From an uncultured Bacteroidales bacterium (lineage in GTDB: Bacteria > Bacteroidota > Bacteroidia > Bacteroidales > GWA2-32-17), in contig CAYSIN010000005.1 of the NCBI GenBank assembly GCA_964431135.1, positions 245 through 64,244 on the forward strand: a DNA stretch of 64,000 bases, read 5' to 3'. Of this stretch, positions 1 through 64,000 are shown piece after piece; within the stretch, counting starts at the first letter, position 1; each line of letters begins with the position of its first letter. Made by a program: the position numbers and the translations under genes. The notes under the pieces were generated by a model. That model did not search any database and was not told the DNA's origin. It saw nothing but the letters and a program-made list of their open reading frames with translations.

Positions 1-31
1 AATTCCATATTCTTAATTTTTTCAAAAACAT
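1..31 (-). CDS. 5' end of a gene running off the left edge; probably an AAA/OLD-family ATP-dependent nuclease
   Basis: ATG at 31-29 reads MFLKKLRIWN(F), preceded by AGAGGGG. Resembles the first beta-strand (LxIxNFR) of ABC/AAA-ATPase nucleases. Only 10 codons are visible. Confidence 0.35.
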   Translation of the reverse strand, partial: MFLKKLRIWN

Positions 32-78
32 ATTATTCCCCTCTAATATTTATAATTTTCAAAAATATGATATTTTTT

Positions 79-192
79 TCATTCCACCACCTCCCATTTT
101 TCCGGCAGTCGGGGTTCAATATATTGAATCATTACAAATTTTTGGAATTTACGTAATTGCGATTTGAATTCTATGTATTGCTGTTCGTCCAT
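79..192 (-). pseudogene. 37-aa ORF resembling a truncated HsdS N-terminus
   Basis: Manual translation MDEQQYIEFKSQLRKFQKFVMIQYIEPRLPEKWEVVE-stop. LPEKWEVV resembles the lP..WevvkL motif that opens HsdS, and it sits where hsdS is expected after hsdM/fic. Confidence 0.3.
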
Positions 193-208
193 ACGTTTGT
201 TTCCAAAA

Positions 209-1345
209 TTATTTATTGAATAGATCCACATATTCATTAAAAACAAACATTCTGTTTCTCTGAAATCCAGTTATTTCCTTTAAGATACCCTTATCCAAAA
301 ATTCCTTTACCAAATCGTTTGCCGCTTTAGATGAAAGGTTTGTTTTTTCTTGAACTTTCTTTACATTAACTACCGGTTCCTTAAAGAGATAATGCAGCAA
401 TTCCAAAGCGGTTTTGGAACGTTTGCCCATTGACATAATTTTTTCTTTTTCTATGCTATCTTTGAGCTCTGTCACCTGTTTTAATGTATCAAGAGCAATG
501 GAAGCAGTTTGAATAATTCCCGTTAAAAAGAATTTTAACCACTGTCCCAAATCATTTTCAAGGCGAACTTTCATTAAATTATCATAATACAACATTCTAT
601 TTTTTTCAAAAAAGTCTGAGAGATAGAGTAAAGGCTTTTCAAGAACTTCATTTGCCACCAGATATAAAGTAATAAAAAGCCTTCCTATTCTCCCATTACC
701 ATCAAGGAAAGGATGGATAGTTTCAAACTGATAGTGAGCAATGGCAATTTTAATTAAATGCGGTGTTTTAATTTCGTTATTATGCAAAAACATTTCAAAA
801 TCGCTTAATAAATCCGGCAATTCGTTCCATGCTGGAGGGATAAAAACGGCAACATTAATACTACTTCCACCAATCCAGTTTTGAGATTTTCTAAATTCTC
901 CGGGATTTTTATATTTACCTCTTCCGCTTGAAAGTAATATCTTGTGAGTATCTCGTATCAATCTGTTAGAGAGAGGAAGACTTTTTAATTTTTTAATCGC
1001 ATTGTTCATTGCTTTAATATAATTAGTAACCTCTTTCCAGTCATCCCGCTTTTCAGGTTCTATTTCTTTTTCTTCAATAAATGCTTCTTCGATATTGGTT
1101 TTAGTCCCTTCTATTCGACTTGATACAACCGCTTCCTTAAAAATATGCATTAATATAAACATATCGGTATCAGGTACAAACCTGGAAAAAGCGTTTAATT
1201 CTCCAATTTTAAGCGATGCCTCTTCCAGAAGTTTATTAATAGTTTCATCTGTCCAGACATAAGAATGATTTATCTTTTCCGGAAGAAAATACTTATATCC
1301 TGCACCACTTTTTAATGTTCCTGCTTTAAAGTCCTTTATATCCAT
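209..1345 (-). CDS. fic: Fic family protein (class II-like, C-terminal winged helix)
   Basis: Canonical HPFLDGNGRIGR active-site motif, N-terminal SSRIEG inhibitory motif, C-terminal HTH-like segment. Confidence 0.9.
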   Translation of the reverse strand: MDIKDFKAGTLKSGAGYKYFLPEKINHSYVWTDETINKLLEEASLKIGELNAFSRFVPDTDMFILMHIFKEAVVSSRIEGTKTNIEEAFIEEKEIEPEKRDDWKEVTNYIKAMNNAIKKLKSLPLSNRLIRDTHKILLSSGRGKYKNPGEFRKSQNWIGGSSINVAVFIPPAWNELPDLLSDFEMFLHNNEIKTPHLIKIAIAHYQFETIHPFLDGNGRIGRLFITLYLVANEVLEKPLLYLSDFFEKNRMLYYDNLMKVRLENDLGQWLKFFLTGIIQTASIALDTLKQVTELKDSIEKEKIMSMGKRSKTALELLHYLFKEPVVNVKKVQEKTNLSSKAANDLVKEFLDKGILKEITGFQRNRMFVFNEYVDLFNK

Positions 1346-1371
1346 AATACTTCTATATATTTTTAAAAAAA

Positions 1372-1467
1372 TTATATTTTACTTTATATCACTAAAATAA
1401 AATAAGAAAATTTATATTTTACTTTACGTTGCAAAAGTAAAATAAGAAAACTTATATTTTACTTTTA
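1372..1467. repeat. 40-bp tandem repeat (about 2.4 units) with internal inverted repeats, containing the fic promoter
   Basis: TTATATTTTACTTT at 1372, 1412 and 1452; AAAATAAGAAAA twice. Minus-strand -7 element TACTTTTG at 1439-1432. Confidence 0.75.
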
Positions 1468-3003
1468 CCATAATCCCAACTCTTCTAAAATTGCTTTCAT
1501 TTTTTTGTCGGCTTCATTTTGTTCTTCTTCTGCCTCCTTTAGTTGCACGATGGCATCCTCAAGGTCAAGGGTATCATCCTCACCATTTTGAGCCACGTAG
1601 CGGCTGGGGCTCAGGTTGTAATCGTTTCGGGCAGATTCTTCCTTTGTAATAATCTTACTAATACCTTCTTCCTCCTTCCATTTAAGATATATGTCGGCAA
1701 TCTGTGTTATGCTTTCTTCTGGCAAGTAATTCTTTGGTCTGCCTTTCTTGAAGAGTTTTGAAGCATTAAGGAGTAGCATCTTCCCCTTTCGTTCTTTTTT
1801 CTTTGCTTTGTTGATGACAATAATTATCCCTGGGGCCGTGGTGTTGTAGAAAAGATTTTCAGGCAGCAGAAGCACCGCCTCCACAAGGTCGTTTTCTATA
1901 AACTTTTTTCTAATATCTCGCTCGCGATTACTGCCTGCATTACCACTTCCACGGGAAACAGCACCTGTATCGAGCACAACTGCCATTTTGCCTTTGTTAT
2001 TGAGCGAGGCAAACATGTGCTGAATCCAGCCCCAGTCAGCACTATTGGAAGGAGGGTATCCGTAGTCAAAACGGTTATATGCGTCGTTTTCATAGACCGT
2101 CTGTGGAAAATCCTGATTCCACATTGGATTGGCAGTAACAATATCAAATTTTTCGAGTGAACCCTGTGTTGTAAGAAATGCTGGTCGGTTCATCGTATCA
2201 CCGAGTGCTATTATTGCTTCCATGTCATGGATAAAGGCATTCATCTTTGCCATGGAGAATGTTGAAGCAAGCACCTCCTGCCCATAATACTTGAGCGGAT
2301 TCATTGAGGGATCGGAACCAAACTTTTCCTTAAATCTTAAAAAACATTTGATAAGCAAACCACCTGAACCACAACAAGGGTCATAGACCTTTTTTCCAGG
2401 TTCAGGGTCAAGAATGTACGACATCAGTATGGCAACCTCGCCGGGAGTATAGAATTCGCCCGCGCTCTGACCGGAACCTTCGGCAAATTTCCGCAGCAAA
2501 TATTCGTACGCTCTCCCCAGAATGTCTGCATCAACATCATTCAAGCCTAGTCGGTATTTGCTCAGCACGTTGATAAGTTCTTTCAGTACATCATCGCCAA
2601 GAATTCGCTGCCCCGATGTTGTTGCATTAAAATCCACTGTATCCACCACACCCTGCAGTTTTGGATTTTCCTTTGCAATGGAACGAACGGTATTGGTAAG
2701 GTGTTCTCCCACATTGGTAGTATGTTTTGCAATTGCTTCCCATCTAGCGTTTTGGGGCAAATAAAAACGGACAATTTTATGATCTTTTGCCAGTAAATCT
2801 TCGGCTGTTTCTTTTGAATCATAGTCCTGTGACAACTTATTAAGTTCATCCTCAAACACATCCGAAAGCCTCTTAAAAAAAATGAGAGGCAGAATGTAGT
2901 CTTTATATTTTGGTGCATCAATGGGTCCACGGATTTTGCAGGCGGCTTCCCAGAGCCATGTTTCCAATGCTTTTATGTCCAATTTATTTTGATAACTATT
3001 CAT
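1465..3003 (-). CDS. hsdM: Type I restriction-modification N6-adenine methyltransferase (M subunit)
   Basis: LETWLWEAACKIRG N-terminal domain, GEFYTP, DPCCGSGG SAM-binding motif, NPMW motif IV, LPENLFYNT. Confidence 0.93.
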   Translation of the reverse strand: MNSYQNKLDIKALETWLWEAACKIRGPIDAPKYKDYILPLIFFKRLSDVFEDELNKLSQDYDSKETAEDLLAKDHKIVRFYLPQNARWEAIAKHTTNVGEHLTNTVRSIAKENPKLQGVVDTVDFNATTSGQRILGDDVLKELINVLSKYRLGLNDVDADILGRAYEYLLRKFAEGSGQSAGEFYTPGEVAILMSYILDPEPGKKVYDPCCGSGGLLIKCFLRFKEKFGSDPSMNPLKYYGQEVLASTFSMAKMNAFIHDMEAIIALGDTMNRPAFLTTQGSLEKFDIVTANPMWNQDFPQTVYENDAYNRFDYGYPPSNSADWGWIQHMFASLNNKGKMAVVLDTGAVSRGSGNAGSNRERDIRKKFIENDLVEAVLLLPENLFYNTTAPGIIIVINKAKKKERKGKMLLLNASKLFKKGRPKNYLPEESITQIADIYLKWKEEEGISKIITKEESARNDYNLSPSRYVAQNGEDDTLDLEDAIVQLKEAEEEQNEADKKMKAILEELGLW

Positions 3004-3109
3004 AATTTTATTATTGACAGATTTATATTATTTTTTTATTACACAAATGTAGTAATAATATCAAACCGCAATCCTATCCATCCTAGAAAAGTCACTTGAA
3101 TTTAGTAAA

Positions 3110-4288
3110 TTAGCACAATCCATTTATTATGGTATGACACACCTCATATATCTGGTTTTCGGAAATAGTAAGGGGCGGTGCAATACGTATGGCAGCATTG
3201 TTGTATAAAAACCAATCGAGTAAAACGCCCTGTTTAAAGGCATATTGAATTACTTTTTGCACTTCATAATACGAATTCAACTGAACTGCCAACATCAGTC
3301 CTATGCCCCTGACTTCATAAATACAACTATCATGGAGCAATGTTTTAAACAATTTTTCCTTTTCAGGAATCTTTTTTAATAAATTTTCTTCTTCCAAAAC
3401 CTGAATAGATGCCAATGACGCTGCACAACATAATGGGTTACCTCCAAAGGTAGTCATGTGTCCAAGTGTTGGATTATGTGTAAACGAATCCATTATTTTT
3501 TTATCTGCCAGGAAGGCACCAAGCGGCAAACCTGCTCCCAAGGCTTTAGCCAATAACAATATGTCGGGAATTACATTATAATGCTGATAGGCAAAAATAT
3601 TTCCAGTTCTGCCCATACCGCTTTGAATTTCATCAAATATAAGCAGACAGCCTTTTTCGTTACACTTATCGCGCAGTGCCATTAAAAAATCTATAGTTGC
3701 TGGAATATACCCGGCTTCACCCTGCACGGGTTCAACAATTACGCACGCCGTTTTAGTATCAATCTGTGATAGTTCATCTATATTATTAAACTGCAAATGA
3801 CATACATTTTCTAAAAACGGACCATATACATCGGTATTTTCGGCATCTGTCCATAAACTCATGGCACCTAATGTACTTCCATGATAAGCATTTTCGAAGG
3901 CAATTATTTTTTTTCTTCCTGTATAGCGACGTGCCAATTTTAAACTGCCCTCTACCGCTTCAGCACCCGAATTGACAAAGTAAACGGCATTCAATTTATC
4001 TTGCGTTAACATGGACAACTTTTGAGCCAATAATACCTGTGGCGACTGAATATGCTCCCCATACACCATCGTGTGCAAATATTTATTTGCCTGACTTTCT
4101 ATAGCCCTCACAACGGCTGGGTGTGCATGCCCTATATTGCTAACAGCAATTCCTGAAATGCAATCTAAATAAGCCTTTCCGTTTTCATCATAAATATATT
4201 CTTTAGTAGCATTGGAAACAGTAAGACCCACGGGCAAATCAGACGTTTGTGCCACATGATTAAAAAATAAATCACGCAGTGTATGCAT
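3110..4288 (-). CDS. Class III PLP aminotransferase (acetylornithine aminotransferase-like)
   Basis: YHGST, EPVQGEAG, FDEIQSGMGRTG, PLP lysine in DILLLAKALGAG, TTFGGNP. Confidence 0.85.
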   Translation of the reverse strand: MHTLRDLFFNHVAQTSDLPVGLTVSNATKEYIYDENGKAYLDCISGIAVSNIGHAHPAVVRAIESQANKYLHTMVYGEHIQSPQVLLAQKLSMLTQDKLNAVYFVNSGAEAVEGSLKLARRYTGRKKIIAFENAYHGSTLGAMSLWTDAENTDVYGPFLENVCHLQFNNIDELSQIDTKTACVIVEPVQGEAGYIPATIDFLMALRDKCNEKGCLLIFDEIQSGMGRTGNIFAYQHYNVIPDILLLAKALGAGLPLGAFLADKKIMDSFTHNPTLGHMTTFGGNPLCCAASLASIQVLEEENLLKKIPEKEKLFKTLLHDSCIYEVRGIGLMLAVQLNSYYEVQKVIQYAFKQGVLLDWFLYNNAAIRIAPPLTISENQIYEVCHTIINGLC

Positions 4289-4289
4289 T

Positions 4290-5027
4290 CTACTTTAAAA
4301 TAATATTGATATCACGCAGCAAATCTTCTTTATACGATTTACCAATTGGCAGCAACCGTGTACCTTCGTTTGTTTTTACAATAACAGAATTTTCTTCTAT
4401 CCCTTTTATTTTATGCATATTGATAATATAGGAACGATGAATGCGTTTGAACTTATTAAGTGGCAATTTTTCTTCAATAGATTTCATAGTGAAGTGAATA
4501 GTATATTTTTCGTCGTAAGTAGAAATAATGATATAGTTTTCCAATGCTTCAATATATATAATATCATTAAGATTGAGTTTTAACAGCGTTGCATTTTTTT
4601 TGATAAAAATTTCATCTTGCACAGGCAACACCTCACTTTCCTTTTTTACGGGAATCAAATCATCCATTTTTTTATACGCTCTATCAATGGATTTATAAAA
4701 TCGTGCATACGTCAACGGTTTTAATAAATAATCGGTAACTTCGTATTCAAAAGCCGTTATGGCATATTTATCTTTTGCCGACACAATAATAATTTGCAAA
4801 TTATATTCCTTTAACGCATTTAAAAAATCAATGCCACTCATATCAGGCATTTCAATATCCAGAAAAATCAAATGAACGGGTTCGGGCATTTGTTTTACGG
4901 CGTTAATAGCATCTATAGCATTGGAGTATGACTGCAGTAAATTTAAAGTATCTGTTCGTTTGACATATTCTTCCAATACTTTTCTCGACATTTTATCGTC
5001 GTCAATAATAATACAATTCATTGCCAT
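4290..5027 (-). CDS. LytTR-family two-component response regulator
   Basis: Receiver IIDDD, FLDIEMP and YLLKP motifs; C-terminal FKRIHRSYIIN LytTR domain. Confidence 0.9.
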   Translation of the reverse strand: MAMNCIIIDDDKMSRKVLEEYVKRTDTLNLLQSYSNAIDAINAVKQMPEPVHLIFLDIEMPDMSGIDFLNALKEYNLQIIIVSAKDKYAITAFEYEVTDYLLKPLTYARFYKSIDRAYKKMDDLIPVKKESEVLPVQDEIFIKKNATLLKLNLNDIIYIEALENYIIISTYDEKYTIHFTMKSIEEKLPLNKFKRIHRSYIINMHKIKGIEENSVIVKTNEGTRLLPIGKSYKEDLLRDINIILK

Positions 5028-5133
5028 ATATTTATCTTTTTAGGTTTTTTATCATCGAATATTTTATTTTCGTCAAAATTTTTCATACGTTTACACGCTT
5101 TTTACGTTAAAACAAAAATAGTGTTTTATTTTT

Positions 5134-7863
5134 ATGAATAAAAAATTTTTTTTATTGTGCGTCCTCTTCATATTCAGTTCTTTACTAAATATTTTAACTG
5201 CACAATATGCTATTATTTTAAAAATTAAGCCCACATACAAGTCATTTTGCACCACAAACGAGATAAAAATAGCCGCGTATCAAACATTTTTTTCTTCTAA
5301 AAATTCTACTCCGAAACAACTTTTTCCTCACGCCTTTATTCCTGACAAAAAAAATGTTTTGGCTTTCCATGCCGTTGATATTTCGACTATATATGAATTT
5401 ATTGAATCTGACAGCATACAGGCACAAAAATCAATAACCTATTTATCTTCGTTGCCACAAACCGAATACTGTCATCGCAAGCATTATCCACAACTACTAT
5501 ATACTCCTAACGACCCGTATATTGGTAATCAATATCAATTGTTCAATATAAAAGCGTATGAAGCATGGAATATATATAAAGGCGATAATACTATTGTTAT
5601 TGGGATTATAGATACGGGAACAGAATTAGCCCACGACGATTTATGGCAAAATATTGCCTACAATTATGCTGACCCCATAGATGGCATAGACAACGATGGC
5701 GATGGCTATGTTGATAATTTCAAAGGTTGGGACCTTGGTAATAACGATAATAGTCCTGAATGGAGTGAGAATGCATTGGATGCCGAAGCACATGGTGTTT
5801 TAGTTAGTGGGTTGGCTGCCTGTACTACCAATAATAATATAGGTGTAGCAAGCCCAGCGTTTGCATCAAAATTTCTTCCTGTAAAAATTAATGATTCCAC
5901 AGGTATTCTAACTCGTGCCTATGAAGGTATTGTATATGTTGCTGACCATGGCTGCAATATTATCAATTGCTCGTGGGGCGGTACTGTTCCAGACGATTTT
6001 GGCAAAGACATTATAAAATATGCTACTTACAACAGAGGCTGTCTGGTGGTTGCCGCAGCAGGAAATGAAGGAAATACATTAAATCGTATTTATTATCCTG
6101 CCGCTTACGACGAAGTTATCTGTGTTGCTGCTACCAATTCCAGCGATATCAAATGGGTTAAATCGTGCTATGGCCCTCGTATTAATGTATGTGCACCCGG
6201 CGAGAATGTATTTTCTACGTATGAAAACAATGGATATACTTCCGGATGGGGAACTTCGTTTGCTTCACCCTTAGTGGCATCGGAAGCATCGTTGGTTTGG
6301 GGGTATCGTGGAAAACAACTCAACCCCTTCCAAATTAAATCTATTATAGAAAATACCTGCGACAATATTGATACGGTAAGCGGAAACGAAAATTTTGCTC
6401 ATCAGTTAGGCAAAGGACGGATTAACTGCTATCGTGCTTTAACTGATACTATTATTAAATCTGTTCGTTTTTATGATTATACTTTTTCTACTCATAACGA
6501 TACCACATATCTGTCTGGAAATTTTATTAATTTATTTCATGCGACCACTCATTTAGTTGCCCGATTAACTTCCGATAACCCGAATATTGTTATAGAAAAT
6601 CCCGTGTTAACCATAGGCGAAATGGACAGTTTACAAACATTCAACCATACAACAACTCCTTTCAAAATATACTATTTACCTTCATCTCCTTATGACATTA
6701 ATGTTTCCTTTTATCTTGAATTTATAGATACTAATTATTTTGATAAGCAATATTTGAATGCTACCATACATTTAAGTTATGCCGACCTGTACAATAGTGA
6801 TTTGTTGCTTACCGTTTGTGCCAATGGTAAATTGGGTTACAATTCTTTTAATCCAAGCGAGGGCAAAGGACTTTTGTTCAAATCGGATATCTCCTTACTT
6901 TCGGAAATGGGATTAATGGTTTCCGATGGTAATAATTATTCTTTTTCGTTCAGAGGTGGCAATGCTTTCAACATAAAAAAGGGAACGTTAAAAACCGAAG
7001 ATGGGGTACATGCAGAAACAAACTCATGTTTTAATGATTCGCTATCCATCAATCCAATTGGCTTGGATATTCATCTGAACGCTATGTTATCAAAATTACC
7101 TGCTCTTCGCGATTTTTTTATACTGAACTATACCATTACTAACAATAAAAGCAGTACCATCGATTCATTATTTGTAGGCTTGTTTTCAGATATGGACTTG
7201 TTAAATCCCTTTCGCAATAAAACAAACTACGACAGCCTCATGAAACTTCTATATGTATATCCCGCCAACATGGATGATGTGCATATCGGATTAATGTTAC
7301 CCGATTCTTATCCACATAAAATGTACGCTATAGATAACAATGGTCAAAACGGAAGCATCGATATAAACACAGGTTTCTCGCCTCAAGCCTTTAATACAGC
7401 CTTAACTACCAATAGATACAATGCTGGTGGACTTTATGGAAATGACGTTTCTATATTGACAAGTTATGGACCTGTTTCGCTCCTACCTCATGATTCAATT
7501 TCCTTGCATTTCATTATACCTGTTGGAAGAAATAAATATGAAATGATGCAATCGGCAATAAATGCGTTGACATATTATGATTCTATTATTGGTATAATGC
7601 CTGTTTCTTTTTCTCCAGATATTCTTATATTTCCCAATCCTGCGGATGGTTATTTTTTTATTCAATGCAACGACAATACTATTCAATCATTTCAGATGGA
7701 TATTTATGACTTGTTAGGGAATAATGTTTTTTCGGGTTCTTATATCAATCAACAGAATAATTCCATATCATTACATTTGCCACGTGGACTGTACATAGTA
7801 CATATTCGAACCAATGAACAGAAAAATTATTTCAGAAAACTGATAATAATGCCCACCCGATAG
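5134..7863 (+). CDS. S8 subtilisin-like serine protease with T9SS type A C-terminal sorting domain
   Basis: Signal peptide; catalytic IDTG, HG and GTSFASP; AAAGN; DGIDNDGDGYVD calcium loop; C-terminal IFPNPA...GLYIVHI...KLII domain. Confidence 0.9.
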   Translation: MNKKFFLLCVLFIFSSLLNILTAQYAIILKIKPTYKSFCTTNEIKIAAYQTFFSSKNSTPKQLFPHAFIPDKKNVLAFHAVDISTIYEFIESDSIQAQKSITYLSSLPQTEYCHRKHYPQLLYTPNDPYIGNQYQLFNIKAYEAWNIYKGDNTIVIGIIDTGTELAHDDLWQNIAYNYADPIDGIDNDGDGYVDNFKGWDLGNNDNSPEWSENALDAEAHGVLVSGLAACTTNNNIGVASPAFASKFLPVKINDSTGILTRAYEGIVYVADHGCNIINCSWGGTVPDDFGKDIIKYATYNRGCLVVAAAGNEGNTLNRIYYPAAYDEVICVAATNSSDIKWVKSCYGPRINVCAPGENVFSTYENNGYTSGWGTSFASPLVASEASLVWGYRGKQLNPFQIKSIIENTCDNIDTVSGNENFAHQLGKGRINCYRALTDTIIKSVRFYDYTFSTHNDTTYLSGNFINLFHATTHLVARLTSDNPNIVIENPVLTIGEMDSLQTFNHTTTPFKIYYLPSSPYDINVSFYLEFIDTNYFDKQYLNATIHLSYADLYNSDLLLTVCANGKLGYNSFNPSEGKGLLFKSDISLLSEMGLMVSDGNNYSFSFRGGNAFNIKKGTLKTEDGVHAETNSCFNDSLSINPIGLDIHLNAMLSKLPALRDFFILNYTITNNKSSTIDSLFVGLFSDMDLLNPFRNKTNYDSLMKLLYVYPANMDDVHIGLMLPDSYPHKMYAIDNNGQNGSIDINTGFSPQAFNTALTTNRYNAGGLYGNDVSILTSYGPVSLLPHDSISLHFIIPVGRNKYEMMQSAINALTYYDSIIGIMPVSFSPDILIFPNPADGYFFIQCNDNTIQSFQMDIYDLLGNNVFSGSYINQQNNSISLHLPRGLYIVHIRTNEQKNYFRKLIIMPTR

Positions 7864-7889
7864 TATGTATTACATGAATGTAATACATA
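7864..7889. terminator. AT-rich hairpin between the convergent protease gene and prs
   Basis: TATGTATTACA-TGAA-TGTAATACATA, a perfect 11-bp stem right after the stop codon; weak U-tract. Confidence 0.45.
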
Positions 7890-7961
7890 ATTTATTTCTG
7901 CATCAATCATCCCTCATCATTATTAATGAGATAACAAAAATGAAACTTCCGGTAGAAAAAA

Positions 7962-8897
7962 TTACACTATAAAAGTAGAACTGATAGATTGATAGTTGTA
8001 CACCTTATTAATAATATCGGCAAACAAATCGGCAATGGAAAGAATTTTAATTTTGGGTGATGTCTGCTTTAACGGAATTGAATCGGTAAATACCAGTTCA
8101 GTGATAGGTGATTTTTCAATCCTTTCGTAAGCATTTCCCGATAATACGGGATGTGTGGCAACTACGCGGACACTTTTTGCTCCTTTGTTCATCATCATTT
8201 CGGAAGCAATAGTAATAGTGCCCGCCGTATCAACCATATCATCCAAAATAATGACGTTCTTATTTTTTACTTCTCCAATCATGGAAATATGTTCAACCTG
8301 ATTGGCTTCTTTTCGCAATTTATAGCAGATAACCATATCGCAACCCAGAAAACGGGAATATGCATTGGCACGTTTGGAACCGCCCATATCGGGTGCTGCC
8401 ACTACCAGATTATCAAGATTTAATTGTTTGATATAAGGGACAAAGACGGCAGACGCATAAACATGGTCAACGGGTATATTGAAAAAGCCCTGTATCTGGT
8501 CGGCATGTAAATCCATCGTCATAATGCGGCTAAAGCCCGCCGTAGTCAATAAGTCAGCAACCACCTTTGCGCCGATTGAAACGCGAGGTTTATCTTTTCT
8601 GTCCTGTCTTGCCCATCCAAAATATGGGATGACGGCAATTATCTTGTGAGCAGATGCCCGTTTAGCAGCATCAGCCATTAACAGCAATTCCATTAAGTTG
8701 TCCACAGGTGGATACGTACTTTGAATGAGAAAAACATTGCATCCTCGTACTGTTTCTTCATACGAAGGTTGAAATTCACCATCGCTAAAAAAGGTTACCG
8801 AAGATTTTCCCAATGTAGTTCCAAATTTATCCGCAATTTTTTCGCCAATATTTTTTGATGTTCTTCCAGCAAAAAATTTTATCGGTGCTCTATGCAT
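7962..8897 (-). CDS. prs: Ribose-phosphate pyrophosphokinase
   Basis: FSDGE, YFGWARQDRK, DLHADQIQGFF, PDMGGSKRA, DDMVDTAGT, THPVLSG. Confidence 0.96.
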   Translation of the reverse strand: MHRAPIKFFAGRTSKNIGEKIADKFGTTLGKSSVTFFSDGEFQPSYEETVRGCNVFLIQSTYPPVDNLMELLLMADAAKRASAHKIIAVIPYFGWARQDRKDKPRVSIGAKVVADLLTTAGFSRIMTMDLHADQIQGFFNIPVDHVYASAVFVPYIKQLNLDNLVVAAPDMGGSKRANAYSRFLGCDMVICYKLRKEANQVEHISMIGEVKNKNVIILDDMVDTAGTITIASEMMMNKGAKSVRVVATHPVLSGNAYERIEKSPITELVFTDSIPLKQTSPKIKILSIADLFADIINKVYNYQSISSTFIV

Positions 8898-8938
8898 AAA
8901 TTTTTTTTTAATTGCTCAAAATTAACCATTATAATAAT

Positions 8939-8967
8939 AAAAAAAACTGTCTTGCGACAGTTTTTTT
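8939..8967 (-). terminator. Rho-independent terminator after thx
   Basis: A8-CTGTC-TTGC-GACAG-T7, 4 bp after the thx stop codon. Confidence 0.75.
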
Positions 8968-8970
8968 ATA

Positions 8971-9471
8971 TTATTTTTTTGTTTTAGCAGGTGCTTTTTT
9001 AGTTGTCTTTTTTGCTTCAGCCGTAGAAGTTTTTTTCTCTTTGTCTTTTACAGGTTTCGAAACGCTACTTTTAGTGGAAGATTTTTTTTCTGACACTTTT
9101 GTTTTAGCAGTAGTTTTTTTTGCTTCTGTTTTTGCTTCTGTTTTTGTTTTTGTTTTCTTTTCTATGGCTTTTTCTTTTTTGGCTGGAGTTGTTTTGATTA
9201 CATCCTTTTCTTTGGTTGCTGTCTTTTTGACTGTTTTTGGCTTTGGTTCTTTTATTTTTTGAACAGTTTCATTTACAACTGCAACCACAGTGTTCGTTTC
9301 AACTTCCATACTTGGAATTACAACAGGTTGAATTTCCTGTTTAAGCGGTTTAATCTCTTTTTCTTTTTTAGTCGGAATAAATGATGTATTATTTTTTTTG
9401 TGTGGACGACGAACACCATACGTTCCCAAAATAATTTTTCCACGACGTGATTTTTTGTCTCCTTTTCCCAT
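8971..9471 (-). CDS. thx: 30S ribosomal protein THX (bTHX) with a long Lys/Thr/Ala-rich C-terminal tail
   Basis: N-terminus MGKGDKKSRRGKIILGTYGVRRP matches the THX signature; the remaining ~140 aa are low complexity. Confidence 0.75.
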   Translation of the reverse strand: MGKGDKKSRRGKIILGTYGVRRPHKKNNTSFIPTKKEKEIKPLKQEIQPVVIPSMEVETNTVVAVVNETVQKIKEPKPKTVKKTATKEKDVIKTTPAKKEKAIEKKTKTKTEAKTEAKKTTAKTKVSEKKSSTKSSVSKPVKDKEKKTSTAEAKKTTKKAPAKTKK

Positions 9472-9489
9472 AATGAACTTAATTTTAAA

Positions 9490-9924
9490 TTAATAAAAAT
9501 TTTTTAACTGAGCCGTTTCTATTTTTTCATTGTTTACAAAAACGTAAGGTATTTTAAAAGCCTGATTTAACACTAATATTACATTATTCATTGAATAACC
9601 GGGTTTACATGTTATTGTTACTTGCCTTGTAATATTATCGGTGAAGATTTTTGATACAGACATTTCAACAATACCTTTATATGCTTTAAAAACAGAAACG
9701 AACATGGCAGCATCTTCATCTTTGTTCAATCCTTTCACAAAAAACTGCATACTTTTTTGATTGCCTGTACTTACTATGATAGTATCGTTGGTGGTATAAA
9801 AAAACACCTCTACTTTACTAAAGTCAGGATTTTGTGCTAACGAAAGTACAGGAAATGCAAAAAATAAAAAACATGTTACTTGTTTGGAAAGAACTTTAAC
9901 AGATTCTGCCCAGCAGTTTAACAT
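9490..9924 (-). CDS. Hypothetical exported protein with a possible HMA/ferredoxin-like fold
   Basis: Signal-peptide-like segment ending SLAQ; FFVKGL...KGIVEMSV pattern; 2 bp from the upstream gene. Confidence 0.6.
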   Translation of the reverse strand: MLNCWAESVKVLSKQVTCFLFFAFPVLSLAQNPDFSKVEVFFYTTNDTIIVSTGNQKSMQFFVKGLNKDEDAAMFVSVFKAYKGIVEMSVSKIFTDNITRQVTITCKPGYSMNNVILVLNQAFKIPYVFVNNEKIETAQLKNFY

Positions 9925-9926
9925 GC

Positions 9927-10391
9927 TTATTTGCTGTTCTGTCCGCTAACATTCTTACTTGCGTTTGCTCTTTCCTTATGTTTTTCCCTGAGTTCTTTCA
10001 AGTAATTTTTCAATTGTTCCGACTGGTCAAGAGTAAAAGACTTATCGTTAATAATAATATGTTTTACACCGACCCCTTTCAGGAAATTTAAAAAGGTTGG
10101 TTCTTCTTTCGAAGCAAGTATAAGTTTAGATTTACGTGCTCCGTTTGATTCTGCTTCAGCCAGATAATCAAATTCTTTAACCCCCGATTGGCTTAAAGCA
10201 AGTTTTTTGAATGCTTCAAAATCGCTTGCCGTTTGCAATCCAGAAACTTTTAAGCCAGTTAGCAAAAAAGCATCGTTTACTTTTTCAAAAAGTTTGCCTG
10301 TGTTGTTTTTTATAACAAAGTCAACACTTTTTTGAGCGTAACTCCAACTAACCATGGTTAGTACAAAAACTAAAACAAATAATTTTTTCAT
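9927..10391 (-). CDS. Hypothetical exported protein, probable distant paralogue of 9490..9924
   Basis: MKKLFVLVFVLTMVSWSYAQ signal peptide; LKVSGL...SGVKEF pattern. Confidence 0.65.
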   Translation of the reverse strand: MKKLFVLVFVLTMVSWSYAQKSVDFVIKNNTGKLFEKVNDAFLLTGLKVSGLQTASDFEAFKKLALSQSGVKEFDYLAEAESNGARKSKLILASKEEPTFLNFLKGVGVKHIIINDKSFTLDQSEQLKNYLKELREKHKERANASKNVSGQNSK

Positions 10392-10418
10392 AAGTATAAA
10401 ATTTTAAAAATTAGTGCT

Positions 10419-10449
10419 CAAATATAATACTTTTTTTTGATTGTACAAA
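10419..10449 (-). promoter_or_regulatory. Bacteroidota primary sigma promoter for the 10391-9924-thx unit
   Basis: TTTG (10449-10446), 19-bp spacer, TATATTTG (10426-10419). Confidence 0.55.
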
Positions 10450-10494
10450 ATTTTTTTTTAAAGGTTTAACCTGAATGATTCAGGTTAATATTCC

Positions 10495-11397
10495 TTACTC
10501 CAACTTAGGCTTTGAACGATTGAACTTCACAATAAATAATAATTCATGTGAGCCCATGCTATGTTTATTTATATCCGTAAGGGTATAATCATAAGCATAT
10601 CCAAAGATAAAACGGTCTTTACAAATGCCTGCATTTACTACAACGGCATCGCTGGTACGATAAGATAATCCTATCCAGAATGCTTGCTTATAAATACCTT
10701 TAACGTTTATATCCCCTTGTGCAATGCCTGCTTCCACATAATTGGCAAGCAACGAAGGTTGAATAGAAAAATTATTATTGATATCAAACGTATAACCGCC
10801 TGTTAAAAAATAATGTCGTACCTGCTTGTTTTCTATAATATTATCGGTCATCATATCCACTTTTCTATTAAATAATTGATAAACAGATATACCGACATAG
10901 TAATGACTACTATAATAATAGGCACCAAAAGCAGCATCGGGAGTAATTAATTTTTCGCTGCCATACAGTATTACATTATCATCCTGCTCTTCGAGTTTCA
11001 GTAAACTTTTATTCAAATAAACCTGATACAACTGAGCCGATAATCCTAATGAAATTTTATCGCCCTTATTACCAATTTTAAAATGATAGGCATACGTGGC
11101 TTCAATGCCCAATTTAGACAAGGGACCTGTAGCATAATTAAAAATTTTACCTCCTAAACCTACGTTGTCGCCTGCCAGAAAATGTGCACTGATACTTTGC
11201 ATGGCTGGGGCATCGTCCATACCCGACCACCAACGTTTATAATTAAACGCCAACGGACTGTATGATGTTGTTCCCGTAACAGCAGGATTTATTAAATATG
11301 GATTTTCCATGTACTGGCTCACTGTTGGAATTTGCTGAGCCCGCACGGTCAGGTTAAACATTAAACCTGTCATTACTATTCCCAATATCTTTTTCAT
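10495..11397 (-). CDS. sprF: PorP/SprF-family T9SS outer-membrane beta-barrel
   Basis: SQYMENPYLINPAVTG start, PDAAFG, RHYFLTGGY, GYAYDY and GSHE motifs; 10 bp downstream of a type B CTD adhesin. Confidence 0.9.
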   Translation of the reverse strand: MKKILGIVMTGLMFNLTVRAQQIPTVSQYMENPYLINPAVTGTTSYSPLAFNYKRWWSGMDDAPAMQSISAHFLAGDNVGLGGKIFNYATGPLSKLGIEATYAYHFKIGNKGDKISLGLSAQLYQVYLNKSLLKLEEQDDNVILYGSEKLITPDAAFGAYYYSSHYYVGISVYQLFNRKVDMMTDNIIENKQVRHYFLTGGYTFDINNNFSIQPSLLANYVEAGIAQGDINVKGIYKQAFWIGLSYRTSDAVVVNAGICKDRFIFGYAYDYTLTDINKHSMGSHELLFIVKFNRSKPKLE

Positions 11398-11407
11398 AGC
11401 AATAAAA

Positions 11408-14400
11408 TTATTTCATTAAAGTTACAGAACCCGTAAATGGCTTGCTGCCATCTTTTAAATCTATGACATAATAATATGTTGCCGATGGCAATTGCTTATC
11501 GTTCTTTGTTCCATCCCATGGCTTATCGTAGCCAGTTGATTCAAATACCTTTACTCCCCACTGGTCGTATATTAACACACTGCAATTAGGAAATGCCTGA
11601 ATATATTTAATATTCCAAACATCGTTTTTCCCATCTCCATTAGGTGTAAAAGCATTATAAATTTCTATATGTTTTCCTTCGCTTTCAACATTTACGGAAT
11701 CGGAAACAGTACATCCATTATCATCGGTAATAGTTACATAATACATACCCTGTGAAATATTGGATAAATCTTCCGTTTCGGTAGAATTAGACCATAAATA
11801 TGAATAAGGTTGTGTACCGCCAAATACCATAAGGTCAATTTTCCCATCCGAAAGCCCTTCAAACGAAACCGGTGTTACTATTGTAGATAAAGACAACGAA
11901 CCGGGTTGTCGAATAATGACAGAATCCGTATAATTTCCACATTTATCACTTACGGTATAATAATAAGTCCCTGCAGACAAGTGTGAAATAATGGAATCAG
12001 TGCTTGCATTGGACCAGTGATAAGAATACGGAAGAACGCCATTCGAAGGTATCAGTGTTATGCTTCCATTACTATTTCCGAAACACAATACATTTTCCTT
12101 TTGACTGGTAACATTTAATGGCGTTTTATAATTTATAGTAAACGGCACCACTGTGTTACCACAAAAATCAGAAACAGTAACGAAATAACTTCCTGTTGGC
12201 AAATGCTGTAATATACTATCAGTAGTGGTTCCAAAACTCCACGTGTAGGAATAAGGTTGAACACCATACATTGGAGTAATGATAGCCATACCTGTACTGT
12301 CAGAAATACAATCGGTAGGGCTGTTAAAGGAGATATAAGCCTGCAACGGTGTTTTGTAACCTATTTCTACAGAATCTATGGAACTGGCACACTGGTCGGT
12401 TACTGTAACAAAATTCCATCCCGGGCTTAAATCCAATGCAACGGAACCTGTACTGGCAGAATTAGACCATGTATATGAGTATGGTGGAAATCCATTTTGA
12501 ACATTTACCGTTGCCTTTCCATCCTGAGAGTTGGAGCATGAAGCATTTACAAAAAATGTAATGTGGGCAGACACAGGAGGAATAACATCAATCATAACAG
12601 AATCTATTAACGAAGTACAAGCATCCGTAACCGTAACATAATTCATTCCTGTCGTTAAATGAGTAGCCGTTGCCAATGTATCACCCGAAGTCCATAAATA
12701 GGTAAAGGGTGAAGAACCATCAAATACAGAAATCGTAGCACTTCCATTAGAAATAGAAGGACACGATGCAGGTGATGATGTAGTAATATCAATAGACATG
12801 GGACTTTGAACACCTGTATTCACAGATAAAATGACTTGACCACACGCATCACTCACGGTAACGGAATTTAATCCGGCTGGTAACTGCGTAGCCGTAGAAG
12901 TAGTTTCACCAGAAGTCCATATATATGAAAATGGTGCTACACCATCGGTTATAGAAACAACGGCTATGCCATTAGATATTCCTGTACAGGAAACGGGTGC
13001 AGAAAACGAAATGCTTGCCTGCATAGGCGGTAAACTGGTTATTTGAACAGAATCTATAATGGAGCCACAATAATCGGACACCGTTACATAGTGCCATCCT
13101 ACTGATAAATCGTTAGCAATGTCTGTGGTGCTGGTTGAATTTGACCAAACATACGAGTATGGTGTTATTCCACCCGATACCATTATCATAGCATAACCAT
13201 TGGTAGAAGTGCTGCATGTTGCTGGTTGAGAGGATGTAATGGATGCCTGCATGGATGGTAAACTGGTAGCAGATACTGAATCAATAATTGAACTGTTGCA
13301 CTGGTCGGTAACGGTAACATACGTTGTTCCTACACCGATTTGATTGTTATAAGAAGTCGTTACACCATTGGTCCATGTGTAGGTATAGGGAGCAAGACCA
13401 TCGGAAGCAGAAACATGAACTTCACCATTGATGGATGAAGAACAAAATAATACTAAGGTATGAGTATTGATGCTGGCAGAAAGTGGAACATAAGGATTAA
13501 CCTGAGCAGAGAATATGGATGAGCATAATGATGATGAAGTTACTGTAACGGTATAAGTTCCTGCAACTAAGTTAGAAATATCTTCCGAAGAGGCTAAATT
13601 TGACCACAAAAAAGAATAAGGCGTATCGCCATGTGAAATCGTAATGTCAATACTGCCTGTACCGGCAGCACATGTTTCATGGGTTACTGTACCGGTAATA
13701 ACCGGAAAATCATGAACATTGATGGGCTGGTTTGCTACATTAGTACATCCATTATTATCAGTGGCTGTAACAGAAAAAATTGTAGTAGTTGCTGGAATAA
13801 TAATTAATGGATTGGAAGAACTGCCTGTGTTCCATAGATAAGTTTGTCCTCCACTTGCTGTCAAGGTTACAGAATTTCCAGCACATATATCGGTAGAAGA
13901 AGCATTAATGGTAACTGTTGGTTTTGGATAAACAGTAATATTAGCCGTATCGGAATATCCTTTACATCCAGAAGAATTGGTAGCAATGGCATAATAAATA
14001 CCTGTCGAACCAGCAATATAATAAGGAGTGGTATATCCAGGTATTAACGAACCTCCGTTATACCATTCATAAGTACAATCGCTTCCATTGGTAGCAATAA
14101 TGGTTAAACTGTCGCCTTCACAAAAAGTATAACTGCCATGACTTGTTAAACTAATCATGGGCGAATCGACAGTTAAAATTATAGTATTAGTGGCAGTACA
14201 GTTTTTGCTATCCGTTACTGTAACACTGTATGTGCCCGGAGATAAAGAAGAAATATCTTCTGTGGTAGCACTGTTGCTCCAATTATAGGCAAACGGTGGT
14301 GTCCCATTATAAACAATTAAATCGATGCTTCCATCATTTCCAGGAATACAAGAGGGTTTCTGCATTAAATACGATAATGAAGGAGGATTATTGATGGGGA

Positions 14401-16696
14401 CAACCATGCCCGTTTTAATTGCGGAACAACTATTGTCATCGGTAACGGTGATGCTGTATGTTCCTGCTGTCAAATTAATTCTATCTTCCAGTGAATTTCC
14501 ATCGTTCCAGTTATAAGTATAAGGCATGGTTCCTCCACTGACGATGATATCTATACTCCCATCATTTCCGGGTACACAGGAAGGTGCTTCTATAATGGCA
14601 GAAATACTGGGAGCAAGCGGATTTACTACATTAAAGGTTTTTGCAATTGTACATCCATTACCATCGGTTATTGTAACTGTATAAGAATTCACATCCAATC
14701 CTGATAAATCTTCAGTAACCTGACCGTTTGACCATAAATAACTGTATGCAGGTGTACCCCCAGTCACTGTTATGTCAATGGCTCCATCATGGCTTGGAAC
14801 ACACGTTGGTGGAGTGACAATTCCCGATACATTTAATGCTGCCGGTGTATTAATTTTTACGGAATCATTCTTTGAGCAATTGTTAGCATCAAGAACTGTA
14901 ACAGAATACCATCCCGGTGCCAGTCCGATGATATCTTCTGTATTACTTCCATTACTCCAAGAATAGGAATAAGGAGATGCACCTCCTGTTACCGTTAAAT
15001 TAATAGAACCATCATTTACTCCAAAACAGGATGTGTTTTGCACGTTAAACACTAATGCCATGGCTGTACCTTCAGAGATGTAGGATGAATCGTTTTTTGC
15101 TGCACCCAGAGCGTCGGTTACCGTAACTTTGTACCAGCCTGCTTTTAACAGAGTAATGTCTTCACTGGTTGAAGTAAAACCACCTGGACCTGTCCACGCA
15201 TAGGTATATGGACCAGTACCATTGCCGGAAACGGTTAAATCTATACTTCCTGAAGAATCACCATAACAAACGTTAGGAATATTGACAAACGTCAAATTAA
15301 TTTTACCAAATTTTGCCACAAACATATCTCTGGTAGAAGGCGAAGGATTTGTGAGTGTTTTATTATTAATGTATAATGTTGCTGAATAAAAAGGACCCAC
15401 AAACAGATTGGCGTTATTGGCATTAATTTTACCATTTTCACAAAAATCGTTTCCTGTGCCCCATGCTTTGTTTACACCCAATACATTTCCATTTCTGTCC
15501 GTTTCAAGCATAAACGCATCAGTAGCACTATTTGTAAGGCTGAAAGAACTAAAAGAGATATTGCCTGTATAGGAACCGGTAAAAATAGCGTGGTCGGCAT
15601 TGGCGTATACGCCTGTTGCCTGGTCATCGCCACCAGAGCCATAACTGTTCACCCATGTTAGCGTACCGTCGTAACTGTAACATGCAGTAAAGATATCATT
15701 ACTGCCATGATTGACACAAGTTTTAGTTGAAACTTGGGTTGCTGTAGAATCAATAGTTAAAGAAGGACTGTCATAATAACCACTCAAATATTGAAAACTG
15801 GAATAATCAGTAAAATGACGTATTAAATAATCTTCACCGGTACCCTTAATACTTCTTACCCATTGAACATTACCACTCGTGTCTGTTCTAAACAACATCA
15901 TATCACGGGTAGAAGATGTACTGACAACAGTATCTACTTCCAGATAAAGACTGTCGGCATATAAACCACTGAAATAATAAGAAGTATTATCATAAGAAAC
16001 TGAACGAATATTATTGTTAGAATTATTTCCCTTGAATGTTTTTGCCCAAATTAAATTACCATTCGAATCAAATTTGGATATATAATTTTGTTGAATACCT
16101 GTATAGGGAGAAATAAAAGAAAGTATTCCACCATAAAAAGTAACCGAATTGGTATATTTACCAATTTGTATCACATTTTCGCTGGCATCAACGGTCAGGT
16201 TTCCACCAAACTGTTGGGTAACACCGTAAGCTGCTTTAATTGTCCACACCAACGAACCATCGGAAGTATTGTATTTGGCTAAAAAAACATCATTACCGCC
16301 GGAAGTTGCCAGCGTAGTTCCACCAAAATTGCAATCGTTACTTAAAAATTGACCACCTACATAAAACGTGTTTCCATTCTGACTTAATGCAATACCAGCG
16401 GCATTTTCAGCCTGTGACCCACCAATACCCTTTAGCCAAAGGAGTTGTCCTTGTCCATTGTATTTTGCTATGTAAATATCTTGACCTCCGACAGCAGTAA
16501 GAGAAAATGTATCCTGACTGATAGTATTGTTATAAATCCCAATAATATATAGATTTCCCGAAGCATCTTCTACCACAGAAACGGGGACGCTTTGTCCTGA
16601 GCCCGAAAGTTGACTTACCCACAATAAATCGTTATGCTGAGCATGCAACGTAAAAAATAATACAACCCCTAATACGGTTAATAATAAATTCTTCAT
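11408..16696 (-). CDS. SprB-like adhesin: N-terminal beta-propeller, SprB repeats, T9SS type B (gliding-motility) CTD
   Basis: DASGN/DSNGN propeller repeats, many GSIDLTVxGG...YSYxWSNG...TVTDxxGC repeats, C-terminal NAFTPNGDGKNDVW...IYDQWG...WDG...TYYY. Confidence 0.9.
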   Translation of the reverse strand: MKNLLLTVLGVVLFFTLHAQHNDLLWVSQLSGSGQSVPVSVVEDASGNLYIIGIYNNTISQDTFSLTAVGGQDIYIAKYNGQGQLLWLKGIGGSQAENAAGIALSQNGNTFYVGGQFLSNDCNFGGTTLATSGGNDVFLAKYNTSDGSLVWTIKAAYGVTQQFGGNLTVDASENVIQIGKYTNSVTFYGGILSFISPYTGIQQNYISKFDSNGNLIWAKTFKGNNSNNNIRSVSYDNTSYYFSGLYADSLYLEVDTVVSTSSTRDMMLFRTDTSGNVQWVRSIKGTGEDYLIRHFTDYSSFQYLSGYYDSPSLTIDSTATQVSTKTCVNHGSNDIFTACYSYDGTLTWVNSYGSGGDDQATGVYANADHAIFTGSYTGNISFSSFSLTNSATDAFMLETDRNGNVLGVNKAWGTGNDFCENGKINANNANLFVGPFYSATLYINNKTLTNPSPSTRDMFVAKFGKINLTFVNIPNVCYGDSSGSIDLTVSGNGTGPYTYAWTGPGGFTSTSEDITLLKAGWYKVTVTDALGAAKNDSSYISEGTAMALVFNVQNTSCFGVNDGSINLTVTGGASPYSYSWSNGSNTEDIIGLAPGWYSVTVLDANNCSKNDSVKINTPAALNVSGIVTPPTCVPSHDGAIDITVTGGTPAYSYLWSNGQVTEDLSGLDVNSYTVTITDGNGCTIAKTFNVVNPLAPSISAIIEAPSCVPGNDGSIDIIVSGGTMPYTYNWNDGNSLEDRINLTAGTYSITVTDDNSCSAIKTGMVVPINNPPSLSYLMQKPSCIPGNDGSIDLIVYNGTPPFAYNWSNSATTEDISSLSPGTYSVTVTDSKNCTATNTIILTVDSPMISLTSHGSYTFCEGDSLTIIATNGSDCTYEWYNGGSLIPGYTTPYYIAGSTGIYYAIATNSSGCKGYSDTANITVYPKPTVTINASSTDICAGNSVTLTASGGQTYLWNTGSSSNPLIIIPATTTIFSVTATDNNGCTNVANQPINVHDFPVITGTVTHETCAAGTGSIDITISHGDTPYSFLWSNLASSEDISNLVAGTYTVTVTSSSLCSSIFSAQVNPYVPLSASINTHTLVLFCSSSINGEVHVSASDGLAPYTYTWTNGVTTSYNNQIGVGTTYVTVTDQCNSSIIDSVSATSLPSMQASITSSQPATCSTSTNGYAMIMVSGGITPYSYVWSNSTSTTDIANDLSVGWHYVTVSDYCGSIIDSVQITSLPPMQASISFSAPVSCTGISNGIAVVSITDGVAPFSYIWTSGETTSTATQLPAGLNSVTVSDACGQVILSVNTGVQSPMSIDITTSSPASCPSISNGSATISVFDGSSPFTYLWTSGDTLATATHLTTGMNYVTVTDACTSLIDSVMIDVIPPVSAHITFFVNASCSNSQDGKATVNVQNGFPPYSYTWSNSASTGSVALDLSPGWNFVTVTDQCASSIDSVEIGYKTPLQAYISFNSPTDCISDSTGMAIITPMYGVQPYSYTWSFGTTTDSILQHLPTGSYFVTVSDFCGNTVVPFTINYKTPLNVTSQKENVLCFGNSNGSITLIPSNGVLPYSYHWSNASTDSIISHLSAGTYYYTVSDKCGNYTDSVIIRQPGSLSLSTIVTPVSFEGLSDGKIDLMVFGGTQPYSYLWSNSTETEDLSNISQGMYYVTITDDNGCTVSDSVNVESEGKHIEIYNAFTPNGDGKNDVWNIKYIQAFPNCSVLIYDQWGVKVFESTGYDKPWDGTKNDKQLPSATYYYVIDLKDGSKPFTGSVTLMK

Positions 16697-16722
16697 AATT
16701 AAAAAAATTTTATGAATAATAT

Positions 16723-16854
16723 TTAACTTAAAGATGGTCCATAGTCACCATCGTCAGTAGTGTAAGCACCACCTTGAGATTCTTGAACTGGAAGTTCCAT
16801 GAGTGCAGGTGCTTCCCACACTTGTTTTTGATTAGTTTCATTTATTGATTCCAT
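16723..16854 (-). CDS. 43-aa peptide, lasso/paeninodin-like RiPP precursor candidate (not in ORF track)
   Basis: MESINETNQKQVWEAPALMELPVQESQGGAYTTDDGDYGPSLS. WxxPxLxxLxV leader motif, more GC-rich than its flanks, consensus promoter 20 bp upstream. Confidence 0.65.
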   Translation of the reverse strand: MESINETNQKQVWEAPALMELPVQESQGGAYTTDDGDYGPSLS

Positions 16855-16873
16855 AAAGCATTATATTTTGGAA

Positions 16874-16905
16874 CAAAGGTAATACATTTTTATTCATAAT
16901 TCAAA
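16874..16905 (-). promoter_or_regulatory. Bacteroidota primary sigma promoter for the peptide-adhesin-sprF unit
   Basis: TTTG (16905-16902), 20-bp spacer, TACCTTTG (16881-16874). Confidence 0.65.
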
Positions 16906-16962
16906 AAAAATTAAATTGTTTTTTACCATAAAAAGATTCGAACTACATTACAAAATAAAATT

Positions 16963-17082
16963 TGGAAATATGGAAATTTGGAAATGTAGGAATGTGAGAA
17001 TGTGGAAATGTGGAAATGTGGAAATGTGAGAATGTGGAAATGTGAGAATGTGGAAATGTGAGAATGTAGGAATGTGGGAATA
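16963..17082. repeat. Octamer minisatellite, 15 units
   Basis: Units TGGAAATG, TGAGAATG, TAGGAATG and TGGGAATA in exact 8-bp register. Confidence 0.95.
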
Positions 17083-17114
17083 AGGTCCTGTCTAAGTCTA
17101 ATAACGGGATAATT

Positions 17115-17164
17115 TATACCAGACCGCAAACAAAAGAATAAAAATGTGCATCCTCGTTGCAAAC
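17115..17164 (+). mobile_element. MITE-like dispersed repeat, 5' half (copy A)
   Basis: TATACCAGACCGCAAACAAAAGAATAAAAATGTGCATCCTCGTTGCAAAC aligns with 19922-19971; the 3' half is missing. Confidence 0.7.
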
Positions 17165-17196
17165 ATTTAAACGTTAACATATTTTTCAAAAAGTAT

Positions 17197-19761
17197 CTAT
17201 TTACAATATTGTGTAAGTGCTTCGTTTGCTTTTCTATATCCATAACTTAATGCTTTTTGATATGCGTCACACGCATCTGTTATGTTCTTATTTTCACGAT
17301 ACAGTTCAGCCAAAAAGTACCATGTATCGCCACTTTGCGGAAAAATAGAAATAGCCTTTTTATAATATTTTTCAGCCATTTTATAGTTCTTCTTTTGATG
17401 CCAAATCCAGCCAAGATTGATATATGAATTGACAAGTGAACTGTCCAGCAAAAGAGATTTTTCAAATTCTTTTATCGCCCTGTCATAATTTTTAAGTTCG
17501 GTATGATACCATGCCATATTTTGCCATACAAGTGCACTGTTGGGATGTAAAGAAATATTCATATTAAAATCGTCAAAGGCTTTAGTATAATCTTTCAGCG
17601 AAAACCATGCGTGTGCTCTGTTATTTAATGCCAGTTGATTATTCATATCCATGCTGAGTACTTGTGAAAAATCGTCAATGGCGTCTTTAAAATTTTGTAT
17701 GGAAGCCCATAACCAGCCTCTATTCATATATGCTTGAATTAATCTCGGATTTATGGATAATGCTTTGTTATAATCACTTAACGCTGCTGTTTTATCACCA
17801 AGCATAAATTCTGCATAACCACGATTGTTGTATGCATAAGCATTTGATGGATTGCTCGCTAGCGAACGATTAAAATATTGAATGGCATAACGAAACTTTC
17901 CTTGCAATACTAAAACCCAACCAAAATTGTTTAACGCCGAAGCATTATATTTATCCAGTTCTATAGATTTTTGAAAATCGGCATTTGCCAATGAGAGCAT
18001 ATTTTTATTTAGAAAAAATGTTCCTCTATTATTATAAGCCATAGATAATAGTGAATCGGTTTTTATAGATAGATTGTAATAATATAGTGCTAAACTGTCG
18101 TTTCCGATTTTACGGTATGATTCACCAAGGGATGTATAAACCACTGCGTTGTATATATTATGCTTATCGTATTTAAGAACATTTAAAAAATCCTGTATGG
18201 CTTCTTGATTGTTACCAAGCATGTCATACGCATAAGCACGATTAAAATATACCGTTGGTTCAAGCGAATCGAACTTTATAGATTGAGAATAACAATACAT
18301 GGCACTGTCTATTTTTTGTTGCTCAATATATACTGTAGCAAGGTTCAGATAAGCAAAGGGAACGGCAGGATTTTTATTAATGACATCCGTAAACAGTGTT
18401 TTTGTGTTTTTCCATACCATACAACGGATATAGGTAGCCGATGATAGTATAATCAATAGAACAAAAAAAGCAGGGGTGGCATATTTTTTTAGAAAAGGCT
18501 TAAAGTAGGCTGTTACTAATTCACCCAAAGCAACAAATAATCCAAAATATGCAAGATACGAATATCGGTCGGCTACGACTAAACGTCCTTCAATGGGAAT
18601 AATATGCAATACTATTGAAATATTAAATATAAAAAAGAACCATCCGAAAAAGAGTAAGGGTCGAACTTTTTTTCTTTTAACGATAAGCCATATTGAAATT
18701 ATCAGTACAGCCGCTAAAATAATAAGTGTTACATGGTAATTTATTGGTAAATTACCAGTTGTTTCATGCAAAGGATAAAGATGAACCGCATTAAGTGAAA
18801 AAGGGAATATACATTTGGAAAGATAAAACCAGAGAGCATATCCGGCAAGCAAAAACCTTTCGGGTATGGAAAAAGCATTTTGAGAAACATCTGCATCATG
18901 CCATAAATGAGTTCTAAATTTAATTATTTGATATAGCGTATAAACTAAAATTATAAGAGCAAGAGTTATAATAGTAATTATAATTGTTTTTTTACTGACT
19001 CTGTTTTTAACTTTTTTATTTCTGAAAAATATATATACAATGAATAGTGTTATAGTTAAAATAAGAAGATATTTTAAATTGAACGATAAAAATATGTATA
19101 AAAACATAATAATTTTTTCGGTTAACGTCCATAGCGAAAGTTTTCTGTTATAGATATAATCAAACAAAATCAATGAAAATGGGATAATCAATCCTTGTAT
19201 TTTTGATAACGAAGCAAGAAAAATAAACAGAAGCGTCAAAATAATATATCCGACTTTTTTTTGATGCAGGTATTTGATATAAATATGAAAACTGATGAAT
19301 GAAAAGAATGAAAACAACAAATCCTTAAATTCTGAAATCCATGCGACCGACTCTACACGCATGGGATGAAGAGCAAATAAGAGTGTTACTAATATTATTA
19401 CTATTGTGTTTTTAGAAAGTTTACGCATAAGCATATAGACCAGTATAATATTAAACAAGTGAAACAGAAGATTTATCCAGTGATAGGGTACGGGATTTTC
19501 ACCCCAAAAATTATATATTAATGAAAAAATTGTCAGCGTTAATGAAGTATAGCGTTCATGCTGAAGGTTATACTTTATGTTCTGTATATTAAGATTTTTG
19601 ACATGCTGATTTTGTGTTATTTGAGCATTATCATCCCAATGGATAAATTCATAATGTGTAACCTGAATGTACGATAGTAATGTCGCCAGTATAATTATAA
19701 GAAGACAAATTCTTTCTTTATTAAAAAAACTTACCGATGATTTTATATTTTTATTCTCCAC
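17197..19761 (-). CDS. TMTC-like GT-C membrane glycosyltransferase with C-terminal TPR array
   Basis: FIHWDDNAQI, FALHPMRVESVAWISE, VADRYSYLA, multiple TM helices, then about 10 TPR repeats (AYNNRG). Confidence 0.8.
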   Translation of the reverse strand: MENKNIKSSVSFFNKERICLLIIILATLLSYIQVTHYEFIHWDDNAQITQNQHVKNLNIQNIKYNLQHERYTSLTLTIFSLIYNFWGENPVPYHWINLLFHLFNIILVYMLMRKLSKNTIVIILVTLLFALHPMRVESVAWISEFKDLLFSFFSFISFHIYIKYLHQKKVGYIILTLLFIFLASLSKIQGLIIPFSLILFDYIYNRKLSLWTLTEKIIMFLYIFLSFNLKYLLILTITLFIVYIFFRNKKVKNRVSKKTIIITIITLALIILVYTLYQIIKFRTHLWHDADVSQNAFSIPERFLLAGYALWFYLSKCIFPFSLNAVHLYPLHETTGNLPINYHVTLIILAAVLIISIWLIVKRKKVRPLLFFGWFFFIFNISIVLHIIPIEGRLVVADRYSYLAYFGLFVALGELVTAYFKPFLKKYATPAFFVLLIILSSATYIRCMVWKNTKTLFTDVINKNPAVPFAYLNLATVYIEQQKIDSAMYCYSQSIKFDSLEPTVYFNRAYAYDMLGNNQEAIQDFLNVLKYDKHNIYNAVVYTSLGESYRKIGNDSLALYYYNLSIKTDSLLSMAYNNRGTFFLNKNMLSLANADFQKSIELDKYNASALNNFGWVLVLQGKFRYAIQYFNRSLASNPSNAYAYNNRGYAEFMLGDKTAALSDYNKALSINPRLIQAYMNRGWLWASIQNFKDAIDDFSQVLSMDMNNQLALNNRAHAWFSLKDYTKAFDDFNMNISLHPNSALVWQNMAWYHTELKNYDRAIKEFEKSLLLDSSLVNSYINLGWIWHQKKNYKMAEKYYKKAISIFPQSGDTWYFLAELYRENKNITDACDAYQKALSYGYRKANEALTQYCK

Positions 19762-19921
19762 TGTAAAATTTTATAGTGCAAATATATAGGGAAAATGTTA
19801 AAAAATGAAATGGAGTTCTGAAATTAGTTGTGTATATAATGAATTATGTTTGCTGATAATTCACCACTATCAATAACGGTACAAATGAAGATTAACTAAT
19901 GTAGAAGTGAATAAATCAGGT

Positions 19922-20025
19922 AATACCAAACCGCTAACAAAAGAATGAAAATGTGCATTCTCGTTGCAAACGAGGACAAGATAGCGAAGCGAATTGTTTT
20001 AATGAACTTGTTAACAATCGGTATA
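19922..20025 (+). mobile_element. MITE-like dispersed repeat, full copy B
   Basis: Imperfect terminal inverted repeats ATACCAAACCGCTAACAA ... TTGTTAACAATCGGTATA; internal hairpin TTCTCGTT-GCA-AACGAGGA. Confidence 0.75.
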
Positions 20026-20094
20026 AATATAAAATGGTTGAACAACATATACAATACGATGCAATTTTACTACTTTTGCCAAAAATTTTAGAAT

Positions 20095-21300
20095 ATGACA
20101 ATAGGTGTTTTAAAAGAAACCAAAACCCCCCCCGATAGAAGAGTATCTATTACTCCAAGCGTGGCAAGAGAAATAATGACTAATTTTCAGGATTGTTCAA
20201 TCATTGTAGAACCCAGTGATATTAGAGCGTTTAAAGACAGCGAGTACACGAGTTTGCACATTCCAGTTTCTTCCGATTTGACAAACTGCGATTTACTGAT
20301 GGGAATAAAAGAAGTTGCCTTATCGCATTTAATTCCCAACAAGGCGTATATGTTCTTTTCACATACGGGGAAAAAGCAATCTTACAATCGTTCGTTGTTG
20401 CAAAAGTGTGCCGAACTCAACATTACTCTTATAGATTATGAATACCTGACAGATGAACAGCATAATCGACTCATAGCATTTGGCAGATGGGCAGGTATTG
20501 TGGGTGCATACAATGGAATTATGACCTTCGGTCTTAAAAGTGATTTGTTCCATCTGAAAAGAGCCAGCCAGTGTTTCGATCTTAGCGAGATGTTTTCCGA
20601 ACTGGACCATATCAAACTTCCTGCCATAAAAATTCTACTCACAGGTGGTGGCAGAGTTGCCAGTGGTGCCATGGAAACATTAAACCATCTACATTTAAAA
20701 GAAGTCTCACCCGAAGAATATTTGTCAAAAACATTTAACGAAGCCGTATTTTGCAGGCTTGACCCATGGTATTATGTCAAACATAAACATAATAAAGAAT
20801 TCGTTTTGGAGCATTTTTTTCAACATCCTGATGAATACGAATCAACGTTTATGCCTTATGCATTAAAATCAGATATGTATATTACCTGTCACTTTTGGGA
20901 CCCAAAATCACCCGTATTTTTAAACGCAGAGGATTACCTGCTTCCCGATTTTCATATACAGGTAATAGCCGATGTAAGTTGTGATATTAAAAAACCTGTT
21001 GCTTCTACTATCAGACCATCAACCATTGCCGACCCCATATATGGTTATAATCCACTTACACAGGCAGAAGATGATTTTCATAAAAAAGGTGTCGTTGCTG
21101 TAATGGCTGTTGATAATTTACCTGCTGAACTGCCACGCAATTCGTCGGAAGATTTTTCACACATTTTTTATAATCGTATTTTACCTGAATGGTTGAATGG
21201 AGATAAAAATGGAATTATTGAACGTGCTACCATTTTGAAGAATGGCAAATTAACCCCAAATTTTGAATATTTAAGCAACTATTTGGCTGGCAAGGAATAA
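20095..21300 (+). CDS. Saccharopine dehydrogenase / lysine-ketoglutarate reductase (AlaDH/PNT superfamily)
   Basis: IGVLKETKTPPDRRVSITP, GIKEV, FFSHTGKKQSYN, IDYEYL, FGRWAG, DVSCD, AVDNLPAELP. Confidence 0.8.
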   Translation: MTIGVLKETKTPPDRRVSITPSVAREIMTNFQDCSIIVEPSDIRAFKDSEYTSLHIPVSSDLTNCDLLMGIKEVALSHLIPNKAYMFFSHTGKKQSYNRSLLQKCAELNITLIDYEYLTDEQHNRLIAFGRWAGIVGAYNGIMTFGLKSDLFHLKRASQCFDLSEMFSELDHIKLPAIKILLTGGGRVASGAMETLNHLHLKEVSPEEYLSKTFNEAVFCRLDPWYYVKHKHNKEFVLEHFFQHPDEYESTFMPYALKSDMYITCHFWDPKSPVFLNAEDYLLPDFHIQVIADVSCDIKKPVASTIRPSTIADPIYGYNPLTQAEDDFHKKGVVAVMAVDNLPAELPRNSSEDFSHIFYNRILPEWLNGDKNGIIERATILKNGKLTPNFEYLSNYLAGKE

Positions 21301-21954
21301 TTATTGTTTCATCGCTTTTAACTGAGTAATCATTTGAGCAGGATTGGCATCTGAAAAAATACTGTTGCCTGCTACCAATACATCGGCACCTGCTTTATAC
21401 AGCGATAAAGCATTTTCTATGGAAACACCCCCATCTACTTCTATAAGGAAAGAAGCATTTTTTTGCTGACGTAGTGAATAAAGTTCCTTTACCTTATCTA
21501 TGGAAAAAGGAATAAAATGTTGTGCTGCAAAACCAGGATTAACAGACATAATTAACACCATATCTACTTCCGAAACAATGTATTCCAATACTTTTACAGG
21601 CGTATGAGGATTAATAGAAACACCTGCTTTTTTTCCACATTGCTTTATTTGCTGTACCGTTCGATGAAGGTGAGTACATGCTTCATAATGTACGGTAATA
21701 ATATCGGAACCACTATCGGCAAAGGTTTGAATATACCGTTCCGGTTTAACAATCATTAAATGAACATCCAGTGGTTTAACAGCAATGGTTCGTATTTGCT
21801 TTATCACAGGAAAACCAATAGTGATATTGGGAACAAACAAACCATCCATAATGTCCAGATGTATGAAATCTGCTTCACTTTTGTTCAACATTGATATAGC
21901 ATCACCAAGATGCATAAAATCGGCAGATAAAATGGAAGGTGCAATCATTGCCAT
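21301..21954 (-). CDS. rpe: Ribulose-phosphate 3-epimerase (start moved to MAMIAPS)
   Basis: APSILSADF, HLDIMDG, DVHLM, MSVNPGF, EVDGGV, VAGNSIF. Confidence 0.95.
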   Translation of the reverse strand: MAMIAPSILSADFMHLGDAISMLNKSEADFIHLDIMDGLFVPNITIGFPVIKQIRTIAVKPLDVHLMIVKPERYIQTFADSGSDIITVHYEACTHLHRTVQQIKQCGKKAGVSINPHTPVKVLEYIVSEVDMVLIMSVNPGFAAQHFIPFSIDKVKELYSLRQQKNASFLIEVDGGVSIENALSLYKAGADVLVAGNSIFSDANPAQMITQLKAMKQ

Positions 21955-22181
21955 AATTTTTTTGACAAATATACATGACAATTTTCAATGTTTAAATATA
22001 AAAAATAACGTTTGTTTTACTTTTCATTTTATCATTACTGTTGATACGAAACAAAATGATACGTGATGAAATTCTAAATTTTATGTATTATACCTAAATC
22101 ATATATTAATATTGAATAAAAAAAATTTCAAAAAAAAATTTTTCTATAAAAATAAAATAAGTTATTTTTACCAAAAAAAAT

Positions 22182-23006
22182 TTGAGGTATATGTTTAAAA
22201 AATTATCTTACTTAATGGCAGTTGTTTTAGTAGGTTTTTTTACTTCATGCAACGATTCGGTTCCTCCTTCAAACAACCTGTTATCAGACAGTGTTAATGA
22301 AGAAAGTGAATTACAAAAAACAGCAGTTAAAGTTCCTTCACCTATCGAACTTTATGCTTTTATGTACAATGCTGATATTAAATTTTCCAAAGAAGATTTA
22401 AACCCTTTCGAAAATCAATCGCGATATAATACCAAAATTAAAAGAGCCATAAATTTAGGTGTATATGCTTCCGATTTGGCATACTGCACCGTTTATCAAA
22501 AAAATAAGGAAACGTTTAATTATTTTTCAGTAACCAAAAAAATTGCCGATGATTTGGGGCTTACACAAGGTTTTGATGAGAGTATTGTTAAACGTATAGA
22601 TAAAAATATGAACAACAGCGATTCGCTTTATCAAATCAGTAATGATTCCTATTCTACTGCTGTTCAGTTTTTAGAAAATCAGGGAAAAGAAGACATGCTT
22701 CCACTTATGATTACCGGTGCATGGATAGAAAGTGTTAATCTGGCTGTAAAATCGGTAAAAAAGTTTGACCCCAACAGTGAAATAGTTGTAAGAATAGCCG
22801 ACCAGGGATTATTGTTAGAAAATATTCTTGAACTATTTCAATATGTAAAAGAAAATCCAGATTATAAAAACATTTTAGACATGCTGCTCGATTTGCAACA
22901 ATCGTACGATAAATTGCTCGATAATGGTGATAAACCCATTACTCAAAAGCAGTTTGAGGAAATTACTAATAAAATTAAAGCCATCAGGGCTATATTTATT
23001 GCTTAA
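22182..23006 (+). CDS. Hypothetical helical lipoprotein
   Basis: Lipobox FFTSC; PSPIE, NLGVYASDLAY and GAWIES motifs; long clean ORF. Confidence 0.7.
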   Translation: MRYMFKKLSYLMAVVLVGFFTSCNDSVPPSNNLLSDSVNEESELQKTAVKVPSPIELYAFMYNADIKFSKEDLNPFENQSRYNTKIKRAINLGVYASDLAYCTVYQKNKETFNYFSVTKKIADDLGLTQGFDESIVKRIDKNMNNSDSLYQISNDSYSTAVQFLENQGKEDMLPLMITGAWIESVNLAVKSVKKFDPNSEIVVRIADQGLLLENILELFQYVKENPDYKNILDMLLDLQQSYDKLLDNGDKPITQKQFEEITNKIKAIRAIFIA

Positions 23007-23024
23007 AAATAGGAGGAACGTATC

Positions 23025-23651
23025 ATGAAAACATATCTTTTAATTTTGACCGTGATGACACAATTCATAGCAGTATCTTTATTTGGACAATGCGAACGTA
23101 AAAGATATTGCAACGATTTAATGGAAGATTATGACTATAGAAGCCAGTCTTCCTATGCCAAGTTAACACCCGGCGATACATCAAGTGTAAATATTGTTCT
23201 ATACAGTGGACAGGAATACCGTATATTTGTATGCAGCGACCCAGAACTGAAAGATGTAACATGGAAAGTGGTTCAACCCGAACGAAAAACAAAAAGAACC
23301 ATTCAAAAAATTAAAAAAGATACTATCTTTATTTATAAGACAGATGAATATGGCAATTTTGTAGCCGATAACAACGGTACACTGATTGTAAAAGAAAAAC
23401 ATCCAACTATTGATACGATTTGGAATACAGAACGCATTACTATGGATAGATTGCTCTTTGACATTAAACAATCTGATAAGCAACCCTATTATGAAATTAG
23501 GCCCGATAAAAGTGCACGTTATATTATACGAATTAATGTACCAGCAGGCGACCGTTCTTATAGCGGTTGCGTAAATGTTTATGTAGGCAGACGAAATTTA
23601 ACAAGTAAGGTGTTTATTAAAAGAAACAGTACGAGCGAAAGAGAACATTAA
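23025..23651 (+). CDS. Hypothetical exported protein
   Basis: Signal peptide ending LFGQ; AGGAGG upstream; beta-rich with Cys pairs. Confidence 0.7.
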   Translation: MKTYLLILTVMTQFIAVSLFGQCERKRYCNDLMEDYDYRSQSSYAKLTPGDTSSVNIVLYSGQEYRIFVCSDPELKDVTWKVVQPERKTKRTIQKIKKDTIFIYKTDEYGNFVADNNGTLIVKEKHPTIDTIWNTERITMDRLLFDIKQSDKQPYYEIRPDKSARYIIRINVPAGDRSYSGCVNVYVGRRNLTSKVFIKRNSTSEREH

Positions 23652-23686
23652 CTTTCCAAAAAGACAAATCAGATATTAATACGTCA

Positions 23687-23775
23687 GGAGAGATGCCAGA
23701 GTGGTCGAATGGGGCGGTCTCGAAAACCGTTGTCCGCCGATGGGTGGACCCAGGGTTCGAATCCCTGTCTCTCCG
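23687..23775 (+). tRNA. tRNA-Ser(CGA)
   Basis: Acceptor GGAGAGA/TCTCTCC, anticodon arm GCGGT-CTCGAAA-ACCGT, long variable arm, T-arm CAGGG-TTCGAAT-CCCTG; CCA not encoded. Confidence 0.95.
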
Positions 23776-23920
23776 CAAAACAAAATATGTCTGTGAAGCA
23801 GAATTTTTTATTTAAAACAATTTCAAGTTTACTTGACAATTGGATGAAAATAAAAAATTAGTTAGAGCAAAGTAATCAATATTTTGTTTTGACATACACC
23901 TTAACGGGTTCAATGAAATT

Positions 23921-23935
23921 AATCCCTGTCTCTCC
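23921..23935 (+). repeat. 15-bp direct repeat of the tRNA-Ser 3' end (att-like)
   Basis: AATCCCTGTCTCTCC is identical to 23760-23774. Confidence 0.75.
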
Positions 23936-24055
23936 CACAAAATTCAACAAAGCGAAGCATTTTTTTTGCGAATAGCAACTTGTCTGATAATAACGTGAAA
24001 CGTATAAGAAGTTAACATTTTGATTTTACGAACATGAGTTTTGGTATTTTTTACA

Positions 24056-24733
24056 TTACCCATTTTTGCTTATGAGTTCCAGCATTTCCTTATTTAAAAT
24101 ATGTATCTGATTTTTATTCAATTCAATAATTTTTTCATTATGAAATTCGGATAACACACGGCTCACACTTTCACGGGTAGCATCAATCAGATAGCCAAAT
24201 TCCTCGCGATGCAAAGGTAAAATAAAGGAATCGGAATGATAAATTTCATTGGCAAAATAAAGAATATTTTCAGCAATACTGCCTCGTACCTGTTTTTGAG
24301 TTCTGTTAAGGCATCGATGATAGGATATCAGTTCATTTTTACATAGTTCTGCTAACAGCATCTTGGTGAATTTTGTGTTGTTGTTGACGAAACGGATAAA
24401 TACTGACAAATCTATAAAGCATATCGTAGAAGGCTCTATGGCTGTTACAGAATAATGATTTATCCGTTCACCAAAGGTGCTTGACAAGGTAAGATAGGCT
24501 GGCGCTTTTTCTATTTTAATGATTTGTTCGAAGACAGGTCCTTTCATGTGAAGTTTAACCAATCCCTGTTTAAGAAATGCTACATTGGAAGTAAGCGAGC
24601 CTTCCCTTACAATAATTTCACCTGTTTTGAATGTCAGTTCAGCATGATTTTCGGATAACGATTTCAATTCATCCTTGCTAAACGTATGTTCTATTTCCGA
24701 TGTTAGCAAGCATGCGATACAAATTTCATCCAT
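24056..24733 (-). CDS. Crp/Fnr-family transcriptional regulator
   Basis: cNMP-like domain (FKTGEIIVREG, GLVK), HTH REEFGYLIDATRESVSRVLSEF, N-terminal CIAC. Confidence 0.9.
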   Translation of the reverse strand: MDEICIACLLTSEIEHTFSKDELKSLSENHAELTFKTGEIIVREGSLTSNVAFLKQGLVKLHMKGPVFEQIIKIEKAPAYLTLSSTFGERINHYSVTAIEPSTICFIDLSVFIRFVNNNTKFTKMLLAELCKNELISYHRCLNRTQKQVRGSIAENILYFANEIYHSDSFILPLHREEFGYLIDATRESVSRVLSEFHNEKIIELNKNQIHILNKEMLELISKNG

Positions 24734-24753
24734 ATTTTATAATTATATTTGCA

Positions 24754-24769
24754 TGTGATTAACATCACA
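24754..24769. promoter_or_regulatory. Perfect CRP-type palindrome
   Basis: TGTGA-TTAACA-TCACA between the divergent crp and dsrE genes; overlaps the minus-strand -7 element TACATTTG (24775-24768). Confidence 0.75.
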
Positions 24770-24823
24770 AATGTAGATATTTATTATCACATAGATATTG
24801 TCGGGTTGAATATTTTTCTGTCG

Positions 24824-24831
24824 TAATTTTG
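24824..24831 (+). promoter_or_regulatory. -7 promoter element of the dsrE-tusA-hdr operon
   Basis: TAATTTTG 30 bp upstream of the ATG; only a weak -33 (TTG) is present, as expected for an activator-dependent promoter. Confidence 0.5.
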
Positions 24832-24861
24832 CAACAGGTAATTCTTAAAATAAAATAAATC

Positions 24862-25428
24862 ATGGAATCAGAAAATGAAAACCAACTGCTTCAACTTCAA
24901 AAGCAAGTTGATGAACTGAAAAACAAAGTGAATAAACTGGAAAAGTCAAGAAAAGACCAATTGTCCATTGCCATTGTATCGGGCGATATGGACAGACTAT
25001 TGGCTACCATGATAATTTCATTGGCAGCCGCAGCCAGCGATACCAAAGTTAAACTTTTCTTTTCGTTTTGGGCATTATCGGCTCTTAGAGATCCGAAAAA
25101 GAAAGCACAGGGAAAAGACTTTATGTCTAAAATGTTTGGATTTATGTTGCCTAAAGGAAAAAATAAATTAAAGTTATCCAAATTGAACATGGCAGGTATG
25201 GGACCTGTTATGATTAAAGGTCTGATGAAGAAACAGCATGTACTTTCGTTGGACGAAATGTTTAAACAAGCTGCTGAATTGGGTATTGAAATTTCTGTTT
25301 GTGAAATGTCCATGAATCTCATGGGATTTAAAAAAGAAGAAATGATAGATTACCCGGGCTTGAAATTTGTAGGTGCAGCCACTTTTGTTGCCGATGCTGC
25401 CGAAAGTGGAATTCAATTATTTATATAA
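24862..25428 (+). CDS. DsrE2/DsrE-like sulfur-relay protein
   Basis: LSIAIVSGDMDR, FFSFWAL, NMAGMG, VCEMSMNLMG, GAATF. Confidence 0.88.
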   Translation: MESENENQLLQLQKQVDELKNKVNKLEKSRKDQLSIAIVSGDMDRLLATMIISLAAAASDTKVKLFFSFWALSALRDPKKKAQGKDFMSKMFGFMLPKGKNKLKLSKLNMAGMGPVMIKGLMKKQHVLSLDEMFKQAAELGIEISVCEMSMNLMGFKKEEMIDYPGLKFVGAATFVADAAESGIQLFI

Positions 25429-25446
25429 TCATTAATTTTTTATTTT

Positions 25447-25698
25447 ATGGAAACAGCAGAATTATTACAATTAAAAGTCAACCATGTAGTTGATGCTCGG
25501 GGGACATCTTGTCCTGGACCTCTTTTGGCTGCCAAAAAAGCCATCGGAGAAATAGAATCGGGTGAAATACTGGAAATACTTTCGTCTGACGAAGGTACTA
25601 AACACGACATTCCAAAATGGTGTGAAAAAATGGAACATACATTTCTTGGAATAATCGAAGAAAACAGTTATGCCCGCTTATTTTTGAAAAAAGCATAA
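25447..25698 (+). CDS. tusA: TusA-family sulfur carrier
   Basis: VDARGTSCPGPLL, SSDEGTKHDIPKWC. Confidence 0.9.
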   Translation: METAELLQLKVNHVVDARGTSCPGPLLAAKKAIGEIESGEILEILSSDEGTKHDIPKWCEKMEHTFLGIIEENSYARLFLKKA

Positions 25699-25703
25699 TT
25701 TTT

Positions 25704-25736
25704 ATAGAGCAGTTATTTTTAACTGCTCTATTTTTT
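25704..25736 (+). terminator. Intra-cluster terminator or stabilising hairpin after tusA
   Basis: ATAGAGCAGTTA-TTTT-TAACTGCTCTAT followed by a T-tract. Confidence 0.7.
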
Positions 25737-25788
25737 ATTTAAAAAACAATGCCATTGTCTTAAAGATGACAAATAGAATAAGATAAAT

Positions 25789-26214
25789 ATGGAAAATATA
25801 TCATTCAAACCAAAAATTCTTGTCTTTTCAACCGATAAGATATCTGACCCCGGCATAGACCAGGCAGGGCTGCGAAAAATACATTATTCGCCGTCGGTAT
25901 ATGTAATAAGTTTGCCTTGTTCATCAGGCATAAAGCCTCGCTGGATAATGCATGCTTTTGAAAAAGGATTTGACGGTGTTTTTATTGCTGCCGATGGTCA
26001 TGAATGCTCCTATAATACAAAATGTGCCGAACATACCAATAAAATTATTTCCGATTCGCAGGCGCTTATGCAAGAAAAAAAAATAAACCCAAAACGAATT
26101 CGTATGTCAGCCATATGTTCCGTGTGTGCAGAACCATTTGCAAACCACATCGAAACATTCAGCAAAATATTATTGGAACTGGGAAGTATTTCTGAAGAAA
26201 AATTAAAAGCATAA
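25789..26214 (+). CDS. mvhD: MvhD-like (hydrogenase delta) [2Fe-2S] subunit
   Basis: LPCSSGIKPRWI.HAF.KGFDGVFI, ECSY, RIRMSAICSVCAEPF. Confidence 0.8.
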   Translation: MENISFKPKILVFSTDKISDPGIDQAGLRKIHYSPSVYVISLPCSSGIKPRWIMHAFEKGFDGVFIAADGHECSYNTKCAEHTNKIISDSQALMQEKKINPKRIRMSAICSVCAEPFANHIETFSKILLELGSISEEKLKA

Positions 26215-26238
26215 CCAAATTTTTAAAAGATACATATA

Positions 26239-28983
26239 ATGCCTAAAGAAGATAAAAATTTTGATGTACTTGTAATTGGCGGTGGTATTGCTGGACAAGA
26301 AACAGCATTAAACCTTGCCGACATGAATCATAAGGTTTTACTGGTAGAAAAAGGACATTCTATTGGTGGCACAATGATACAATTAAGTAAAGTATTTCCT
26401 ACACTTGATTGTGCTGCCTGCATTACTACACCCAAAATGTCTGAAACAGCACGTCATCCAAACATTACCCTGATGCTAGACAGCAAAATAGAAAAAATCA
26501 ATAAAAATGATACGGACTTTCAGGTAACAGTTCATCAACAAGCCCGTTATATTATTCCCGAAGCCTGTACAGGATGCGGAGAATGCGAAGTTGTTTGTCC
26601 CGAAGTGCGACCCGATGAATATAATACACAACTGGCAGGAACCAAAGTAGCCCATATTCCCTTTGCACTTGCTAATCCACGTATTTCTGCCATTGAACGA
26701 AACAATACTTCGGCACCCTGTATCAATGAATGTCCTGGCGGCGTAAAGGCTTATGGTTATATTTCGCTGGTAAGAAATAAACAGTACGAAGAAGCCATGA
26801 AACTTCATTTGGAAGATATTCCACTGCCCGGAAGTTTGGGACGTGCTTGCTATGCACCCTGTCAGGTTGCCTGTACTCGCAGTTCACTCGATTCATCCGT
26901 AGATATAAGACGAATAAAACGTTTCTTTGCTGAAGAATATTATCAAAAACATGCGGAACCCGAAAAAATTGAAATACGACAGTCGTTAACTCAAAAAATT
27001 GCTGTTGTGGGTTCAGGACCTGCAGGATTAACAGCCGCTTATCATTTAGCATTAAAAGGATATAAAGTAAAAATTTTTGAAGCATCCCCCGTTTTGGGTG
27101 GTATGTTGATACTTACTTTACCCGAGTATCGTTTACCTAAAGCCGTTGTTGAAAGAGATGTAAAAAATATTCTTTCACTTGGTGTTGAATATGAAACCAA
27201 TAAGAAAATAGATAACTTAAAACAACTGAAAGAAGAAGGATTTGACAGTATATTTGTTTCTGTTGGCACTCATGAAACGCCTAAATTAAGAATAGAAGGT
27301 GCTGAGTTGGAAAATATTGTTTCGTGTCTCGATTTTTTACGTGAAGCGAACATAGGCGAGCGTAAAAATTTAAAAGGGAAAAAAGTAATGGTTATTGGTG
27401 GTGGCAATACGGCCATGGATGCTTCACGAACAGCCCTGCGTTTGGGAGCAGAAAAAGTTACCGTGGTATATCGTCGTAGCCGTGAAGAAATGCCTTGCTT
27501 TAAACCAGAAATAGAGGAAGCAGAAGAAGAAGGTGTAGAAATATTGGTTTTACGCAATCCTGTTAAATTTATGGGAAAAAACGGAAAGATAACCAATGTT
27601 CAACTGATAAAAATGAGATTAGGAGAACCCGATAAGGACGGAAGAAGAAAACCTGAACCCATAGAAGGTTCTGAATACATAGAAGAAGTAGATTTTGTAA
27701 TTGAAGCCATTGGATTGCAACCTTCAACTTCTCTATTCGCTAATACGCTTGAATTGAATAAAAATGGAACTATAAAAGTAAATAATTTTACTTTACAAAC
27801 ATCGGTTGATTACATATTTGCCGGTGGCGATTCAGTTACAGGTGCAACAACTATTATTGCAGCAGCCGGACAAGGCAAAAAGGCTGCCTTTTATATAGAC
27901 AAATTTTTGAAGGGACTGAAACTTGAAGAATATGAATCGGGCGACAAGTTACCAGCGGTAGATAAAAATACAGTTTTAAACAAACCAAATTTACCTTCTA
28001 TACCCAAAGTAAAACAAAAAATGAGACCTGCCAAAGAGCGTATTCATGACTTTAATGATGTAGAATTGACTTTTACCGAAGAAGAAGTATTACAAAGCGC
28101 CAAACGTTGCCTCGATTGCAGCAATTGTCGTGAATGTCATCAATGTGTAAATGCGTGCCCGGCGTATGCTATAGATTTTTCTCAAAAACATAAAACAGAA
28201 TCTATAACAGCCAAATCGGTCGTTGTTTCTACAGGGTATAAACTTTTTCCACCACAAGGAAAACCTGAATATGGTTATGGAATATATCCCAATGTAATTG
28301 ATTCTTTACAAATGGATAGACTGATTGCACCTACCAGACCTTTTAACAACGTTCTAAGACCGGGCGATGGTAAAACACCCGACAATATTGCTTATATATT
28401 ATGTACAGGCTCACGCGATTCGGCAATTGAAAATAAAAGTTGCAGCGTTGAATGCTCCAACAATCCTATTTGTTCACAGATTTGCTGCATGTATTCCATT
28501 AAACAGGCTCAACTTTTAATGGGTGCTTTACCCATGGCAGATATCACCATTTATTATATAGATATACGTGCTTTTGGTAAAGGATATGAAGAATTTTATC
28601 AACAAGCAAAATCTATGGGAGTAAATTTTATAAAAGGGAAAGTTGCTAAAATTAGAGAAAAAGATGACCACAGTGGTAATCTTATTTTACGATATGAGGA
28701 TGTTACAACGGGTAAACTGAAAGAATCGGAACACGACGTAGTTGTACTTTCTGTAGGTGTTTTGCCAAACAAAGAAGTACCCAATATGTTTGGCAATGTA
28801 AAACTTGAACTGGATACATTTAATTTTGTTAAACAGGTGGATGAATTAGTAAACCCTGCCAAAACGAGCATTGAAGGTGTATTTGTTGCCGGTGCTGCCT
28901 CTGGTCCAAAAGATATTCCCGATTCCATATTATCTGCTGGATGTGCCTCTACCGAAGTAGCGGGCTATATCAATAAATTGTAA
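26239..28983 (+). CDS. HdrA/QmoA-like flavoprotein with an inserted GltD/NfnB-type NAD(P)H module (HdrL-like)
   Basis: GGGIAG, FPTLDCAACITTPK, CTGCGECEVVCP; inserted PCINECPGG, GRACYAPCQVAC, GSGPAG, GGGNTAMD, YRRSREEM; then CTGSRD, CSQICCMYS, GPKDIPDS. Confidence 0.88.
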   Translation: MPKEDKNFDVLVIGGGIAGQETALNLADMNHKVLLVEKGHSIGGTMIQLSKVFPTLDCAACITTPKMSETARHPNITLMLDSKIEKINKNDTDFQVTVHQQARYIIPEACTGCGECEVVCPEVRPDEYNTQLAGTKVAHIPFALANPRISAIERNNTSAPCINECPGGVKAYGYISLVRNKQYEEAMKLHLEDIPLPGSLGRACYAPCQVACTRSSLDSSVDIRRIKRFFAEEYYQKHAEPEKIEIRQSLTQKIAVVGSGPAGLTAAYHLALKGYKVKIFEASPVLGGMLILTLPEYRLPKAVVERDVKNILSLGVEYETNKKIDNLKQLKEEGFDSIFVSVGTHETPKLRIEGAELENIVSCLDFLREANIGERKNLKGKKVMVIGGGNTAMDASRTALRLGAEKVTVVYRRSREEMPCFKPEIEEAEEEGVEILVLRNPVKFMGKNGKITNVQLIKMRLGEPDKDGRRKPEPIEGSEYIEEVDFVIEAIGLQPSTSLFANTLELNKNGTIKVNNFTLQTSVDYIFAGGDSVTGATTIIAAAGQGKKAAFYIDKFLKGLKLEEYESGDKLPAVDKNTVLNKPNLPSIPKVKQKMRPAKERIHDFNDVELTFTEEEVLQSAKRCLDCSNCRECHQCVNACPAYAIDFSQKHKTESITAKSVVVSTGYKLFPPQGKPEYGYGIYPNVIDSLQMDRLIAPTRPFNNVLRPGDGKTPDNIAYILCTGSRDSAIENKSCSVECSNNPICSQICCMYSIKQAQLLMGALPMADITIYYIDIRAFGKGYEEFYQQAKSMGVNFIKGKVAKIREKDDHSGNLILRYEDVTTGKLKESEHDVVVLSVGVLPNKEVPNMFGNVKLELDTFNFVKQVDELVNPAKTSIEGVFVAGAASGPKDIPDSILSAGCASTEVAGYINKL

Positions 28984-29004
28984 TTAAAATTTAATACTAC
29001 ATAC

Positions 29005-31203
29005 ATGAAAGAAAAAATAGGCGTTTATATTTGTCATTGCGGAGGAAATATTTCCGACTATGTGGACGTGGAAGAAATTGCCAAAATGTTGAAAGATGAA
29101 GATGGAGTGATTATTTCTAAGGATGTCATGTTTGCCTGTGCCGATTCAAACCAAAAGGACATGGTAAATGATATTAAGGAATATAATCTGGATGCTATTG
29201 TGGTAGCATCGTGCTCGCCAAAATTGCATTTACATACGTTTAAGGGAGTTGCAGAACGTGCAGGACTCAATCCGTCCAATTATGTGCAGGTTAATATTCG
29301 TGAACAATGTTCATGGCCTCATTCCGATAAACCCACCGATGCTACCATTAAAGCCGTTGGATTAATCAGAGCCGGCATTAAACGCGTTGCCTATTCCGAA
29401 TCACTTGAAAATATCGAAATCGGTGTTAAAAAATCGGCACTGGTTGTAGGTGCTGGCATTGCTGGGCTTAAAGCCACCATAGATTTAGCCCGTCTTGGAA
29501 ATGAAGTTTATTTGATTGAAAAAGATTATTTTATTGGTGGACGTATTACGCAAACCGAAACGTTATTTCCAACAGAACAGAATAGTAAAGAAATCATCAC
29601 GAAACTTTATGAAGAAATAAAAAAATACAATAACATTACCCTTTTTACCGGGGCAACCATAGAAAAAGTATCGGGAAGTCTTGGCAATTTTAATGTTGAT
29701 ATAAAAGTTAAGCCACGATTTATTAACAGCAGAACCGATATTCAAACGGTGCAGAAAGCCATGGATGAATGTGCTGTTTTTGTAGAAGACGATTTTAATT
29801 TGGGATTGACCAAACGTAAAGCCATTTATAAAAATTATCCCGAAGCATTACCAAATGTTCCGGTAATTATTCCGGCGGCATTGGTTAATGAAAAGGATTT
29901 TCTTCAAAAATTTGCTTCCTGCTTCGATTTTAATCAAAAAGATGAAATTTTATCACTGGTAGCCGGCTCCGTTCTGGTTACTACCGGTTTTGATTACTAT
30001 CAACCCAAAGAAGGAGAATTCGGATATAAAAATATTCCGACCGTTATTACACTTCCCGAGTTTAATAGGCTGGTGGAATTAAGCCCAGATAAATTAATAC
30101 ACAATGGAAAAGAAATTAAAAAAGTAGCATTTATTTATTGCGTCGGCAGTCGTCAGACCAAAGGCGAAAATAAATATTGCTCGCGACAGTGTTGCTCTTC
30201 AACTATTTATACTTCGTTGAACATACATAAAAAATATAAAAACATCACTTCATTTCACTTATACAGGGATATAAGAACATACGGTAAACAAGAAATCCTT
30301 TATGAAAAATCATCTAAACAAGGTGATATTTATATTCGATATGATGAAAAGGAACCGCCCAGTGTTGAATTACAAGGTCAAGATATCATTGTAAAAGTAA
30401 AAGATTATCTTACACAAAAAAAAGAACTGGAAATTGAAACAGATTTGGTGGTACTTGTTACAGGAATGACCTCACGAAGAGACAGCCAAATGATTTCCGA
30501 CAAATTTAAAATACCTGTTGGCAACGATAAATTCTTTAACGAAATCCACCCGAAATTAAAACCAGTAGAAACGGTAATCAAGGGCGTATATATTGGCGGG
30601 ACCTGTCAGGGACCAAAAAATGTTTCCGAATCCGTTCAGTCATCGCTTTCGGCAGTAGCAAAAATAAATGCCATTTTAAAAGGCGGCAAAGTATCATTAG
30701 ACCCGGTCATTGCACGCGTAAATACCGATGCCTGCGTATGGTGCGGAAAATGTGCCGAAGTATGCGAATACGATGCCATTAAAGAGATTGAAGAAAACGG
30801 AAAGAAAATAGCATTTGTTAATAAAGCTACCTGTGCAGGTTGTGGTATCTGTGCACCTGTTTGCCCAGTAAATGCTATTGAAATAGCACAATACACCGAT
30901 AATGAAATCGAATCAATGATAGATGGATTTATGCAAGAGGTAGCGTTTAAGGAAAAAACAGGTGAAATAGAAAAAGTAGAAGAAATAAATACTGTTAGCA
31001 TGAAGGAGTATCCACTTTTGTGGAATGAAATTATATCTACCTTAAAAACAGAAAAACAAACTATACCACAAATGGCTCAAAAATTAAACTTACAAAAAGA
31101 ACTTATAACCTATCATGTAATGACCATGCACAAATATAACATTCTTGTAGCCGACGGCATGGACAATAAAGAACAATATTATTACTATACATTAAAAAAA
31201 TAA
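29005..31203 (+). CDS. hdrA: HdrA/QmoB-like flavoprotein with C-terminal ferredoxin and winged-helix extension
   Basis: GVYICHCGGNI, CSPKLH, NIREQCSW, GAGIAG, CVGSR, YCSRQCC, GTCQGPKNV, CVWCGKCAEVC, CAGCGICAPVCP. Confidence 0.88.
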   Translation: MKEKIGVYICHCGGNISDYVDVEEIAKMLKDEDGVIISKDVMFACADSNQKDMVNDIKEYNLDAIVVASCSPKLHLHTFKGVAERAGLNPSNYVQVNIREQCSWPHSDKPTDATIKAVGLIRAGIKRVAYSESLENIEIGVKKSALVVGAGIAGLKATIDLARLGNEVYLIEKDYFIGGRITQTETLFPTEQNSKEIITKLYEEIKKYNNITLFTGATIEKVSGSLGNFNVDIKVKPRFINSRTDIQTVQKAMDECAVFVEDDFNLGLTKRKAIYKNYPEALPNVPVIIPAALVNEKDFLQKFASCFDFNQKDEILSLVAGSVLVTTGFDYYQPKEGEFGYKNIPTVITLPEFNRLVELSPDKLIHNGKEIKKVAFIYCVGSRQTKGENKYCSRQCCSSTIYTSLNIHKKYKNITSFHLYRDIRTYGKQEILYEKSSKQGDIYIRYDEKEPPSVELQGQDIIVKVKDYLTQKKELEIETDLVVLVTGMTSRRDSQMISDKFKIPVGNDKFFNEIHPKLKPVETVIKGVYIGGTCQGPKNVSESVQSSLSAVAKINAILKGGKVSLDPVIARVNTDACVWCGKCAEVCEYDAIKEIEENGKKIAFVNKATCAGCGICAPVCPVNAIEIAQYTDNEIESMIDGFMQEVAFKEKTGEIEKVEEINTVSMKEYPLLWNEIISTLKTEKQTIPQMAQKLNLQKELITYHVMTMHKYNILVADGMDNKEQYYYYTLKK

Positions 31204-31208
31204 GGAAC

Positions 31209-32378
31209 ATGGCTAAAGTAAATCCCGATTTTGTAAATGAAATTAAAAAATTTGGAGCAAGTGATTTTGATGCATGCTTCAATTGCGGAAACTGTACAGC
31301 AATATGCTCGCTTACCGATGCAGATAATTCGTTCCCAAGAAAAATAATCCGTTATACTACGCTTGGACTTGAAAGTGAAATACAATCTTCGTTAGAGCCA
31401 TGGCTGTGCTATTATTGCGGCGATTGCTCCACATCGTGCCCGCGACAGGCAGACCCAGGCAACCTGATGATGTCCGTTAGAAGATACCTGACCGCTAACT
31501 ACGACTGGACAGGCATTTCAAAAAAACTATATACTTCAAAAGTTTGGGAAATAGGATTAATCGGATTAATTTCGTTAGCAGTTCTTACGATGTTTATCCT
31601 TTATCATGGTGATATGACTACAGAACTCACCAGCGAAGGAGGCGTAAAACTGAATACTTTTGCTCCGTGGCAAATCATCGAAAAAATTGACTGGGGACTG
31701 GCTGCATTCCTTTCTTTCTTCCTGCTTTCCAATATTGTGAATATGTACTTTAAAATAGTCGGAACGAAGAAAAAAGTACCCTTTAAAATGTATTTTATAC
31801 AATTGTATAAATTAATTCTCCATTTTTTTACACAAAAGAACTTTGCAAAATGCAATACAGAAAAAATATCTTTTGCACAAAAAATTAAAAATGGCAGTTA
31901 TACATATTGGATAGTGCACTTTTTGCTGATGTCGAGTTACGTGCTGTTGTTTATTATGATAGTTGGCTTTTTGGGATGGTTTCAGACCGAAGCCATTCAT
32001 CCGTGGTATTATCCGCAACGGTTGTTTGGTTATTATTCGACCATAGGACTGCTGTTTGGAACTGTATATTTCTCTATATTGCGATATAAGAAAACATCGG
32101 AAAAGTCTAAAAAAACACATTATACCGACTGGACGTTTCTTATTCTCTTATTCCTCACCGCTTCTACGGGGATACTACTGCATTTCTTCAGAATAAGCGG
32201 AATGCCTTATGCAACGTACTACACGTATGTCATACATTTAATGGTTTTATTCCCGATGCTGATGATTGAAGTGCCGTTTTCCAAATGGTCGCATCTGGCA
32301 TACAGACCTTTTGCCATCTATTTTTCAAGCCTTGTAAAGGCAACTGCCGAAAAAAGTAATGTAAATACCAAAAAATAA
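31209..32378 (+). CDS. QmoC-like subunit (HdrC-type 2x[4Fe-4S] domain plus membrane cytochrome b domain)
   Basis: CFNCGNCTAIC, CYYCGDCSTSCP, about 6 TM helices with His (IVHF, LLHF, VIHL) and KWSHLAYRP. Confidence 0.82.
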   Translation: MAKVNPDFVNEIKKFGASDFDACFNCGNCTAICSLTDADNSFPRKIIRYTTLGLESEIQSSLEPWLCYYCGDCSTSCPRQADPGNLMMSVRRYLTANYDWTGISKKLYTSKVWEIGLIGLISLAVLTMFILYHGDMTTELTSEGGVKLNTFAPWQIIEKIDWGLAAFLSFFLLSNIVNMYFKIVGTKKKVPFKMYFIQLYKLILHFFTQKNFAKCNTEKISFAQKIKNGSYTYWIVHFLLMSSYVLLFIMIVGFLGWFQTEAIHPWYYPQRLFGYYSTIGLLFGTVYFSILRYKKTSEKSKKTHYTDWTFLILLFLTASTGILLHFFRISGMPYATYYTYVIHLMVLFPMLMIEVPFSKWSHLAYRPFAIYFSSLVKATAEKSNVNTKK

Positions 32379-32387
32379 TTTAACCTT

Positions 32388-32846
32388 ATGAAAGAATTTA
32401 AAACATCCGATGATATTCTCAATTTTGCTATAGAAAGAGAACAAAGTTCCATAGATTTTTATCAGGAACAAGCATCAAAATCGGTCAACAACCATATTCG
32501 AAAAACATTCGAACGATTTGCCAAAGAAGAAAAAGGGCATAAATCAAAACTTATCAAAATAAAAGAGAAAAAGACATTCGAATTAAGCAAAAATAATATG
32601 AGGGATTTAAAAATTGCCGACTATATAAGTGATGATATTGTCAGTACCGATAATTTGAATTATCAAGACGCATTGATTTTGGCTATGAAACGTGAAAAAT
32701 CTGCTTTTAAACTTTATACCGCACTTGCCAATAAAACAAACGACACGTTATTGCAAAATTTGTTTTTAAAATTAGCCTCGGAAGAATCAAAACATAAACT
32801 GATGTTTGAACTGGAATACGATGAAGTTATTTTGAACGAAAATTAA
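32388..32846 (+). CDS. Ferritin-like/rubrerythrin-family di-iron protein
   Basis: Duplicated E...Y...EExxH motifs (EREQSSIDFY/EEKGH; KREKSAFKLY/EESKH). Confidence 0.85.
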   Translation: MKEFKTSDDILNFAIEREQSSIDFYQEQASKSVNNHIRKTFERFAKEEKGHKSKLIKIKEKKTFELSKNNMRDLKIADYISDDIVSTDNLNYQDALILAMKREKSAFKLYTALANKTNDTLLQNLFLKLASEESKHKLMFELEYDEVILNEN

Positions 32847-32999
32847 CCTGCATTACTTTTCTTGTCTTTTTTGCAATAACAAACATTCCATCGTTATCAG
32901 CCATGATTTTTTGCCCGGGTTAAAAAAATATATTTTTCTCCTTATAGTTGTTATTTGAAAATTATACTATAAATTTGTTTCTACTTATGACGTGTTTTA

Positions 33000-33887
33000 A
33001 TGGAAAGTAATATATCTGTTTCTGTGATTATTCCAGCATTCAATGCTGCTGCTTATATTGCCGAAACCATTACTTCCATTCAGCAACAATCATTTTCTGA
33101 CTGGGAAGTTATTATTGTAAACGACGGCTCTACCGACAACACCGCAGATATCATCAAACCCTTTCTAAACGAAAAAATAAATTTAATACACCAGACCAAT
33201 CAGGGTGTTTCTATTGCTCGCAATAATGGATTAACACAGGCACACGGGAAATATGTCGTTTTTTTAGATGCTGACGATGTGCTGTCATTGGATTTTTTAA
33301 AAAACCGGTTTGAATTTTTAGAAGCCAATCCCGATAGCGGTTTTTGTTGTGGAGATGTTTTACACTTCACCAATAACATTCACCATATAAATAAATATTC
33401 GATTGGGAAATTTGAAAATATCCCCATAAAAATTTTATTATATGAAAAAGGATTCGACTCGGTACCTTCCAATTATATGCACCGTAAAGAAGTGCTTATA
33501 AAAAATAACATCCGTTTCAATCCTTTACTTTCAAGTACTGCCGACCGTATGTTTTTATTGGAATTGAATAAATATACTATCGGTGGATATGTGCCTAATG
33601 CTCCACTTTACTATCGTCAACACAGCGATAGCATGTCAAACAATTTTACTATTACACTTATAAAAGATAATGTATTGTATTACCATTTGGTGGAAGAAAA
33701 AAAACTTATTCCCGATGAAATACGAGAACAAGCATTGTTTTTAAAATATTACATTATTGCTACTTCATATTTCAAAATAAAACATATTAACGCTATTTCA
33801 TGGTATTTTATAGGTTTCATTAAATATCCAGCACCATTTTTTAAAAAAATCTTTCAAGCAATAAAACTGCACTATTCAAGAAATTAA
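33000..33887 (+). CDS. GT2 family glycosyltransferase
   Basis: SVIIPAFN, VNDGSTD, NQGVSIARNNG, FLDADD. Confidence 0.9.
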   Translation: MESNISVSVIIPAFNAAAYIAETITSIQQQSFSDWEVIIVNDGSTDNTADIIKPFLNEKINLIHQTNQGVSIARNNGLTQAHGKYVVFLDADDVLSLDFLKNRFEFLEANPDSGFCCGDVLHFTNNIHHINKYSIGKFENIPIKILLYEKGFDSVPSNYMHRKEVLIKNNIRFNPLLSSTADRMFLLELNKYTIGGYVPNAPLYYRQHSDSMSNNFTITLIKDNVLYYHLVEEKKLIPDEIREQALFLKYYIIATSYFKIKHINAISWYFIGFIKYPAPFFKKIFQAIKLHYSRN

Positions 33888-33964
33888 GATTTCGTTTAAT
33901 GAATTAATCAAGTTCTATGAATAATTCATAAAAAGTATGTAAATTTGTTTTTTAATTTTTAATA

Positions 33965-36880
33965 ATGAAAAGACAAAAAATTATACAAGGTATAATAGTA
34001 GTTTGTATAATTATTATTGGCTCATATTCAGTATTTTCACAAGATTATAAAAAGAAATTTGTTGATGCAGAATATCATTTCATGTATGAAGAATATGATT
34101 TGGCATTGCCGCTTTATTTGGAATGTTTTAAGCAGGACACATTGAATGCAAATGTGGCATATAGAATTGGCGTTTGCTATACTTTTCAAAATACACCATC
34201 CGAAAAACGCAAATCTATTCCTTACCTTGAATTTGCTTGTCAACATATCAATAAAAAATATAAGGAAGGTTCTTACCTCGAAAAAGGAGCCCCACCCGAT
34301 GCGTGGTATTATTTAGGAACGTCTTATCGCGATGCCATGCTTTTTGATAAGGCTATTGCTGCATTTAAAAAGTTTACACAAACGGTTTCTGTCAACAGTG
34401 TTTATTACATCGACTACGTAAAACGTGAAATACAGTGTACCGAAAATGCCAAACAAATCATAAAAAATCCAGTCCCCATGGAATCGCAGAATTTAAGCGA
34501 ATCGCTCAATGCACCCGAAGAAGTACAAAGTTGTCCTGTTGTTTCTGATGATGAATCGGTATTTGTATTTACTGCTGGCAATAAGAATATTTTTGGTGCG
34601 GGAATTAGTTTTAACGCTTCCAATAGCGATTATAAAATGGACGATATTTTTTATTGTAAAAAAGAAAATGGTACATGGAGTAACCCTGTCAATATTACTA
34701 AAGATATAGGTGCCAGTTCCCAGCACAGAACAGTCCCTGTCAGCATCAACGCCAACGGTTCTGAACTCTTTTTGGTTCGCGACGATAATGACGATGGCAA
34801 TATTTATGTCAGTAATTTTAAAGATGGTAAATGGACTAAAATGAAAGCATTAAACAAAAATATCAACACCAAATATTGGGAATCGCATGCTACTATTACC
34901 AAAGATGGGAATACACTCTTTTTTACCAGTGACCGTCCTACTGGTTTTGGTGGTCTGGATATTTATCGTTCCGACAAAGACGAGAAAGGAGAATGGGGTC
35001 CTGCCGTCAATATAGGTCCGACCATCAATTCCATATATGATGAAGAAACACCCTTTATTATTGGAGATAAAGGCAATTATATTTTGTATTTCAGTTCTCA
35101 AGGTCATTACAGTATGGGTGGTTTTGATGTGTTTTACAGTTCACTTTTACCCAACGGAAAGTGGACAACCCCTATCAATATTGGTTATCCATTAAATACC
35201 GTGGGCAACGATTTGTTTTATGTCCCCAAATCCAATGGTCAATATGTATTTTTCCCCTTGAACGGAAATGAACGGGGTGATGATATGGCTAAAAATAATA
35301 TTTACAAAGTTAAAGTCGATTTACCCGGTGTAAAAGTAATTGAAAAGCAGCCTGTTAAACCTGTAATTGTTACAGAAGTAAAACTTAAAGGAATGGTAAA
35401 ACTTGCCGACAATAGCACTGAGTTGCCCAAAGATGCCAGTATTACCATTTACGACAGTTTGAAAAATGTCGTTATTGAAACCGTTAAACCATCCTTGGAC
35501 AGTGGCTACTACGAAAAAAACATTCCACCAGGAAACTATAAAATAACTTATTCTGGAACTGGTTACAATCCTCATTCAGAATATGTGTACATTCCAAATA
35601 ACTATTCTAATAAAGAAATAGTAGTGGATGTTTTATTGCAACCAGTGGCCGTTTCAAAAGGTGAGTATTATGTTATACGCAGTATCTTTTTTGATTATGG
35701 CAAGTACGATTTAAGACGTGAATCACAAATTGAATTGCAGCGTTTGGTTCAATTGATGAAAAAAAATGCAAGTCTGATGGTAGAAATTGTAGGACATACC
35801 GATGCCTTGGGTAGCGACAAGTTCAATCAAAAATTGTCTGAAAATAGAGCCAAATCGGCTATTGATTATTTGGTTTCACTCGGCATTGACCATTCACGCT
35901 TTGTTGCCAAAGGGATGGGAAAAAAAGAATTTATTGCTATAAATAAAAATCCCGACGGCTCCGACAATCCAGAAGGCAGACAGTTAAATCGCCGTGTAGA
36001 AATTAAACTCTTAAACGCTGTTCCCGATAATGTTATTGTTGAAGATATTCAAGTGCCCGTTCAATTACGTTACAGAAAATATGGTAAAGTCAAGGACACC
36101 AATATTTATACTATTTTGTTAGTTAAGCAACAAGAAAAAATGGTAGATGTAAAAGATTTGAATAAACTATTGACCCTGACACAAGAATTAAAGCAGGATA
36201 CATTATTTCAGAATGTTGAAACTCCAATTAAGGACAATAAAATAGGCGATACTCTTGTTTTTACCGCTGGTGAATTTCATAATAAATCGGATGCTATGCG
36301 AATTTTAAATTTGGTTATTGACAAGGGATTTTCTGAGGCTATTCTTATATCCGAAAATGATATGGGAAATATTAAAAACGAAATCACACGCAATTATACA
36401 CAGAAAATAGAAAGCGAACAAAATGATATAAAGAAAGAATATACCATTCAGGTAAAAGCATACACATCGCCCGTTAATGTACTATCGGAATTTCCTAACC
36501 TGAAAGGAGTAAAAGAAAATTTCTGCAACGACGGTTTTTATCGCTATACGTATGGTAATTATTCGACTAGAGCCGAAGCACTAACGGCAAAAGAACAAAT
36601 TTCCGGAAACGGTTATCCCGATGCTTTTATTGTCAGTGTAGAACAGTTTAATCAAAAAATTGTTAAAAATGTTACTTTTACTATACAATTACTTTCATCT
36701 TCTACACCATTGCCTTTGATAACATTTAAGGAATTGAACAACGATGTTAAAGAAAGTATCGGCGATGATGGCAACTATAAATATACGTATGGCTCATACA
36801 AATCGATTAACGAAGCAAGAAAAAATCTTCCCAGAATAAATAAATTGGGCTATCCCGATGCTATAATTGTTCACCAATAA
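33965..36880 (+). CDS. PorE-like protein: TPR, PD40 propeller, OmpA C-like domain, then SPOR-like repeats
   Basis: TPR-like N-terminus; FFTSDRPTGFGGLDIY PD40 repeats; IFFDYGKY..GHTD..NQKLSENRA..NRRVE; C-terminal YTIQV/YRYTYG/GYPDAFIV repeats. Confidence 0.8.
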   Translation: MKRQKIIQGIIVVCIIIIGSYSVFSQDYKKKFVDAEYHFMYEEYDLALPLYLECFKQDTLNANVAYRIGVCYTFQNTPSEKRKSIPYLEFACQHINKKYKEGSYLEKGAPPDAWYYLGTSYRDAMLFDKAIAAFKKFTQTVSVNSVYYIDYVKREIQCTENAKQIIKNPVPMESQNLSESLNAPEEVQSCPVVSDDESVFVFTAGNKNIFGAGISFNASNSDYKMDDIFYCKKENGTWSNPVNITKDIGASSQHRTVPVSINANGSELFLVRDDNDDGNIYVSNFKDGKWTKMKALNKNINTKYWESHATITKDGNTLFFTSDRPTGFGGLDIYRSDKDEKGEWGPAVNIGPTINSIYDEETPFIIGDKGNYILYFSSQGHYSMGGFDVFYSSLLPNGKWTTPINIGYPLNTVGNDLFYVPKSNGQYVFFPLNGNERGDDMAKNNIYKVKVDLPGVKVIEKQPVKPVIVTEVKLKGMVKLADNSTELPKDASITIYDSLKNVVIETVKPSLDSGYYEKNIPPGNYKITYSGTGYNPHSEYVYIPNNYSNKEIVVDVLLQPVAVSKGEYYVIRSIFFDYGKYDLRRESQIELQRLVQLMKKNASLMVEIVGHTDALGSDKFNQKLSENRAKSAIDYLVSLGIDHSRFVAKGMGKKEFIAINKNPDGSDNPEGRQLNRRVEIKLLNAVPDNVIVEDIQVPVQLRYRKYGKVKDTNIYTILLVKQQEKMVDVKDLNKLLTLTQELKQDTLFQNVETPIKDNKIGDTLVFTAGEFHNKSDAMRILNLVIDKGFSEAILISENDMGNIKNEITRNYTQKIESEQNDIKKEYTIQVKAYTSPVNVLSEFPNLKGVKENFCNDGFYRYTYGNYSTRAEALTAKEQISGNGYPDAFIVSVEQFNQKIVKNVTFTIQLLSSSTPLPLITFKELNNDVKESIGDDGNYKYTYGSYKSINEARKNLPRINKLGYPDAIIVHQ

Positions 36881-36920
36881 ATATTTTAATAGTCTCAATG
36901 TTTTTGCTTAATATTTTAAC

Positions 36921-37625
36921 ATGCACGATAAAAAAATGACACCGGGAAAATTGTATATTGTTCCTACACCTATTGGAAATATGGAAGATATTACATACAA
37001 AGCCATTAGAATATTAAATGAAGTGGACTACATTTTGGCGGAAGACACACGGCAAACGTTAAAGTTGCTTCAGCATTATCATCTAAACAAATCATTAAAA
37101 TCATATCATCAGTATAATGAACATCAAATTAATGAAAAAATAATCACTGATATACATAACGGCTTGACCATAGCTTTGGTAAGCGATGCCGGTACTCCCG
37201 GTATTAGCGATGCTGGCTATCTGATAGTTAGAGATTGTATTCAAAATAAAATTACGGTTGAATGTTTACCCGGTGCCACAGCATTAATTCCTGCCGTTGT
37301 TGCCAGCGGATTTCCATGCGATAAATTTGTCTTTGAAGGTTTTTTGCCTCATAAAAAGGGAAGAAAAAAAAGAATGGAAGAAATTGCCATGCAAAACATT
37401 ACTGTTATTTTATATGAATCGCCCTATCGCCTCCTTAAAACCCTCGAAGAATTTAAGCAGATTATCGGAAACAGCAAACAGGTATGTATATGCAGAGAAC
37501 TAACTAAAATTCATGAAACTATAATAAGAGGAACCTTCGAACAAGTTATTTCCCATTTCAAAAAAAACAGCCCCAAAGGTGAAATTGTTATAATTATTGG
37601 TACAAAGTCCCATGAAGTTTTATAA
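36921..37625 (+). CDS. rsmI: 16S rRNA (cytidine-1402-2'-O)-methyltransferase
   Basis: LYIVPTPIGNMEDIT, AEDTR, VSDAGTPGISD, YESPYR, RELTKIHE. Confidence 0.95.
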   Translation: MHDKKMTPGKLYIVPTPIGNMEDITYKAIRILNEVDYILAEDTRQTLKLLQHYHLNKSLKSYHQYNEHQINEKIITDIHNGLTIALVSDAGTPGISDAGYLIVRDCIQNKITVECLPGATALIPAVVASGFPCDKFVFEGFLPHKKGRKKRMEEIAMQNITVILYESPYRLLKTLEEFKQIIGNSKQVCICRELTKIHETIIRGTFEQVISHFKKNSPKGEIVIIIGTKSHEVL

Positions 37626-37644
37626 CTTTGCAAAAAAAATAGTT

Positions 37645-38508
37645 ATGAAAAAATTTTTGTTTATTGTTTTAGTTTTTACCATGTTTTCCTGCAAAGACGT
37701 TAAGGAAGACCCTGCTTACAAACAATTATTAACCGAACGCGACAGTTTGGCTGGTTTGGTTTCTATCGATGTCTCCAAGATGAATCAATACATGTCCGAT
37801 TTTAATGATATACAGGAAAATCTGAATCGTATTAAGGAAACAGAGAAACTTGTAACCGTAAATGCTGCTGCCAATCCCGAAAATCAACCAACCGCCAAAG
37901 AACAGATAAATCAGGATATGCAATTAATCTATGATTTGTTACAGCAAAATAAAAAGACTATTGCCGATTTGAAACGCAAACTGAAAAAGTCTAACAGTCG
38001 ATTAGTAGAGTTAGAAAAAATGTTGGATAATCTGCAAAAGCAAATGGAAGAAAAAGACCAAGAAATAGCCGATTTAAAAGCCAAACTTGAGCAGATGAAC
38101 ATTAAGGTTGAAATTTTAACTTCCAATGTGGACAGTTTAACACGCGAAAACGAACAAAAAAACGAAGTTATCTCCCAGAAAACCGAAGAAATCAATACCG
38201 CATTTTATGTTATAGGTTCTAAAAAAGAACTTGCCGAACATCAGATTATCACCAAAGAAGGAGGCTTTGTGGGCATTGGTAAAATTGAAAAATTGAAAGA
38301 AGATTTCAATAAGGATTATTTCACTAAAATTGATATTACTACACTTACCGAAATCCCTATCAATGCAGCCAAAATAAAAATTATTACTACACATCCAGCC
38401 TCGTCTTACAAGTTGGAACAGAATAAAAAACAAATTGAAAAACTTACTATTCTTGACCAAAAGCAGTTCTGGTCTGTATCAAAATATTTGGTTATTATAG
38501 TAGAATAA
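37645..38508 (+). CDS. Coiled-coil lipoprotein (resembles the Cbp1-like family); start moved to MKKFLF
   Basis: Lipobox TMFSC, long heptad region, C-terminal FYVIGSKKEL..FWSVSKYLVI; -7 element TAACTTTG at 37623. Confidence 0.7.
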   Translation: MKKFLFIVLVFTMFSCKDVKEDPAYKQLLTERDSLAGLVSIDVSKMNQYMSDFNDIQENLNRIKETEKLVTVNAAANPENQPTAKEQINQDMQLIYDLLQQNKKTIADLKRKLKKSNSRLVELEKMLDNLQKQMEEKDQEIADLKAKLEQMNIKVEILTSNVDSLTRENEQKNEVISQKTEEINTAFYVIGSKKELAEHQIITKEGGFVGIGKIEKLKEDFNKDYFTKIDITTLTEIPINAAKIKIITTHPASSYKLEQNKKQIEKLTILDQKQFWSVSKYLVIIVE

Positions 38509-38511
38509 ATA

Positions 38512-39159
38512 TTGAATCATCATTATTTCTATAGCATAATTGTTATTATTTTCTTTGTTTCTATTACCCAAAGTCAGGCTCAGTCGGTAATAAATCGTTT
38601 CTTTAAACTTCCTTGTCCCGAAAAGCGGTGGGTTTTATTTCACCCGTTCGTAGCCAAAAAAGCAATGACTATTAGCGATGAAGCCATTACTGAAACGATG
38701 AAACTTACTTCAGATACAACACTTGATGGAGATTTAAACGGCGGTCAACTTGATGCTTTCAGACATTCGTTCTGGATGGCAACAATTACTCAGCAAATAG
38801 GCTCTCGCAAAGCAGTATCATTAGGTAAGGCACACGAAAAAGGGAATTACATTTATTATAAAAAACATAAAACCGAAGAAGGTACTATTCCCGATTTTGA
38901 AAGTTGTCAAATGGATTTGCAAAACAACGAAGTTGGCATTGCTGTTGGTAAAGATAATTTTTCCTGTAAAAAATCCGATTTAATAATTCTTCTTGTTTCC
39001 ATGATTCATGAAGGAAAACTATTTATTTTAAAGAAAGACCGTTTAGGAAGATATTTAACGTGCGACGAGCATTTACTCCTTTCATCACCCCATGAATGGA
39101 AATCTGGCAAATGTATTACAACCTCCAATTATAAAAGAAAAGAAATTTCAGAGAAATAA
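38512..39159 (+). CDS. DUF6973-like exported protein
   Basis: LDAFRHSFW, AHE and MDLQNNEVG motifs. Confidence 0.6.
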   Translation: MNHHYFYSIIVIIFFVSITQSQAQSVINRFFKLPCPEKRWVLFHPFVAKKAMTISDEAITETMKLTSDTTLDGDLNGGQLDAFRHSFWMATITQQIGSRKAVSLGKAHEKGNYIYYKKHKTEEGTIPDFESCQMDLQNNEVGIAVGKDNFSCKKSDLIILLVSMIHEGKLFILKKDRLGRYLTCDEHLLLSSPHEWKSGKCITTSNYKRKEISEK

Positions 39160-39192
39160 AAAAAGGCTACCTTAATAGACAGCCTTTTTTTT
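39160..39192. terminator. Bidirectional terminator between convergent operons
   Basis: AAAAAGGCT...AGCCTTTTTTTT with A- and T-tracts on either side. Confidence 0.65.
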
Positions 39193-39209
39193 ATCATCCT
39201 ATAATGCTA

Positions 39210-40103
39210 TTAATATTCCCACAAATCATGTTCAAAGGTAAATACAAAATCTTTGATTCTTTCCGATTCGAGCAAGGCATCTAACCCTAATTTGAATTCT
39301 GCAATTACACGGTTGTCATACACATTGGTTTCCTTAAAAATATAACTGCTAAAACGACGTTTAAAAAAGATATCATCAAACGTTCTTCGTTCTGAATCAT
39401 TATAGGGATTAAATACTTCATGATTGGCAAATAACGGCCTTGCAGCCTGGAAATAAATCCACATTACCTGCGTCATGGTAAGTTCCTTTTCTTCAGAACT
39501 GTCAGCAGCACTGCTTATTTGTTGCTCACCTTCGCCTAGTGCAGCCTCTTTAGCATACATTCGTATAGGGCATATTCCTATTATTCTGCATTCAAGCATG
39601 GCTCGTTGTTTGTCAAAATACCAGTATTCTTTTAATAAAATACGTGTAACTTCTTCTGGTTTTCTTTCGGTTAAAATTGGTTTAGGAGTTTGTGTCCCCG
39701 TAGTTTCATCTATAATGTAAGTAGTATCTATTTTGGCACCAAGTTTTTTGTTTACATCAGCCATTGTTATTGGTGTTGTAAATTCATCATCAATATCGCT
39801 GTATGCAGTCAAACCTTCATTTTCAATTCCATATAGTAATAATTCTGTTAAACTGTAACGGTCATCCATTTTACGAGTAGGAAAATAAAGTGGAAAATTT
39901 ATTTTCTCACGTAAATCAAGCATTCTCCATAATTTTTTACCCCACATGACATCCGCTTCACGTAAATGATGATAAGGAACCGGTTTACGTGCAGGTACAT
40001 TTTCCTTTACGTAAACACCGTCGAGCACCTCACTTTGCTTTTGCTGAGCAAAAGCACCAAAGGATATTAAACCGACTGTCATTAAAACAAATACTTTTTT
40101 CAT
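39210..40103 (-). CDS. gldN: T9SS/gliding protein GldN/PorN
   Basis: LREADVMW.K.LWR.LDLREKIN.PLYFP, WYFDKQR, FDDIF.KRRFSSYI, FEHDLWEY. Confidence 0.93.
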   Translation of the reverse strand: MKKVFVLMTVGLISFGAFAQQKQSEVLDGVYVKENVPARKPVPYHHLREADVMWGKKLWRMLDLREKINFPLYFPTRKMDDRYSLTELLLYGIENEGLTAYSDIDDEFTTPITMADVNKKLGAKIDTTYIIDETTGTQTPKPILTERKPEEVTRILLKEYWYFDKQRAMLECRIIGICPIRMYAKEAALGEGEQQISSAADSSEEKELTMTQVMWIYFQAARPLFANHEVFNPYNDSERRTFDDIFFKRRFSSYIFKETNVYDNRVIAEFKLGLDALLESERIKDFVFTFEHDLWEY

Positions 40104-40118
40104 AATAATATTGTTTTA

Positions 40119-41792
40119 TTATTGCATTTTAAAAACAATTGCAGGCAAATTTCTCACAGTGCCATCAGGCCCAACCGCTTTTACATCTTCAATATAAAGT
40201 TTTTTACCTCGCTGAACCTGATTAATCAGAGCCGTCATTTCCGCTGTAAAACGAGAACCTCTGGTGGTTGCCTGTTTACTAAATCCACCAATAGTAGAAG
40301 AAATAGTAAATTCTGAAACATTAAATTTTAAATCAAAGTCAAAATTTTCAAGCGTAGCAGAAACGCCACCTTGTGCCAACAAAACACTCTTTGGTATAGA
40401 ACCACCTTTTTTCCCACCAACAGTGGGTACTGGGTCAGGAATACGTTTTACACGAAAGTCTTTTGAGCCCATACTGCGTGTAGAACCTTTATCGTCTTTT
40501 ACCGAGACAGATATTTTTGTAGGACCCAATTTAGTAACTTTAGCAATCCATTGACCTTTACCTGAACGGAAAAGAGAACCACCTGCTACACTTGCTGAAA
40601 TTTGGTCATCTCTAAATCCAGGAACAGATATTTCTATGGGATTATCTACGCCTGTATATAATACATTCATTTTAACAGGTGAAACAACCGCCATAGGAGG
40701 TGCAACTGTGTATTCAATATTATATTTACCACCTGACTTAACAGGTACTTCTTTGTATAATCCTGTAGATGGATTAAATACTCTGATAATGGCAGCATAC
40801 GAATGACTTCCTACGCCAGCACCATCAACCTGATAATGAGCAACACCTCGCTGCATTTTAAGTGTTTTAACATTTCCTGTTAATTTTCCATTAATAGAAT
40901 CATACGAATCACCGATTAAAACTTGTGATACCGTATCGGTAGAACTAAATGCAGCAATAAATAATTCAGCATCGTATTTATCGCCTGATATTAAGTAGTT
41001 AGACTTTGGAATTACACGAGGTGCCACGGTATCAAACTTAAAGTCTGTTGCACCAATAGCGCTTAACAATGTTTTGATTATAATTGCCTCTGCATTTTTA
41101 ATTTGATTTTGAATTTGAGATAATATAGTAACTGAGGCTATAGCCGGTATTTCAGAAAACAATTCCGTTTCCCAATATCTGTCTGCTGGAAAATCTACTC
41201 TTGGGTGAGGATTATTATCCGTATTTATACTAAGATTACCTAATCCTTTTATCTGTTTTTCTTTATCCGGTAATTGTATTTTAGGATTTTTTACTAAATC
41301 AAATAAATTTTTCTTGTATTCTATTAATTTATTTTTTAACACACGTGCATTTCCTTGTGAACCATCTTCACTATTACCCAACATATAAAAATTTGGTATA
41401 TCCCGTTGGTCTTTCTCTTCAAATAAAACAAGGTCTTTGACCGCCTTAATGGCTTCTTCTTTTGGAATCCCATCACATTTCATTATTATTTCGACCTTCA
41501 TGTTCTCAACATAATCAAACATCTCTGATGTATATGCCTTTGCTTTCATGGCAGCATCAAAATATGGAGTTGCTTTTATAGGGTCATTCTGTTTGGCACG
41601 AGCAAAGGCATCATAAGTAAATCCGTTTTGTAAAGTAAAATTAATATTTGTTTTTTGCAATCCATCGTTTACCACAGCAAATGCATCCAAAATATCTTTC
41701 GATACATTCAATGCAAGCATGGCTGTATAAAACAAATACATCATTTGTATCATCTTCTGCCTCGGGGTTTCCGGACAATTGGTTGCACCCAT
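40119..41792 (-). CDS. gldM: T9SS/gliding motor rotor GldM/PorM
   Basis: ETPRQKMIQMMYLFYTAMLALNVS, MNVLYTGVDNP, FRVKRIPDP. Confidence 0.95.
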   Translation of the reverse strand: MGATNCPETPRQKMIQMMYLFYTAMLALNVSKDILDAFAVVNDGLQKTNINFTLQNGFTYDAFARAKQNDPIKATPYFDAAMKAKAYTSEMFDYVENMKVEIIMKCDGIPKEEAIKAVKDLVLFEEKDQRDIPNFYMLGNSEDGSQGNARVLKNKLIEYKKNLFDLVKNPKIQLPDKEKQIKGLGNLSINTDNNPHPRVDFPADRYWETELFSEIPAIASVTILSQIQNQIKNAEAIIIKTLLSAIGATDFKFDTVAPRVIPKSNYLISGDKYDAELFIAAFSSTDTVSQVLIGDSYDSINGKLTGNVKTLKMQRGVAHYQVDGAGVGSHSYAAIIRVFNPSTGLYKEVPVKSGGKYNIEYTVAPPMAVVSPVKMNVLYTGVDNPIEISVPGFRDDQISASVAGGSLFRSGKGQWIAKVTKLGPTKISVSVKDDKGSTRSMGSKDFRVKRIPDPVPTVGGKKGGSIPKSVLLAQGGVSATLENFDFDLKFNVSEFTISSTIGGFSKQATTRGSRFTAEMTALINQVQRGKKLYIEDVKAVGPDGTVRNLPAIVFKMQ

Positions 41793-41832
41793 AATCTTTT
41801 CCCTTTATATAATATTAATACCTTATTTCAAT

Positions 41833-42927
41833 TTATTTGGTAAAATTCATGGCTGCCAGCATATTTCCATAAATAGTATTCATGGCTGCCAAATTCTGAC
41901 TGAGTTTTGAAATTTCCTGACGATAAACTTTAACATCTTCAGCAGAGTTTTTCATGGTTTCCATCATCTCATCTATGCCGCTAAACAGTTTCTTTGAATT
42001 TTCCAAATACTCGTTAGACCCTTGCAGTTGCAATTCGTAAATAGCATTTAATGCAGTTAAATTTTTTGCCATGATTTGTAATTGCTCTGAATAGTTTTTA
42101 GATTGAGATTTTGTTGTATCAGCCTCATTAATTACTGCTTGTGATAATTTTTGATATGCTTCTGCCAAACTGCTGCCAGAATTTTTTAATATTGAATTAA
42201 ATTGATTAATCGTATTATCGGTAAGTGTTGCACCATTTTCATAAACTTGAGATAATTTTGATGTTGATTGATTTAAAGCATCGCCAAACTTTTCGGATGA
42301 CTGTTTTAATATTTCAGCAGATTTTTGAGCAGACTGATTTAACACATCACCAAACTTTTCAGATGACTGTTTTAATATTTCAGCAGATTTTTGAGCAGAC
42401 TGATTTAAATTTTCGGCAGACTGACCGTATAAATTTGCAAATTCATTCACTTTGGTTGATGCTTTTTCAAAACTTTGAACATAATTGTTAGTTGCAACTG
42501 TGGCTTCGCTAACATCAGCCAGTTTTTCGGTTGTTTGATTCAACGAACGCAATCCATTCCCAAGTTTTTCAAATAAATCGGGTGTAATTTGAGCACTGTT
42601 TAACAATTCATCAAATTTTTCTAATGCAGATTTTTTGTTACTTACACCTTTTTTTGCTTCTTCGTCTTCAATTTCATCATGCATTCCTGCCAATTCTGGA
42701 TAAGCAAGACTCCAATCCCATTCCTGATGCAAAGGTTCAAAAGCAGACATAAAGAAAATAAATGCTTCGGTTAGCAAACCTGCTGCCAACATAAATCCTG
42801 CACCTGGATAGTGTTGAATTTTGAACAATGCACCTACCATTACAACGGAAGCTCCCCATCCGTAAACCTTTGACATAAAGTTTTTCCAACCTTTGGTTGC
42901 TGTCACTTCTGAAATACTAAATCCCAT
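41833..42927 (-). CDS. gldL: T9SS/gliding motor stator GldL/PorL
   Basis: YGWGASVV.VGALFKIQH.PGA, TEAFIFFMSAFEP, WDWSLAYPEL, LNAIYELQL, NTIYGNML. Confidence 0.95.
   Translation of the reverse strand: MGFSISEVTATKGWKNFMSKVYGWGASVVMVGALFKIQHYPGAGFMLAAGLLTEAFIFFMSAFEPLHQEWDWSLAYPELAGMHDEIEDEEAKKGVSNKKSALEKFDELLNSAQITPDLFEKLGNGLRSLNQTTEKLADVSEATVATNNYVQSFEKASTKVNEFANLYGQSAENLNQSAQKSAEILKQSSEKFGDVLNQSAQKSAEILKQSSEKFGDALNQSTSKLSQVYENGATLTDNTINQFNSILKNSGSSLAEAYQKLSQAVINEADTTKSQSKNYSEQLQIMAKNLTALNAIYELQLQGSNEYLENSKKLFSGIDEMMETMKNSAEDVKVYRQEISKLSQNLAAMNTIYGNMLAAMNFTK
42269..42408. repeat. 66-bp in-frame tandem duplication inside gldL
   Basis: 42269-42334 and 42335-42400 differ at only four bases; a partial third unit follows. 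Encodes NQSAQKSAEILKQSSEKFGD(V/A)L. Confidence 0.9.
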
Positions 42928-42965
42928 AACTAAAATTTTTATAAGTTAATAATTATTTTTCCATA

Positions 42966-44408
42966 CTAATAAACTTGTGAACCTTCACTTGCATCGCGGA
43001 AATCACGTCCCAAATAGGTACGCACACATCTAAATCCTACATACGATTTTGCTGAGTCTTGATATTCATAAGAACGTGTACCGCATTGCATAAACCATGA
43101 AATATCTTTCCACGAGCCGCCACGTATAATTTTGCGTTTACGAACAGGAGGGTCATCGGGTAATGCTTCGTAAGTATAATCAGGATTTAAATCGTCGTTA
43201 TAACTGTAAGCAGCCTCCTCAAAAGCATTACTTGTCCACTCGCTTACATTTCCGCCCATATCATATATTCCATATTCATTTGGGTCATAATGTGCTACCA
43301 CCAGCATATAGATACCACCATCGGGAGTGTAAGCACCACGCATAGGCTTAAAATTGGCGACATAGCATCCTTTATAGTTCTGCGTATAATACCCGCCCCA
43401 TGGATACATACTTTGTTTTAAACCACCGCGTGCAGCATATTCCCACTCCGATTCGGTAGGTAGGCGATATTCCTGAACAAACGGTTCACCCATTGATGAT
43501 AAATAATAATCGTTTAGCAATTCTGACCTCCAATTACAAAAGGCTCTTGCCTGGCGCCATGATACACCAACTACGGGATAATTATCATAAGCCGGATGCC
43601 AAAAATATGCTCGTGCCATAGGTTCATTAAAAGAATAGGTAAAATCACTCATCCAGCATAATGTATCGGGATACACATTAACTACATCACGTATAATATA
43701 GGACGACCTGTCTTTTACAGGAATACGTTGACCTTTCGTAGGACTTTTATAGTTATAATCGGTTACTTCACCATCATACTTGTTCTCATCAAAATTCCAT
43801 GCTCTACGTATATCCTTTTCAAATTCATATTTTTTACTTGCCTGCATCAAGTCAATTCTGAAATACTCAAAATTTAATTTTCGCGTATCTATCTCCTTAC
43901 GACGATAGAATCGTTCCTGTTCGGGTAAATATAACTCATTGAGCGTTTCGCGTTGGTCAGGGTCATCCCATTTTATTCTGGCTTCCCAATTAATAAAAGG
44001 TGGATTGATGTCTTCGCCATATTCATTTTGAGTAATAAGATATTCATCATTTTGTGCTCCTAATAACTTATAAGCCATAGAATCGAGTACCCAATAAACA
44101 AATTGGCGATATTCGTTATTGGTAATTTCTGTTTCATCCATCCAAAATGATTTGATGGTAACAGTTTTTGTTTCAGCGTTCATAGACCAAGGTACATCTT
44201 GGTCAGCAGGTCCCATATTATACGAACCATCCGGAACGAAAACCATTCCATAGGGCTGAGGCTCATACCAGGGTTCCCTGTTTAATACGCCTATCAGTTC
44301 TCCATTTCCTCTATTGGAACAACCATAAAGAGAAGCCATAAGAACTAACAACGAGAAATTAATAATTTTACTCATATTTCGCTTATTTATAGAATGCTTT
44401 TTTTTCAT
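42966..44408 (-). CDS. gldK: T9SS/gliding lipoprotein GldK/PorK (true start probably MSKII at 44375)
   Basis: Lipobox LYGC; FGE-sulfatase-like MDETEITN.EYRQFV, RLPTESEWEYAARG, RGGSWKD, GFRCVR. Confidence 0.93.
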   Translation of the reverse strand: MKKKHSINKRNMSKIINFSLLVLMASLYGCSNRGNGELIGVLNREPWYEPQPYGMVFVPDGSYNMGPADQDVPWSMNAETKTVTIKSFWMDETEITNNEYRQFVYWVLDSMAYKLLGAQNDEYLITQNEYGEDINPPFINWEARIKWDDPDQRETLNELYLPEQERFYRRKEIDTRKLNFEYFRIDLMQASKKYEFEKDIRRAWNFDENKYDGEVTDYNYKSPTKGQRIPVKDRSSYIIRDVVNVYPDTLCWMSDFTYSFNEPMARAYFWHPAYDNYPVVGVSWRQARAFCNWRSELLNDYYLSSMGEPFVQEYRLPTESEWEYAARGGLKQSMYPWGGYYTQNYKGCYVANFKPMRGAYTPDGGIYMLVVAHYDPNEYGIYDMGGNVSEWTSNAFEEAAYSYNDDLNPDYTYEALPDDPPVRKRKIIRGGSWKDISWFMQCGTRSYEYQDSAKSYVGFRCVRTYLGRDFRDASEGSQVY

Positions 44409-44420
44409 ATACCATATTTT

Positions 44421-45410
44421 TTATAAGAATCGAACACTTCCATATTTTCCACGAGTATTTGATTTGGATATAGTAAAGCAATATTTTGCGAAGACTTCAA
44501 TAGAACCACTTTCATAAGAACGTAATTTTGAAATAGTAAGGTCGTACGACAACCCAAACGTTATGTTTGATTGTGTAGTAAAGCCAACCATGGCAACTAC
44601 AGCATCACCGAAACGATATGATAAGCCCCCTCTAAATTGGCGACGATATTCTACTAATAAATTCAAATCGTATTGAGCCGATGACCAGTCATATTTAATA
44701 AACGCTGAAGGCCATAAACCCCAATTTTTATTGGGCATTTCGATAAATGAACCTACCGTTACATAATAATGGCGACGCATATAAGGTAAATCGCCTGTTT
44801 CAAACTTTATTTTTGGTTGTGTTAAATGAGTAGTACTAATGCCACCATATATTTTATCGTCTTTGGCTCTATAAAAAACACCAAAATTAGCATCAAAAAC
44901 AATTTGTGCTTCTGAATGAGGTATGGCTGGATCGGCATAAGGATTTTGCTGAATGCCATTCAGTTTATCGGGAGTTATCCACTCACCGTCCAATGCCTTA
45001 TTAAGAAGTCCAAGCCCCAAACCTAACCCTAAATCGCCTTCACCTAACTTTAAATGATAGGCATAATTTACATTTAAATACGTATTTTTTTCAAATCCCA
45101 AATTATCGCTTTCAATATTTATTCCCACACCGCTGTTTATTTCTGGAAGAGCCATATCAGCAGAAAAAATCATGGTTTTAGGTGCTCCATCAAAGCCAAG
45201 CCATTGATTTCTATACAATACCGATGCACAAATAGCACCATTGCTTCCAGCAAAACCTGGATTAATAGGTAAAATATTGTACTTATTCATACTAACTTGA
45301 GGGTCTTGCTGTGCAAATAAATTTGGCAGCATTCCCATTATGAAAACCAACAATAGTAACCGTTTCATATTATTCTGATTGCTAAACTTCTTATGTATCA
45401 ATATACTCAT
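44421..45410 (-). CDS. porP: PorP/SprF-family beta-barrel heading the porPKLMN operon (start probably 45368)
   Basis: QQDPQ.S, INPGFAG, YRNQWLG.DGAPKT, SYD, GSIE. Confidence 0.9.
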   Translation of the reverse strand: MSILIHKKFSNQNNMKRLLLLVFIMGMLPNLFAQQDPQVSMNKYNILPINPGFAGSNGAICASVLYRNQWLGFDGAPKTMIFSADMALPEINSGVGINIESDNLGFEKNTYLNVNYAYHLKLGEGDLGLGLGLGLLNKALDGEWITPDKLNGIQQNPYADPAIPHSEAQIVFDANFGVFYRAKDDKIYGGISTTHLTQPKIKFETGDLPYMRRHYYVTVGSFIEMPNKNWGLWPSAFIKYDWSSAQYDLNLLVEYRRQFRGGLSYRFGDAVVAMVGFTTQSNITFGLSYDLTISKLRSYESGSIEVFAKYCFTISKSNTRGKYGSVRFL

Positions 45411-45643
45411 TTTTACAACGTGCTAAGTAAATAATAATATTTTATATTAAAAAATTTTTTCAACATTTTTTTGTTGATAAAGATTATTAATTTTCATTTT
45501 AAACGGTAAAAGTACAAAAAAAGTTTCATTGGATATATCTTTTTTAAAAATTTTTTTTTTTTTGAATAAAAATATCATAGTTAATAACGTTTCTTTTAAC
45601 ATTTTTTAATTAAAACGACAAAGTTATATGAAAAATTGTATTT

Positions 45644-46750
45644 TCATAGTAATTTTTGATATGCATGTAACCATTTATCGGGTATATTTCCATTACATGC
45701 TTGTGTGTAATCTGCTTCGGAGCATGAAATAAGCCACTTTTTTTGAAAATCTGATTTCGGAATGGGTATTTCCATCCACCAGCGACTACTTTTTGTACTT
45801 TTATAAAATGTAATATACGTTTTTTGGCTCACTTCTACATGAATACGTTTAAGTTTTGAAACAGGACTGGCGGGATAATCATGTTTTCGTGCTGTATAAC
45901 CATCAATAAAATGCCAAATAATTTGAGCCATAGCAAGCGCATTGATACTTGTTTCCTGATTATATAATATGGAAAACGCAGAAAGCCTATCGCTAAAGCC
46001 AGCATACATGGCTAATTGACAACACTCTTTAATGGAAAGACCATTGGGTGAAATATTTTCGTATTCGGGTAAATAGGTATTGATGATGGCGGTATCGTGA
46101 AGGCAAAAAATATCACTATCACGCAAATAGGGTTCTGCCATAGTAATATCTTTTTGAAGTTCGCCCAATCTAAGTCCTTCAAAATAGAGCGATTGCATCA
46201 TCGATAATTCAGAAGGAAGTGTAAAGTAATTCTGATGTCCTAATAGTATATAATTAAATAAGGTGTTCTCCTTGCGAGATAATATTTGAGGTAAATAATG
46301 ATTATTGCTTTTTTTTATTTTTACAGAAAAATCGGATACAGCCATGTTGACAAATTTTTTTTGTGCTTCGTAAGCCAAATAAATAGAATATGGAATATAT
46401 GAATTATCGGAAATAATAATGGGAATAGTTTTATTTTCTGTTAAATACTCTACAACATCGCGAACGGCAAACAACGTATCAGAAAAAGAAGTCCCGTTTT
46501 TTATTTCCCCCAAGTCAATTGCTTTATAGGGCTTGGGTGTATGACTTGTAAGTCGATACAATAATTTTCTTATTTCTGAAGTATAGTTTGAATTTTTTTG
46601 AGTATTGACAGAAAATAATGCCAATGGGTATTGTTTTAATTTCAATGTATGAGATAACTCTTCGGATAAAAAAGTCCATTGATTGGAGACGTATCCTTTT
46701 TTGGGTGTAATAGAGAATGGTACTGGATTAAAATAATCTATCAAATTCAT
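45644..46750 (-). CDS. Arginase/formimidoylglutamase-fold protein, degenerate active site
   Basis: IDLG.I..G, SPNGL, YAGFSD.LS.F, AQIIWHFIDG, RWWME; the GGxH and DxHxD metal motifs are not recognisable. Confidence 0.7.
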   Translation of the reverse strand: MNLIDYFNPVPFSITPKKGYVSNQWTFLSEELSHTLKLKQYPLALFSVNTQKNSNYTSEIRKLLYRLTSHTPKPYKAIDLGEIKNGTSFSDTLFAVRDVVEYLTENKTIPIIISDNSYIPYSIYLAYEAQKKFVNMAVSDFSVKIKKSNNHYLPQILSRKENTLFNYILLGHQNYFTLPSELSMMQSLYFEGLRLGELQKDITMAEPYLRDSDIFCLHDTAIINTYLPEYENISPNGLSIKECCQLAMYAGFSDRLSAFSILYNQETSINALAMAQIIWHFIDGYTARKHDYPASPVSKLKRIHVEVSQKTYITFYKSTKSSRWWMEIPIPKSDFQKKWLISCSEADYTQACNGNIPDKWLHAYQKLL

Positions 46751-49083
46751 TTGGTTTTACGTTTAGTTTCCTTTTTTGAATTTTTATTCAGTTCCAGATT
46801 TTTTTGGACAATTTCCATAATACTTTCGTACGACGCTGTTTTCCAATCTATTTCTTTAGGCATACGTATATTTTTATCTTTATATTTGATGTAAACACCA
46901 TAGCGTCCCTTTAATATTTTTAATTCGTGATTTTCAGAAAATTCTTTTAATGGTCCGGAATTACCCGATTCTTTTTCAACAATAATTTCAATGGCTCGTG
47001 GAAGTTCAATGGTATAAGGGTCATCTACATTTCGTTTTAAAGAATAAAATTTCTTGTTACATAATACGTAAGGACCAAATTTCCCAATATTGACTATTAC
47101 ATCATTGCCGTTATAGGTTCCAATATTTCGAGGTAACGTAAATAATTCTAATGCTTCTTCAAGCGTAATGGTTTCGATATATTGACTTTTCTTTAAACTG
47201 GCAAATTTAGGTTTAGATGTTTGGCTGCTTTCTCCCAGTTGAACAATAGGTCCGTATTTCCCATATTTGGCATACACATTCAATCCTGTTTTGGTATCTG
47301 TACCTAAAAGCCTTTCCTGATTAACTCTGTCTTTCGAAACTTCCAATTCTTTGAGTTTTGGATGAAAATCGGAATAAAAGTTTTGAATAAGCGACACCCA
47401 GTTTATTTTCCCTTCGGCAATTTCATCTAATTTTTTTTCGACTTCTGCTGTAAAATTATATTCAAGAATATTTGGAAAAACAGAATTAAGATAATCATTT
47501 ACAATTATTCCCGTATCGGTAGGAAAGAGTTTTGATTTTTCAGCACCAAACTGTTCTTTTTTTTCTTTTTCCTTTATGGTATTGTTTTCTAAGATTATCA
47601 TGGTAATATCGCGCGAATTGGCAGGTTTGCTTGTTTTGGTTACATATCCTCTTTGCTGAATAGTTGAAATAATAGGTGCGTATGTTGAGGGACGCCCTAT
47701 TCCAAGTTCTTCCAGTTTTTTTACTAAACTTGCTTCCGTATATCGTGCTGGACTGTGATTAAATTTTTGTGTAGCCACAATTTGTTTGTTTATTAACGAT
47801 TGATTTTTTTCTAAAGCAGGCATAGTGGTTTCTTCTGATTGTTCATTTTCGTCTTCTGCCGTTTCATTATATAATTTTAAAAAACCATCAAATAAAATAA
47901 CCTTCCCGGTAGCCACAAAATCATAAGGCAATTTTTTATTTTTTATATAGACGAGTGTTTTTTCAATTTTTGCCTCTTTCATTTGAGAAGCAAGGGCACG
48001 TTGCCATATTAATTCGTAAAGTTCTTTTTCTTGTGGCGCAGCATCAATGGTTTGGTTGGAAAAATAAGTAGGTCTGATTGCTTCGTGTGCTTCCTGTGCA
48101 CCTTTACTCTTGGTTTCATATTGACGACTTTTGTGATATTCCTTACCAAAAAGTTTTTCTATTTCTTTTTTAGCAGCCCCCAACGCAAGGGTTGAAAGAT
48201 GTACAGAATCGGTTCTCATATAGGTAATATGTCCCGATTCATATAGTTTTTGAGCAATGGTCATTGTTTTTGAAACAGAAAAACCAAGTTTTCGCGATGC
48301 TTCCTGCTGCAAAGTGCTCGTGGTAAAAGGGGGCGGTGGATTTAAGATGGAAGGCTTTTTCTGAATATCGGATATAAAAAACGACGCATCTATACATTGT
48401 TTCAAAAATGCTAACGCTTCTTCTTTTTTATCAAAGGAGTGATTTAATTCGGCTTGAATGTCGTATTTTTTATTTTCCTTGTCTTTGGCAATAAAAGTAC
48501 CTGTAACCTTATATGAAAATGATGGAACGAAATTAATAATTTCACGTTCACGCTCAACAATAATACGAACAGCAATAGATTGTACACGCCCTGCTGAAAG
48601 ATTGGGACGAATTTTTTTCCACAAAAGAGGTGAAAGTTCATACCCAACAATTCTGTCAAGTACACGGCGTGCTTGTTGAGCGTTCACCAGATTCATGTCT
48701 ATATCTCTTGGATTTTGAATAGCATTCTGAATGGCTTCTTTGGTAATTTCATGAAATGCAATACGTTTTGTGTTTTTTCCCGATAGTTTTAAAACTTCAA
48801 ACAAATGCCATGCTATAGCCTCTCCTTCGCGGTCTTCATCAGAAGCAAGCCAAACATATTTAGCGTCTTTGGCAAGTTTTTTTAATTCTGCAATAATTTT
48901 GTTTTTCTCCTTGGGTACTTCATAAATGGGAGAAAAATTATTTTCGATATCGATGCTAAGTTTATTCTTTAGCAAGTCGCGTATATGCCCAAAACTTGAT
49001 TTAACCATATATTCTTTTCCCAAGAATTTCTCAATAGTTTTGGCTTTTGCAGGAGATTCTACAATAACAAGATTTTGTTCCAT
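46747..49083 (-). CDS. topA: DNA topoisomerase I
   Basis: LVIVESPAKAKTI, ASDEDREGE, SAGRVQS, ITYMRTDS, AHEAIRPT, GIGRPSTY; C-terminal Toprim_C repeats. Confidence 0.97.
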   Translation of the reverse strand: MEQNLVIVESPAKAKTIEKFLGKEYMVKSSFGHIRDLLKNKLSIDIENNFSPIYEVPKEKNKIIAELKKLAKDAKYVWLASDEDREGEAIAWHLFEVLKLSGKNTKRIAFHEITKEAIQNAIQNPRDIDMNLVNAQQARRVLDRIVGYELSPLLWKKIRPNLSAGRVQSIAVRIIVEREREIINFVPSFSYKVTGTFIAKDKENKKYDIQAELNHSFDKKEEALAFLKQCIDASFFISDIQKKPSILNPPPPFTTSTLQQEASRKLGFSVSKTMTIAQKLYESGHITYMRTDSVHLSTLALGAAKKEIEKLFGKEYHKSRQYETKSKGAQEAHEAIRPTYFSNQTIDAAPQEKELYELIWQRALASQMKEAKIEKTLVYIKNKKLPYDFVATGKVILFDGFLKLYNETAEDENEQSEETTMPALEKNQSLINKQIVATQKFNHSPARYTEASLVKKLEELGIGRPSTYAPIISTIQQRGYVTKTSKPANSRDITMIILENNTIKEKEKKEQFGAEKSKLFPTDTGIIVNDYLNSVFPNILEYNFTAEVEKKLDEIAEGKINWVSLIQNFYSDFHPKLKELEVSKDRVNQERLLGTDTKTGLNVYAKYGKYGPIVQLGESSQTSKPKFASLKKSQYIETITLEEALELFTLPRNIGTYNGNDVIVNIGKFGPYVLCNKKFYSLKRNVDDPYTIELPRAIEIIVEKESGNSGPLKEFSENHELKILKGRYGVYIKYKDKNIRMPKEIDWKTASYESIMEIVQKNLELNKNSKKETKRKTK

Positions 49084-49142
49084 TGATTTTTTATAATTTT
49101 GGGGTGCAATTTAGTCATTTTTATTTTAACAAGTATAAACTC

Positions 49143-51485
49143 ATGGATAAGCAAACAAATTCAAACCCTTCATTAAAAAAAATTATTCGTATATTATGGA
49201 TATTATTTATTATTCCGATAATTTTAGGGATACTGTTTTTTTATTTTATTTCTAAAGGTTATTTGGGATACATGCCCAGTTTTGAAGAGATGGAAAACCC
49301 AAAAAATAAACTGGCAACTGAAATTATTTCAAGCGATGGTTTTGTTTTAGGAACTTATTTTAAAGAAAACAGGACACCTATTAAATATAATGAACTTCCA
49401 CAAAATTTAATCAATGCACTTGTAGCCACCGAAGATGCACGCTTTTATGGACACTCGGGTGTAGATTTGCGAGCCATAGGGCGTGTTGTGCTGGGAACAG
49501 GTAAAAAAGGTGGTGGCAGTACCCTGTCGCAGCAATTGGCCAAAATGCTTTTTCCACGCGAAGAAAATTCAGGTTTTGTTAAAAAAGTTGTGCGAAAATT
49601 CCGAGAATGGGTCATGGCTATTAAACTGGAACGGCGTTATACCAAAGAAGAAATAATTACCATGTATCTTAATAAGTTTGATTTTTTGAATTTGGCAGTA
49701 GGTATTAAATCTGCTGCCAAAGTGTATTTTAGTACTATCTCCGATTCACTAAAAATAGAACAATGTGCCATGTTGGTAGGTATGTGCAAAAATCCATCGT
49801 TATATAATCCCATTCGCAGGCCAGAACAAACGTTAGGACGAAGAAATGTAGTATTGGGACAAATGCTAAAATATGGGTATATTAAACAAAATCAATACGA
49901 TTCGTTAACAAAATTACCATTAAAAATAAAATTTCAGCGAGTGGACCAAAAAGAAGGACTGGCTACTTACTTCCGTGAATATCTGCGAATGATGATGACT
50001 GCTAATAAGCCAAACCCTGATGATTATATTGACCCGCAACGTTATTATGAAGATTCACTGGATTGGGAAACAAATCCATTATTTGGATGGTGCAATAAAA
50101 ACACCAAAGTCGATGGAAATCATTACGATATTTATAAGGATGGCTTAAAAATATATTGCACTATTGATTCCCGAATGCAAAAATATGCGGAAGATGCCAT
50201 TAAATATCATCTTTCTACCATACTTCAACCAGCATTTTTTAGAGAACAAAAAGGTCGTAAAAAAGCTCCTTTTGCATGGAACGTAACCGAAGAAGAAATA
50301 AATACGATGATGAAACTTTCTATTAAACGCACAGAACGATATAGGGTATTAAAAAAAGCAGGACTTTCTGAAACTGACATCATGAAGAATTTCAAAACAC
50401 CGGTTTCCATGACTGTATTTTCGTGGCACGGAGAAAAAGATACTGTTTTATCGCCGTATGATTCGCTGCGTTACTATAAATTTTATTTATGGTCCAGTTT
50501 AATGTCGATGGAACCAAATACGGGTTTTGTAAAGGCGTATGCAGGTGGAATTGATTACAAATATTTTAATTTTGACATGGTAAAATTGGGAAAGCGTCAG
50601 GTAGGTTCTACTTTCAAACCTTTCCTTTACACGCTTGCCATGCAGGAAGGCTACTCTCCCTGCTATGAAGTTCCCAATATACCAGTATCATTTGATTTGC
50701 CCGACGGAACAACATGGACACCCAAAAATAGCGGTAAGACAAAGAGAGACGGACAGATGGTTACATTGCGTTGGGCATTGGCAAATTCTATCAATTATAT
50801 TTCTGCTTGGCTTATTAAACGATATAATCCCTATGCCGTAATTAATATAGTACGAAAAATGGGCATTCGGAGTAAAATAGACCCTGTTCCCGCTATATGT
50901 CTGGGTGTACCTGAAATTTCCTTGTATGAAATGGTAGGTGCATTCAGTACTTTTGCCAATCACGGCATTTATACTCAACCCATTTTTGTAACACGTATAA
51001 CAGATGCTAACGGTAATGTATTAGGAACCTTTAAACCCATGCGAAATGAATCTATAAGCGAACAAACATCTTATATGATGATAGAACTGCTACGTGCCGT
51101 AGTTAATCAAGGAACTAGTTGGCGACTAAAAGGGAAATATAATATTTTAAGTGATGTTGCCGCCAAAACAGGTACTACACAAAACCAATCTGACGGCTGG
51201 TATATAGGACTCACACCAAAACTAGTTACGGGCGTATGGGTTGGTGGAGAAGACCGCAGCATTCATTTCAACAATTTGGAAATGGGACAGGGAGCCAGTA
51301 CAGCACTTCCTATTTGGGCTTATTACATGAAAAAAGTTTACGCTAATTCATCTCTAGGTTACTCCGAAAAAGATGTCTTTGAACGACCCGAAAATATTAA
51401 ACAAGATATAGATTGTAACAAACAAAAACCGTATGAAGAGCCCGGCAACGATTACGAAATCATTGAATCTATGCCTATACCATAA
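49143..51485 (+). CDS. mrcA: Penicillin-binding protein 1A (class A transglycosylase/transpeptidase); start moved to MDKQ
   Basis: TEDARF..HSGVD, GGSTLSQQLAK, GSTFKP, SIN, KTGT. Confidence 0.9.
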   Translation: MDKQTNSNPSLKKIIRILWILFIIPIILGILFFYFISKGYLGYMPSFEEMENPKNKLATEIISSDGFVLGTYFKENRTPIKYNELPQNLINALVATEDARFYGHSGVDLRAIGRVVLGTGKKGGGSTLSQQLAKMLFPREENSGFVKKVVRKFREWVMAIKLERRYTKEEIITMYLNKFDFLNLAVGIKSAAKVYFSTISDSLKIEQCAMLVGMCKNPSLYNPIRRPEQTLGRRNVVLGQMLKYGYIKQNQYDSLTKLPLKIKFQRVDQKEGLATYFREYLRMMMTANKPNPDDYIDPQRYYEDSLDWETNPLFGWCNKNTKVDGNHYDIYKDGLKIYCTIDSRMQKYAEDAIKYHLSTILQPAFFREQKGRKKAPFAWNVTEEEINTMMKLSIKRTERYRVLKKAGLSETDIMKNFKTPVSMTVFSWHGEKDTVLSPYDSLRYYKFYLWSSLMSMEPNTGFVKAYAGGIDYKYFNFDMVKLGKRQVGSTFKPFLYTLAMQEGYSPCYEVPNIPVSFDLPDGTTWTPKNSGKTKRDGQMVTLRWALANSINYISAWLIKRYNPYAVINIVRKMGIRSKIDPVPAICLGVPEISLYEMVGAFSTFANHGIYTQPIFVTRITDANGNVLGTFKPMRNESISEQTSYMMIELLRAVVNQGTSWRLKGKYNILSDVAAKTGTTQNQSDGWYIGLTPKLVTGVWVGGEDRSIHFNNLEMGQGASTALPIWAYYMKKVYANSSLGYSEKDVFERPENIKQDIDCNKQKPYEEPGNDYEIIESMPIP

Positions 51486-51506
51486 AATGAATTAATTAAA
51501 TTTGAT

Positions 51507-52608
51507 ATGATAATAACGATAGACCACATTAAAGACATACAAAAAAGACGTGATGCGTTAAGGAGGTTTCTTTGACATCGACCGCAAGAAAATAGAATTA
51601 GAAGAAGCCGAATTGAATACTCGTGCCCCCGATTTTTGGAGCAATCCAAAAAAGGCAGAGCAATGGTTAAAAAAAATTTCTTCCTTAAAATCATGGATAT
51701 CCGATTTTAACAGTGTGGACGATTCATTAAATGATTTAACCGTTATTTTTGACTTTTATAAACAAAAAGAAGCCTCCGAACAAGAATTAGAAGAACAATA
51801 TACAAAATCTCTTCAGTTAACTCAAAATTTGGAGTTGAAAAATATGCTTCGTGAAGATGAAGATAAACTTCCTGCTATCATGAAAATAAACAGCGGTGCT
51901 GGTGGTACCGAAAGTTTAGACTGGACCAATATGCTTTTACGTATGTATCAACGGTGGGGTGAACGCAATCATTATAAAATACGCATTATTGACATGCAAC
52001 CCGGCGATGAAGTAGGCGTTAAATCGGTAATGCTCGAGTTTGATGGAGCATTTGCCTACGGATTTTTAAAAAGTGAAACAGGCGTACACCGACTTGTACG
52101 CATTTCCCCATTTAATGCACAAGGAAAACGACAAACAACTTTTGCATCGGTATTTGTCTCACCCCTCATAGACGACACTATAGAAATTATCATTAACCCT
52201 GCCGATATAGAATGGGATACTTTTCGCTCCAGTGGTCCCGGCGGGCAAAATGTTAATAAAGTAGAAACGGGTGTTCGTTTGCGACATCTTCCATCGGGTA
52301 TTGTAATAGAAAATCAGGAAAGCCGTTCACAGTTAACTAATCGTGAAAATGCCTTACGATTGCTGAAATCGCAACTTTACGAATTGGAACTGCAAAAACG
52401 AAGAGCAAGACAAGCCGAAATAGAAGGCACAAAAATGAAAATAGAATGGGGTTCACAAATACGTTCGTATGTCTTACATCCATATAAAATGGTTAAGGAT
52501 ATGCGAACTGATTACGAAACAAGCGATGCACAAGGCGTTCTTGATGGCAAATTAGATGATTTTATAAAGGCTTATTTAATGCAATATGGAAATAACAAAG
52601 CAAATTAA
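51507..52608 (+). CDS. prfB: Peptide chain release factor 2 with programmed +1 frameshift
   Basis: ORF0 MIITIDHIKDIQKRRDALRRFL ends CTT TGA C; the +1 frame continues DIDRKK... into the 51613 ORF with SPF and GGQ motifs. Confidence 0.96.
51561..51576 (+). promoter_or_regulatory. prfB frameshift cassette
   Basis: AGGAGG-TTT-CTT-TGA-C (internal SD, 3-nt spacer, slippery Leu codon, weak stop). Confidence 0.92.
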
Positions 52609-53197
52609 GGTTGTAACCATCGTGTTACTCTTGCTTCCTATAGGGAATTATGCACAACATTTTGTTCCCGGCTTCAAAGCAGGTATGGTTACTTCACAAG
52701 TGGACGGTGACAGGTTAGACGGATACGACAAACCCAGTGTTACGGCCGGTATTTTTGTTGAAAATAAATTTCATGAATACTGGACGTTTAGTATGGGCAT
52801 TGATTATATTCAAAAGGGAAGCAGAAGCATACCTAACGATTCTTTAGGCGGAAGATATTACAAATTGCGACTTAACTATATTGAAGTTCCTTTTTTAGTG
52901 AGAGCCATCATAAAAAAGAAATTTCAAGTAGAAGCCGGATTGGTATTTGGTTATCTGTATCGTGCACGTGAAGATATGGATGCGTATGGCTTTACAGAAC
53001 CTTCACCTCCTTTTAAAAAATATGATTTTCCCATGCGTGTTGGTGTTGGCTATTCGTTCAATGAACATGTCGGCATTCGCTTTCATTATTCATATTCTAT
53101 TTTGCCCATTCGAAACCATCCAGCCAACCAAACATGGTATTTTGACCGCGGGCAGTACAACAATTATTTGATTTTATCCTTGTATTATACATTATAA
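52586..53197 (+). CDS. Outer-membrane beta-barrel (PorT-like porin family)
   Basis: GFKAG..SQV, YIQKGS, RLNYIEVP, C-terminal aromatic strand. Confidence 0.75.
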   Translation: MEITKQIKVVTIVLLLLPIGNYAQHFVPGFKAGMVTSQVDGDRLDGYDKPSVTAGIFVENKFHEYWTFSMGIDYIQKGSRSIPNDSLGGRYYKLRLNYIEVPFLVRAIIKKKFQVEAGLVFGYLYRAREDMDAYGFTEPSPPFKKYDFPMRVGVGYSFNEHVGIRFHYSYSILPIRNHPANQTWYFDRGQYNNYLILSLYYTL

Positions 53198-53200
53198 TTT

Positions 53201-53779
53201 ATGAATAATAAAAAAATTATTATTGCTGTAACCGGTGCCAGTGGCAGCATCTATGCAAAACAATTATTGTCTGATGTTTTGAATAATTCCAATGATGACA
53301 TTTCTATTATTTTTTCTGAAACCGGCAAAAAAGTATGGCTATATGAATTAAATGAACCTATTCCTGTGGCAAATCATAGAATTTCTATTTTTGAAAATGA
53401 TGATTTGTTTGCACCCCCTTCCAGTGGTTCATCGCATTATGATTTCATGATAGTAATACCTTGCTCTATGGGAACACTGGCACGTATAACGCATGGCATT
53501 TCACACGATTTAATTTGTCGAAGTGCTGATGTGATACTTAAAGAACAAAAAAAATTAATCCTTGTTCCCAGAGAATTTCCATATAATTTAATTCATTTAA
53601 CAAACATGCAGCAATTAGCACAAGCCGGGGGCATTATTTTACCTGCTTCTCCGTCCTTTTACAGTAACCCCGTATCCATATCCGATTTAATTAAAACAGT
53701 AACCCATAGAATATTATCGATGATTGATATAAAAACAGATTTTTTTGAATGGGGAAAAAATAATACTGGAATATGTTAA
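53201..53779 (+). CDS. ubiX: Flavin prenyltransferase UbiX
   Basis: AVTGASGSIY, SSGS, PCSMGTL, LVPRE.P, PASPSFY. Confidence 0.92.
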   Translation: MNNKKIIIAVTGASGSIYAKQLLSDVLNNSNDDISIIFSETGKKVWLYELNEPIPVANHRISIFENDDLFAPPSSGSSHYDFMIVIPCSMGTLARITHGISHDLICRSADVILKEQKKLILVPREFPYNLIHLTNMQQLAQAGGIILPASPSFYSNPVSISDLIKTVTHRILSMIDIKTDFFEWGKNNTGIC

Positions 53780-53858
53780 ATAATCTAAATATCTACATAT
53801 ATAGATATAATATTAAAAAAAAGATATTACCTTTGCAAAATTTTTAAACTGAAATAAT

Positions 53859-54230
53859 ATGTTATCACATTTAACAACATCTGAATTTAAAGAAAAAATC
53901 TTTAATTACGAACAACATCAGGAATGGAAATATGCAGGCAATAAACCATGCATTATAGATTTTTATGCAGATTGGTGTGGACCATGCAAAATGGTTTCTC
54001 CTCTTTTAGAAGAAATTTCAAAAGAATACGAAGGTAAATTGGATGTTTTTAAAGTAAATACGGATGAAGAACAGGAATTATCAGAAGTATTTGGCATACG
54101 AAGCATACCTTCCATACTTTTTATTCCTCAGGAAGGACAACCTCAGATGTCAGTGGGAGCAATGCCCAAAGATTCGCTTATCAAAGCCATTGAAGATATA
54201 TTCAATATTAAACCATCTATTATATTATAA
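53859..54230 (+). CDS. trxA: Thioredoxin (cytoplasmic)
   Basis: DFYADWCGPCK, IRSIP. Confidence 0.92.
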   Translation: MLSHLTTSEFKEKIFNYEQHQEWKYAGNKPCIIDFYADWCGPCKMVSPLLEEISKEYEGKLDVFKVNTDEEQELSEVFGIRSIPSILFIPQEGQPQMSVGAMPKDSLIKAIEDIFNIKPSIIL

Positions 54231-54247
54231 AACCTAACAGAAAACGT

Positions 54248-54700
54248 ATGCAACTCAAAGTTTGGTATATTCTTATACTGGTAACTGTTATTAGTTATCC
54301 AGCATTTTCACAACAATCAGGTCAGAAAACCTCCAATACAAACATAGAATACTTGACAGTTGAAACATTCAAACAAAAGGTTTTTGATTATACCAAATCA
54401 AAAACATGGATTTATAAAGGTAAAAAGCCATGTATTATTGATTTTTATGCAGATTGGTGCAGACCATGCAAAATGATTGCTCCCATTTTGGAAGAACTTG
54501 GCAACGATTATAAGGGAAAAATCTATGTTTATAAAATCAATGTGGACCAGCAGAAAGAATTAGCCACTACATTTGGTATTCAAAGTATTCCAGCAGTATT
54601 GTTTGTTCCATTAAAAGGTCAGCCACAAATGATGGTAGGTGCTCACAACAAAGAAGAGTATCAAAAGAATGTGAATGACTTTTTATCTGTAAAAAAATAA
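54248..54700 (+). CDS. Thioredoxin with signal peptide
   Basis: Signal peptide ending AFSQ; DFYADWCRPCK, IQSIP. Confidence 0.88.
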   Translation: MQLKVWYILILVTVISYPAFSQQSGQKTSNTNIEYLTVETFKQKVFDYTKSKTWIYKGKKPCIIDFYADWCRPCKMIAPILEELGNDYKGKIYVYKINVDQQKELATTFGIQSIPAVLFVPLKGQPQMMVGAHNKEEYQKNVNDFLSVKK

Positions 54701-54953
54701 TTTTACGTTTTTTTTCTGCGTTTACAGAAATTGTTCATAAAGACAGTAAAAAATTAACTAATAAAATGATTTTATAAATCATTGTATATCAAATTTATAA
54801 TAGTGATAATATAAAAAAACTGCATTTTTTTTTATCAAAACGTGTATTTTTTTACTCAAAATTTTGCGAATATAAAATAATTAAATAATTTTACCATTTG
54901 TAAAAATATAGAAGCATAAATATATAAGTGTTTGAAAATTAAATAATTAATTT

Positions 54954-55748
54954 ATGAAACATATTAAAAGCGTAACGGTTATTTTAATGGCAATTGCAAC
55001 GTTAGCTGTTTTTGACGGTTGTAAACGTGGCGACGATGACCCGTTTTTTTCTTTTAGAAGCAGAAAAGACCGTGTAACCGGTGATTGGAAAATAGATTAT
55101 TTTGAAAGTAAATTGTTGAAAAATTTTTCAAACGGTTATAAGGCAAATGTCCATTTTACTATAAATGGAGATAATTGTAATCAAGTTGTAGATTCTATAG
55201 ATACACCTCACGATACTACAATTACAACGAATGGTACAATAAAAGAATCGGAATATAGTTTTGATAAGAACAGCAAGATGACTTACTTATTGAAATATGA
55301 ATATGTCATCGACAAGTCATCCATTGACGAAAACACAAATGTAACTACTTATGAAAAAACTGTTATAACAACAACCATAAGAGCAACTGGAAGTTGGAAT
55401 TTTTTAAGTAAAGTAGAAATTAATGGTGTAAACAAATATAAGAATAAAGAAAGGATATCCTTTATATATGAATCGTATAATACCGAGACAATAACTGTTT
55501 ATACTATTCGTCAGGTTAATGAAGATGGTGCTACTATATATAGCGATTATCAATCAAGCAGAAGTAGTGTAGAAAATAAATATGCCAACGGCGAAAATGC
55601 TCAAATATGGTTAATTAATGAACTGCGGAACAAAAAAATTGTTCTGGAACGTATGGTTGATAATCTTAATATTACGGATAATAATGGTACCGGTTATTCT
55701 TATAGTGAAAAGGGACCTGAAAATATGCGATTAGTTCCTCGTCAATGA
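54954..55748 (+). CDS. Hypothetical beta-rich lipoprotein
   Basis: Lipobox FDGC; KRGDDDPFFSFRSRK.RVTG.W lipocalin-like start. Confidence 0.7.
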   Translation: MKHIKSVTVILMAIATLAVFDGCKRGDDDPFFSFRSRKDRVTGDWKIDYFESKLLKNFSNGYKANVHFTINGDNCNQVVDSIDTPHDTTITTNGTIKESEYSFDKNSKMTYLLKYEYVIDKSSIDENTNVTTYEKTVITTTIRATGSWNFLSKVEINGVNKYKNKERISFIYESYNTETITVYTIRQVNEDGATIYSDYQSSRSSVENKYANGENAQIWLINELRNKKIVLERMVDNLNITDNNGTGYSYSEKGPENMRLVPRQ

Positions 55749-55803
55749 CAGTAACTTACATATTTTCCATTTATTACATTCACATTGTTTAATTGTATTC
55801 TGA

Positions 55804-58116
55804 GTGCTTCATAAAAGAAGTATAGGATTTTTTTTTATCTGTTGCCTGCTACTGACAGCATGCAAAACTACCCGTTTTGTCCCCGATAATGAATTTCTAC
55901 TTAAAAAAAATAAAGTTGTTTGTGAAAACAAGCAGATTGATATGGCTGCAGTTAATGCTTACATTCATCCTAAAACAAACAGAAAAATTTTTGGTTTCAT
56001 ACCGTTTCACCTGTATGTTTATAATTATTCGAATATGGGAAAGGAGCGTAAATGGAAAAAGAAATTTGGCAGTACAGTGGGCGAAGCACCTGTATTGTTC
56101 AATCAACAAGATGTTGATAGATCTATTTCCCAACTAAAACTTTATTTAAAGTCAAAGGGGTATTATCAATCTCAGGTTACCGATTCTATCGCATTCTATA
56201 AAAAAAAGGCAATAGTTACTTACTATATAAATACTAAAAAGCCTTATCGTATAGATACGGTGATTTATATATCTAAGGATGTATCGCTTTTATCAAATAT
56301 AGGCATAAAAAATTCTCTTTTAGTCAAAGGTGAATTGCTGGATGAAGATGTATTGCAAAATGAACGTATTCGCATTAGCGAAAAATTAAAAACACAAGGT
56401 TATTATTATTTCACCAAAGATTTTATACAGTATGAAATAGATACAACGTTGGGAAATTATAAAACAGCCATTACCTGTCGCTTGCTAAATAACTTCAAAA
56501 CAGTTGAAACAAGTACCATAGAAGAATTCCACAAAAAGTATAATATTGATTCTGTATTTATTTTTTATAATTTTAATCCGAAGTTGGCTTTACAAAACAA
56601 ACATGAATATTTTAAAACATTTGATACGATACCTTATAAAAATATTTTTTTAATAGGTGATATAAAATCACCTTATTCTTATTCATTATTATATCGTTCG
56701 TGTTTTGTTTTGCCCGGCAATTTATACGATGTTAGAGATGCACAGGCAACCTATAATAAATATGTATCGCTGAACAATTTTCGTTTAGTAAATGTGCAAT
56801 ATGTTGACACTAAAGAATCTCAAAAACTTAACGGTTTAATTCAATTAACGCCACTATCACGTCAATCGTATCAGGTTGAAGTGGAAGGCACCAATTCATC
56901 GGGCAATTTGGGTATAGCAGGAAATCTGATATATCAAAACGTTAATCTTTTTGGTGGTGCACAGATTTTCAATACCACACTGCATGGCTCCATTGAACGA
57001 CAAACGGCTATTGTGCAGGAAAACGACCAGCAAATTCAGACATATTTACCTTTTAACACCTTTGAATCGGGTATAGAAACAAAAATGAAAATTCCTTCCC
57101 TTATTTTTCCTTTTATATCAGAAAAATTTATCAAAAAAAATAATCCTTCTACCAATATTTCGGCATCGTTCAATTATCAACAGCGCCCCGATTATACACG
57201 TACCATAACATCTATAAATTTTGGCTATGAATGGAACGGCAACAAAAATCTGAAACATTTTATCAACCCTATTGAATTGAATTATGTAAAAATACCGTTT
57301 ATTTCATGGCGATTCAAAAATGTTATTCGAGGAACCTTTTTCGAAGATAGTTATTTGAGTCATACCGAAACTGTAAGTTCTTATGGATTCAAATACTATT
57401 ACCCTAAAGCAGGGAAAGAAAAACAGGATGCCATTATGGTTAACGGGAAATTTGAAGCCTGTGGGAATTTATTGTATTTGCTTAATAAGCAATGGGGAAC
57501 ATTGAGTTCCGACAGTAATTACCAACTTTTAGGAGTCCCCTTTTCTCAATTTTTAAGAGCAGAAATTGATTTTCGATATTACAAGTATTTTACTAAAAGT
57601 ACAAAACTGGTTTATAGAACGTATGGAGGCATTGGTGTTCCATACGGAAATACCGATGTGTTACCATTTAACAAGCGATACTTTGAAGGCGGTGCCAGTG
57701 GTATTCGTGCATGGAGCGTTAGAAGTTTAGGACCAGGTTCATATAGAGAAACCAGCGACAATCATATTTTCAATCAAACAGCAGATATAAAATTGGAAGG
57801 GAATCTGGAATATCGTTTTAAGTTGTTTTGGGTTATTGAACCAGCCCTTTTTATTGATGCAGGGAATATCTGGGATATATATCAACGAGCATCGCAACAG
57901 CAGGGCGTTTTTAAAGTGAATAAATTTTACAAAGACATTGCTATTGGTTATGGATTGGGATTACGACTTAATTTTGACTTTTTTGTTGTTAGAGCCGATT
58001 TTGCTGTAAAGGGACGAGACCCATCTGAGAATAATAATAATCAATGGTTATTTGTTCAACGTAAATTTCAACGCGATGATTATACTATTAGTATTGGTAT
58101 TGGTTATCCTTTTTAA
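55804..58116 (+). CDS. tamL: BamA/TamA-family (TamL-like) outer-membrane assembly protein
   Basis: Lipobox LTAC; POTRA-like GYY segments; barrel YFEGGASGIRAW, FIDAGNIW, GYGLGLR, IGYPF. Confidence 0.82.
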   Translation: MLHKRSIGFFFICCLLLTACKTTRFVPDNEFLLKKNKVVCENKQIDMAAVNAYIHPKTNRKIFGFIPFHLYVYNYSNMGKERKWKKKFGSTVGEAPVLFNQQDVDRSISQLKLYLKSKGYYQSQVTDSIAFYKKKAIVTYYINTKKPYRIDTVIYISKDVSLLSNIGIKNSLLVKGELLDEDVLQNERIRISEKLKTQGYYYFTKDFIQYEIDTTLGNYKTAITCRLLNNFKTVETSTIEEFHKKYNIDSVFIFYNFNPKLALQNKHEYFKTFDTIPYKNIFLIGDIKSPYSYSLLYRSCFVLPGNLYDVRDAQATYNKYVSLNNFRLVNVQYVDTKESQKLNGLIQLTPLSRQSYQVEVEGTNSSGNLGIAGNLIYQNVNLFGGAQIFNTTLHGSIERQTAIVQENDQQIQTYLPFNTFESGIETKMKIPSLIFPFISEKFIKKNNPSTNISASFNYQQRPDYTRTITSINFGYEWNGNKNLKHFINPIELNYVKIPFISWRFKNVIRGTFFEDSYLSHTETVSSYGFKYYYPKAGKEKQDAIMVNGKFEACGNLLYLLNKQWGTLSSDSNYQLLGVPFSQFLRAEIDFRYYKYFTKSTKLVYRTYGGIGVPYGNTDVLPFNKRYFEGGASGIRAWSVRSLGPGSYRETSDNHIFNQTADIKLEGNLEYRFKLFWVIEPALFIDAGNIWDIYQRASQQQGVFKVNKFYKDIAIGYGLGLRLNFDFFVVRADFAVKGRDPSENNNNQWLFVQRKFQRDDYTISIGIGYPF

Positions 58117-58197
58117 TCAATCCACAATTGTATATATATTTAATAGTGTTTGTCCATAATGTCTAATAGATGTGTTATTCTTATGTTGAAAACAGTT

Positions 58198-58312
58198 TAT
58201 ACCAAACCGCTAACATAAGAATGAAATGGGTTTGGTTAATGCCGACAGACTAACCGTTTTAAAACAAAAGCGAAGCGTTTTGTGTTAATGAACCTGTTAG
58301 CAAGTCGGTATA
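58198..58312 (+). mobile_element. MITE-like dispersed repeat, full copy C
   Basis: TATACCAAACCGCTAACA ... TGTTAGCAAGTCGGTATA termini shared with copy B; different central hairpin. Confidence 0.75.
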
Positions 58313-58433
58313 TGTAGATACAATTCATGAGTTGTACTACAACTTTATGGACAGGTTCTAAATAATTATTAAAAAAATTTTTTTATAAAACGATTAAAAA
58401 TATCTATTTTTGTTTAAACAAAAATTTACCATT

Positions 58434-59513
58434 ATGGCACAAAAAGTAACAGATGTAATTAAGCCCGGATTCGTATGGGGAAAGGATTTAAAAGAATTAT
58501 TCCGTATTGCAAAAGAAGAAGGATTTGCAATTCCTGCAGTCAATGTTATTGGCAACAATTCCATTAATGCCGTGTTGGAAGCAGCAAAAGTCGTAAATTC
58601 ACCCGTCATTATTCAGTTTTCAAACGGTGGCGGACAATTTTATGCAGGCAAATCGCTGCCTAACGAAAAGCAGGAAGCATCTATCATTGGAACTATTTCG
58701 GGGGCTATTCATATTCATAAGGTAGCACCACTGTATAATGTTCCAGTAGTTATTCATACCGACCATGCTGCTAAAAAATTGTTGCCATGGGTGGACGGCT
58801 TGCTTGATGAAGGTGAGAAATTTTTCAAAGAATACGGTAAACCGCTGTTCAGTTCTCACATGCTCGATTTGAGCGAAGAGCCTTTAAAAGATAATATAGA
58901 AATATGTAAAAAATACTTAACTCGCATGTCAAAAATAGGCATGTTGCTTGAGATTGAACTGGGCGTAACCGGTGGCGAGGAAGACGGTGTTGATAATAGG
59001 GGTATTGACAACGCACGTCTTTATACACAGCCCGAAGATGTTGCTTATGCCTATAATGAACTTTTGAAAATAAGCGACCAGTTTACTATTGCTGCTTCTT
59101 TCGGAAATGTTCACGGGGTATATAAACCTGGAAATGTTAAATTACAACCCATCATTTTAAAAAATTCACAAGACTATATTCAAAAGAAATACCATACCGG
59201 AACTAAACCGGTAAACTTTGTATTTCACGGTGGTTCGGGTAGTTTGCGTGAAGAAATTCGTGAAGCCGTATCGTATGGCGTAGTAAAAATGAACATCGAT
59301 ACCGATACGCAATGGGCATTTTGGGATGGCGTTCGCAAATATTATATGAATAAATCGGCATACTTGCAAGGACAAATAGGAAATCCGGAAGGTGACGACA
59401 AGCCCAATAAAAAATATTACGACCCGCGTGCTTGGCTTCGTGAAGGCGAAAAATCTGTTGTAGAACGGTTAAAAATTGCCTTTGAAGATTTGAATAATGT
59501 AAACCGAAATTAG
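58434..59513 (+). CDS. fbaA: Class II fructose-bisphosphate aldolase (start moved to MAQKV)
   Basis: HTDHAAKK, SHMLDLSEE, EIELGVTGGEEDG, FGNVHGVY, FVFHGGSG, KMNIDTD. Confidence 0.96.
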   Translation: MAQKVTDVIKPGFVWGKDLKELFRIAKEEGFAIPAVNVIGNNSINAVLEAAKVVNSPVIIQFSNGGGQFYAGKSLPNEKQEASIIGTISGAIHIHKVAPLYNVPVVIHTDHAAKKLLPWVDGLLDEGEKFFKEYGKPLFSSHMLDLSEEPLKDNIEICKKYLTRMSKIGMLLEIELGVTGGEEDGVDNRGIDNARLYTQPEDVAYAYNELLKISDQFTIAASFGNVHGVYKPGNVKLQPIILKNSQDYIQKKYHTGTKPVNFVFHGGSGSLREEIREAVSYGVVKMNIDTDTQWAFWDGVRKYYMNKSAYLQGQIGNPEGDDKPNKKYYDPRAWLREGEKSVVERLKIAFEDLNNVNRN

Positions 59514-59568
59514 TAGTTGTTTGATGAGTATGAATACTTTCTTTCCTTGAATGAATCGAACATAAAAT

Positions 59569-60447
59569 ATGAGTTTTTTTTACGAATATTTTAATTTTAC
59601 TCACAAGGAAAGAAATGGAATATTGTTTCTGATAGGCATAGTGATTGTCCTTTGGACTATTTATTTTTCAATAGATTATTTTTTTAAGCCCAAAGCAGTG
59701 CATAATACTGCGTTTGAACTTCAAGTGGACAGTTTTTATAAGGGGTTGAAGGATGTTACACCGTTGGCATCTGCCAATAAATTATTTAAAGGCACTATGG
59801 ATATTCATCAACCGGATATAAATACATTAATCTCTATGGGCGTTCCTAAAAGTACAGCCAACGCATGGTTTAACTATGTTTCCAAAGGGGGTAAATTTAA
59901 TACACTAGTAGATATAAAAAAACTATGGGGTATGAACGATTCACTATATAATCTTATTGCTTCACATTTAACTTTTGTTCCTGATACTGGGAAGCAAAAT
60001 AAATTGAATAAATATGAGAAAAAATCTCAAGCATACTGCGCCAACATAAATTCATGTGAACTCAATTCTGCCGACTCGTCTATGTTAATTTCTTTGCCCG
60101 GCATAGGAGAATCGTTTGCACGAAGTATAATAAAATACCGTCAGCGGTTGGGAGGCTTTTATCAGAAAGAACAATTGTTGGAAGTGTATGGATTTACTCA
60201 GGAATTACTGGATAAAATAAGCCCGTATATTTATATCGATACCTCCAACGTTACTAAAATAAATGTCAACAACGCCGATTACATAACAATGATACAACAT
60301 CCATATTTTACCAAAGCCATAGTAAAAGGTATTTTACAGTATCAACAAAAAAAAGTAAATTTTATATCTACCGAAGAACTATTGACCCATCAAATTATTT
60401 CTGTAGACGAGTGGAAAAAACTGCGTCGTTATATAACCATAAAATGA
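59569..60447 (+). CDS. Helix-hairpin-helix (ComEA-like) membrane protein
   Basis: N-terminal TM helix; ELNSADSSML..LPGIG...II.YR.RLGGF; ININ.A repeats. Confidence 0.8.
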   Translation: MSFFYEYFNFTHKERNGILFLIGIVIVLWTIYFSIDYFFKPKAVHNTAFELQVDSFYKGLKDVTPLASANKLFKGTMDIHQPDINTLISMGVPKSTANAWFNYVSKGGKFNTLVDIKKLWGMNDSLYNLIASHLTFVPDTGKQNKLNKYEKKSQAYCANINSCELNSADSSMLISLPGIGESFARSIIKYRQRLGGFYQKEQLLEVYGFTQELLDKISPYIYIDTSNVTKINVNNADYITMIQHPYFTKAIVKGILQYQQKKVNFISTEELLTHQIISVDEWKKLRRYITIK

Positions 60448-60464
60448 ATTGTTTCGGGACGGGA

Positions 60465-62150
60465 TTATTGACCTGGCATTATTTTCCAGTTAATTTCCAT
60501 ATCCCAGTTTGCACGTAATTTTATTTCGTTTGGATACACCTTTATTTTTTCCGGTTGTTTTTTCAAAATATAAAAACCCGAATCCCACTTATAGTTTTTA
60601 TTTTCATCAATAAAACATTTTAATAAATATTTTCCGGGTAAAAGTCGTTCCAATCTGATATTTCCAGAATGTTGTTGTGTCCATCTTTGTATAACAGCAT
60701 CGCCTTTTTCATTAAGCAATTCAAAGATATACGATTGATTACTGTCTGGTAATTCAAGTATAAGTACAAGCGAAGCATAATCCTCCGACTGCCATGTATT
60801 AAATATTATGGTATCGTTCTTTGCCATGCTATGGTTATAATTTGACTTGATATAAGGTGCACGAATAATAAGTTTATATCGATTGGAATCGTGCAAATCA
60901 GCATTGATAAAATACATCAGTGCATTGGCAGAATCTTTTTGCAAAGTATAAGGCATAAGGATAAACGTGCTGTCCTTTTTTAATTGAAGCAATGAGAGTG
61001 CCGAATCGGACAATATTACTGGCTCGTTGAAATTGAGCCATAATCGGGAATCTTTGGAAATACTGACATCCTTTTTTACAGGAATGCTATAGGAAATATT
61101 TTTGGGCAGTTCTGCCTTTTTGGAAGGGGATGTGTAAACAAGTTTCAACTCCTGAGTAACAAAATAGATTCTTAACAAACTGTCATGTTTGGGATACTTG
61201 ATGATTGCCCTGACAGTATCGTTCAAATAACTGGTTGAATCGGCAAAGAACAATGTTACCGTATCGCCTTTGGAAGAAATAACAGTTTGAAGGATACCGG
61301 CACTGCTTGAAATAAGGGTGGGTTTGGAATCTTCAAACGCAGAATTAAAAATTATTTCAGCCTTATAGGGCAGCGTGCGAGTCGTTTTCTTTACATATTG
61401 CGGATTTCGCAATTCCAAAAAAGAATAAAGCATTATACTGTCCTTATTGCTCTTTATTTCCAGATTTTTTTTATAAAACGCAATTTTTTCAGTACCGGCG
61501 TCAAACCTGTAATTATTATTCTTGTCTTGAAGGGCAATTAGTTTATATGTTCCATTTTTGATATGGGTGAAAGAAAATTTTCCGTCGTTAGCAGTACGTG
61601 TAACATAGGTAGGATTTATTTTGAAAGGTACACTGTCGGAAGTATCGGCATACAAGGCAACGAGCATTTGTTCCTCCGGTTTTTGAGTTAACGCATCCCA
61701 CACATATCCCGTTACATGGATGGAGTCGATAATATTTCCCGTTGAAAATATATAGGTATAATCGCGTAAGGGATTATTTTCGTTCAAATCTACAATGGCA
61801 TCACCAAAATAAATGGAATAAGTGGTATTGAAATGCAATGAATCTTTAAAGACAAGTGTAAAACCTTTAGTCTTTAATTTTACATCAGGTGGCTGATTAA
61901 ACGGAGGCGAGATAAGCATTTTCTGCTGTAACGATTTGAGTTGAATAAATTCATCAAACACAAATTCAATTTCGCTGGGGCGAATATTTTTACTGTTTTC
62001 GGCAGGAATGGTTTTTACAAGTTTGGGAGGAGTTTCATCTTTTGGTCCACCTCCTAAGGATGACTGACTTGCACAGGAGTATAGAAAAATGCAAAAAATA
62101 AAAAACCGTTCTATGTGTGCTACAAATTTCACAAGCACAAAGGTAATCAA
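60465..62150 (-). CDS. Lipoprotein with Big_5 Ig-like and carboxypeptidase-regulatory-like domains
   Basis: LYSCAS...GGPKD.TPP, F.FDEFI, AIVDLNENN, FSTG, D.N.N..WD.G. Confidence 0.8.
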   Translation of the reverse strand: MITFVLVKFVAHIERFFIFCIFLYSCASQSSLGGGPKDETPPKLVKTIPAENSKNIRPSEIEFVFDEFIQLKSLQQKMLISPPFNQPPDVKLKTKGFTLVFKDSLHFNTTYSIYFGDAIVDLNENNPLRDYTYIFSTGNIIDSIHVTGYVWDALTQKPEEQMLVALYADTSDSVPFKINPTYVTRTANDGKFSFTHIKNGTYKLIALQDKNNNYRFDAGTEKIAFYKKNLEIKSNKDSIMLYSFLELRNPQYVKKTTRTLPYKAEIIFNSAFEDSKPTLISSSAGILQTVISSKGDTVTLFFADSTSYLNDTVRAIIKYPKHDSLLRIYFVTQELKLVYTSPSKKAELPKNISYSIPVKKDVSISKDSRLWLNFNEPVILSDSALSLLQLKKDSTFILMPYTLQKDSANALMYFINADLHDSNRYKLIIRAPYIKSNYNHSMAKNDTIIFNTWQSEDYASLVLILELPDSNQSYIFELLNEKGDAVIQRWTQQHSGNIRLERLLPGKYLLKCFIDENKNYKWDSGFYILKKQPEKIKVYPNEIKLRANWDMEINWKIMPGQ

Positions 62151-62208
62151 TAAAAACGGTTCAACATGTTTTTTACACCAGAAGAGGGAACAGACCTAAA
62201 TACATTTG

Positions 62209-62469
62209 TTATTGCAATACCACCTTCTTTGTTATTATTTGTTTATCGGTTACAATTTTTAGTACATATATCCCCCGTGGTAAATCAACTACATTAATTT
62301 CTGCCTGCGTGTTTGTAATTTTTCCTTCCCGTTGTAAAGAGCCTTGAATATCATAGAGTTGAAAGGTAAAAGGTAAAAGTTGAAAGTTGTATGTATTCAA
62401 TGTAAGTTTATTTGTAGCAGGGTTTGGATAAATCTCAATATTATTATCTTTTTTATTTATAGCGGATGT
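62209..62469 (-). pseudogene. Orphan T9SS type A C-terminal domain (remnant of a truncated cargo gene)
   Basis: IEIYPNPA...LPRGIYVLKI...KKVVLQ; the upstream in-frame sequence is IS leader with no cargo domain or signal peptide. Confidence 0.7.
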
Positions 62470-62472
62470 TAA

Positions 62473-64000
62473 ACTCAAAAAATGAGGTTTTACGGGGAAT
62501 ACAGAGAGAAATAATAGAAAATGTAGCAAATAGTTATTAACATTATATTGTTAATAACTATTTTATTAAATAATATTTTATAGCAAATATATTATTATAT
62601 TTGCACCATGTATATACAATATTGCACACATAAACAAAATGGGAAATCTTATACTTATCCCTTATTATGTCGGAAATACAGGGAAGCCGGCAAAATCAAA
62701 ACGGAAGTCATTGCAAATTTGTCAAAGTTTCCACAAGAAACGGTATTGGCTATAGCAGCATCGTTAAAAAAAGACAAAGATGTTTTGGTATCTCTGAAAG
62801 ATATAGTAGTAAAAAAGAGTATAGATTACGGGTTTGTATTTGTTCTTTTGTCAATAATGCAACGGCTTCGTATAACAGAGGTTTTAGAAAAGACATTTGG
62901 CGAACGATCCCATTTAGTAGAGTTAATGATTATAGGCAAAATCGTAACGCGAGGCAGTAAACTCTGTATATATAATTGGATTAAACGTAATGAAATAATA
63001 GCAAAAAAGTTAGGCATAGATTTAAGCACATTAAAGGTGGAAACACTCTATGATGTATTGGGCGATTTGTCAAACCTTCAAAGCAAGATAGAGCATAAAT
63101 GGAACATATATCATAAACCTGAAGATGAAGTGTATTTATACGATATTACGAGCAGTTATTTTGAAGGGACAGAAAATGCATTATCTACTTTCGGATATAA
63201 TAGAGATGGTAAAAAGGGGAAAATGCAAATAGTAGTGGGTCTGATAACTGACAAAGAAGGCTTCCCATTGAGTATAGAAGTGTTTGAAGGAAATGAAAAT
63301 GATCATAAAACAGTTATATCGCAGTTGCAAAAAATCAAAAATGCTTACGGAGTAAGCAATATAATATTTGTAGGCGACAGAGGGATGCGTATTCGATACA
63401 ATTTAGAACAAATGAATGCGGAAGACAGACAAGGGATAGAATATATTACAGCATTAAGTATAGAAGAAATACGTTGCCTGATAAATGAAGACACCTTTCA
63501 ACTGAGTTTATTTTCAAAAGAGTTAGCAGAGATAGAAGATGATGGTATTCGATACATATTATGCAACAATCCTGAATTAGAACAAGAACATTCGCAAACA
63601 AGGGCATCCTTAAAAGCAAAATTTGAAGACGCACTGTATGAAATAAAGTTATCATACAACACTCGTCAACACAAGAACAATCTCAATAAAATCAGACTTG
63701 CAAAAGAAGATAAAAACAAAAAATTAGTTACTCAATTTTCAGAAAAACAAATAGATGGCTATAAATACAGAGTACGAAAAGCCTTAGAAAAATACCATAT
63801 GCAATCATTCTATCAGGTTGTCATTACGCAAGAAAAGTTCAGCGTGGAATTTGATTTTGAGAAATATACACATGCCAAACAATTAGATGGCAAGTATGTA
63901 ATAGTAACCAGTGTTCCAAAAGAAAAAATGACCAAAGAATCTATAAGGGCAGAGTATAAGGACCTTAAATATGTAGAACATGCTTTTCGTGATATGAAAA
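62473..64000 (+). mobile_element. IS1634-family insertion sequence (left end approximate; runs off the window)
   Basis: Transposase ORF preceded by an AT-rich leader; CTD similarity stops at about 62470-62476. Confidence 0.75.
62608..64000 (+). CDS. IS1634-family DDE transposase, 3'-partial (absent from ORF track)
   Basis: 464 stop-free codons from ATG 62608: YREAGKIK..IANLS, LYDITSSYFEG, GYNRDGK, FVGDRGM, LDGKYVIVT, EHAFRDMK. Confidence 0.92.
   Translation, partial: MYIQYCTHKQNGKSYTYPLLCRKYREAGKIKTEVIANLSKFPQETVLAIAASLKKDKDVLVSLKDIVVKKSIDYGFVFVLLSIMQRLRITEVLEKTFGERSHLVELMIIGKIVTRGSKLCIYNWIKRNEIIAKKLGIDLSTLKVETLYDVLGDLSNLQSKIEHKWNIYHKPEDEVYLYDITSSYFEGTENALSTFGYNRDGKKGKMQIVVGLITDKEGFPLSIEVFEGNENDHKTVISQLQKIKNAYGVSNIIFVGDRGMRIRYNLEQMNAEDRQGIEYITALSIEEIRCLINEDTFQLSLFSKELAEIEDDGIRYILCNNPELEQEHSQTRASLKAKFEDALYEIKLSYNTRQHKNNLNKIRLAKEDKNKKLVTQFSEKQIDGYKYRVRKALEKYHMQSFYQVVITQEKFSVEFDFEKYTHAKQLDGKYVIVTSVPKEKMTKESIRAEYKDLKYVEHAFRDMK

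Follow-up and report, generated by a model that had tools for sequence, protein, structure and literature searches.

Most descriptions of the ribosomal protein bTHX present it as a peptide of about 26 amino acids found in thermophiles. In the 64,000-nucleotide stretch of Bacteroidales DNA analyzed here (the window), a reverse-strand gene encodes such a peptide and then continues, in frame, for 140 lysine-rich residues. This raises the question of why a peptide that lies buried in rRNA should carry so long an extension, and of whether the extension serves a function, as the histone H1-like tail postulated in the sequence-only reading of this locus might, or has simply accumulated.

A single bTHX gene with a coding tail

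The features of the gene, in window coordinates, are as follows.

8971 to 9471, reverse strand: complete coding sequence of a bTHX protein with tail, 166 amino acids, an open reading frame from ATG to stop (stop codon, 8971 to 8973)
9394 to 9471, reverse strand: bTHX core, residues 1 to 26, MGKGDKKSRRGKIILGTYGVRRPHKK, matched by PF17070 and TIGR04560, both over the whole model
9334 to 9393, reverse strand: proximal linker, residues 27 to 46, with a hydrophobic patch, SFIP (residues 30 to 33); pLDDT, 70 to 74
9256 to 9333, reverse strand: V/I/E-rich middle segment, residues 47 to 72; net charge, -2; 42% V/I/L/M/F
8974 to 9255, reverse strand: polycationic K/T/A/E/S segment, residues 73 to 166; K, 37%; net charge, +24
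9117 to 9156, reverse strand: 12-bp tandem repeat found by Tandem Repeats Finder, 3.3 copies, encoding KTKTEAKTEAKK (residues ~106 to 119)
8940 to 8967, reverse strand: terminator-like hairpin with a T run, 3 nt past the stop codon

The first 26 residues scored 34.5 bits against Pfam PF17070 (Thx; cutoff, 29.7), with model positions 1 to 26 of 27 matched, and 51.9 bits against NCBIfam TIGR04560 (cutoff, 26), with positions 1 to 26 of 26 matched. A PDB search aligned them without gaps to Thermus thermophilus Thx chains in several hundred entries and returned no Bacteroidota chain with THX. The GKGD, GK, and YG motifs of Thermus Thx (e.g., PDB 1FJG chain V) are also found in this core, which keeps K3, D5, R9, and R10, the residues through which Thx contacts helices h41, h42, and h43 of the 16S rRNA (PMC11711686), and has Ile in place of the Thermus Trp14. 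Matched by both family models above their curated cutoffs, with a core that begins at the initiator methionine and a single gene dedicated to it, the protein is a member of the bTHX family. The stop-to-stop frame around it (172 amino acids) is only 6 codons longer than the open reading frame, so that the start is unambiguous and lacks an alternative upstream start.

The genome (2.9 Mb, 35% G+C, 98.5% complete) contains one match to TIGR04560 above the cutoff; the runner-up, at 15 bits, had an E value of 0.1. The profile search found no separate short copy, and the long-tailed protein is thus the only THX that the genome encodes. Any THX present in the ribosomes of this organism must therefore bear the tail, unless it is processed. 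The proposal that a THX core is fused to a basic tail of about 140 residues was borne out: the gene is the genome's single bTHX, with a full core and an in-frame, low-complexity, lysine-rich tail of 140 residues.

The tail is a genuine coding sequence, its open frame extending far beyond what chance would allow. The frame stayed open in only 2 of 20,000 mononucleotide shuffles of the tail DNA (31% G+C), a single substitution would turn 62 of the 140 tail codons into a stop codon, and open frames in the window average 17 codons. Codon use in the tail carries no special signal, with AAA making up 88% of lysine codons there versus 81% in the long open reading frames of the window, and the longest run of A in the tail DNA is 8 nt. 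That the fused frame is an artefact of misassembly, a frameshift, or a miscalled gene has a negligible probability, since the frame runs unbroken from ATG to stop and is then followed by the terminator-like hairpin (a 12-pair stem with 3 G-C pairs and a 4-nt loop, then a T-rich stretch), and since the same core-plus-tail architecture is shared by independent genomes and metagenome proteins numbering well over 100. An open reading frame on the opposite strand (8912 to 9262, forward; 116 amino acids, F/V/L rich), probably not a gene, overlaps the tail and is better regarded as a shadow of the poly-T, low-complexity complement of the lysine codons.

Composition of the tail and the comparison with histone H1

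The tail (residues 27 to 166) has a net charge of +24 and a pI of 10.1. Lysine accounts for 29% of its residues, followed by T (16%), E (11%), V (9%), A (8%), P (6%), and S (6%); R, G, H, Y, W, and C are absent, and one F is the sole aromatic residue. The two stretches first singled out as histone-like, KTEAKTEAKKTTAKTK and KKAPAKTKK, are both present. The tandem repeat within the polycationic segment had a score of 66 with 92% matches, and V/E-rich segments resembling residues 47 to 72 occupy the same position in relatives. In an AlphaFold2 model built from a 16-sequence alignment, the only predicted secondary structure was one helical turn at residues 6 to 9, and the mean pLDDT was 57, with the best values (70 to 74) at residues 21 to 40. 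The tail is thus predicted to be intrinsically disordered. Searches of the whole protein against Pfam and NCBIfam at E values of 1 or less returned Thx alone, besides two chance matches far below the cutoff, and domain searches of two long THX relatives likewise gave only chance, subthreshold matches in their tails.

The C-terminal tails of H1 histones are rich in K, A, and P. Like the H1 C-terminal domain and bacterial H1-like tails, the tail described here is lysine rich, arginine poor, disordered, and of low complexity, and it includes an occasional motif of the T-P-x-K-K kind, so that the description "histone H1-like" holds loosely for its composition. It does not hold for domain content: Pfam and NCBIfam detected neither a winged-helix globular domain nor an Hc1 domain in the protein, which accordingly is neither a linker histone nor an Hc1 protein. 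Measured against H1 tails as these are generally known, the THX tail has a comparable share of K but much more T, E, and V and less A and P, and it is attached to an rRNA-buried peptide.

A second role of the H1 kind, in which the tail would bind DNA or couple ribosomes to the nucleoid, or in which free protein would be nucleoid associated, is very unlikely. What speaks for it is compositional, namely the lysine richness and one TPAKK and one KKAPAK reminiscent of S/TPKK, together with the general tendency of polycationic disordered tails to bind any nucleic acid. Against it, the searches detected no DNA-binding domain, whether linker-histone, Hc1, HU, or other, the T/E/V-rich and A/P-poor tail differs from H1 C-terminal domains, the only recognizable domain is an rRNA-embedded peptide, and no nucleoid genes lie nearby. 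The DNA-binding, nucleoid, and modification-target roles floated earlier for the tail are pure speculation.

Distribution and lengths of bTHX tails

Genomes were surveyed with TIGR04560 in an even sample of the order and in a sample of the phylum outside the order; the lengths given below are those of the open frames holding THX, not of ATG-to-stop proteins.

Same order, even sample: THX in 135 of 301 genomes; 136 frames; median open frame, 106.5 amino acids; 77 frames of at least 100 amino acids, 26 of at least 150, and 14 of at least 172; maximum, 275
Phylum sample outside the order: THX in 77 of 400 genomes; 77 frames; median open frame, 51 amino acids; 4 frames of at least 100 amino acids, 2 of at least 150, and 2 of at least 172; maximum, 176

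Outside the order, THX homologues of Bacteroidota are generally short, as the sequence-only reading had stated. A tail of this length is not exceptional within the order: with 26 of 136 frames there reaching at least 150 amino acids and 14 at least 172, the tail is typical of its lineage and falls in the upper fifth for length, long but not extreme. Many families of the order include members with long tails. The sequence-only reading had also allowed for such tails being common and already characterized; the length survey shows them to be common, and no paper describing them was found among those that could be searched.

TIGR04560 had no match in 166 of the 301 genomes of the order, and a Bacteroides thetaiotaomicron genome used as a control had none at an E value of 0.001 or less. 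THX appears to be often lost in the order, or else missed in assemblies. Within the genus, one genome (97% complete; G001) had no match, and six others have one.

Across 38 loci of relatives and order samples, ATG-to-stop THX proteins ranged from 35 to 252 amino acids, and the tails of relatives measured from 9 to more than 220 residues. A protein-database search limited to lengths of 91 to 291 amino acids yielded 45 THX proteins with K/E/T/A/P-rich tails, which, where the source gives a name, are called "30S ribosomal protein THX/S31" and are mostly assigned to "Bacteroidales bacterium" metagenome-assembled genomes (MAGs); the named records in a species-level collection came from MAGs of uncultured Bacteroidales, Bacteroidota, "Lentimicrobiaceae," and "Rikenellaceae" and from one Winogradskyella. 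The THX proteins of relatives labeled Lentimicrobiaceae measure 99 to 162 amino acids. A set of 80 loci ranked by their match to the 166-amino-acid query favors long tails and was kept out of the frequency estimates. The protein described here groups with the long-tailed Bacteroidales THX, having the core followed by at least 70 amino acids of in-frame, K-rich, R-poor, net-positive, low-complexity sequence. The others of this kind (91 to 252 amino acids; "30S ribosomal protein THX" or "S31" in NCBI and JGI records) have the same architecture and tail composition and belong to the same order, but their tails cannot be aligned to this one. Long-tailed Bacteroidales THX proteins are thus annotated in sequence records but unstudied, and this gene is one fairly long example.

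Closer relatives reveal how readily the tail changes. Same-genus orthologues are only 71 to 75 amino acids long (open frames in six genomes, 71 to 88) and have the same order of segments, a basic linker, an acidic/hydrophobic stretch, and a basic end, but about 90 residues of the basic end (within residues 73 to 166) have no counterpart in them; it follows that this species lengthened the basic end of the tail. In genomes of the same family, THX reaches 142 to 231 amino acids, which, set against the 71 to 75 of the genus, indicates that tail length changes quickly. From the wide range of lengths and the short orthologues within the genus, most of the tail must be dispensable over short evolutionary times. 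Tandem peptide repeats recur in the tails of relatives, among them APVKEK/APVKEV units, KAETKPKT repeated 8 times, and a 22-residue unit repeated 5 times.

These observations suit an effectively neutral origin, in which the short K-rich C terminus that Bacteroidota THX typically has served as a seed, grew by replication slippage, and was tolerated because it points into solvent, with selection acting only against aggregation-prone or acidic compositions. Such an origin is somewhat unlikely but deserves serious consideration: tail length varies even within the genus (71 to 75 versus 166 amino acids), tails of different families cannot be aligned, tandem repeats are found in tails at both the DNA and the peptide level, the synteny and context of THX are not conserved beyond the genus, and similar tails occur on unrelated proteins of the same genome. 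The proteins concerned, together with one other ribosomal protein that bears an extension, are listed below by contig and position.

C8:47909-49351: enzyme-like protein of 480 amino acids, K/T/E-rich low-complexity tail or insert
C67:250-939: protein of 229 amino acids, K/T/E-rich low-complexity tail or insert
C18:1846-3222: FtsA-like protein, K/T/E-rich low-complexity tail or insert
C4:23850-26822: IF-2, K/T/E-rich low-complexity tail or insert
C105:1452-3458: protein of 668 amino acids, K/T/E-rich low-complexity tail or insert
C12:158-673: bL17, 171 amino acids, modest basic C-terminal extension

The occurrence of K/T-rich tails on unrelated proteins suggests a general tendency of the proteome rather than a function specific to THX. 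Comparably long tails were not found on the other ribosomal proteins of this genome, and the most lysine-rich 50-residue window among all of its open frames is that of THX.

In one relative of 252 amino acids (L017:820-1575, reverse strand), the K-rich tail is followed by about 100 nonrepetitive, helix-like residues (DIYQEKSELS...NIVKGIN). Pfam returned no match for this C-terminal part, which may represent an additional domain attached to a ribosomal peptide.

Signs of constraint on tail composition

Other properties of the tails count against neutral expansion. Frames of at least 100 amino acids have been kept open in 77 of the 136 cases from the order, even though one substitution suffices to turn a K or E codon into a stop codon. 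The mean composition of the tails at 38 loci is about 28% K, about 1% R, and 0.4% aromatic residues, so that lysine is used about 28-fold over arginine, and 33 of the 38 are net positive. Locus G+C content (25 to 49%) was correlated neither with tail length (Spearman coefficient, -0.03) nor with K fraction (+0.03; n = 38), and lysine richness and net positive charge are therefore not simply a product of AT mutational bias, a cause that we considered and found unsupported.

In close pairs of tails with unsaturated synonymous divergence, dN/dS ranged from 0.14 to 0.53 (e.g., L047/L056, 0.14; L057/L071, 0.14; L040/L092, 0.18; and L064/L084, 0.45), values that come from tails of other species and from low-complexity alignments, which raise their uncertainty. 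They show purifying selection on the tails of relatives and count against neutrality. Two consecutive hydrophobic residues occur at positions 27 to 40 in 48 of 83 long relatives; for positions 80 to 93, taken as a control, the count was 14 of 83.

The tails of 18 of 118 relatives, with total lengths of 96 to 164 amino acids, end in K[PAL]KK[EDGA]KK plus at most one residue (L041, L043, L047, L048, L053, L055 to L057, L066, L068, L071 to L073, L079, L080, L094, L100, and L109). The retention of this end across such a range of lengths is a further point against neutral expansion. Either these tails grow internally with their ends kept or the 18 relatives form one clade, as they probably do. As a universal C-terminal motif, the sequence was rejected, given its confinement to 18 of 118 relatives and its absence from the protein described here.

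Model for a ribosome-anchored tail

Thx lodges in a cavity of the 16S rRNA atop the head of the 30S subunit (PMC5694952). The Thermus protein stops at residue 26 or 27, whereas the Bacteroidales protein continues for 140 disordered residues; with the core ending where the Thermus protein ends, the tail must leave the rRNA pocket, in agreement with the earlier suggestion that a tail of this length would project from the ribosome. In our view, the tail is best explained, with a probability of roughly 55%, as a polycationic, disordered extension that is anchored in the ribosome at the 30S head and acts as an RNA tether or counter-ion. We infer that THX joins the ribosome with its tail intact and that the tail binds RNA. 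Residues 1 to 26 most likely fill the pocket known from Thermus and chloroplast ribosomes, which lies at the top of the head between h41, h42, and h43, and residues 27 onward would exit it, presumably towards the head surface. The hydrophobic patch of the linker may dock on neighboring head proteins, as the extension of chloroplast bTHXc does on uS13c or uS7c, with the V/E-rich part serving as a putative spacer. The polycation of about 95 residues could then lie on, or sweep across, the 30S head, whose surface is negatively charged, and RNA in its vicinity. In that position it would serve as a built-in counter-ion or RNA tether and help the head to fold and stay stable. Under this model, charge and composition would be constrained, and the exact sequence and length would be free to drift through tandem-repeat slippage. 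Counting against the model are the wide variation in tail length and the short orthologues within the genus, the similar tails on unrelated proteins of this genome, and the 166 of 301 genomes of the order in which THX had no match.

The closest parallel lies in plant organelles, where bTHX also consists of a THX core with a C-terminal extension (bTHXc/PSRP4, 46 amino acids when mature in spinach; the 136-amino-acid chain 7PKQ_u; and mitochondrial bS31m, 6XYW_Bt). The C-terminal extension of chloroplast THX emerges from the pocket and contacts uS13c (PMC5694952), and contact with uS7c has also been reported (bioRxiv 10.64898/2026.07.03.736309). Plants have a short, conserved extension that is partly ordered, whereas the Bacteroidales tail is 140 residues long, disordered, polycationic, and nonhomologous; the plant chains appeared in the PDB search with E values of 0.7 to 0.8 and with only the core covered. 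The plant bTHXc extension is thus a functional analogy, not a homologue.

The tail might instead be a pro-sequence or assembly aid, a chaperone-like solubilizer or RNA-folding helper that is cleaved once the 30S head has been assembled. Such a fate is compatible with variable tail lengths and with the short processed form that the sequence-only reading had allowed for, yet no conserved cleavage motif was seen at the core-tail junction, where residues 27 to 40 are variable, and the making and discarding of 140 residues for each ribosome would presumably be costly. We give it very little credence.

A more ambitious proposal builds on the anchored tail and treats the 100- to 250-residue tails as functional and as an adaptation of the Bacteroidales ribosome throughout the lineage. 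A tail anchored near uS13 and uS7 could extend as far as the mRNA path or the interface between the subunits, where it might recruit or hold the A-rich leaders lacking Shine-Dalgarno sequences that are typical of the phylum; alternatively, by binding RNA multivalently, it might cause ribosomes to cluster or hibernate. An adaptation of either sort is unlikely. If it were real, the behavior of ribosomes would hinge on how long a repeat tract is.

The anchored tail that we favor would have consequences of its own. If it stays on the ribosome, it would rank among the longest disordered extensions of bacterial ribosomal proteins when length is measured against that of the anchor, and would offer a natural system for examining the roles of lysine-rich disordered tails on ribonucleoprotein surfaces. 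Older papers confined bTHX to thermophiles or to Thermus, and the C-terminal extension of chloroplast bTHXc has been called "absent from bacteria" (bioRxiv 10.64898/2026.07.03.736309); a literature search found no description of bacterial THX extensions. The picture that emerges here is a different one, in which mesophilic and mostly uncultured Bacteroidales commonly possess a bTHX with 50 to 250 residues of polycationic disorder of conserved composition.

Genomic neighborhood

THX is flanked by prs, two small open reading frames with signal peptide-like N termini, and PorP/SprF, an arrangement common to same-genus loci only; because these neighbors are shared only within the genus, the context is uninformative about the function of THX. 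The two small open reading frames lie directly upstream, with gaps of 18 and 2 nt separating THX, orf144, and orf154.

9490 to 9924, reverse strand: orf144, 144 amino acids
9927 to 10391, reverse strand: orf154, 154 amino acids
10419 to 10426, ahead of orf154 and orf144: Bacteroidota-type -7 motif, TATATTTG

Neither small open reading frame had a Pfam match, and both also adjoin THX in the same-genus loci L006 and L007. They may be cotranscribed with THX, in a unit comprising the motif at 10419 to 10426, orf154, orf144, THX, and the terminator, an arrangement that is only suggestive; neither sigma-70 promoters nor the Bacteroidota -7 motif TAnnTTTG was enriched over shuffled sequence. The gene for ribose-phosphate pyrophosphokinase, prs (7962 to 8897, reverse strand), comes after the THX terminator and has a -7-like motif of its own, TAATTTTG, at 8917 to 8924 on the reverse strand, about 20 nt upstream of the prs start.

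Follow-up and report, generated by a model that had tools for sequence, protein, structure and literature searches.

A conserved small gene with a leader half resembling lasso precursors heads a SprB-repeat adhesin operon in uncultured Bacteroidales

What is a 43-codon open reading frame (ORF), half of which resembles the leader of a lasso peptide precursor, doing at the head of an adhesin operon? The ORF occupies positions 16723..16854 (stop codon included) on the minus strand of the window, by which we mean the whole 64-kb stretch of DNA analysed here, and its translation in the ORF list is MESINETNQKQVWEAPALMELPVQESQGGAYTTDDGDYGPSLS. An AT-rich spacer of 26 nt (16697..16722, minus strand) separates its stop codon from the ATG of a 1762-aa adhesin (11408..16696, minus strand). 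According to Pfam, this adhesin contains SprB repeats in 13 stretches (1.1e-112) and a CHU_C (type-B) T9SS C-terminal domain (1.3e-26), and it also has a signal peptide. The gene for a PorP/SprF outer-membrane partner (10495..11397, minus strand; Pfam PorP_SprF, 1.8e-68) comes next. SprB repeats, CHU_C and PorP/SprF together identify a type-B T9SS adhesin operon of the SprB/SprF kind, like those of gliding Bacteroidota, and gldLMN-type T9SS genes are likewise found in the window. Unlike those operons, this one includes a small leader-like cistron; to our knowledge, no such cistron has been described for SprB/SprF operons. The first-pass annotation, which was made from the DNA letters alone, had placed the 43-aa ORF upstream of the adhesin, had called it the first gene of the adhesin operon and had described it as a lasso or paeninodin-like precursor, offering as readings an orphan precursor matured in trans, a new RiPP class modified by the neighbouring GT-C/TPR enzyme or a regulatory leader peptide for the adhesin. 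The position and the gene order are confirmed here. The proposed class agrees with the leader half of the peptide and disagrees with its core and with its genomic context.

The peptide gene is preceded by a candidate promoter of the Bacteroidetes type, TTTG (-33) N20 TACCTTTG (-7), found by pattern match at 16874..16905 on the minus strand (full sequence TTTGAATTATGAATAAAAATGTATTACCTTTG). The motif ends 19 nt before the peptide ATG, in agreement with the first-pass annotation. Taken alone, the pattern is not rarer than chance, with 9 matches against 6.8 expected in this AT-rich 64-kb window. It carries weight because of its conservation: five homologous loci share the TAnnTTTG box without change, at a distance of 11-19 nt from the start codon of the peptide. 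A promoter function for this element would be in keeping with the published Bacteroidetes consensus. The spacer between the peptide and adhesin genes, which measures about 17-31 nt in relatives, has neither a TAnnTTTG box nor a conserved hairpin in the window or in the homologous loci. A single weak terminator-like hairpin was found inside the 3' end of the ORF and is not conserved in homologues. With the same layout in relatives and the promoter box before the peptide gene only, the peptide gene opens the transcription unit of the adhesin, and the two genes are probably co-transcribed. Public assemblies also call the ORF as a gene, always under the name 'hypothetical protein'.

Several repeats lie in the DNA upstream of this unit. 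A tandem array in which an 8-nt unit (AAATGTGG/AATGTGAG) recurs 15.5 times (16958..17081, no strand assigned; TRF and repeat finder) is located 55-180 nt upstream of the -33 box, and its link to the operon is positional only. The array may provide a series of binding sites or act as a control region prone to slippage. A Logan assembly of the same strain breaks inside it. The closest relative (locus L032) has a different array, of seven copies of a 7-nt unit, at the same place and another, of 9.8 copies of a 21-nt unit, further up. The DNA further upstream of the operon has diverged beyond recognition. In the window, a 49-nt direct repeat whose two copies (17116..17164 and 19923..19971) are 92% identical and are the only ones present brackets the gene upstream of the operon, which encodes a protein with transmembrane (TM) and TPR regions. 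This arrangement suggests either that a cassette was inserted or moved, or that the repeats are matching regulatory or terminator elements.

Evidence that the ORF is a gene comes from its relatives. Among 1.84 billion representative proteins, searched exhaustively with phmmer, only two were true relatives of the peptide, both exactly 43 aa long, and scans of contigs from genomes and metagenomes with the peptide alignment gave no match. Further homologues were retrieved with the adhesin N-terminus as the query, by way of species-representative genomes, JGI metagenomes and cluster membership. Nine distinct peptide variants of 43-45 aa resulted, all from related uncultured Bacteroidales, and every one is encoded directly upstream of an orthologous adhesin (N-terminal identity of the adhesins, 63-73%). 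One of the variants recurs on 23 contigs or more, drawn from many samples, and its arrangement is the same on each. Contigs that carry the gene include DAOOWN010000006.1, JAKPPY010000294.1 (GCA_029557355.1) and ERZ27257500 k141_110002. Extra copies of the peptide were looked for in the window and in all retrieved loci, and none were found there. More distant homologues of the adhesin (25-34% identity) are not accompanied by a peptide gene, which indicates that the peptide arose together with this adhesin lineage. A 588-aa protein (P0003) with repeats of the form QKQ[TS]GGATVTDDKMYEPLYKEAK matched the peptide with an E value of 2e-4; the match looks like low-complexity repeat similarity (GGA.T.DD) rather than homology.

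Between variants, the frame, the length, the start and the stop position are kept at 42-65% protein identity. Changes at third codon positions are in excess among pairs of peptide genes, and dN/dS is 0.11-0.33 in seven of the eight computable pairs, with dS near or past saturation. A conserved RNA element was considered as the source of this conservation and rejected, since RNAalifold gave only a weak consensus (-8.4 kcal/mol, with a covariation penalty) and no conserved fold, and an Rfam search of the region gave no match. Purifying selection together with the absence of a conserved RNA fold identifies the protein sequence as the conserved signal. The ORF is therefore a real, selected small gene, and it is presumably translated. 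Conservation in relatives, which the first-pass annotation had named as a check on its proposal, has thus been found, including the fixed place before the adhesin.

The pattern of conservation divides the peptide into two halves. Fourteen columns are invariant in an alignment of eight sequences (M1, K10, W13, E14, P16, E20, L21, S26, T32, D34, D35, G36, P40 and S43), and position 18 is L, I or V in all of them. The leader-like half, K10 to S26, follows the pattern KxxWExPx[LIV]xELx[VI]xxS (codons at 16777..16827, minus strand). The acidic core-like half, G28 to S43, follows x-[GN]-[GA]-[YF]-T-x-D-D-G-[DS]-x-[GA]-P-[ST]-[LV]-S (codons at 16726..16773, minus strand). Variable residues in the same eight sequences are 1-9 and 27-29 and, within the core-like half, positions 28, 29, 33, 37 and 38. 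Conservation is lowest around the putative cleavage site (positions 27-29). The peptide is strongly acidic and has no cysteine and no signal peptide. An AlphaFold2 model from a shallow alignment of three members contains no secondary structure (mean pLDDT 65, pTM 0.16), which may weakly favour a docking or precursor peptide over a folded mini-protein. Two specific peptide types were considered and rejected: a double-glycine (peptidase C39) leader, because the GG is not conserved (LNG in the type represented by locus L004) and the E-L spacing does not fit, and a PQQ-like Glu-Tyr crosslink, because E25 is not conserved and Y31 is replaced by F in one member.

The leader-like half accounts for the resemblance to lasso precursors. 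A 2026 study of RREs of the paeninodin-like kind gives the RRE-binding motif as [Y/W]xxPx[L/V/I/F/A], and the crystal structure of PbaB1 with PbaA has contacts at K-18, W-15, P-12 and L-10 and along the strand E-9/V-8/L-7 (PMC13381572). The spacing of K10, W13, P16, [LIV]18 and L21 equals that of K-18, W-15, P-12, L-10 and L-7 in PbaA, and the conserved positions in the leader half of the family coincide with the published RRE contact positions (PMC13381572). The family thus has the RRE-binding leader motif at the right spacing, and S26 falls 13 residues after the Trp, where lasso leaders carry a Thr.

This resemblance was quantified against a reference set of 26 Firmicutes lasso precursors, each represented by its leader and 10 core residues (Table 3 of PMC7533575); the set consists largely of precursors predicted in silico. 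With hhalign, family residues 12-33 align to the profile of these 26 leaders with a probability of 90% and a P value of 1.8e-6. The alignment pairs Trp with Trp, Pro with Pro, EL with EL, S26 with the invariant Thr and G29 with the predicted Gly1. Column-shuffled controls (n=200) scored 8.0±2.0 with a maximum of 14.2, against 27.0 for the real alignment, and the resemblance is thus not an effect of composition. A lasso-leader HMM placed family members on top of about 3,400 decoy ORFs, and in this one-sided test no more than three or four of the eight members scored clearly above the best decoy. The invariant S26 stands at position -2, and Ser is chemically close to Thr. The penultimate leader residue has been reported as Thr, or rarely Ile or Val; Ser is not among the reported residues (PMC10368454). 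The similarity to lasso leaders exceeds chance; it spans 22 residues and could be convergent.

Lasso precursors normally adjoin the genes of their enzymes. Pfam scans of all 50 window ORFs of at least 120 aa and of the free small ORFs gave no Asn-synthase-like cyclase (C), PqqD/RRE (B1), transglutaminase-like peptidase (B2) or HPr-kinase-like gene in the 64-kb window, which agrees with the first-pass annotation, and no radical-SAM or ATP-grasp gene was found in the window. Within 10 kb on either side of the pair in the relatives (loci L004, L022-L031 and L036), there is likewise no cyclase, RRE, peptidase, kinase, radical-SAM or ATP-grasp gene; the L004-type species is represented by many contigs. 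A hidden RRE was considered in two unannotated proteins of 154 aa and 144 aa encoded downstream of sprF and was rejected because both have signal peptides and no homologue in the other loci.

The neighbouring genes also bear on an earlier proposal, namely that a GT-C/TPR enzyme encoded next to the peptide modifies it. The upstream neighbour in the window is an 854-aa protein (17197..19761, same strand) with a multi-pass membrane half of ~470 aa and a TPR-rich C-terminal half. The membrane half has no Pfam match and no GT-C or other glycosyltransferase signature, leaving the GT-C label unconfirmed. In relatives, wherever the upstream neighbour is readable, it is instead a SpoIIE-type PP2C phosphatase, which is directly adjacent to the peptide gene or, in L032, set apart from it, with a 114-aa ORF and some 0.85 kb of repeat-rich sequence in between. 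Since the TPR neighbour is not conserved in relatives, modification of the peptide by it is ruled out, and the proposal was abandoned.

Downstream of the pair, conservation ends as well. In the window, the pair of peptide and adhesin genes has the TM+TPR gene upstream and PorP/SprF downstream. The context in other species consists of LpxD and the SpoIIE-type PP2C upstream and a BBP2-like barrel downstream, and in the L004-type species this barrel takes the place of PorP/SprF, which is not conserved there. The peptide-adhesin pair is the sole constant element across these two genomic contexts. Whatever the role of the peptide, selection or promoter dependence keeps its gene with the adhesin, and, because the adhesin is the only conserved neighbour, the arrangement points to an adhesin-related role.

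Other features of these loci deserve mention in their own right. In the L004-type species (L004 and L022-L031), the pair is bracketed by a SiaA/B/C-like partner-switch set that is absent from the window. The set comprises the SpoIIE-type PP2C upstream and, on the other strand downstream, SiaC (PF09345) and a DUF6272 protein (8726..9952, 16703..17083 and 17109..17681 in L022 coordinates). Modules of the SiaA/B/C type control aggregation in Pseudomonas. The window itself contains a T9SS core block (39210..45410, minus strand) that encodes GldN, GldM, GldL, an FGE-sulfatase-type (GldK-like) protein and a second PorP/SprF, so that the organism has the full gliding/T9SS machinery near the adhesin operon. 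A further block (24862..32846) with DsrE-like, TusA, FlpD (MvhD-like) and rubrerythrin genes and large pyridine-nucleotide-disulphide/Fe-S oxidoreductases resembles an electron-bifurcating module of the heterodisulfide-reductase type, which fits an anaerobic lifestyle. The window lies at one end of an ENA contig of 86 kb. At its left end (209..3003), a type I restriction-modification HsdM gene stands with a Fic-family gene, and Logan contigs of the same strain break there. Beyond 62600, a DDE transposase gene runs off the right end; it can be seen in locus L019 (13033..14739).

The explanation that we place first, tentatively and at somewhat less than an even chance, is that the gene encodes an RRE-dockable, precursor-like peptide, expressed together with the adhesin, on which a partner acts in trans by maturing or binding it. 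The peptide would be unstructured, acidic and signal-less, would be built like a RiPP precursor and would be produced whenever the adhesin promoter fires. Its K10-S26 half would serve as a lasso-type WxxPxL leader and dock as a beta-strand on a PqqD-like RRE, and modification or presentation would concern the conserved, Thr/Asp-rich C-terminal half, from G/A30 to S43. The partner protein would be encoded elsewhere in the genome and would act in trans. RRE binding, cleavage or modification, and the functional tie to the adhesin are all putative steps of this scheme.

A less probable reading, and still a quite possible one, is that the peptide has no RiPP link at all and is an adhesin-linked small protein or a cis-acting leader peptide, its WxxPxL resemblance being convergent. 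What tunes the expression, export or assembly of the adhesin would then be either the act of translating the first cistron or the peptide as such, for example as a nascent-chain sensor or a small cytoplasmic adaptor. That only the peptide and adhesin genes stay together in two genomic contexts speaks for such a role, as do their one shared promoter, the short distance of about 17-31 nt between them, the lack of the peptide beside distant adhesin homologues and the lack of maturation genes in the window and in the flanks of relatives. The linkage may, however, reflect nothing but the dependence of the adhesin on the promoter upstream of the peptide gene.

Known upstream leader or ribosome-arrest peptides that control downstream genes, such as TnaC, SecM and SpeFL, offer a comparison. 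Like them, the peptide gene is short and conserved and stands first on an operon mRNA, close to the gene that would be regulated and in the same layout in relatives, and its product has conserved Trp, Asp and Pro residues. By our own reasoning, its conserved stretch of ~34 residues is roughly as long as the ribosomal exit tunnel. Unlike them, it is coupled to no conserved RNA switch, Rho site or hairpin, and no conserved attenuator or terminator lies between the peptide and adhesin genes. The residue after S43 and the position of the stop codon vary, which argues against a stall at the stop codon. In a further difference from these leader peptides, both halves of the peptide are conserved and follow the RRE contact pattern. 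A reading confined to the adhesin leaves the spacing of the K/W/P/L/L/S residues, which matches the RRE contacts at a P value of about 1e-6, unexplained.

It is rather improbable that the peptide is the precursor of a different RiPP, RRE-dependent or RRE-independent, whose enzymes act in trans. Candidates would be a linear phosphorylated or glycosylated peptide, a graspetide-like Thr-Asp ester or a radical-SAM product. The leader half fits the general [Y/W]xxPx[L/V/I/F/A] motif, which also occurs in linear polyphosphorylated peptides (LPPs), and the peptide resembles the LPP precursor LppA in having an RRE-binding [Y/W]xxPx[V/L] leader on a short, uncyclised precursor, so that its product could be linear (PMC13381572). 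For a linear product, variation at the putative cut site would be less of an obstacle, and the conserved core is rich in Thr, Ser, Tyr and Asp. LPP leaders, however, have Tyr and an extended YxxPxVLxHQxIxFETxxS consensus, and their precursors vary at the C-terminus (PMC13381572), whereas the C-terminus of this peptide is conserved. LPP genes adjoin genes for an SpI-type peptidase, an RRE, an HprK-like kinase and a transporter (PMC13381572), none of which was seen here. Nor do the examined flanks contain ATP-grasp or radical-SAM genes, and the core has no known motif of these classes.

Still more improbable is a canonical paeninodin-type lasso precursor whose B1/B2/C (and kinase) cluster lies elsewhere in the genome. 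Such a precursor would be cleaved after Q27, a macrolactam would join residue 28 to D34 or D35, and the C-terminal Ser would be phosphorylated. The comparison is with the paeninodin-like precursors of Bacillota, for example PbaA/PadeA and the predicted LasA of Butyrivibrio, Lachnospira and Clostridium beijerinckii. The likeness consists in a length of about 40-50 aa without a signal peptide, in the K, W, P, L/I/V and L residues at -18, -15, -12, -10 and -7, in the hydroxyl residue 13 after the Trp, in a Gly-rich junction with acidic residues 7-8 further on, and in a Ser at or near the C-terminus. Bacteroidetes are, moreover, named among the sources of lasso clusters that have been underexplored (PMC7533575, citing Tietz et al. 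2017). The unlikeness begins with the host, a member of the Bacteroidales, and with the place of the gene, which probably belongs to the transcription unit of a T9SS adhesin and has no B1, B2, C or kinase gene in any flank examined. It extends to the Ser at -2, which stands in place of Thr, Ile or Val (PMC10368454).

The unlikeness continues in the core half. In the register set by W-15, core residue 1 is residue 28, which is G, N, S, L, T or E among the members; position 29 is G or N, and position 30 is A or G. The family thus has no conserved small N-terminal core residue. Counted from residue 28, the invariant D34 and D35 are core residues 7 and 8; counted from residue 29, they are core residues 6 and 7. 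An acidic acceptor within core positions 7-9 is therefore present, and yet no single register combines a conserved residue 1 with an acceptor at positions 7-9 in all members. After D35, the tail reads GDYGPSLS in the window and GSAAPSVS(Q/A/Y) or GDQAP(S/T)LS in most members, so that most lack the bulky plug residues that would hold a threaded fold. S43 closes the peptide in four variants out of nine; the other five have a Q, A or Y after it. No HPr-kinase-like gene for a tailoring kinase was found in the flanks examined. The first-pass annotation had pointed to Ser at -2, Gly1, Asp7/Asp8 and a terminal Ser; all four hold for the peptide in the window, whereas Gly1 and the terminal Ser are not family-wide.

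Searches with models point in the same direction. The window peptide matched nothing in NCBIfam and Pfam at E values up to 10, four further members gave no match to the curated lasso precursor models of NCBIfam, and the family profile matched no PDB chain, lasso leader chains included. On present evidence, the peptide should not be filed as a lasso peptide.

That the ORF is functionless and stands by chance in the 5' leader of the mRNA for the adhesin is hardly credible: the family is very small, confined to close relatives and 'hypothetical protein' in every source, and the promoter pattern alone is no rarer than chance, but frame, length, start and stop are kept at 42-65% protein identity, dN/dS is 0.1-0.3 at saturated dS, 14 columns are invariant in eight sequences and the flanking non-coding DNA has diverged beyond recognition.

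The peptide family is so far unannotated under either a RiPP-related or an adhesin-linked reading. Translation-level regulation in Bacteroidota is poorly known, and even as nothing more than a cis-acting leader the peptide would offer a rare case of a conserved upstream ORF there. Should the peptide bind an RRE, lasso-type leader recognition would extend to Bacteroidales of anaerobic digesters and would operate there outside recognisable biosynthetic clusters; cluster-centred mining with antiSMASH or RODEO is blind to such orphan precursors. The furthest-reaching interpretation, which we regard as somewhat doubtful, is that a lasso-type RRE-docking leader was recruited as the first cistron of a gliding-type T9SS adhesin operon, either for a new class of RiPP made in trans or for reuse outside RiPP synthesis. 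In the latter case, RRE-like recognition would serve, for example, the regulation of surface adhesion. If either is true, RiPP-style leader recognition would for the first time be tied to the T9SS adhesins of Bacteroidota, and the fixed pairing of the peptide with a SprB-like adhesin would provide a testable entry to peptide-dependent control of adhesion or gliding.

Follow-up and report, generated by a model that had tools for sequence, protein, structure and literature searches.

We describe an operon in which the genes of two sulfur carriers, DsrE2 and TusA, are followed by those of MvhD, HdrL, HdrA and a QmoC-like protein, and which is conserved in gene order across several phyla. Based on its gene content and cofactor motifs, we propose that the operon encodes a menaquinone- and NAD(P)H-linked bifurcating or confurcating complex that would reduce the sulfane sulfur carried by TusA and DsrE2, a reading to which we give a probability of roughly 0.45. 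Judged from its sequence, the operon departs from the canonical Qmo, Hdr and sHdr systems, and our literature search found no description of this gene combination in Bacteroidota.

Genes of the operon and their cofactor sites

ORF calling on the window, i.e. the whole 64-kb stretch of DNA that was analysed, gave the order crp(-)|dsrE2–tusA–mvhD–hdrL–hdrA–qmoC–ferritin-like gene at positions 24056-32846. Gene identities were taken from Pfam and NCBIfam profile assignments, which agreed with each other, and all eight ORFs lie exactly where an earlier sequence-only reading had placed them, with the domains it had named. When every remaining ORF of at least 120 aa was scanned with Pfam, GldLMN, PorP/SprF and SprB were detected; these type IX secretion and gliding genes indicate that the host belongs to the Bacteroidota, as had been supposed. 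The same scan gave no sign of CCG/HdrB, AprAB, Sat, DsrAB or a hydrogenase in the 64-kb window, which agrees with their previously claimed absence, and Pfam identified no HdrB, stand-alone HdrC or LbpA-like gene there either.

The first gene of the operon (24862..25428, + strand) encodes a DsrE2-type sulfur-carrier protein (PF13686, E=1e-43) with an N-terminal charged or coiled-coil extension of roughly 30 aa, whose nearest solved structures, 3PNX and 2QS7, are of the soluble DsrE2B type. Its sole cysteine, Cys147, is invariant in 63 sequences. It is followed by the gene of a TusA-family sulfur carrier (25447..25698, + strand; PF01206, E=2e-22); across 73 sequences, Cys22 in its CPGP motif never varies and Cys59 is kept in 92%. 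Because both proteins miss the NCBIfam equivalog cut-offs (57 vs 78 for TusA, 55 vs 210 for DsrE2), we regard them as members of these families and not as equivalogs. The gene of the MvhD/FlpD-like [2Fe-2S] electron-transfer subunit (25789..26214, + strand; PF02662, E=1e-28) is a separate ORF of 141 aa with five invariant cysteines, located directly upstream of hdrL.

HdrL (914 aa; 26239..28983, + strand) has an HdrA-type flavoprotein core with a nested GltD/NfnB-like module: an N-terminal HdrA part is followed by the NAD(P)H module (residues ~153-640) and then by a C-terminal HdrA part. The module, of ~480 aa, is intact and occupies the position of the inserted ferredoxin domain; it matches NfnB, GltD and StnC-type modules, including two [4Fe-4S] sites and FAD and NAD(P)H binding. 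According to orthologue conservation, HdrL retains DC58xxC61, C110-120, C624-640 and the C722/745/749/750 cluster, and it lacks the N- and C-terminal domains of HdrA. The HdrA-type flavoprotein itself (732 aa; 29005..31203, + strand) matches full-length methanogen HdrA (5ODC_A) over residues 3-646 with E=5e-128, and scores 432 bits to methanogen HdrA vs 102 bits to sHdrA 6TJR. Its four N-terminal cysteines, C379/392/396/397 and two C-terminal CxxCxxCxxxC motifs are conserved. Compared with 5ODC_A, both CxxCxxCxxxC motifs of the inserted domain and the DCxxC motif are replaced by non-cysteine residues, and these sites are likewise not conserved in orthologues. A winged-helix domain at the C-terminus (nt 31000-31200) is conserved in 65 orthologues and forms a stand-alone ORF in two related loci, L067 and L080.

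The complementary cofactor sites of HdrL and HdrA resemble those of a QmoA/QmoB-type heterodimer, in line with the previous description of HdrL as QmoA-like and HdrA as QmoB-like, and suggest that HdrL and HdrA likely pair with each other instead of HdrA forming a homodimer. Of the coupling between NADPH, menaquinol and ferredoxin that had been put forward, the ferredoxin branch is weakened: the two [4Fe-4S] motifs expected in the inserted ferredoxin domain are missing from HdrA, and the motifs at the inserted position of HdrL flank the NfnB-like module with no obvious free exit.

In the QmoC-like membrane subunit (31209..32378, + strand), a cytochrome b domain with 5-6 predicted transmembrane segments is joined to an HdrC-like part that carries two [4Fe-4S] sites; the protein has eight invariant cysteines and four conserved histidines (His205, 237, 343 and 362). 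NF038018 aligns to it over model positions 4-360 of 360 (E=3e-58), and its score of 198 bits lies below the 300-bit equivalog cut-off, as do those of four variants from related loci (141-211 bits). The last gene (32388..32846, + strand), which starts 9 nt past qmoC, encodes a rubrerythrin/ferritin-like diiron protein with both ExxH motifs (PF02915, E=1e-15). It had been counted as a member of the cluster. Since no homologue occurs in any of the best 80 related loci, it is a lineage-specific accessory outside the conserved unit. The genes at this position vary, with OsmC in L002, L003, L005, L006 and L009, a thioredoxin in L045 and others, and different small genes in further relatives. These shifting downstream genes (rubrerythrin, OsmC, thioredoxin) hint at a stress role, which we counted against a function in sulfur reduction.

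Conservation, variants and regulatory region

HdrL relatives are encoded by at least 577 species genomes from several phyla and the cluster is common to the best 80 loci; it is thus neither rare nor peculiar to one phylum. More than 120 protein clusters exceed 70% identity to HdrL, and those with names are from Bacteroidota. When the cluster was compared in the best 80 loci, the order crp(-)|DsrE-family–tusA–mvhD–hdrL–hdrA–qmoC was held in essentially all of those with enough flanking sequence, a repetition that places the arrangement far beyond chance. Essentially all 80 loci, which represent at least six phyla, show synteny of a core made up of a DsrE-family gene, tusA, mvhD, hdrL and hdrA together with either QmoC or HdrCB. 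The carriers are mostly Bacteroidales; others belong to Spirochaetota, Aminicenantes, Acidobacteria and Actinomycetota, or are a deltaproteobacterium and Desulfotruncus. Named carriers include Paludibacter, Proteiniphilum, Marinifilum, Draconibacterium and Rikenellaceae; to our knowledge, these and similar organisms are not known as sulfate reducers. No aprBA or sat was present among the genes examined in the window or in the related loci.

The membrane module is the variable part. In L060, L064, L067 and L080, a 100-aa HdrC and a CCG-domain HdrB-like protein are encoded in place of QmoC, and L075 carries both QmoC and HdrC plus CCG-type HdrB; CCG-type HdrB was seen in these variant loci only. 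Three of the 80 loci (L076, L064 and L041) contain an upstream extension of the operon with four or five rhodanese genes, tusA, a DsrE-like gene and the genes of a YeeE/YedE transporter and an outer-membrane porin; judged by its predicted products, this set serves to import and traffic sulfur compounds from outside. The best score of the YeeE-type transporter of L076 is to the selenium-linked YedE/FdhT, below threshold. The previously suggested tie to protein-bound sulfur gains from these data, since a DsrE-family gene and tusA are kept in every locus with invariant active-site cysteines, YeeE/YedE, rhodaneses and a porin are added in three loci, and HdrC plus CCG-type HdrB take the place of QmoC in some.

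The regulator gene (24056..24733, - strand) encodes a Crp/Fnr-family protein with cNMP_binding, HTH_Crp_2 and Crp domains and is divergent from the operon in most Bacteroidota loci among the best 80. FNR-type [4Fe-4S] oxygen sensors combine the Crp fold with a four-cysteine cluster-binding motif. Across 47 orthologues of the present regulator, Cys5, Cys8 and Cys105 never vary and Cys131 is kept in 74%, and the regulator's scores to the NCBIfam FNR-family profiles are far under the cut-offs. A CRP-type palindrome, TGTGATTAACATCACA (24754..24769), lies in the crp-dsrE2 intergenic region and is a candidate operator: no other perfect TGTGA-N6-TCACA exists in the 64 kb of the window (0.02 expected by chance), and the palindrome is present in 31/36 crp-dsrE2 intergenic regions of related loci. 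Some 30 nt upstream of the dsrE2 ATG, TAATTTTG (24824..24831, + strand) fits TAnnTTTG, the Bacteroidetes -7 promoter consensus, and TAcaTTTG occurs at the equivalent position in related loci; the element may act as a promoter of dsrE2. Between tusA and mvhD there is a terminator- or attenuator-like hairpin (25704..25741, + strand) with a 12-bp perfect stem and a T-run (predicted dG -16.6 kcal/mol), and no TAnnTTTG follows it in the gap. Similarly strong hairpins are found in about 14/71 loci, and in loci outside the Bacteroidota the tusA-mvhD gap is merely 1-15 bp. In other phyla, a Rex or CsoR-family regulator replaces Crp: the gene of Rex, an NADH-sensing regulator, adjoins the operon in both Aminicenantes loci, and a SulP permease and a CsoR-family regulator stand beside it in Desulfotruncus.

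Relation to known systems

Like QmoABC, the operon encodes two HdrA-related flavoproteins and a QmoC-type subunit, composed of an HdrC-like part with two [4Fe-4S] sites and an HdrE/NarI-like dihaem b membrane domain; it also has an MvhD module, and in some lineages QmoC is exchanged for HdrBC, an alternation known from sulfate reducers (PMC8477390, PMC3333476). It has been proposed for Qmo that quinol and a low-potential co-donor confurcate onto a partner of sulfur metabolism (PMC3333476), and the same proposal may apply here. In QmoB an MvhD-like domain is fused to the C-terminus, and QmoA is a small flavoprotein built on the HdrA core (PMC3333476). In the operon, by contrast, the "QmoA" holds the NfnB/GltD-like NAD(P)H module of ~480 aa, which would be a built-in co-donor, MvhD is separate, the "QmoB" ends in a winged-helix domain, and the QmoC-like protein stays under the NCBIfam equivalog threshold. 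Moreover, the operon is tied to TusA and DsrE2 instead of AprBA/Sat, and its hosts are mostly non-sulfate-reducers.

HdrL was defined as an Hdr/glutamate-synthase fusion, that is, an HdrA-type flavoprotein with a GltD-like module and an adjacent mvhD (PMC2702500, Strittmatter 2009), and this is the architecture found in the window. It is shared, together with the adjacent MvhD and a second HdrA, by HdrL1-3 of D. autotrophicum, Sfum_0819-0824 of S. fumaroxidans and Dred_1325-30 of D. reducens. HdrL-MvhD modules have been proposed to be NADH-linked bifurcating or confurcating reductases of DsrC, a protein-bound sulfur carrier (PMC2702500, PMC5947623, PMC4759654), and in D. reducens and S. fumaroxidans sulfate induces related HdrL-MvhD-HdrA-HdrBC modules (PMC4759654, PMC5947623). 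The HdrCB-type loci (L060, L064, L067 and L080) amount in essence to such a sulfate-reducer module with TusA and DsrE added. The known modules, whose roles are proposed ones, differ in that their partners are DsrC, DsrAB or Fdh instead of TusA and DsrE2, and in having HdrBC where most of our loci have the membrane subunit QmoC.

With the methanogen MvhAGD-HdrABC complex (5ODC), the operon shares the N-terminal, thioredoxin-reductase-like and C-terminal ferredoxin domains of HdrA, MvhD and an HdrC-like domain encoded downstream. However, the window contains neither the MvhAG [NiFe] hydrogenase nor HdrB, the operon's HdrA lacks both inserted-ferredoxin clusters and DCxxC, and CoM-S-S-CoB would not be the substrate. 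The association with TusA and DsrE2-type carriers, and sometimes rhodaneses, recalls sHdr-LbpA, since TusA and DsrE, sometimes with rhodaneses, accompany the sulfur-oxidising Hdr-like complex (PMC11094781); on the other hand, the operon's HdrA is nearer to methanogen HdrA, and NAD(P)H and quinone modules are added. As reported for DsrL, a GltD-like NAD(P)H module can serve dissimilatory sulfur enzymes (PMC7596348). The operon differs from NfnAB, DsrL and Stn in that its module is nested in an HdrA-type flavoprotein, and the cluster contains no NfnA-type gene. Finally, the YTD cluster, the cst operon and YeeE-TusA (TsuAB) combine YeeE/YedE, TusA, DsrE-family proteins and rhodaneses as L076, L064 and L041 do, but without an HdrL/HdrA/QmoC redox complex.

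Proposed function, alternatives and implications

We envisage a membrane-anchored Hdr/Qmo-type flavin-based complex, MvhD-HdrL-HdrA-QmoC, whose cytoplasmic substrate would be sulfane sulfur (persulfide, possibly S-thiosulfonate) on TusA and DsrE2. The NfnB-like FAD of HdrL would take in electrons from NAD(P)H; HdrL and HdrA would pair in the manner of QmoA/QmoB and jointly provide one full HdrA cofactor set, bridged by MvhD; HdrA would exchange electrons with menaquinone via the HdrC-like clusters and the two b-haems of QmoC; and the remaining branch would turn carrier-bound sulfur into sulfide. The best candidate for the thiol site is the conserved DCxxC beside the HdrL flavin, and in loci with HdrC and HdrB the CCG cluster may be another. 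Most loci, that of the window among them, are of the QmoC type and show nothing recognisable as a site for reducing disulfide or persulfide, such as CCG-type HdrB; the sulfur chemistry therefore rests on the putative role of the HdrL DCxxC. The complex could serve fermentative anaerobes without Apr or Dsr as an electron sink, or in a sulfur respiration conserving a little energy, with imported zero-valent sulfur, polysulfide or thiosulfate as substrates, and the Crp/Fnr-type regulator, with its three invariant cysteines, may switch the operon on via the TGTGA-N6-TCACA box. The intact NAD(P)H module of HdrL and the NADH-sensing Rex beside the operon fit an NADH-consuming role, and the QmoC/HdrCB swap supports the proposed reading because it mirrors the QmoC/HdrBC alternation of sulfate reducers.

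Standard potentials are -320 mV for NAD(P)H, -74 mV for menaquinone, -270 mV for S0/H2S and -402 mV for thiosulfate. NAD(P)H alone could thus reduce S0 without the quinone, and the mean of NAD(P)H and menaquinol (~-197 mV) is too positive for S0; both points argue against reduction, unless the substrate has a lower potential, as thiosulfate does, or the reaction is reversed, in which cases the quinone link would be sensible. In the reverse direction the complex would oxidise sulfide or carrier-bound sulfane sulfur in an SQR- or sHdr-like manner, electrons would bifurcate to menaquinone (downhill) and NAD(P)+ (uphill), and TusA and DsrE2 would take or pass the sulfane product, either to detoxify sulfide and reactive sulfur or to supply an extra electron donor for fumarate respiration. 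This is thermodynamically easier, as the NAD(P)+/menaquinone midpoint of ~-197 mV lies above S0/H2S at -270 mV, and the HdrL clusters flanking the NfnB-like module fit NAD(P)+ as the low-potential acceptor. Sulfur-oxidising sHdr systems likewise come with TusA and DsrE (PMC11094781), a comparable cluster of Hdr, TusA and transporter genes in Cloacimonadota MAGs was interpreted as serving sulfur oxidation (PMC8542988), and many loci come, by their record titles, from sulfidic habitats. We nevertheless consider oxidation unlikely: in the window and the loci examined there was no sign of LbpA or sHdrB1B2C1C2, which define sHdr, nor of a persulfide dioxygenase or of genes that handle sulfite, and porin, YeeE importer and Rex suit uptake and NADH disposal better than the oxidation of freely diffusing H2S.

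Sulfur might also be incidental. The parts for NAD(P)H input, flavin bifurcation and quinone exit are all present, most loci lack HdrB or another obvious sulfur-reducing site, and the C-terminal domain of HdrA, with its two [4Fe-4S] motifs, could dock ferredoxin, so that the complex could be a FixABCX-like bifurcating NAD(P)H:menaquinone(:ferredoxin) oxidoreductase with TusA and DsrE2 as accessories in redox regulation or cofactor care. Yet mere accessories would hardly be found adjacent in each locus, whatever the phylum, with catalytic cysteines that never change, the inserted-ferredoxin clusters of methanogen HdrA are lost, and the sulfur-trafficking extensions and HdrB variants also make such a function quite unlikely. 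A role in thiol, peroxide or reactive-species defence or in selenium trafficking, in which NAD(P)H would re-reduce small carrier proteins, is improbable: the genes following qmoC are mostly of the stress type (rubrerythrin-like, OsmC, thioredoxin), L081 has HSP20, ClpB and hemerythrin upstream, the L076 transporter scores best with YedE/FdhT and TusA also resembles YedF, but the stress-type neighbours are not conserved while the six-gene core is, every selenium-family score is far under its cut-off, and known peroxide or thiol reductases are far simpler than a quinone-linked three-flavin complex. That the operon is an ordinary QmoABC serving an APS reductase encoded elsewhere in the genome is hardly credible, even though QmoC is the best NCBIfam family of the membrane subunit and the QmoA/QmoB/QmoC logic is present overall. 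Every QmoC-like variant tested reaches only 141-211 bits of the required 300, the NfnB insertion, separate MvhD and winged-helix tail are foreign to Qmo, the genes examined in the window and related loci include no aprBA or sat, the carriers are not, as far as we know, sulfate reducers, and TusA and DsrE go with the cluster in every case.

The building blocks HdrA, HdrL, MvhD, QmoC, TusA and DsrE2 are each known; it is their combination that appears to be new. The operon is strictly conserved, and most of the at least 577 genomes with HdrL relatives are from organisms regarded as plain fermenters. If the complex indeed acts on sulfur, marker surveys based on dsrAB, aprAB, psr, phs and asr would overlook a widespread route of sulfide formation or consumption. 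The operon would then represent a "Qmo with its third partner attached", in which quinol/low-potential coupling in Qmo-type complexes becomes directly testable, and the membrane or high-potential module (two QmoC types, or HdrCB) would be interchangeable around a fixed DsrE-TusA-MvhD-HdrL-HdrA core. The most novel form of our proposal, an NAD(P)H-driven, menaquinone-coupled bifurcating or confurcating reductase of TusA/DsrE-bound sulfane sulfur or thiosulfonate that constitutes an unrecognised sulfur respiration, with a built-in nucleotide co-donor in its QmoA-like subunit, used by hundreds of "fermentative" species of Bacteroidales, Spirochaetota, Aminicenantes and other groups, is possible but doubtful. 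Were it true, organisms scored as non-sulfur-metabolisers would make a large share of the cryptic sulfide of anoxic sediments, digesters and guts, and the long-debated hypothesis of Qmo confurcation could be studied in the operon as a tractable model.

Gene content and spread of the operon

The sequence-only reading had named eight genes, which agree exactly with our ORF list and are all supported by Pfam and NCBIfam matches. On the minus strand lies the gene of a Crp/Fnr-family regulator (24056-24733; cNMP_binding and HTH_Crp_2 domains). It is followed on the plus strand by genes encoding a DsrE2-type protein (24862-25428; PF13686, 1e-43), TusA with a CPGP motif (25447-25698), MvhD (25789-26214; PF02662), a 914-aa HdrL in which a GltD/NfnB-like module is flanked by HdrA parts (26239-28983), a 732-aa HdrA matching methanogen HdrA over its full length (29005-31203), a QmoC-like membrane protein that matches NF038018 under the cut-off (31209-32378), and a rubrerythrin/ferritin-like protein (32388-32846; PF02915). 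The same reading held that HdrB, AprAB and hydrogenase, together with Sat and DsrAB, are missing from the window; indeed, a Pfam scan of every other ORF of at least 120 aa in these 64 kb found no CCG/HdrB, AprAB, Sat, DsrAB or hydrogenase subunit.

The operon is flanked by housekeeping genes and by gliding/type IX secretion genes (GldLMN, PorP/SprF, SprB), and the latter provide good support for a Bacteroidota host. The nearest HdrL homologues bearing organism names also belong to Bacteroidota MAGs, in agreement with the original assignment. One gliding/type IX group (10495-16696) comprises PorP/SprF and a 1762-aa SprB-repeat adhesin, and the other (39210-45410) contains GldN-GldM-GldL, an FGE-sulfatase-domain protein (PF03781) and PorP/SprF. 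Elsewhere in the window, a tRNA-Ser(CGA) gene (23687-23776) is located about 280 nt past the 3' end of the crp-like gene; a flavoprotein gene (PF02441) followed by two tandem thioredoxin genes is present at 53201-54700, about 21 kb from the operon and with no CRP box close by; a Fic/DOC-family gene adjoins a type I restriction-modification methylase gene (HsdM) at the window edge (209-3003); and residues 1-26 of a 166-aa ORF (8971-9471) match ribosomal protein Thx, a long C-terminal extension following them.

When one genome per GTDB species was scanned with HdrL, 577 of the 600 stretches listed encoded an HdrL relative, corresponding to at least 577 species genomes. ORFs were called in the best 80 of these loci and matched to the window proteins. 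The order crp(-), dsrE2, tusA, mvhD, hdrL, hdrA, qmoC was present in essentially all well-flanked loci of this set, and where dsrE2 appeared to be lacking, a shorter DsrE-family gene occupies its position. The many carriers within the Bacteroidales include Paludibacter, Proteiniphilum, Rikenellaceae, Muribaculaceae, Prolixibacteraceae, Draconibacterium and Marinifilum, and the idea that the cluster is rare in the phylum was therefore wrong. Outside the Bacteroidales it is found in Rectinemataceae/Spirochaetota, Aminicenantes, Acidobacteria, Actinomycetota, one deltaproteobacterium and the sulfate reducer Desulfotruncus alcoholivorax.

The ferritin-like gene, which had been counted as part of the cluster, has no homologue in any of the best 80 loci. 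Thus, it is a local add-on of the window, and the conserved unit consists of six genes plus the regulator. In relatives, its slot is taken by OsmC, thioredoxin, a Nitro_FeMo-Co-like protein or DUF134, or is empty. Small Nitro_FeMo-Co (NifX/NifB-like) and DUF134 proteins recur beside the operon at several related loci (L036:15946-16296, L039, L059, L043:16077-16559), and at L069:7592-8272 the two are fused in a single protein. Also at this last locus, which comes from a Rectinemataceae MAG, genes for a multihaem cytochrome c and a tandem-rhodanese protein lie side by side downstream of the operon, at a distance of a few kb (L069:18046-19972). One lineage of Bacteroidales MAGs has hdrL and hdrA separated by an inserted small gene of the PF05635 family ("23S rRNA intervening sequence protein"; L081:12751-13530, L082:3494-3814, L083:3332-3652). 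Finally, in-frame stops split hdrL in two MAGs (TAA at L034:10916-10918, TAG at L047:10979-10981). Selenocysteine was ruled out here, since the codons are TAA and TAG, their positions differ and they do not replace cysteines; these genes are either pseudogenes or products of assembly errors.

Cofactor sites of HdrL, HdrA, QmoC and the carriers

Conservation of cysteines and histidines was scored over 47-79 orthologues, and HdrA was aligned by residue to the methanogen HdrA structure 5ODC_A. In HdrA, the four N-terminal cysteines are retained, as are the C379/392/396/397 motif within the flavoprotein core and the two CxxCxxCxxxC motifs belonging to the C-terminal ferredoxin domain; the FPTxDCxxC motif has given way to FPTEQNSKEI. 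The motifs of HdrL mirror this pattern: HdrL does not have the N-terminal and C-terminal domains of HdrA, and it retains DC58xxC61 and the core four-Cys motif, so that the two proteins jointly hold one full set of HdrA cofactor sites. This complementarity suggests that HdrL and HdrA may form a heterodimer in the style of QmoA/QmoB, with MvhD, whose five cysteines are invariant, as a putative connector.

The additional HdrL module of about 480 residues matches NfnB, GltD and StnC-type NAD(P)H/FAD/[4Fe-4S] proteins, and is flanked by a CxxCxxCxxxC motif (C110-120) and a Cys-rich ferredoxin-like stretch (C624-640). Which clusters of HdrA lead to ferredoxin was reportedly established by Wagner et al. 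in 2017. The coupling to ferredoxin that had been proposed alongside NADPH and menaquinol is weakened, because neither cluster motif of the inserted ferredoxin domain seen in 5ODC_A survives in HdrA and the HdrL clusters are those flanking the NfnB-like module.

The QmoC-like protein has five or six hydrophobic segments, eight invariant cysteines and conserved His205, 237, 343 and 362. Of the carriers, DsrE2 has a single, invariant cysteine (Cys147) and has the soluble DsrE2B-type proteins 3PNX and 2QS7 as its nearest structures; in TusA the CPxP cysteine is invariant and a second cysteine is 92% conserved.

The C-terminal residues of HdrA (about 67, approximately 666-732; nt 31000-31200) form a strongly conserved domain that is found in no methanogen HdrA of the PDB alignment. 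It gives weak but consistent Pfam matches to winged-helix domains (ArsR/MarR-like), reaching 2e-7 for the ArsR-type HTH_5 in the copy at the related locus L060, and is a separate small ORF at L067:5389-5634 and L080:14447-14698. Its single-sequence AlphaFold model has a pLDDT of 42, too low for use. Our guess is that this tail might be a docking platform.

Regulatory elements

The intergenic region between crp and dsrE2 contains the palindrome TGTGATTAACATCACA (24754-24769), the sole perfect TGTGA-N6-TCACA sequence in the window (0.02 expected), and this palindrome is also present in 31 of 36 equivalent regions of related loci. No sign of a wider CRP regulon was found within the window, as sites with one mismatch (two, versus 2.2 expected) match chance and give no signal past the operon box. 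About 30 nt upstream of dsrE2, the element TAATTTTG fits the Bacteroidetes -7 promoter consensus. A sigma-70-type promoter scan, whose consensus differs from Bacteroidota promoters, gave 39 sites versus 36.5 expected, a count close to chance. Three cysteines are invariant in the Crp-like regulator, two in an N-terminal CxxC (Cys5, Cys8) and one at Cys105, a pattern that would suit a candidate role as an Fe-S or thiol-based sensor. At both Aminicenantes loci Crp is replaced by a Rex regulator, and in Desulfotruncus a CsoR/RcnR-family protein, which has a CxxC but not the Cu-type C-H-C signature, adjoins a SulP permease.

After tusA there is a hairpin with a 12-bp perfect stem and a T-run (25704-25741), and no second promoter-like element was found in the tusA-mvhD gap. 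Together these features suggest attenuation, by which more carrier than enzyme may be made. Comparable hairpins were seen at about 14 of 71 loci, and the tusA-mvhD spacing outside the Bacteroidota is 1-15 bp.

Relation to Qmo and possible function

DsrE, TusA, MvhD, HdrL and HdrA constitute a stable core, and the high-potential or membrane end of the operon is interchangeable. Instead of QmoC, the related loci L060, L064, L067 and L080 encode a 100-aa HdrC-like protein and a CCG-domain HdrB-like protein of about 320 aa, and L075 has both QmoC and an HdrC/HdrB pair. This swap mirrors the alternation of QmoC with HdrBC in the true Qmo of Gram-positive sulfate reducers (PMC8477390, PMC3333476). 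Moreover, the window QmoC shares 40% identity with the QmoC of L001 (L001:15139-16188), although L001 has the closest HdrL of the best 80 loci (78%); for the QmoC of L043 (L043:14810-15994) the figure is 70%, with an HdrL only 69% identical. The QmoC-like subunit is thus mosaic with respect to the other genes of the operon, which suggests that this membrane module has been exchanged.

Like Qmo, the window operon combines two HdrA-type flavoproteins with QmoC. However, judged by the NCBIfam cut-offs on which this placement rests, the QmoC-like proteins of every variant tested score 141-211 bits, below the 300-bit equivalog threshold; in addition, the subunit architectures differ and Apr/Sat linkage is absent from the window and the loci examined. 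A canonical Qmo is therefore highly improbable, and on present sequence grounds the operon is not a member of Qmo, although it is predicted to work like Qmo. Nor is it HdrABC-MvhAGD, because the window has neither HdrB nor MvhAG and two clusters are missing from HdrA, or sHdr, because there is no LbpA or sHdrB/C and HdrA is far nearer to methanogen HdrA than to sHdrA. The window HdrL agrees with the published definition of HdrL (PMC2702500), and among described systems the operon comes closest to the HdrABC/HdrL-MvhD modules of sulfate reducers, themselves uncharacterised. No description of the cluster in Bacteroidota was found in the literature searched, although key reviews may mention it. 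The nearest published mention is a passing remark on Cloacimonadota MAGs, in which Hdr genes lie beside genes for a sulfurtransferase, TusA and a sulfur transporter; its authors took this arrangement to indicate sulfur oxidation (PMC8542988).

We tentatively favour, with a probability of about 0.45, a menaquinone- and NAD(P)H-linked bifurcating or confurcating complex of Hdr/Qmo type that acts on the sulfane sulfur of TusA/DsrE2 with net sulfur reduction. What was observed comprises the component genes, the motifs and conservation of their proteins, and the variant loci with sulfur-trafficking genes or HdrB. The proteins would assemble into one complex, in which electrons may pass from NAD(P)H through the NfnB-like FAD, the clusters and the HdrL/HdrA flavins to QmoC and menaquinone, or in reverse, with the HdrL DCxxC as the putative thiol site. 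Sulfur imported as S0, polysulfide or thiosulfate would be converted to sulfide, serving as an electron sink or in modest respiration. The original interpretation is partly supported. Its link to sulfur carriers emerged stronger than initially claimed, given the conserved DsrE-family and tusA genes, the HdrB variants and the trafficking extensions. Each of these extensions (L076, L064 and, inverted, L041) places ahead of the operon genes for TusA, a YeeE/YedE-type transporter, a phosphate-porin-type outer-membrane protein, four or five rhodaneses and a DsrE-like protein, presumably a line that takes up a sulfur compound from outside the cell and passes it on. We consider a sulfur-independent NAD(P)H:menaquinone(:ferredoxin) enzyme unlikely, and a stress or selenium module more unlikely still.

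A reducing direction is favoured by the importer and porin, by the NADH-sensing Rex and by the precedent of sulfate-induced HdrL-MvhD-HdrA-HdrBC modules, for which DsrC reduction has been proposed (PMC4759654, PMC5947623). Its main weakness is energetic and chemical: no persulfide-reducing site is recognisable in most loci, and for the reduction of S0 NAD(P)H alone would suffice, with no need of a quinone, which counts against the model. The potential of the thiosulfate/sulfide+sulfite couple is -402 mV. In one thermodynamically sensible version, bifurcation would send NAD(P)H electrons downhill to menaquinone and also to a sulfur substrate of low potential, for example a carrier-bound thiosulfonate. 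The opposite direction, in which the oxidation of sulfide or sulfane sulfur is bifurcated to menaquinone and NAD(P)+, also makes thermodynamic sense; we regard it as the main rival, though a rather improbable one. All parts of the operon are familiar, and its function, net sulfur reduction in the reading that we favour, is a putative one. The operon is very widespread and strictly conserved, and it bears directly on how Qmo-type complexes work.
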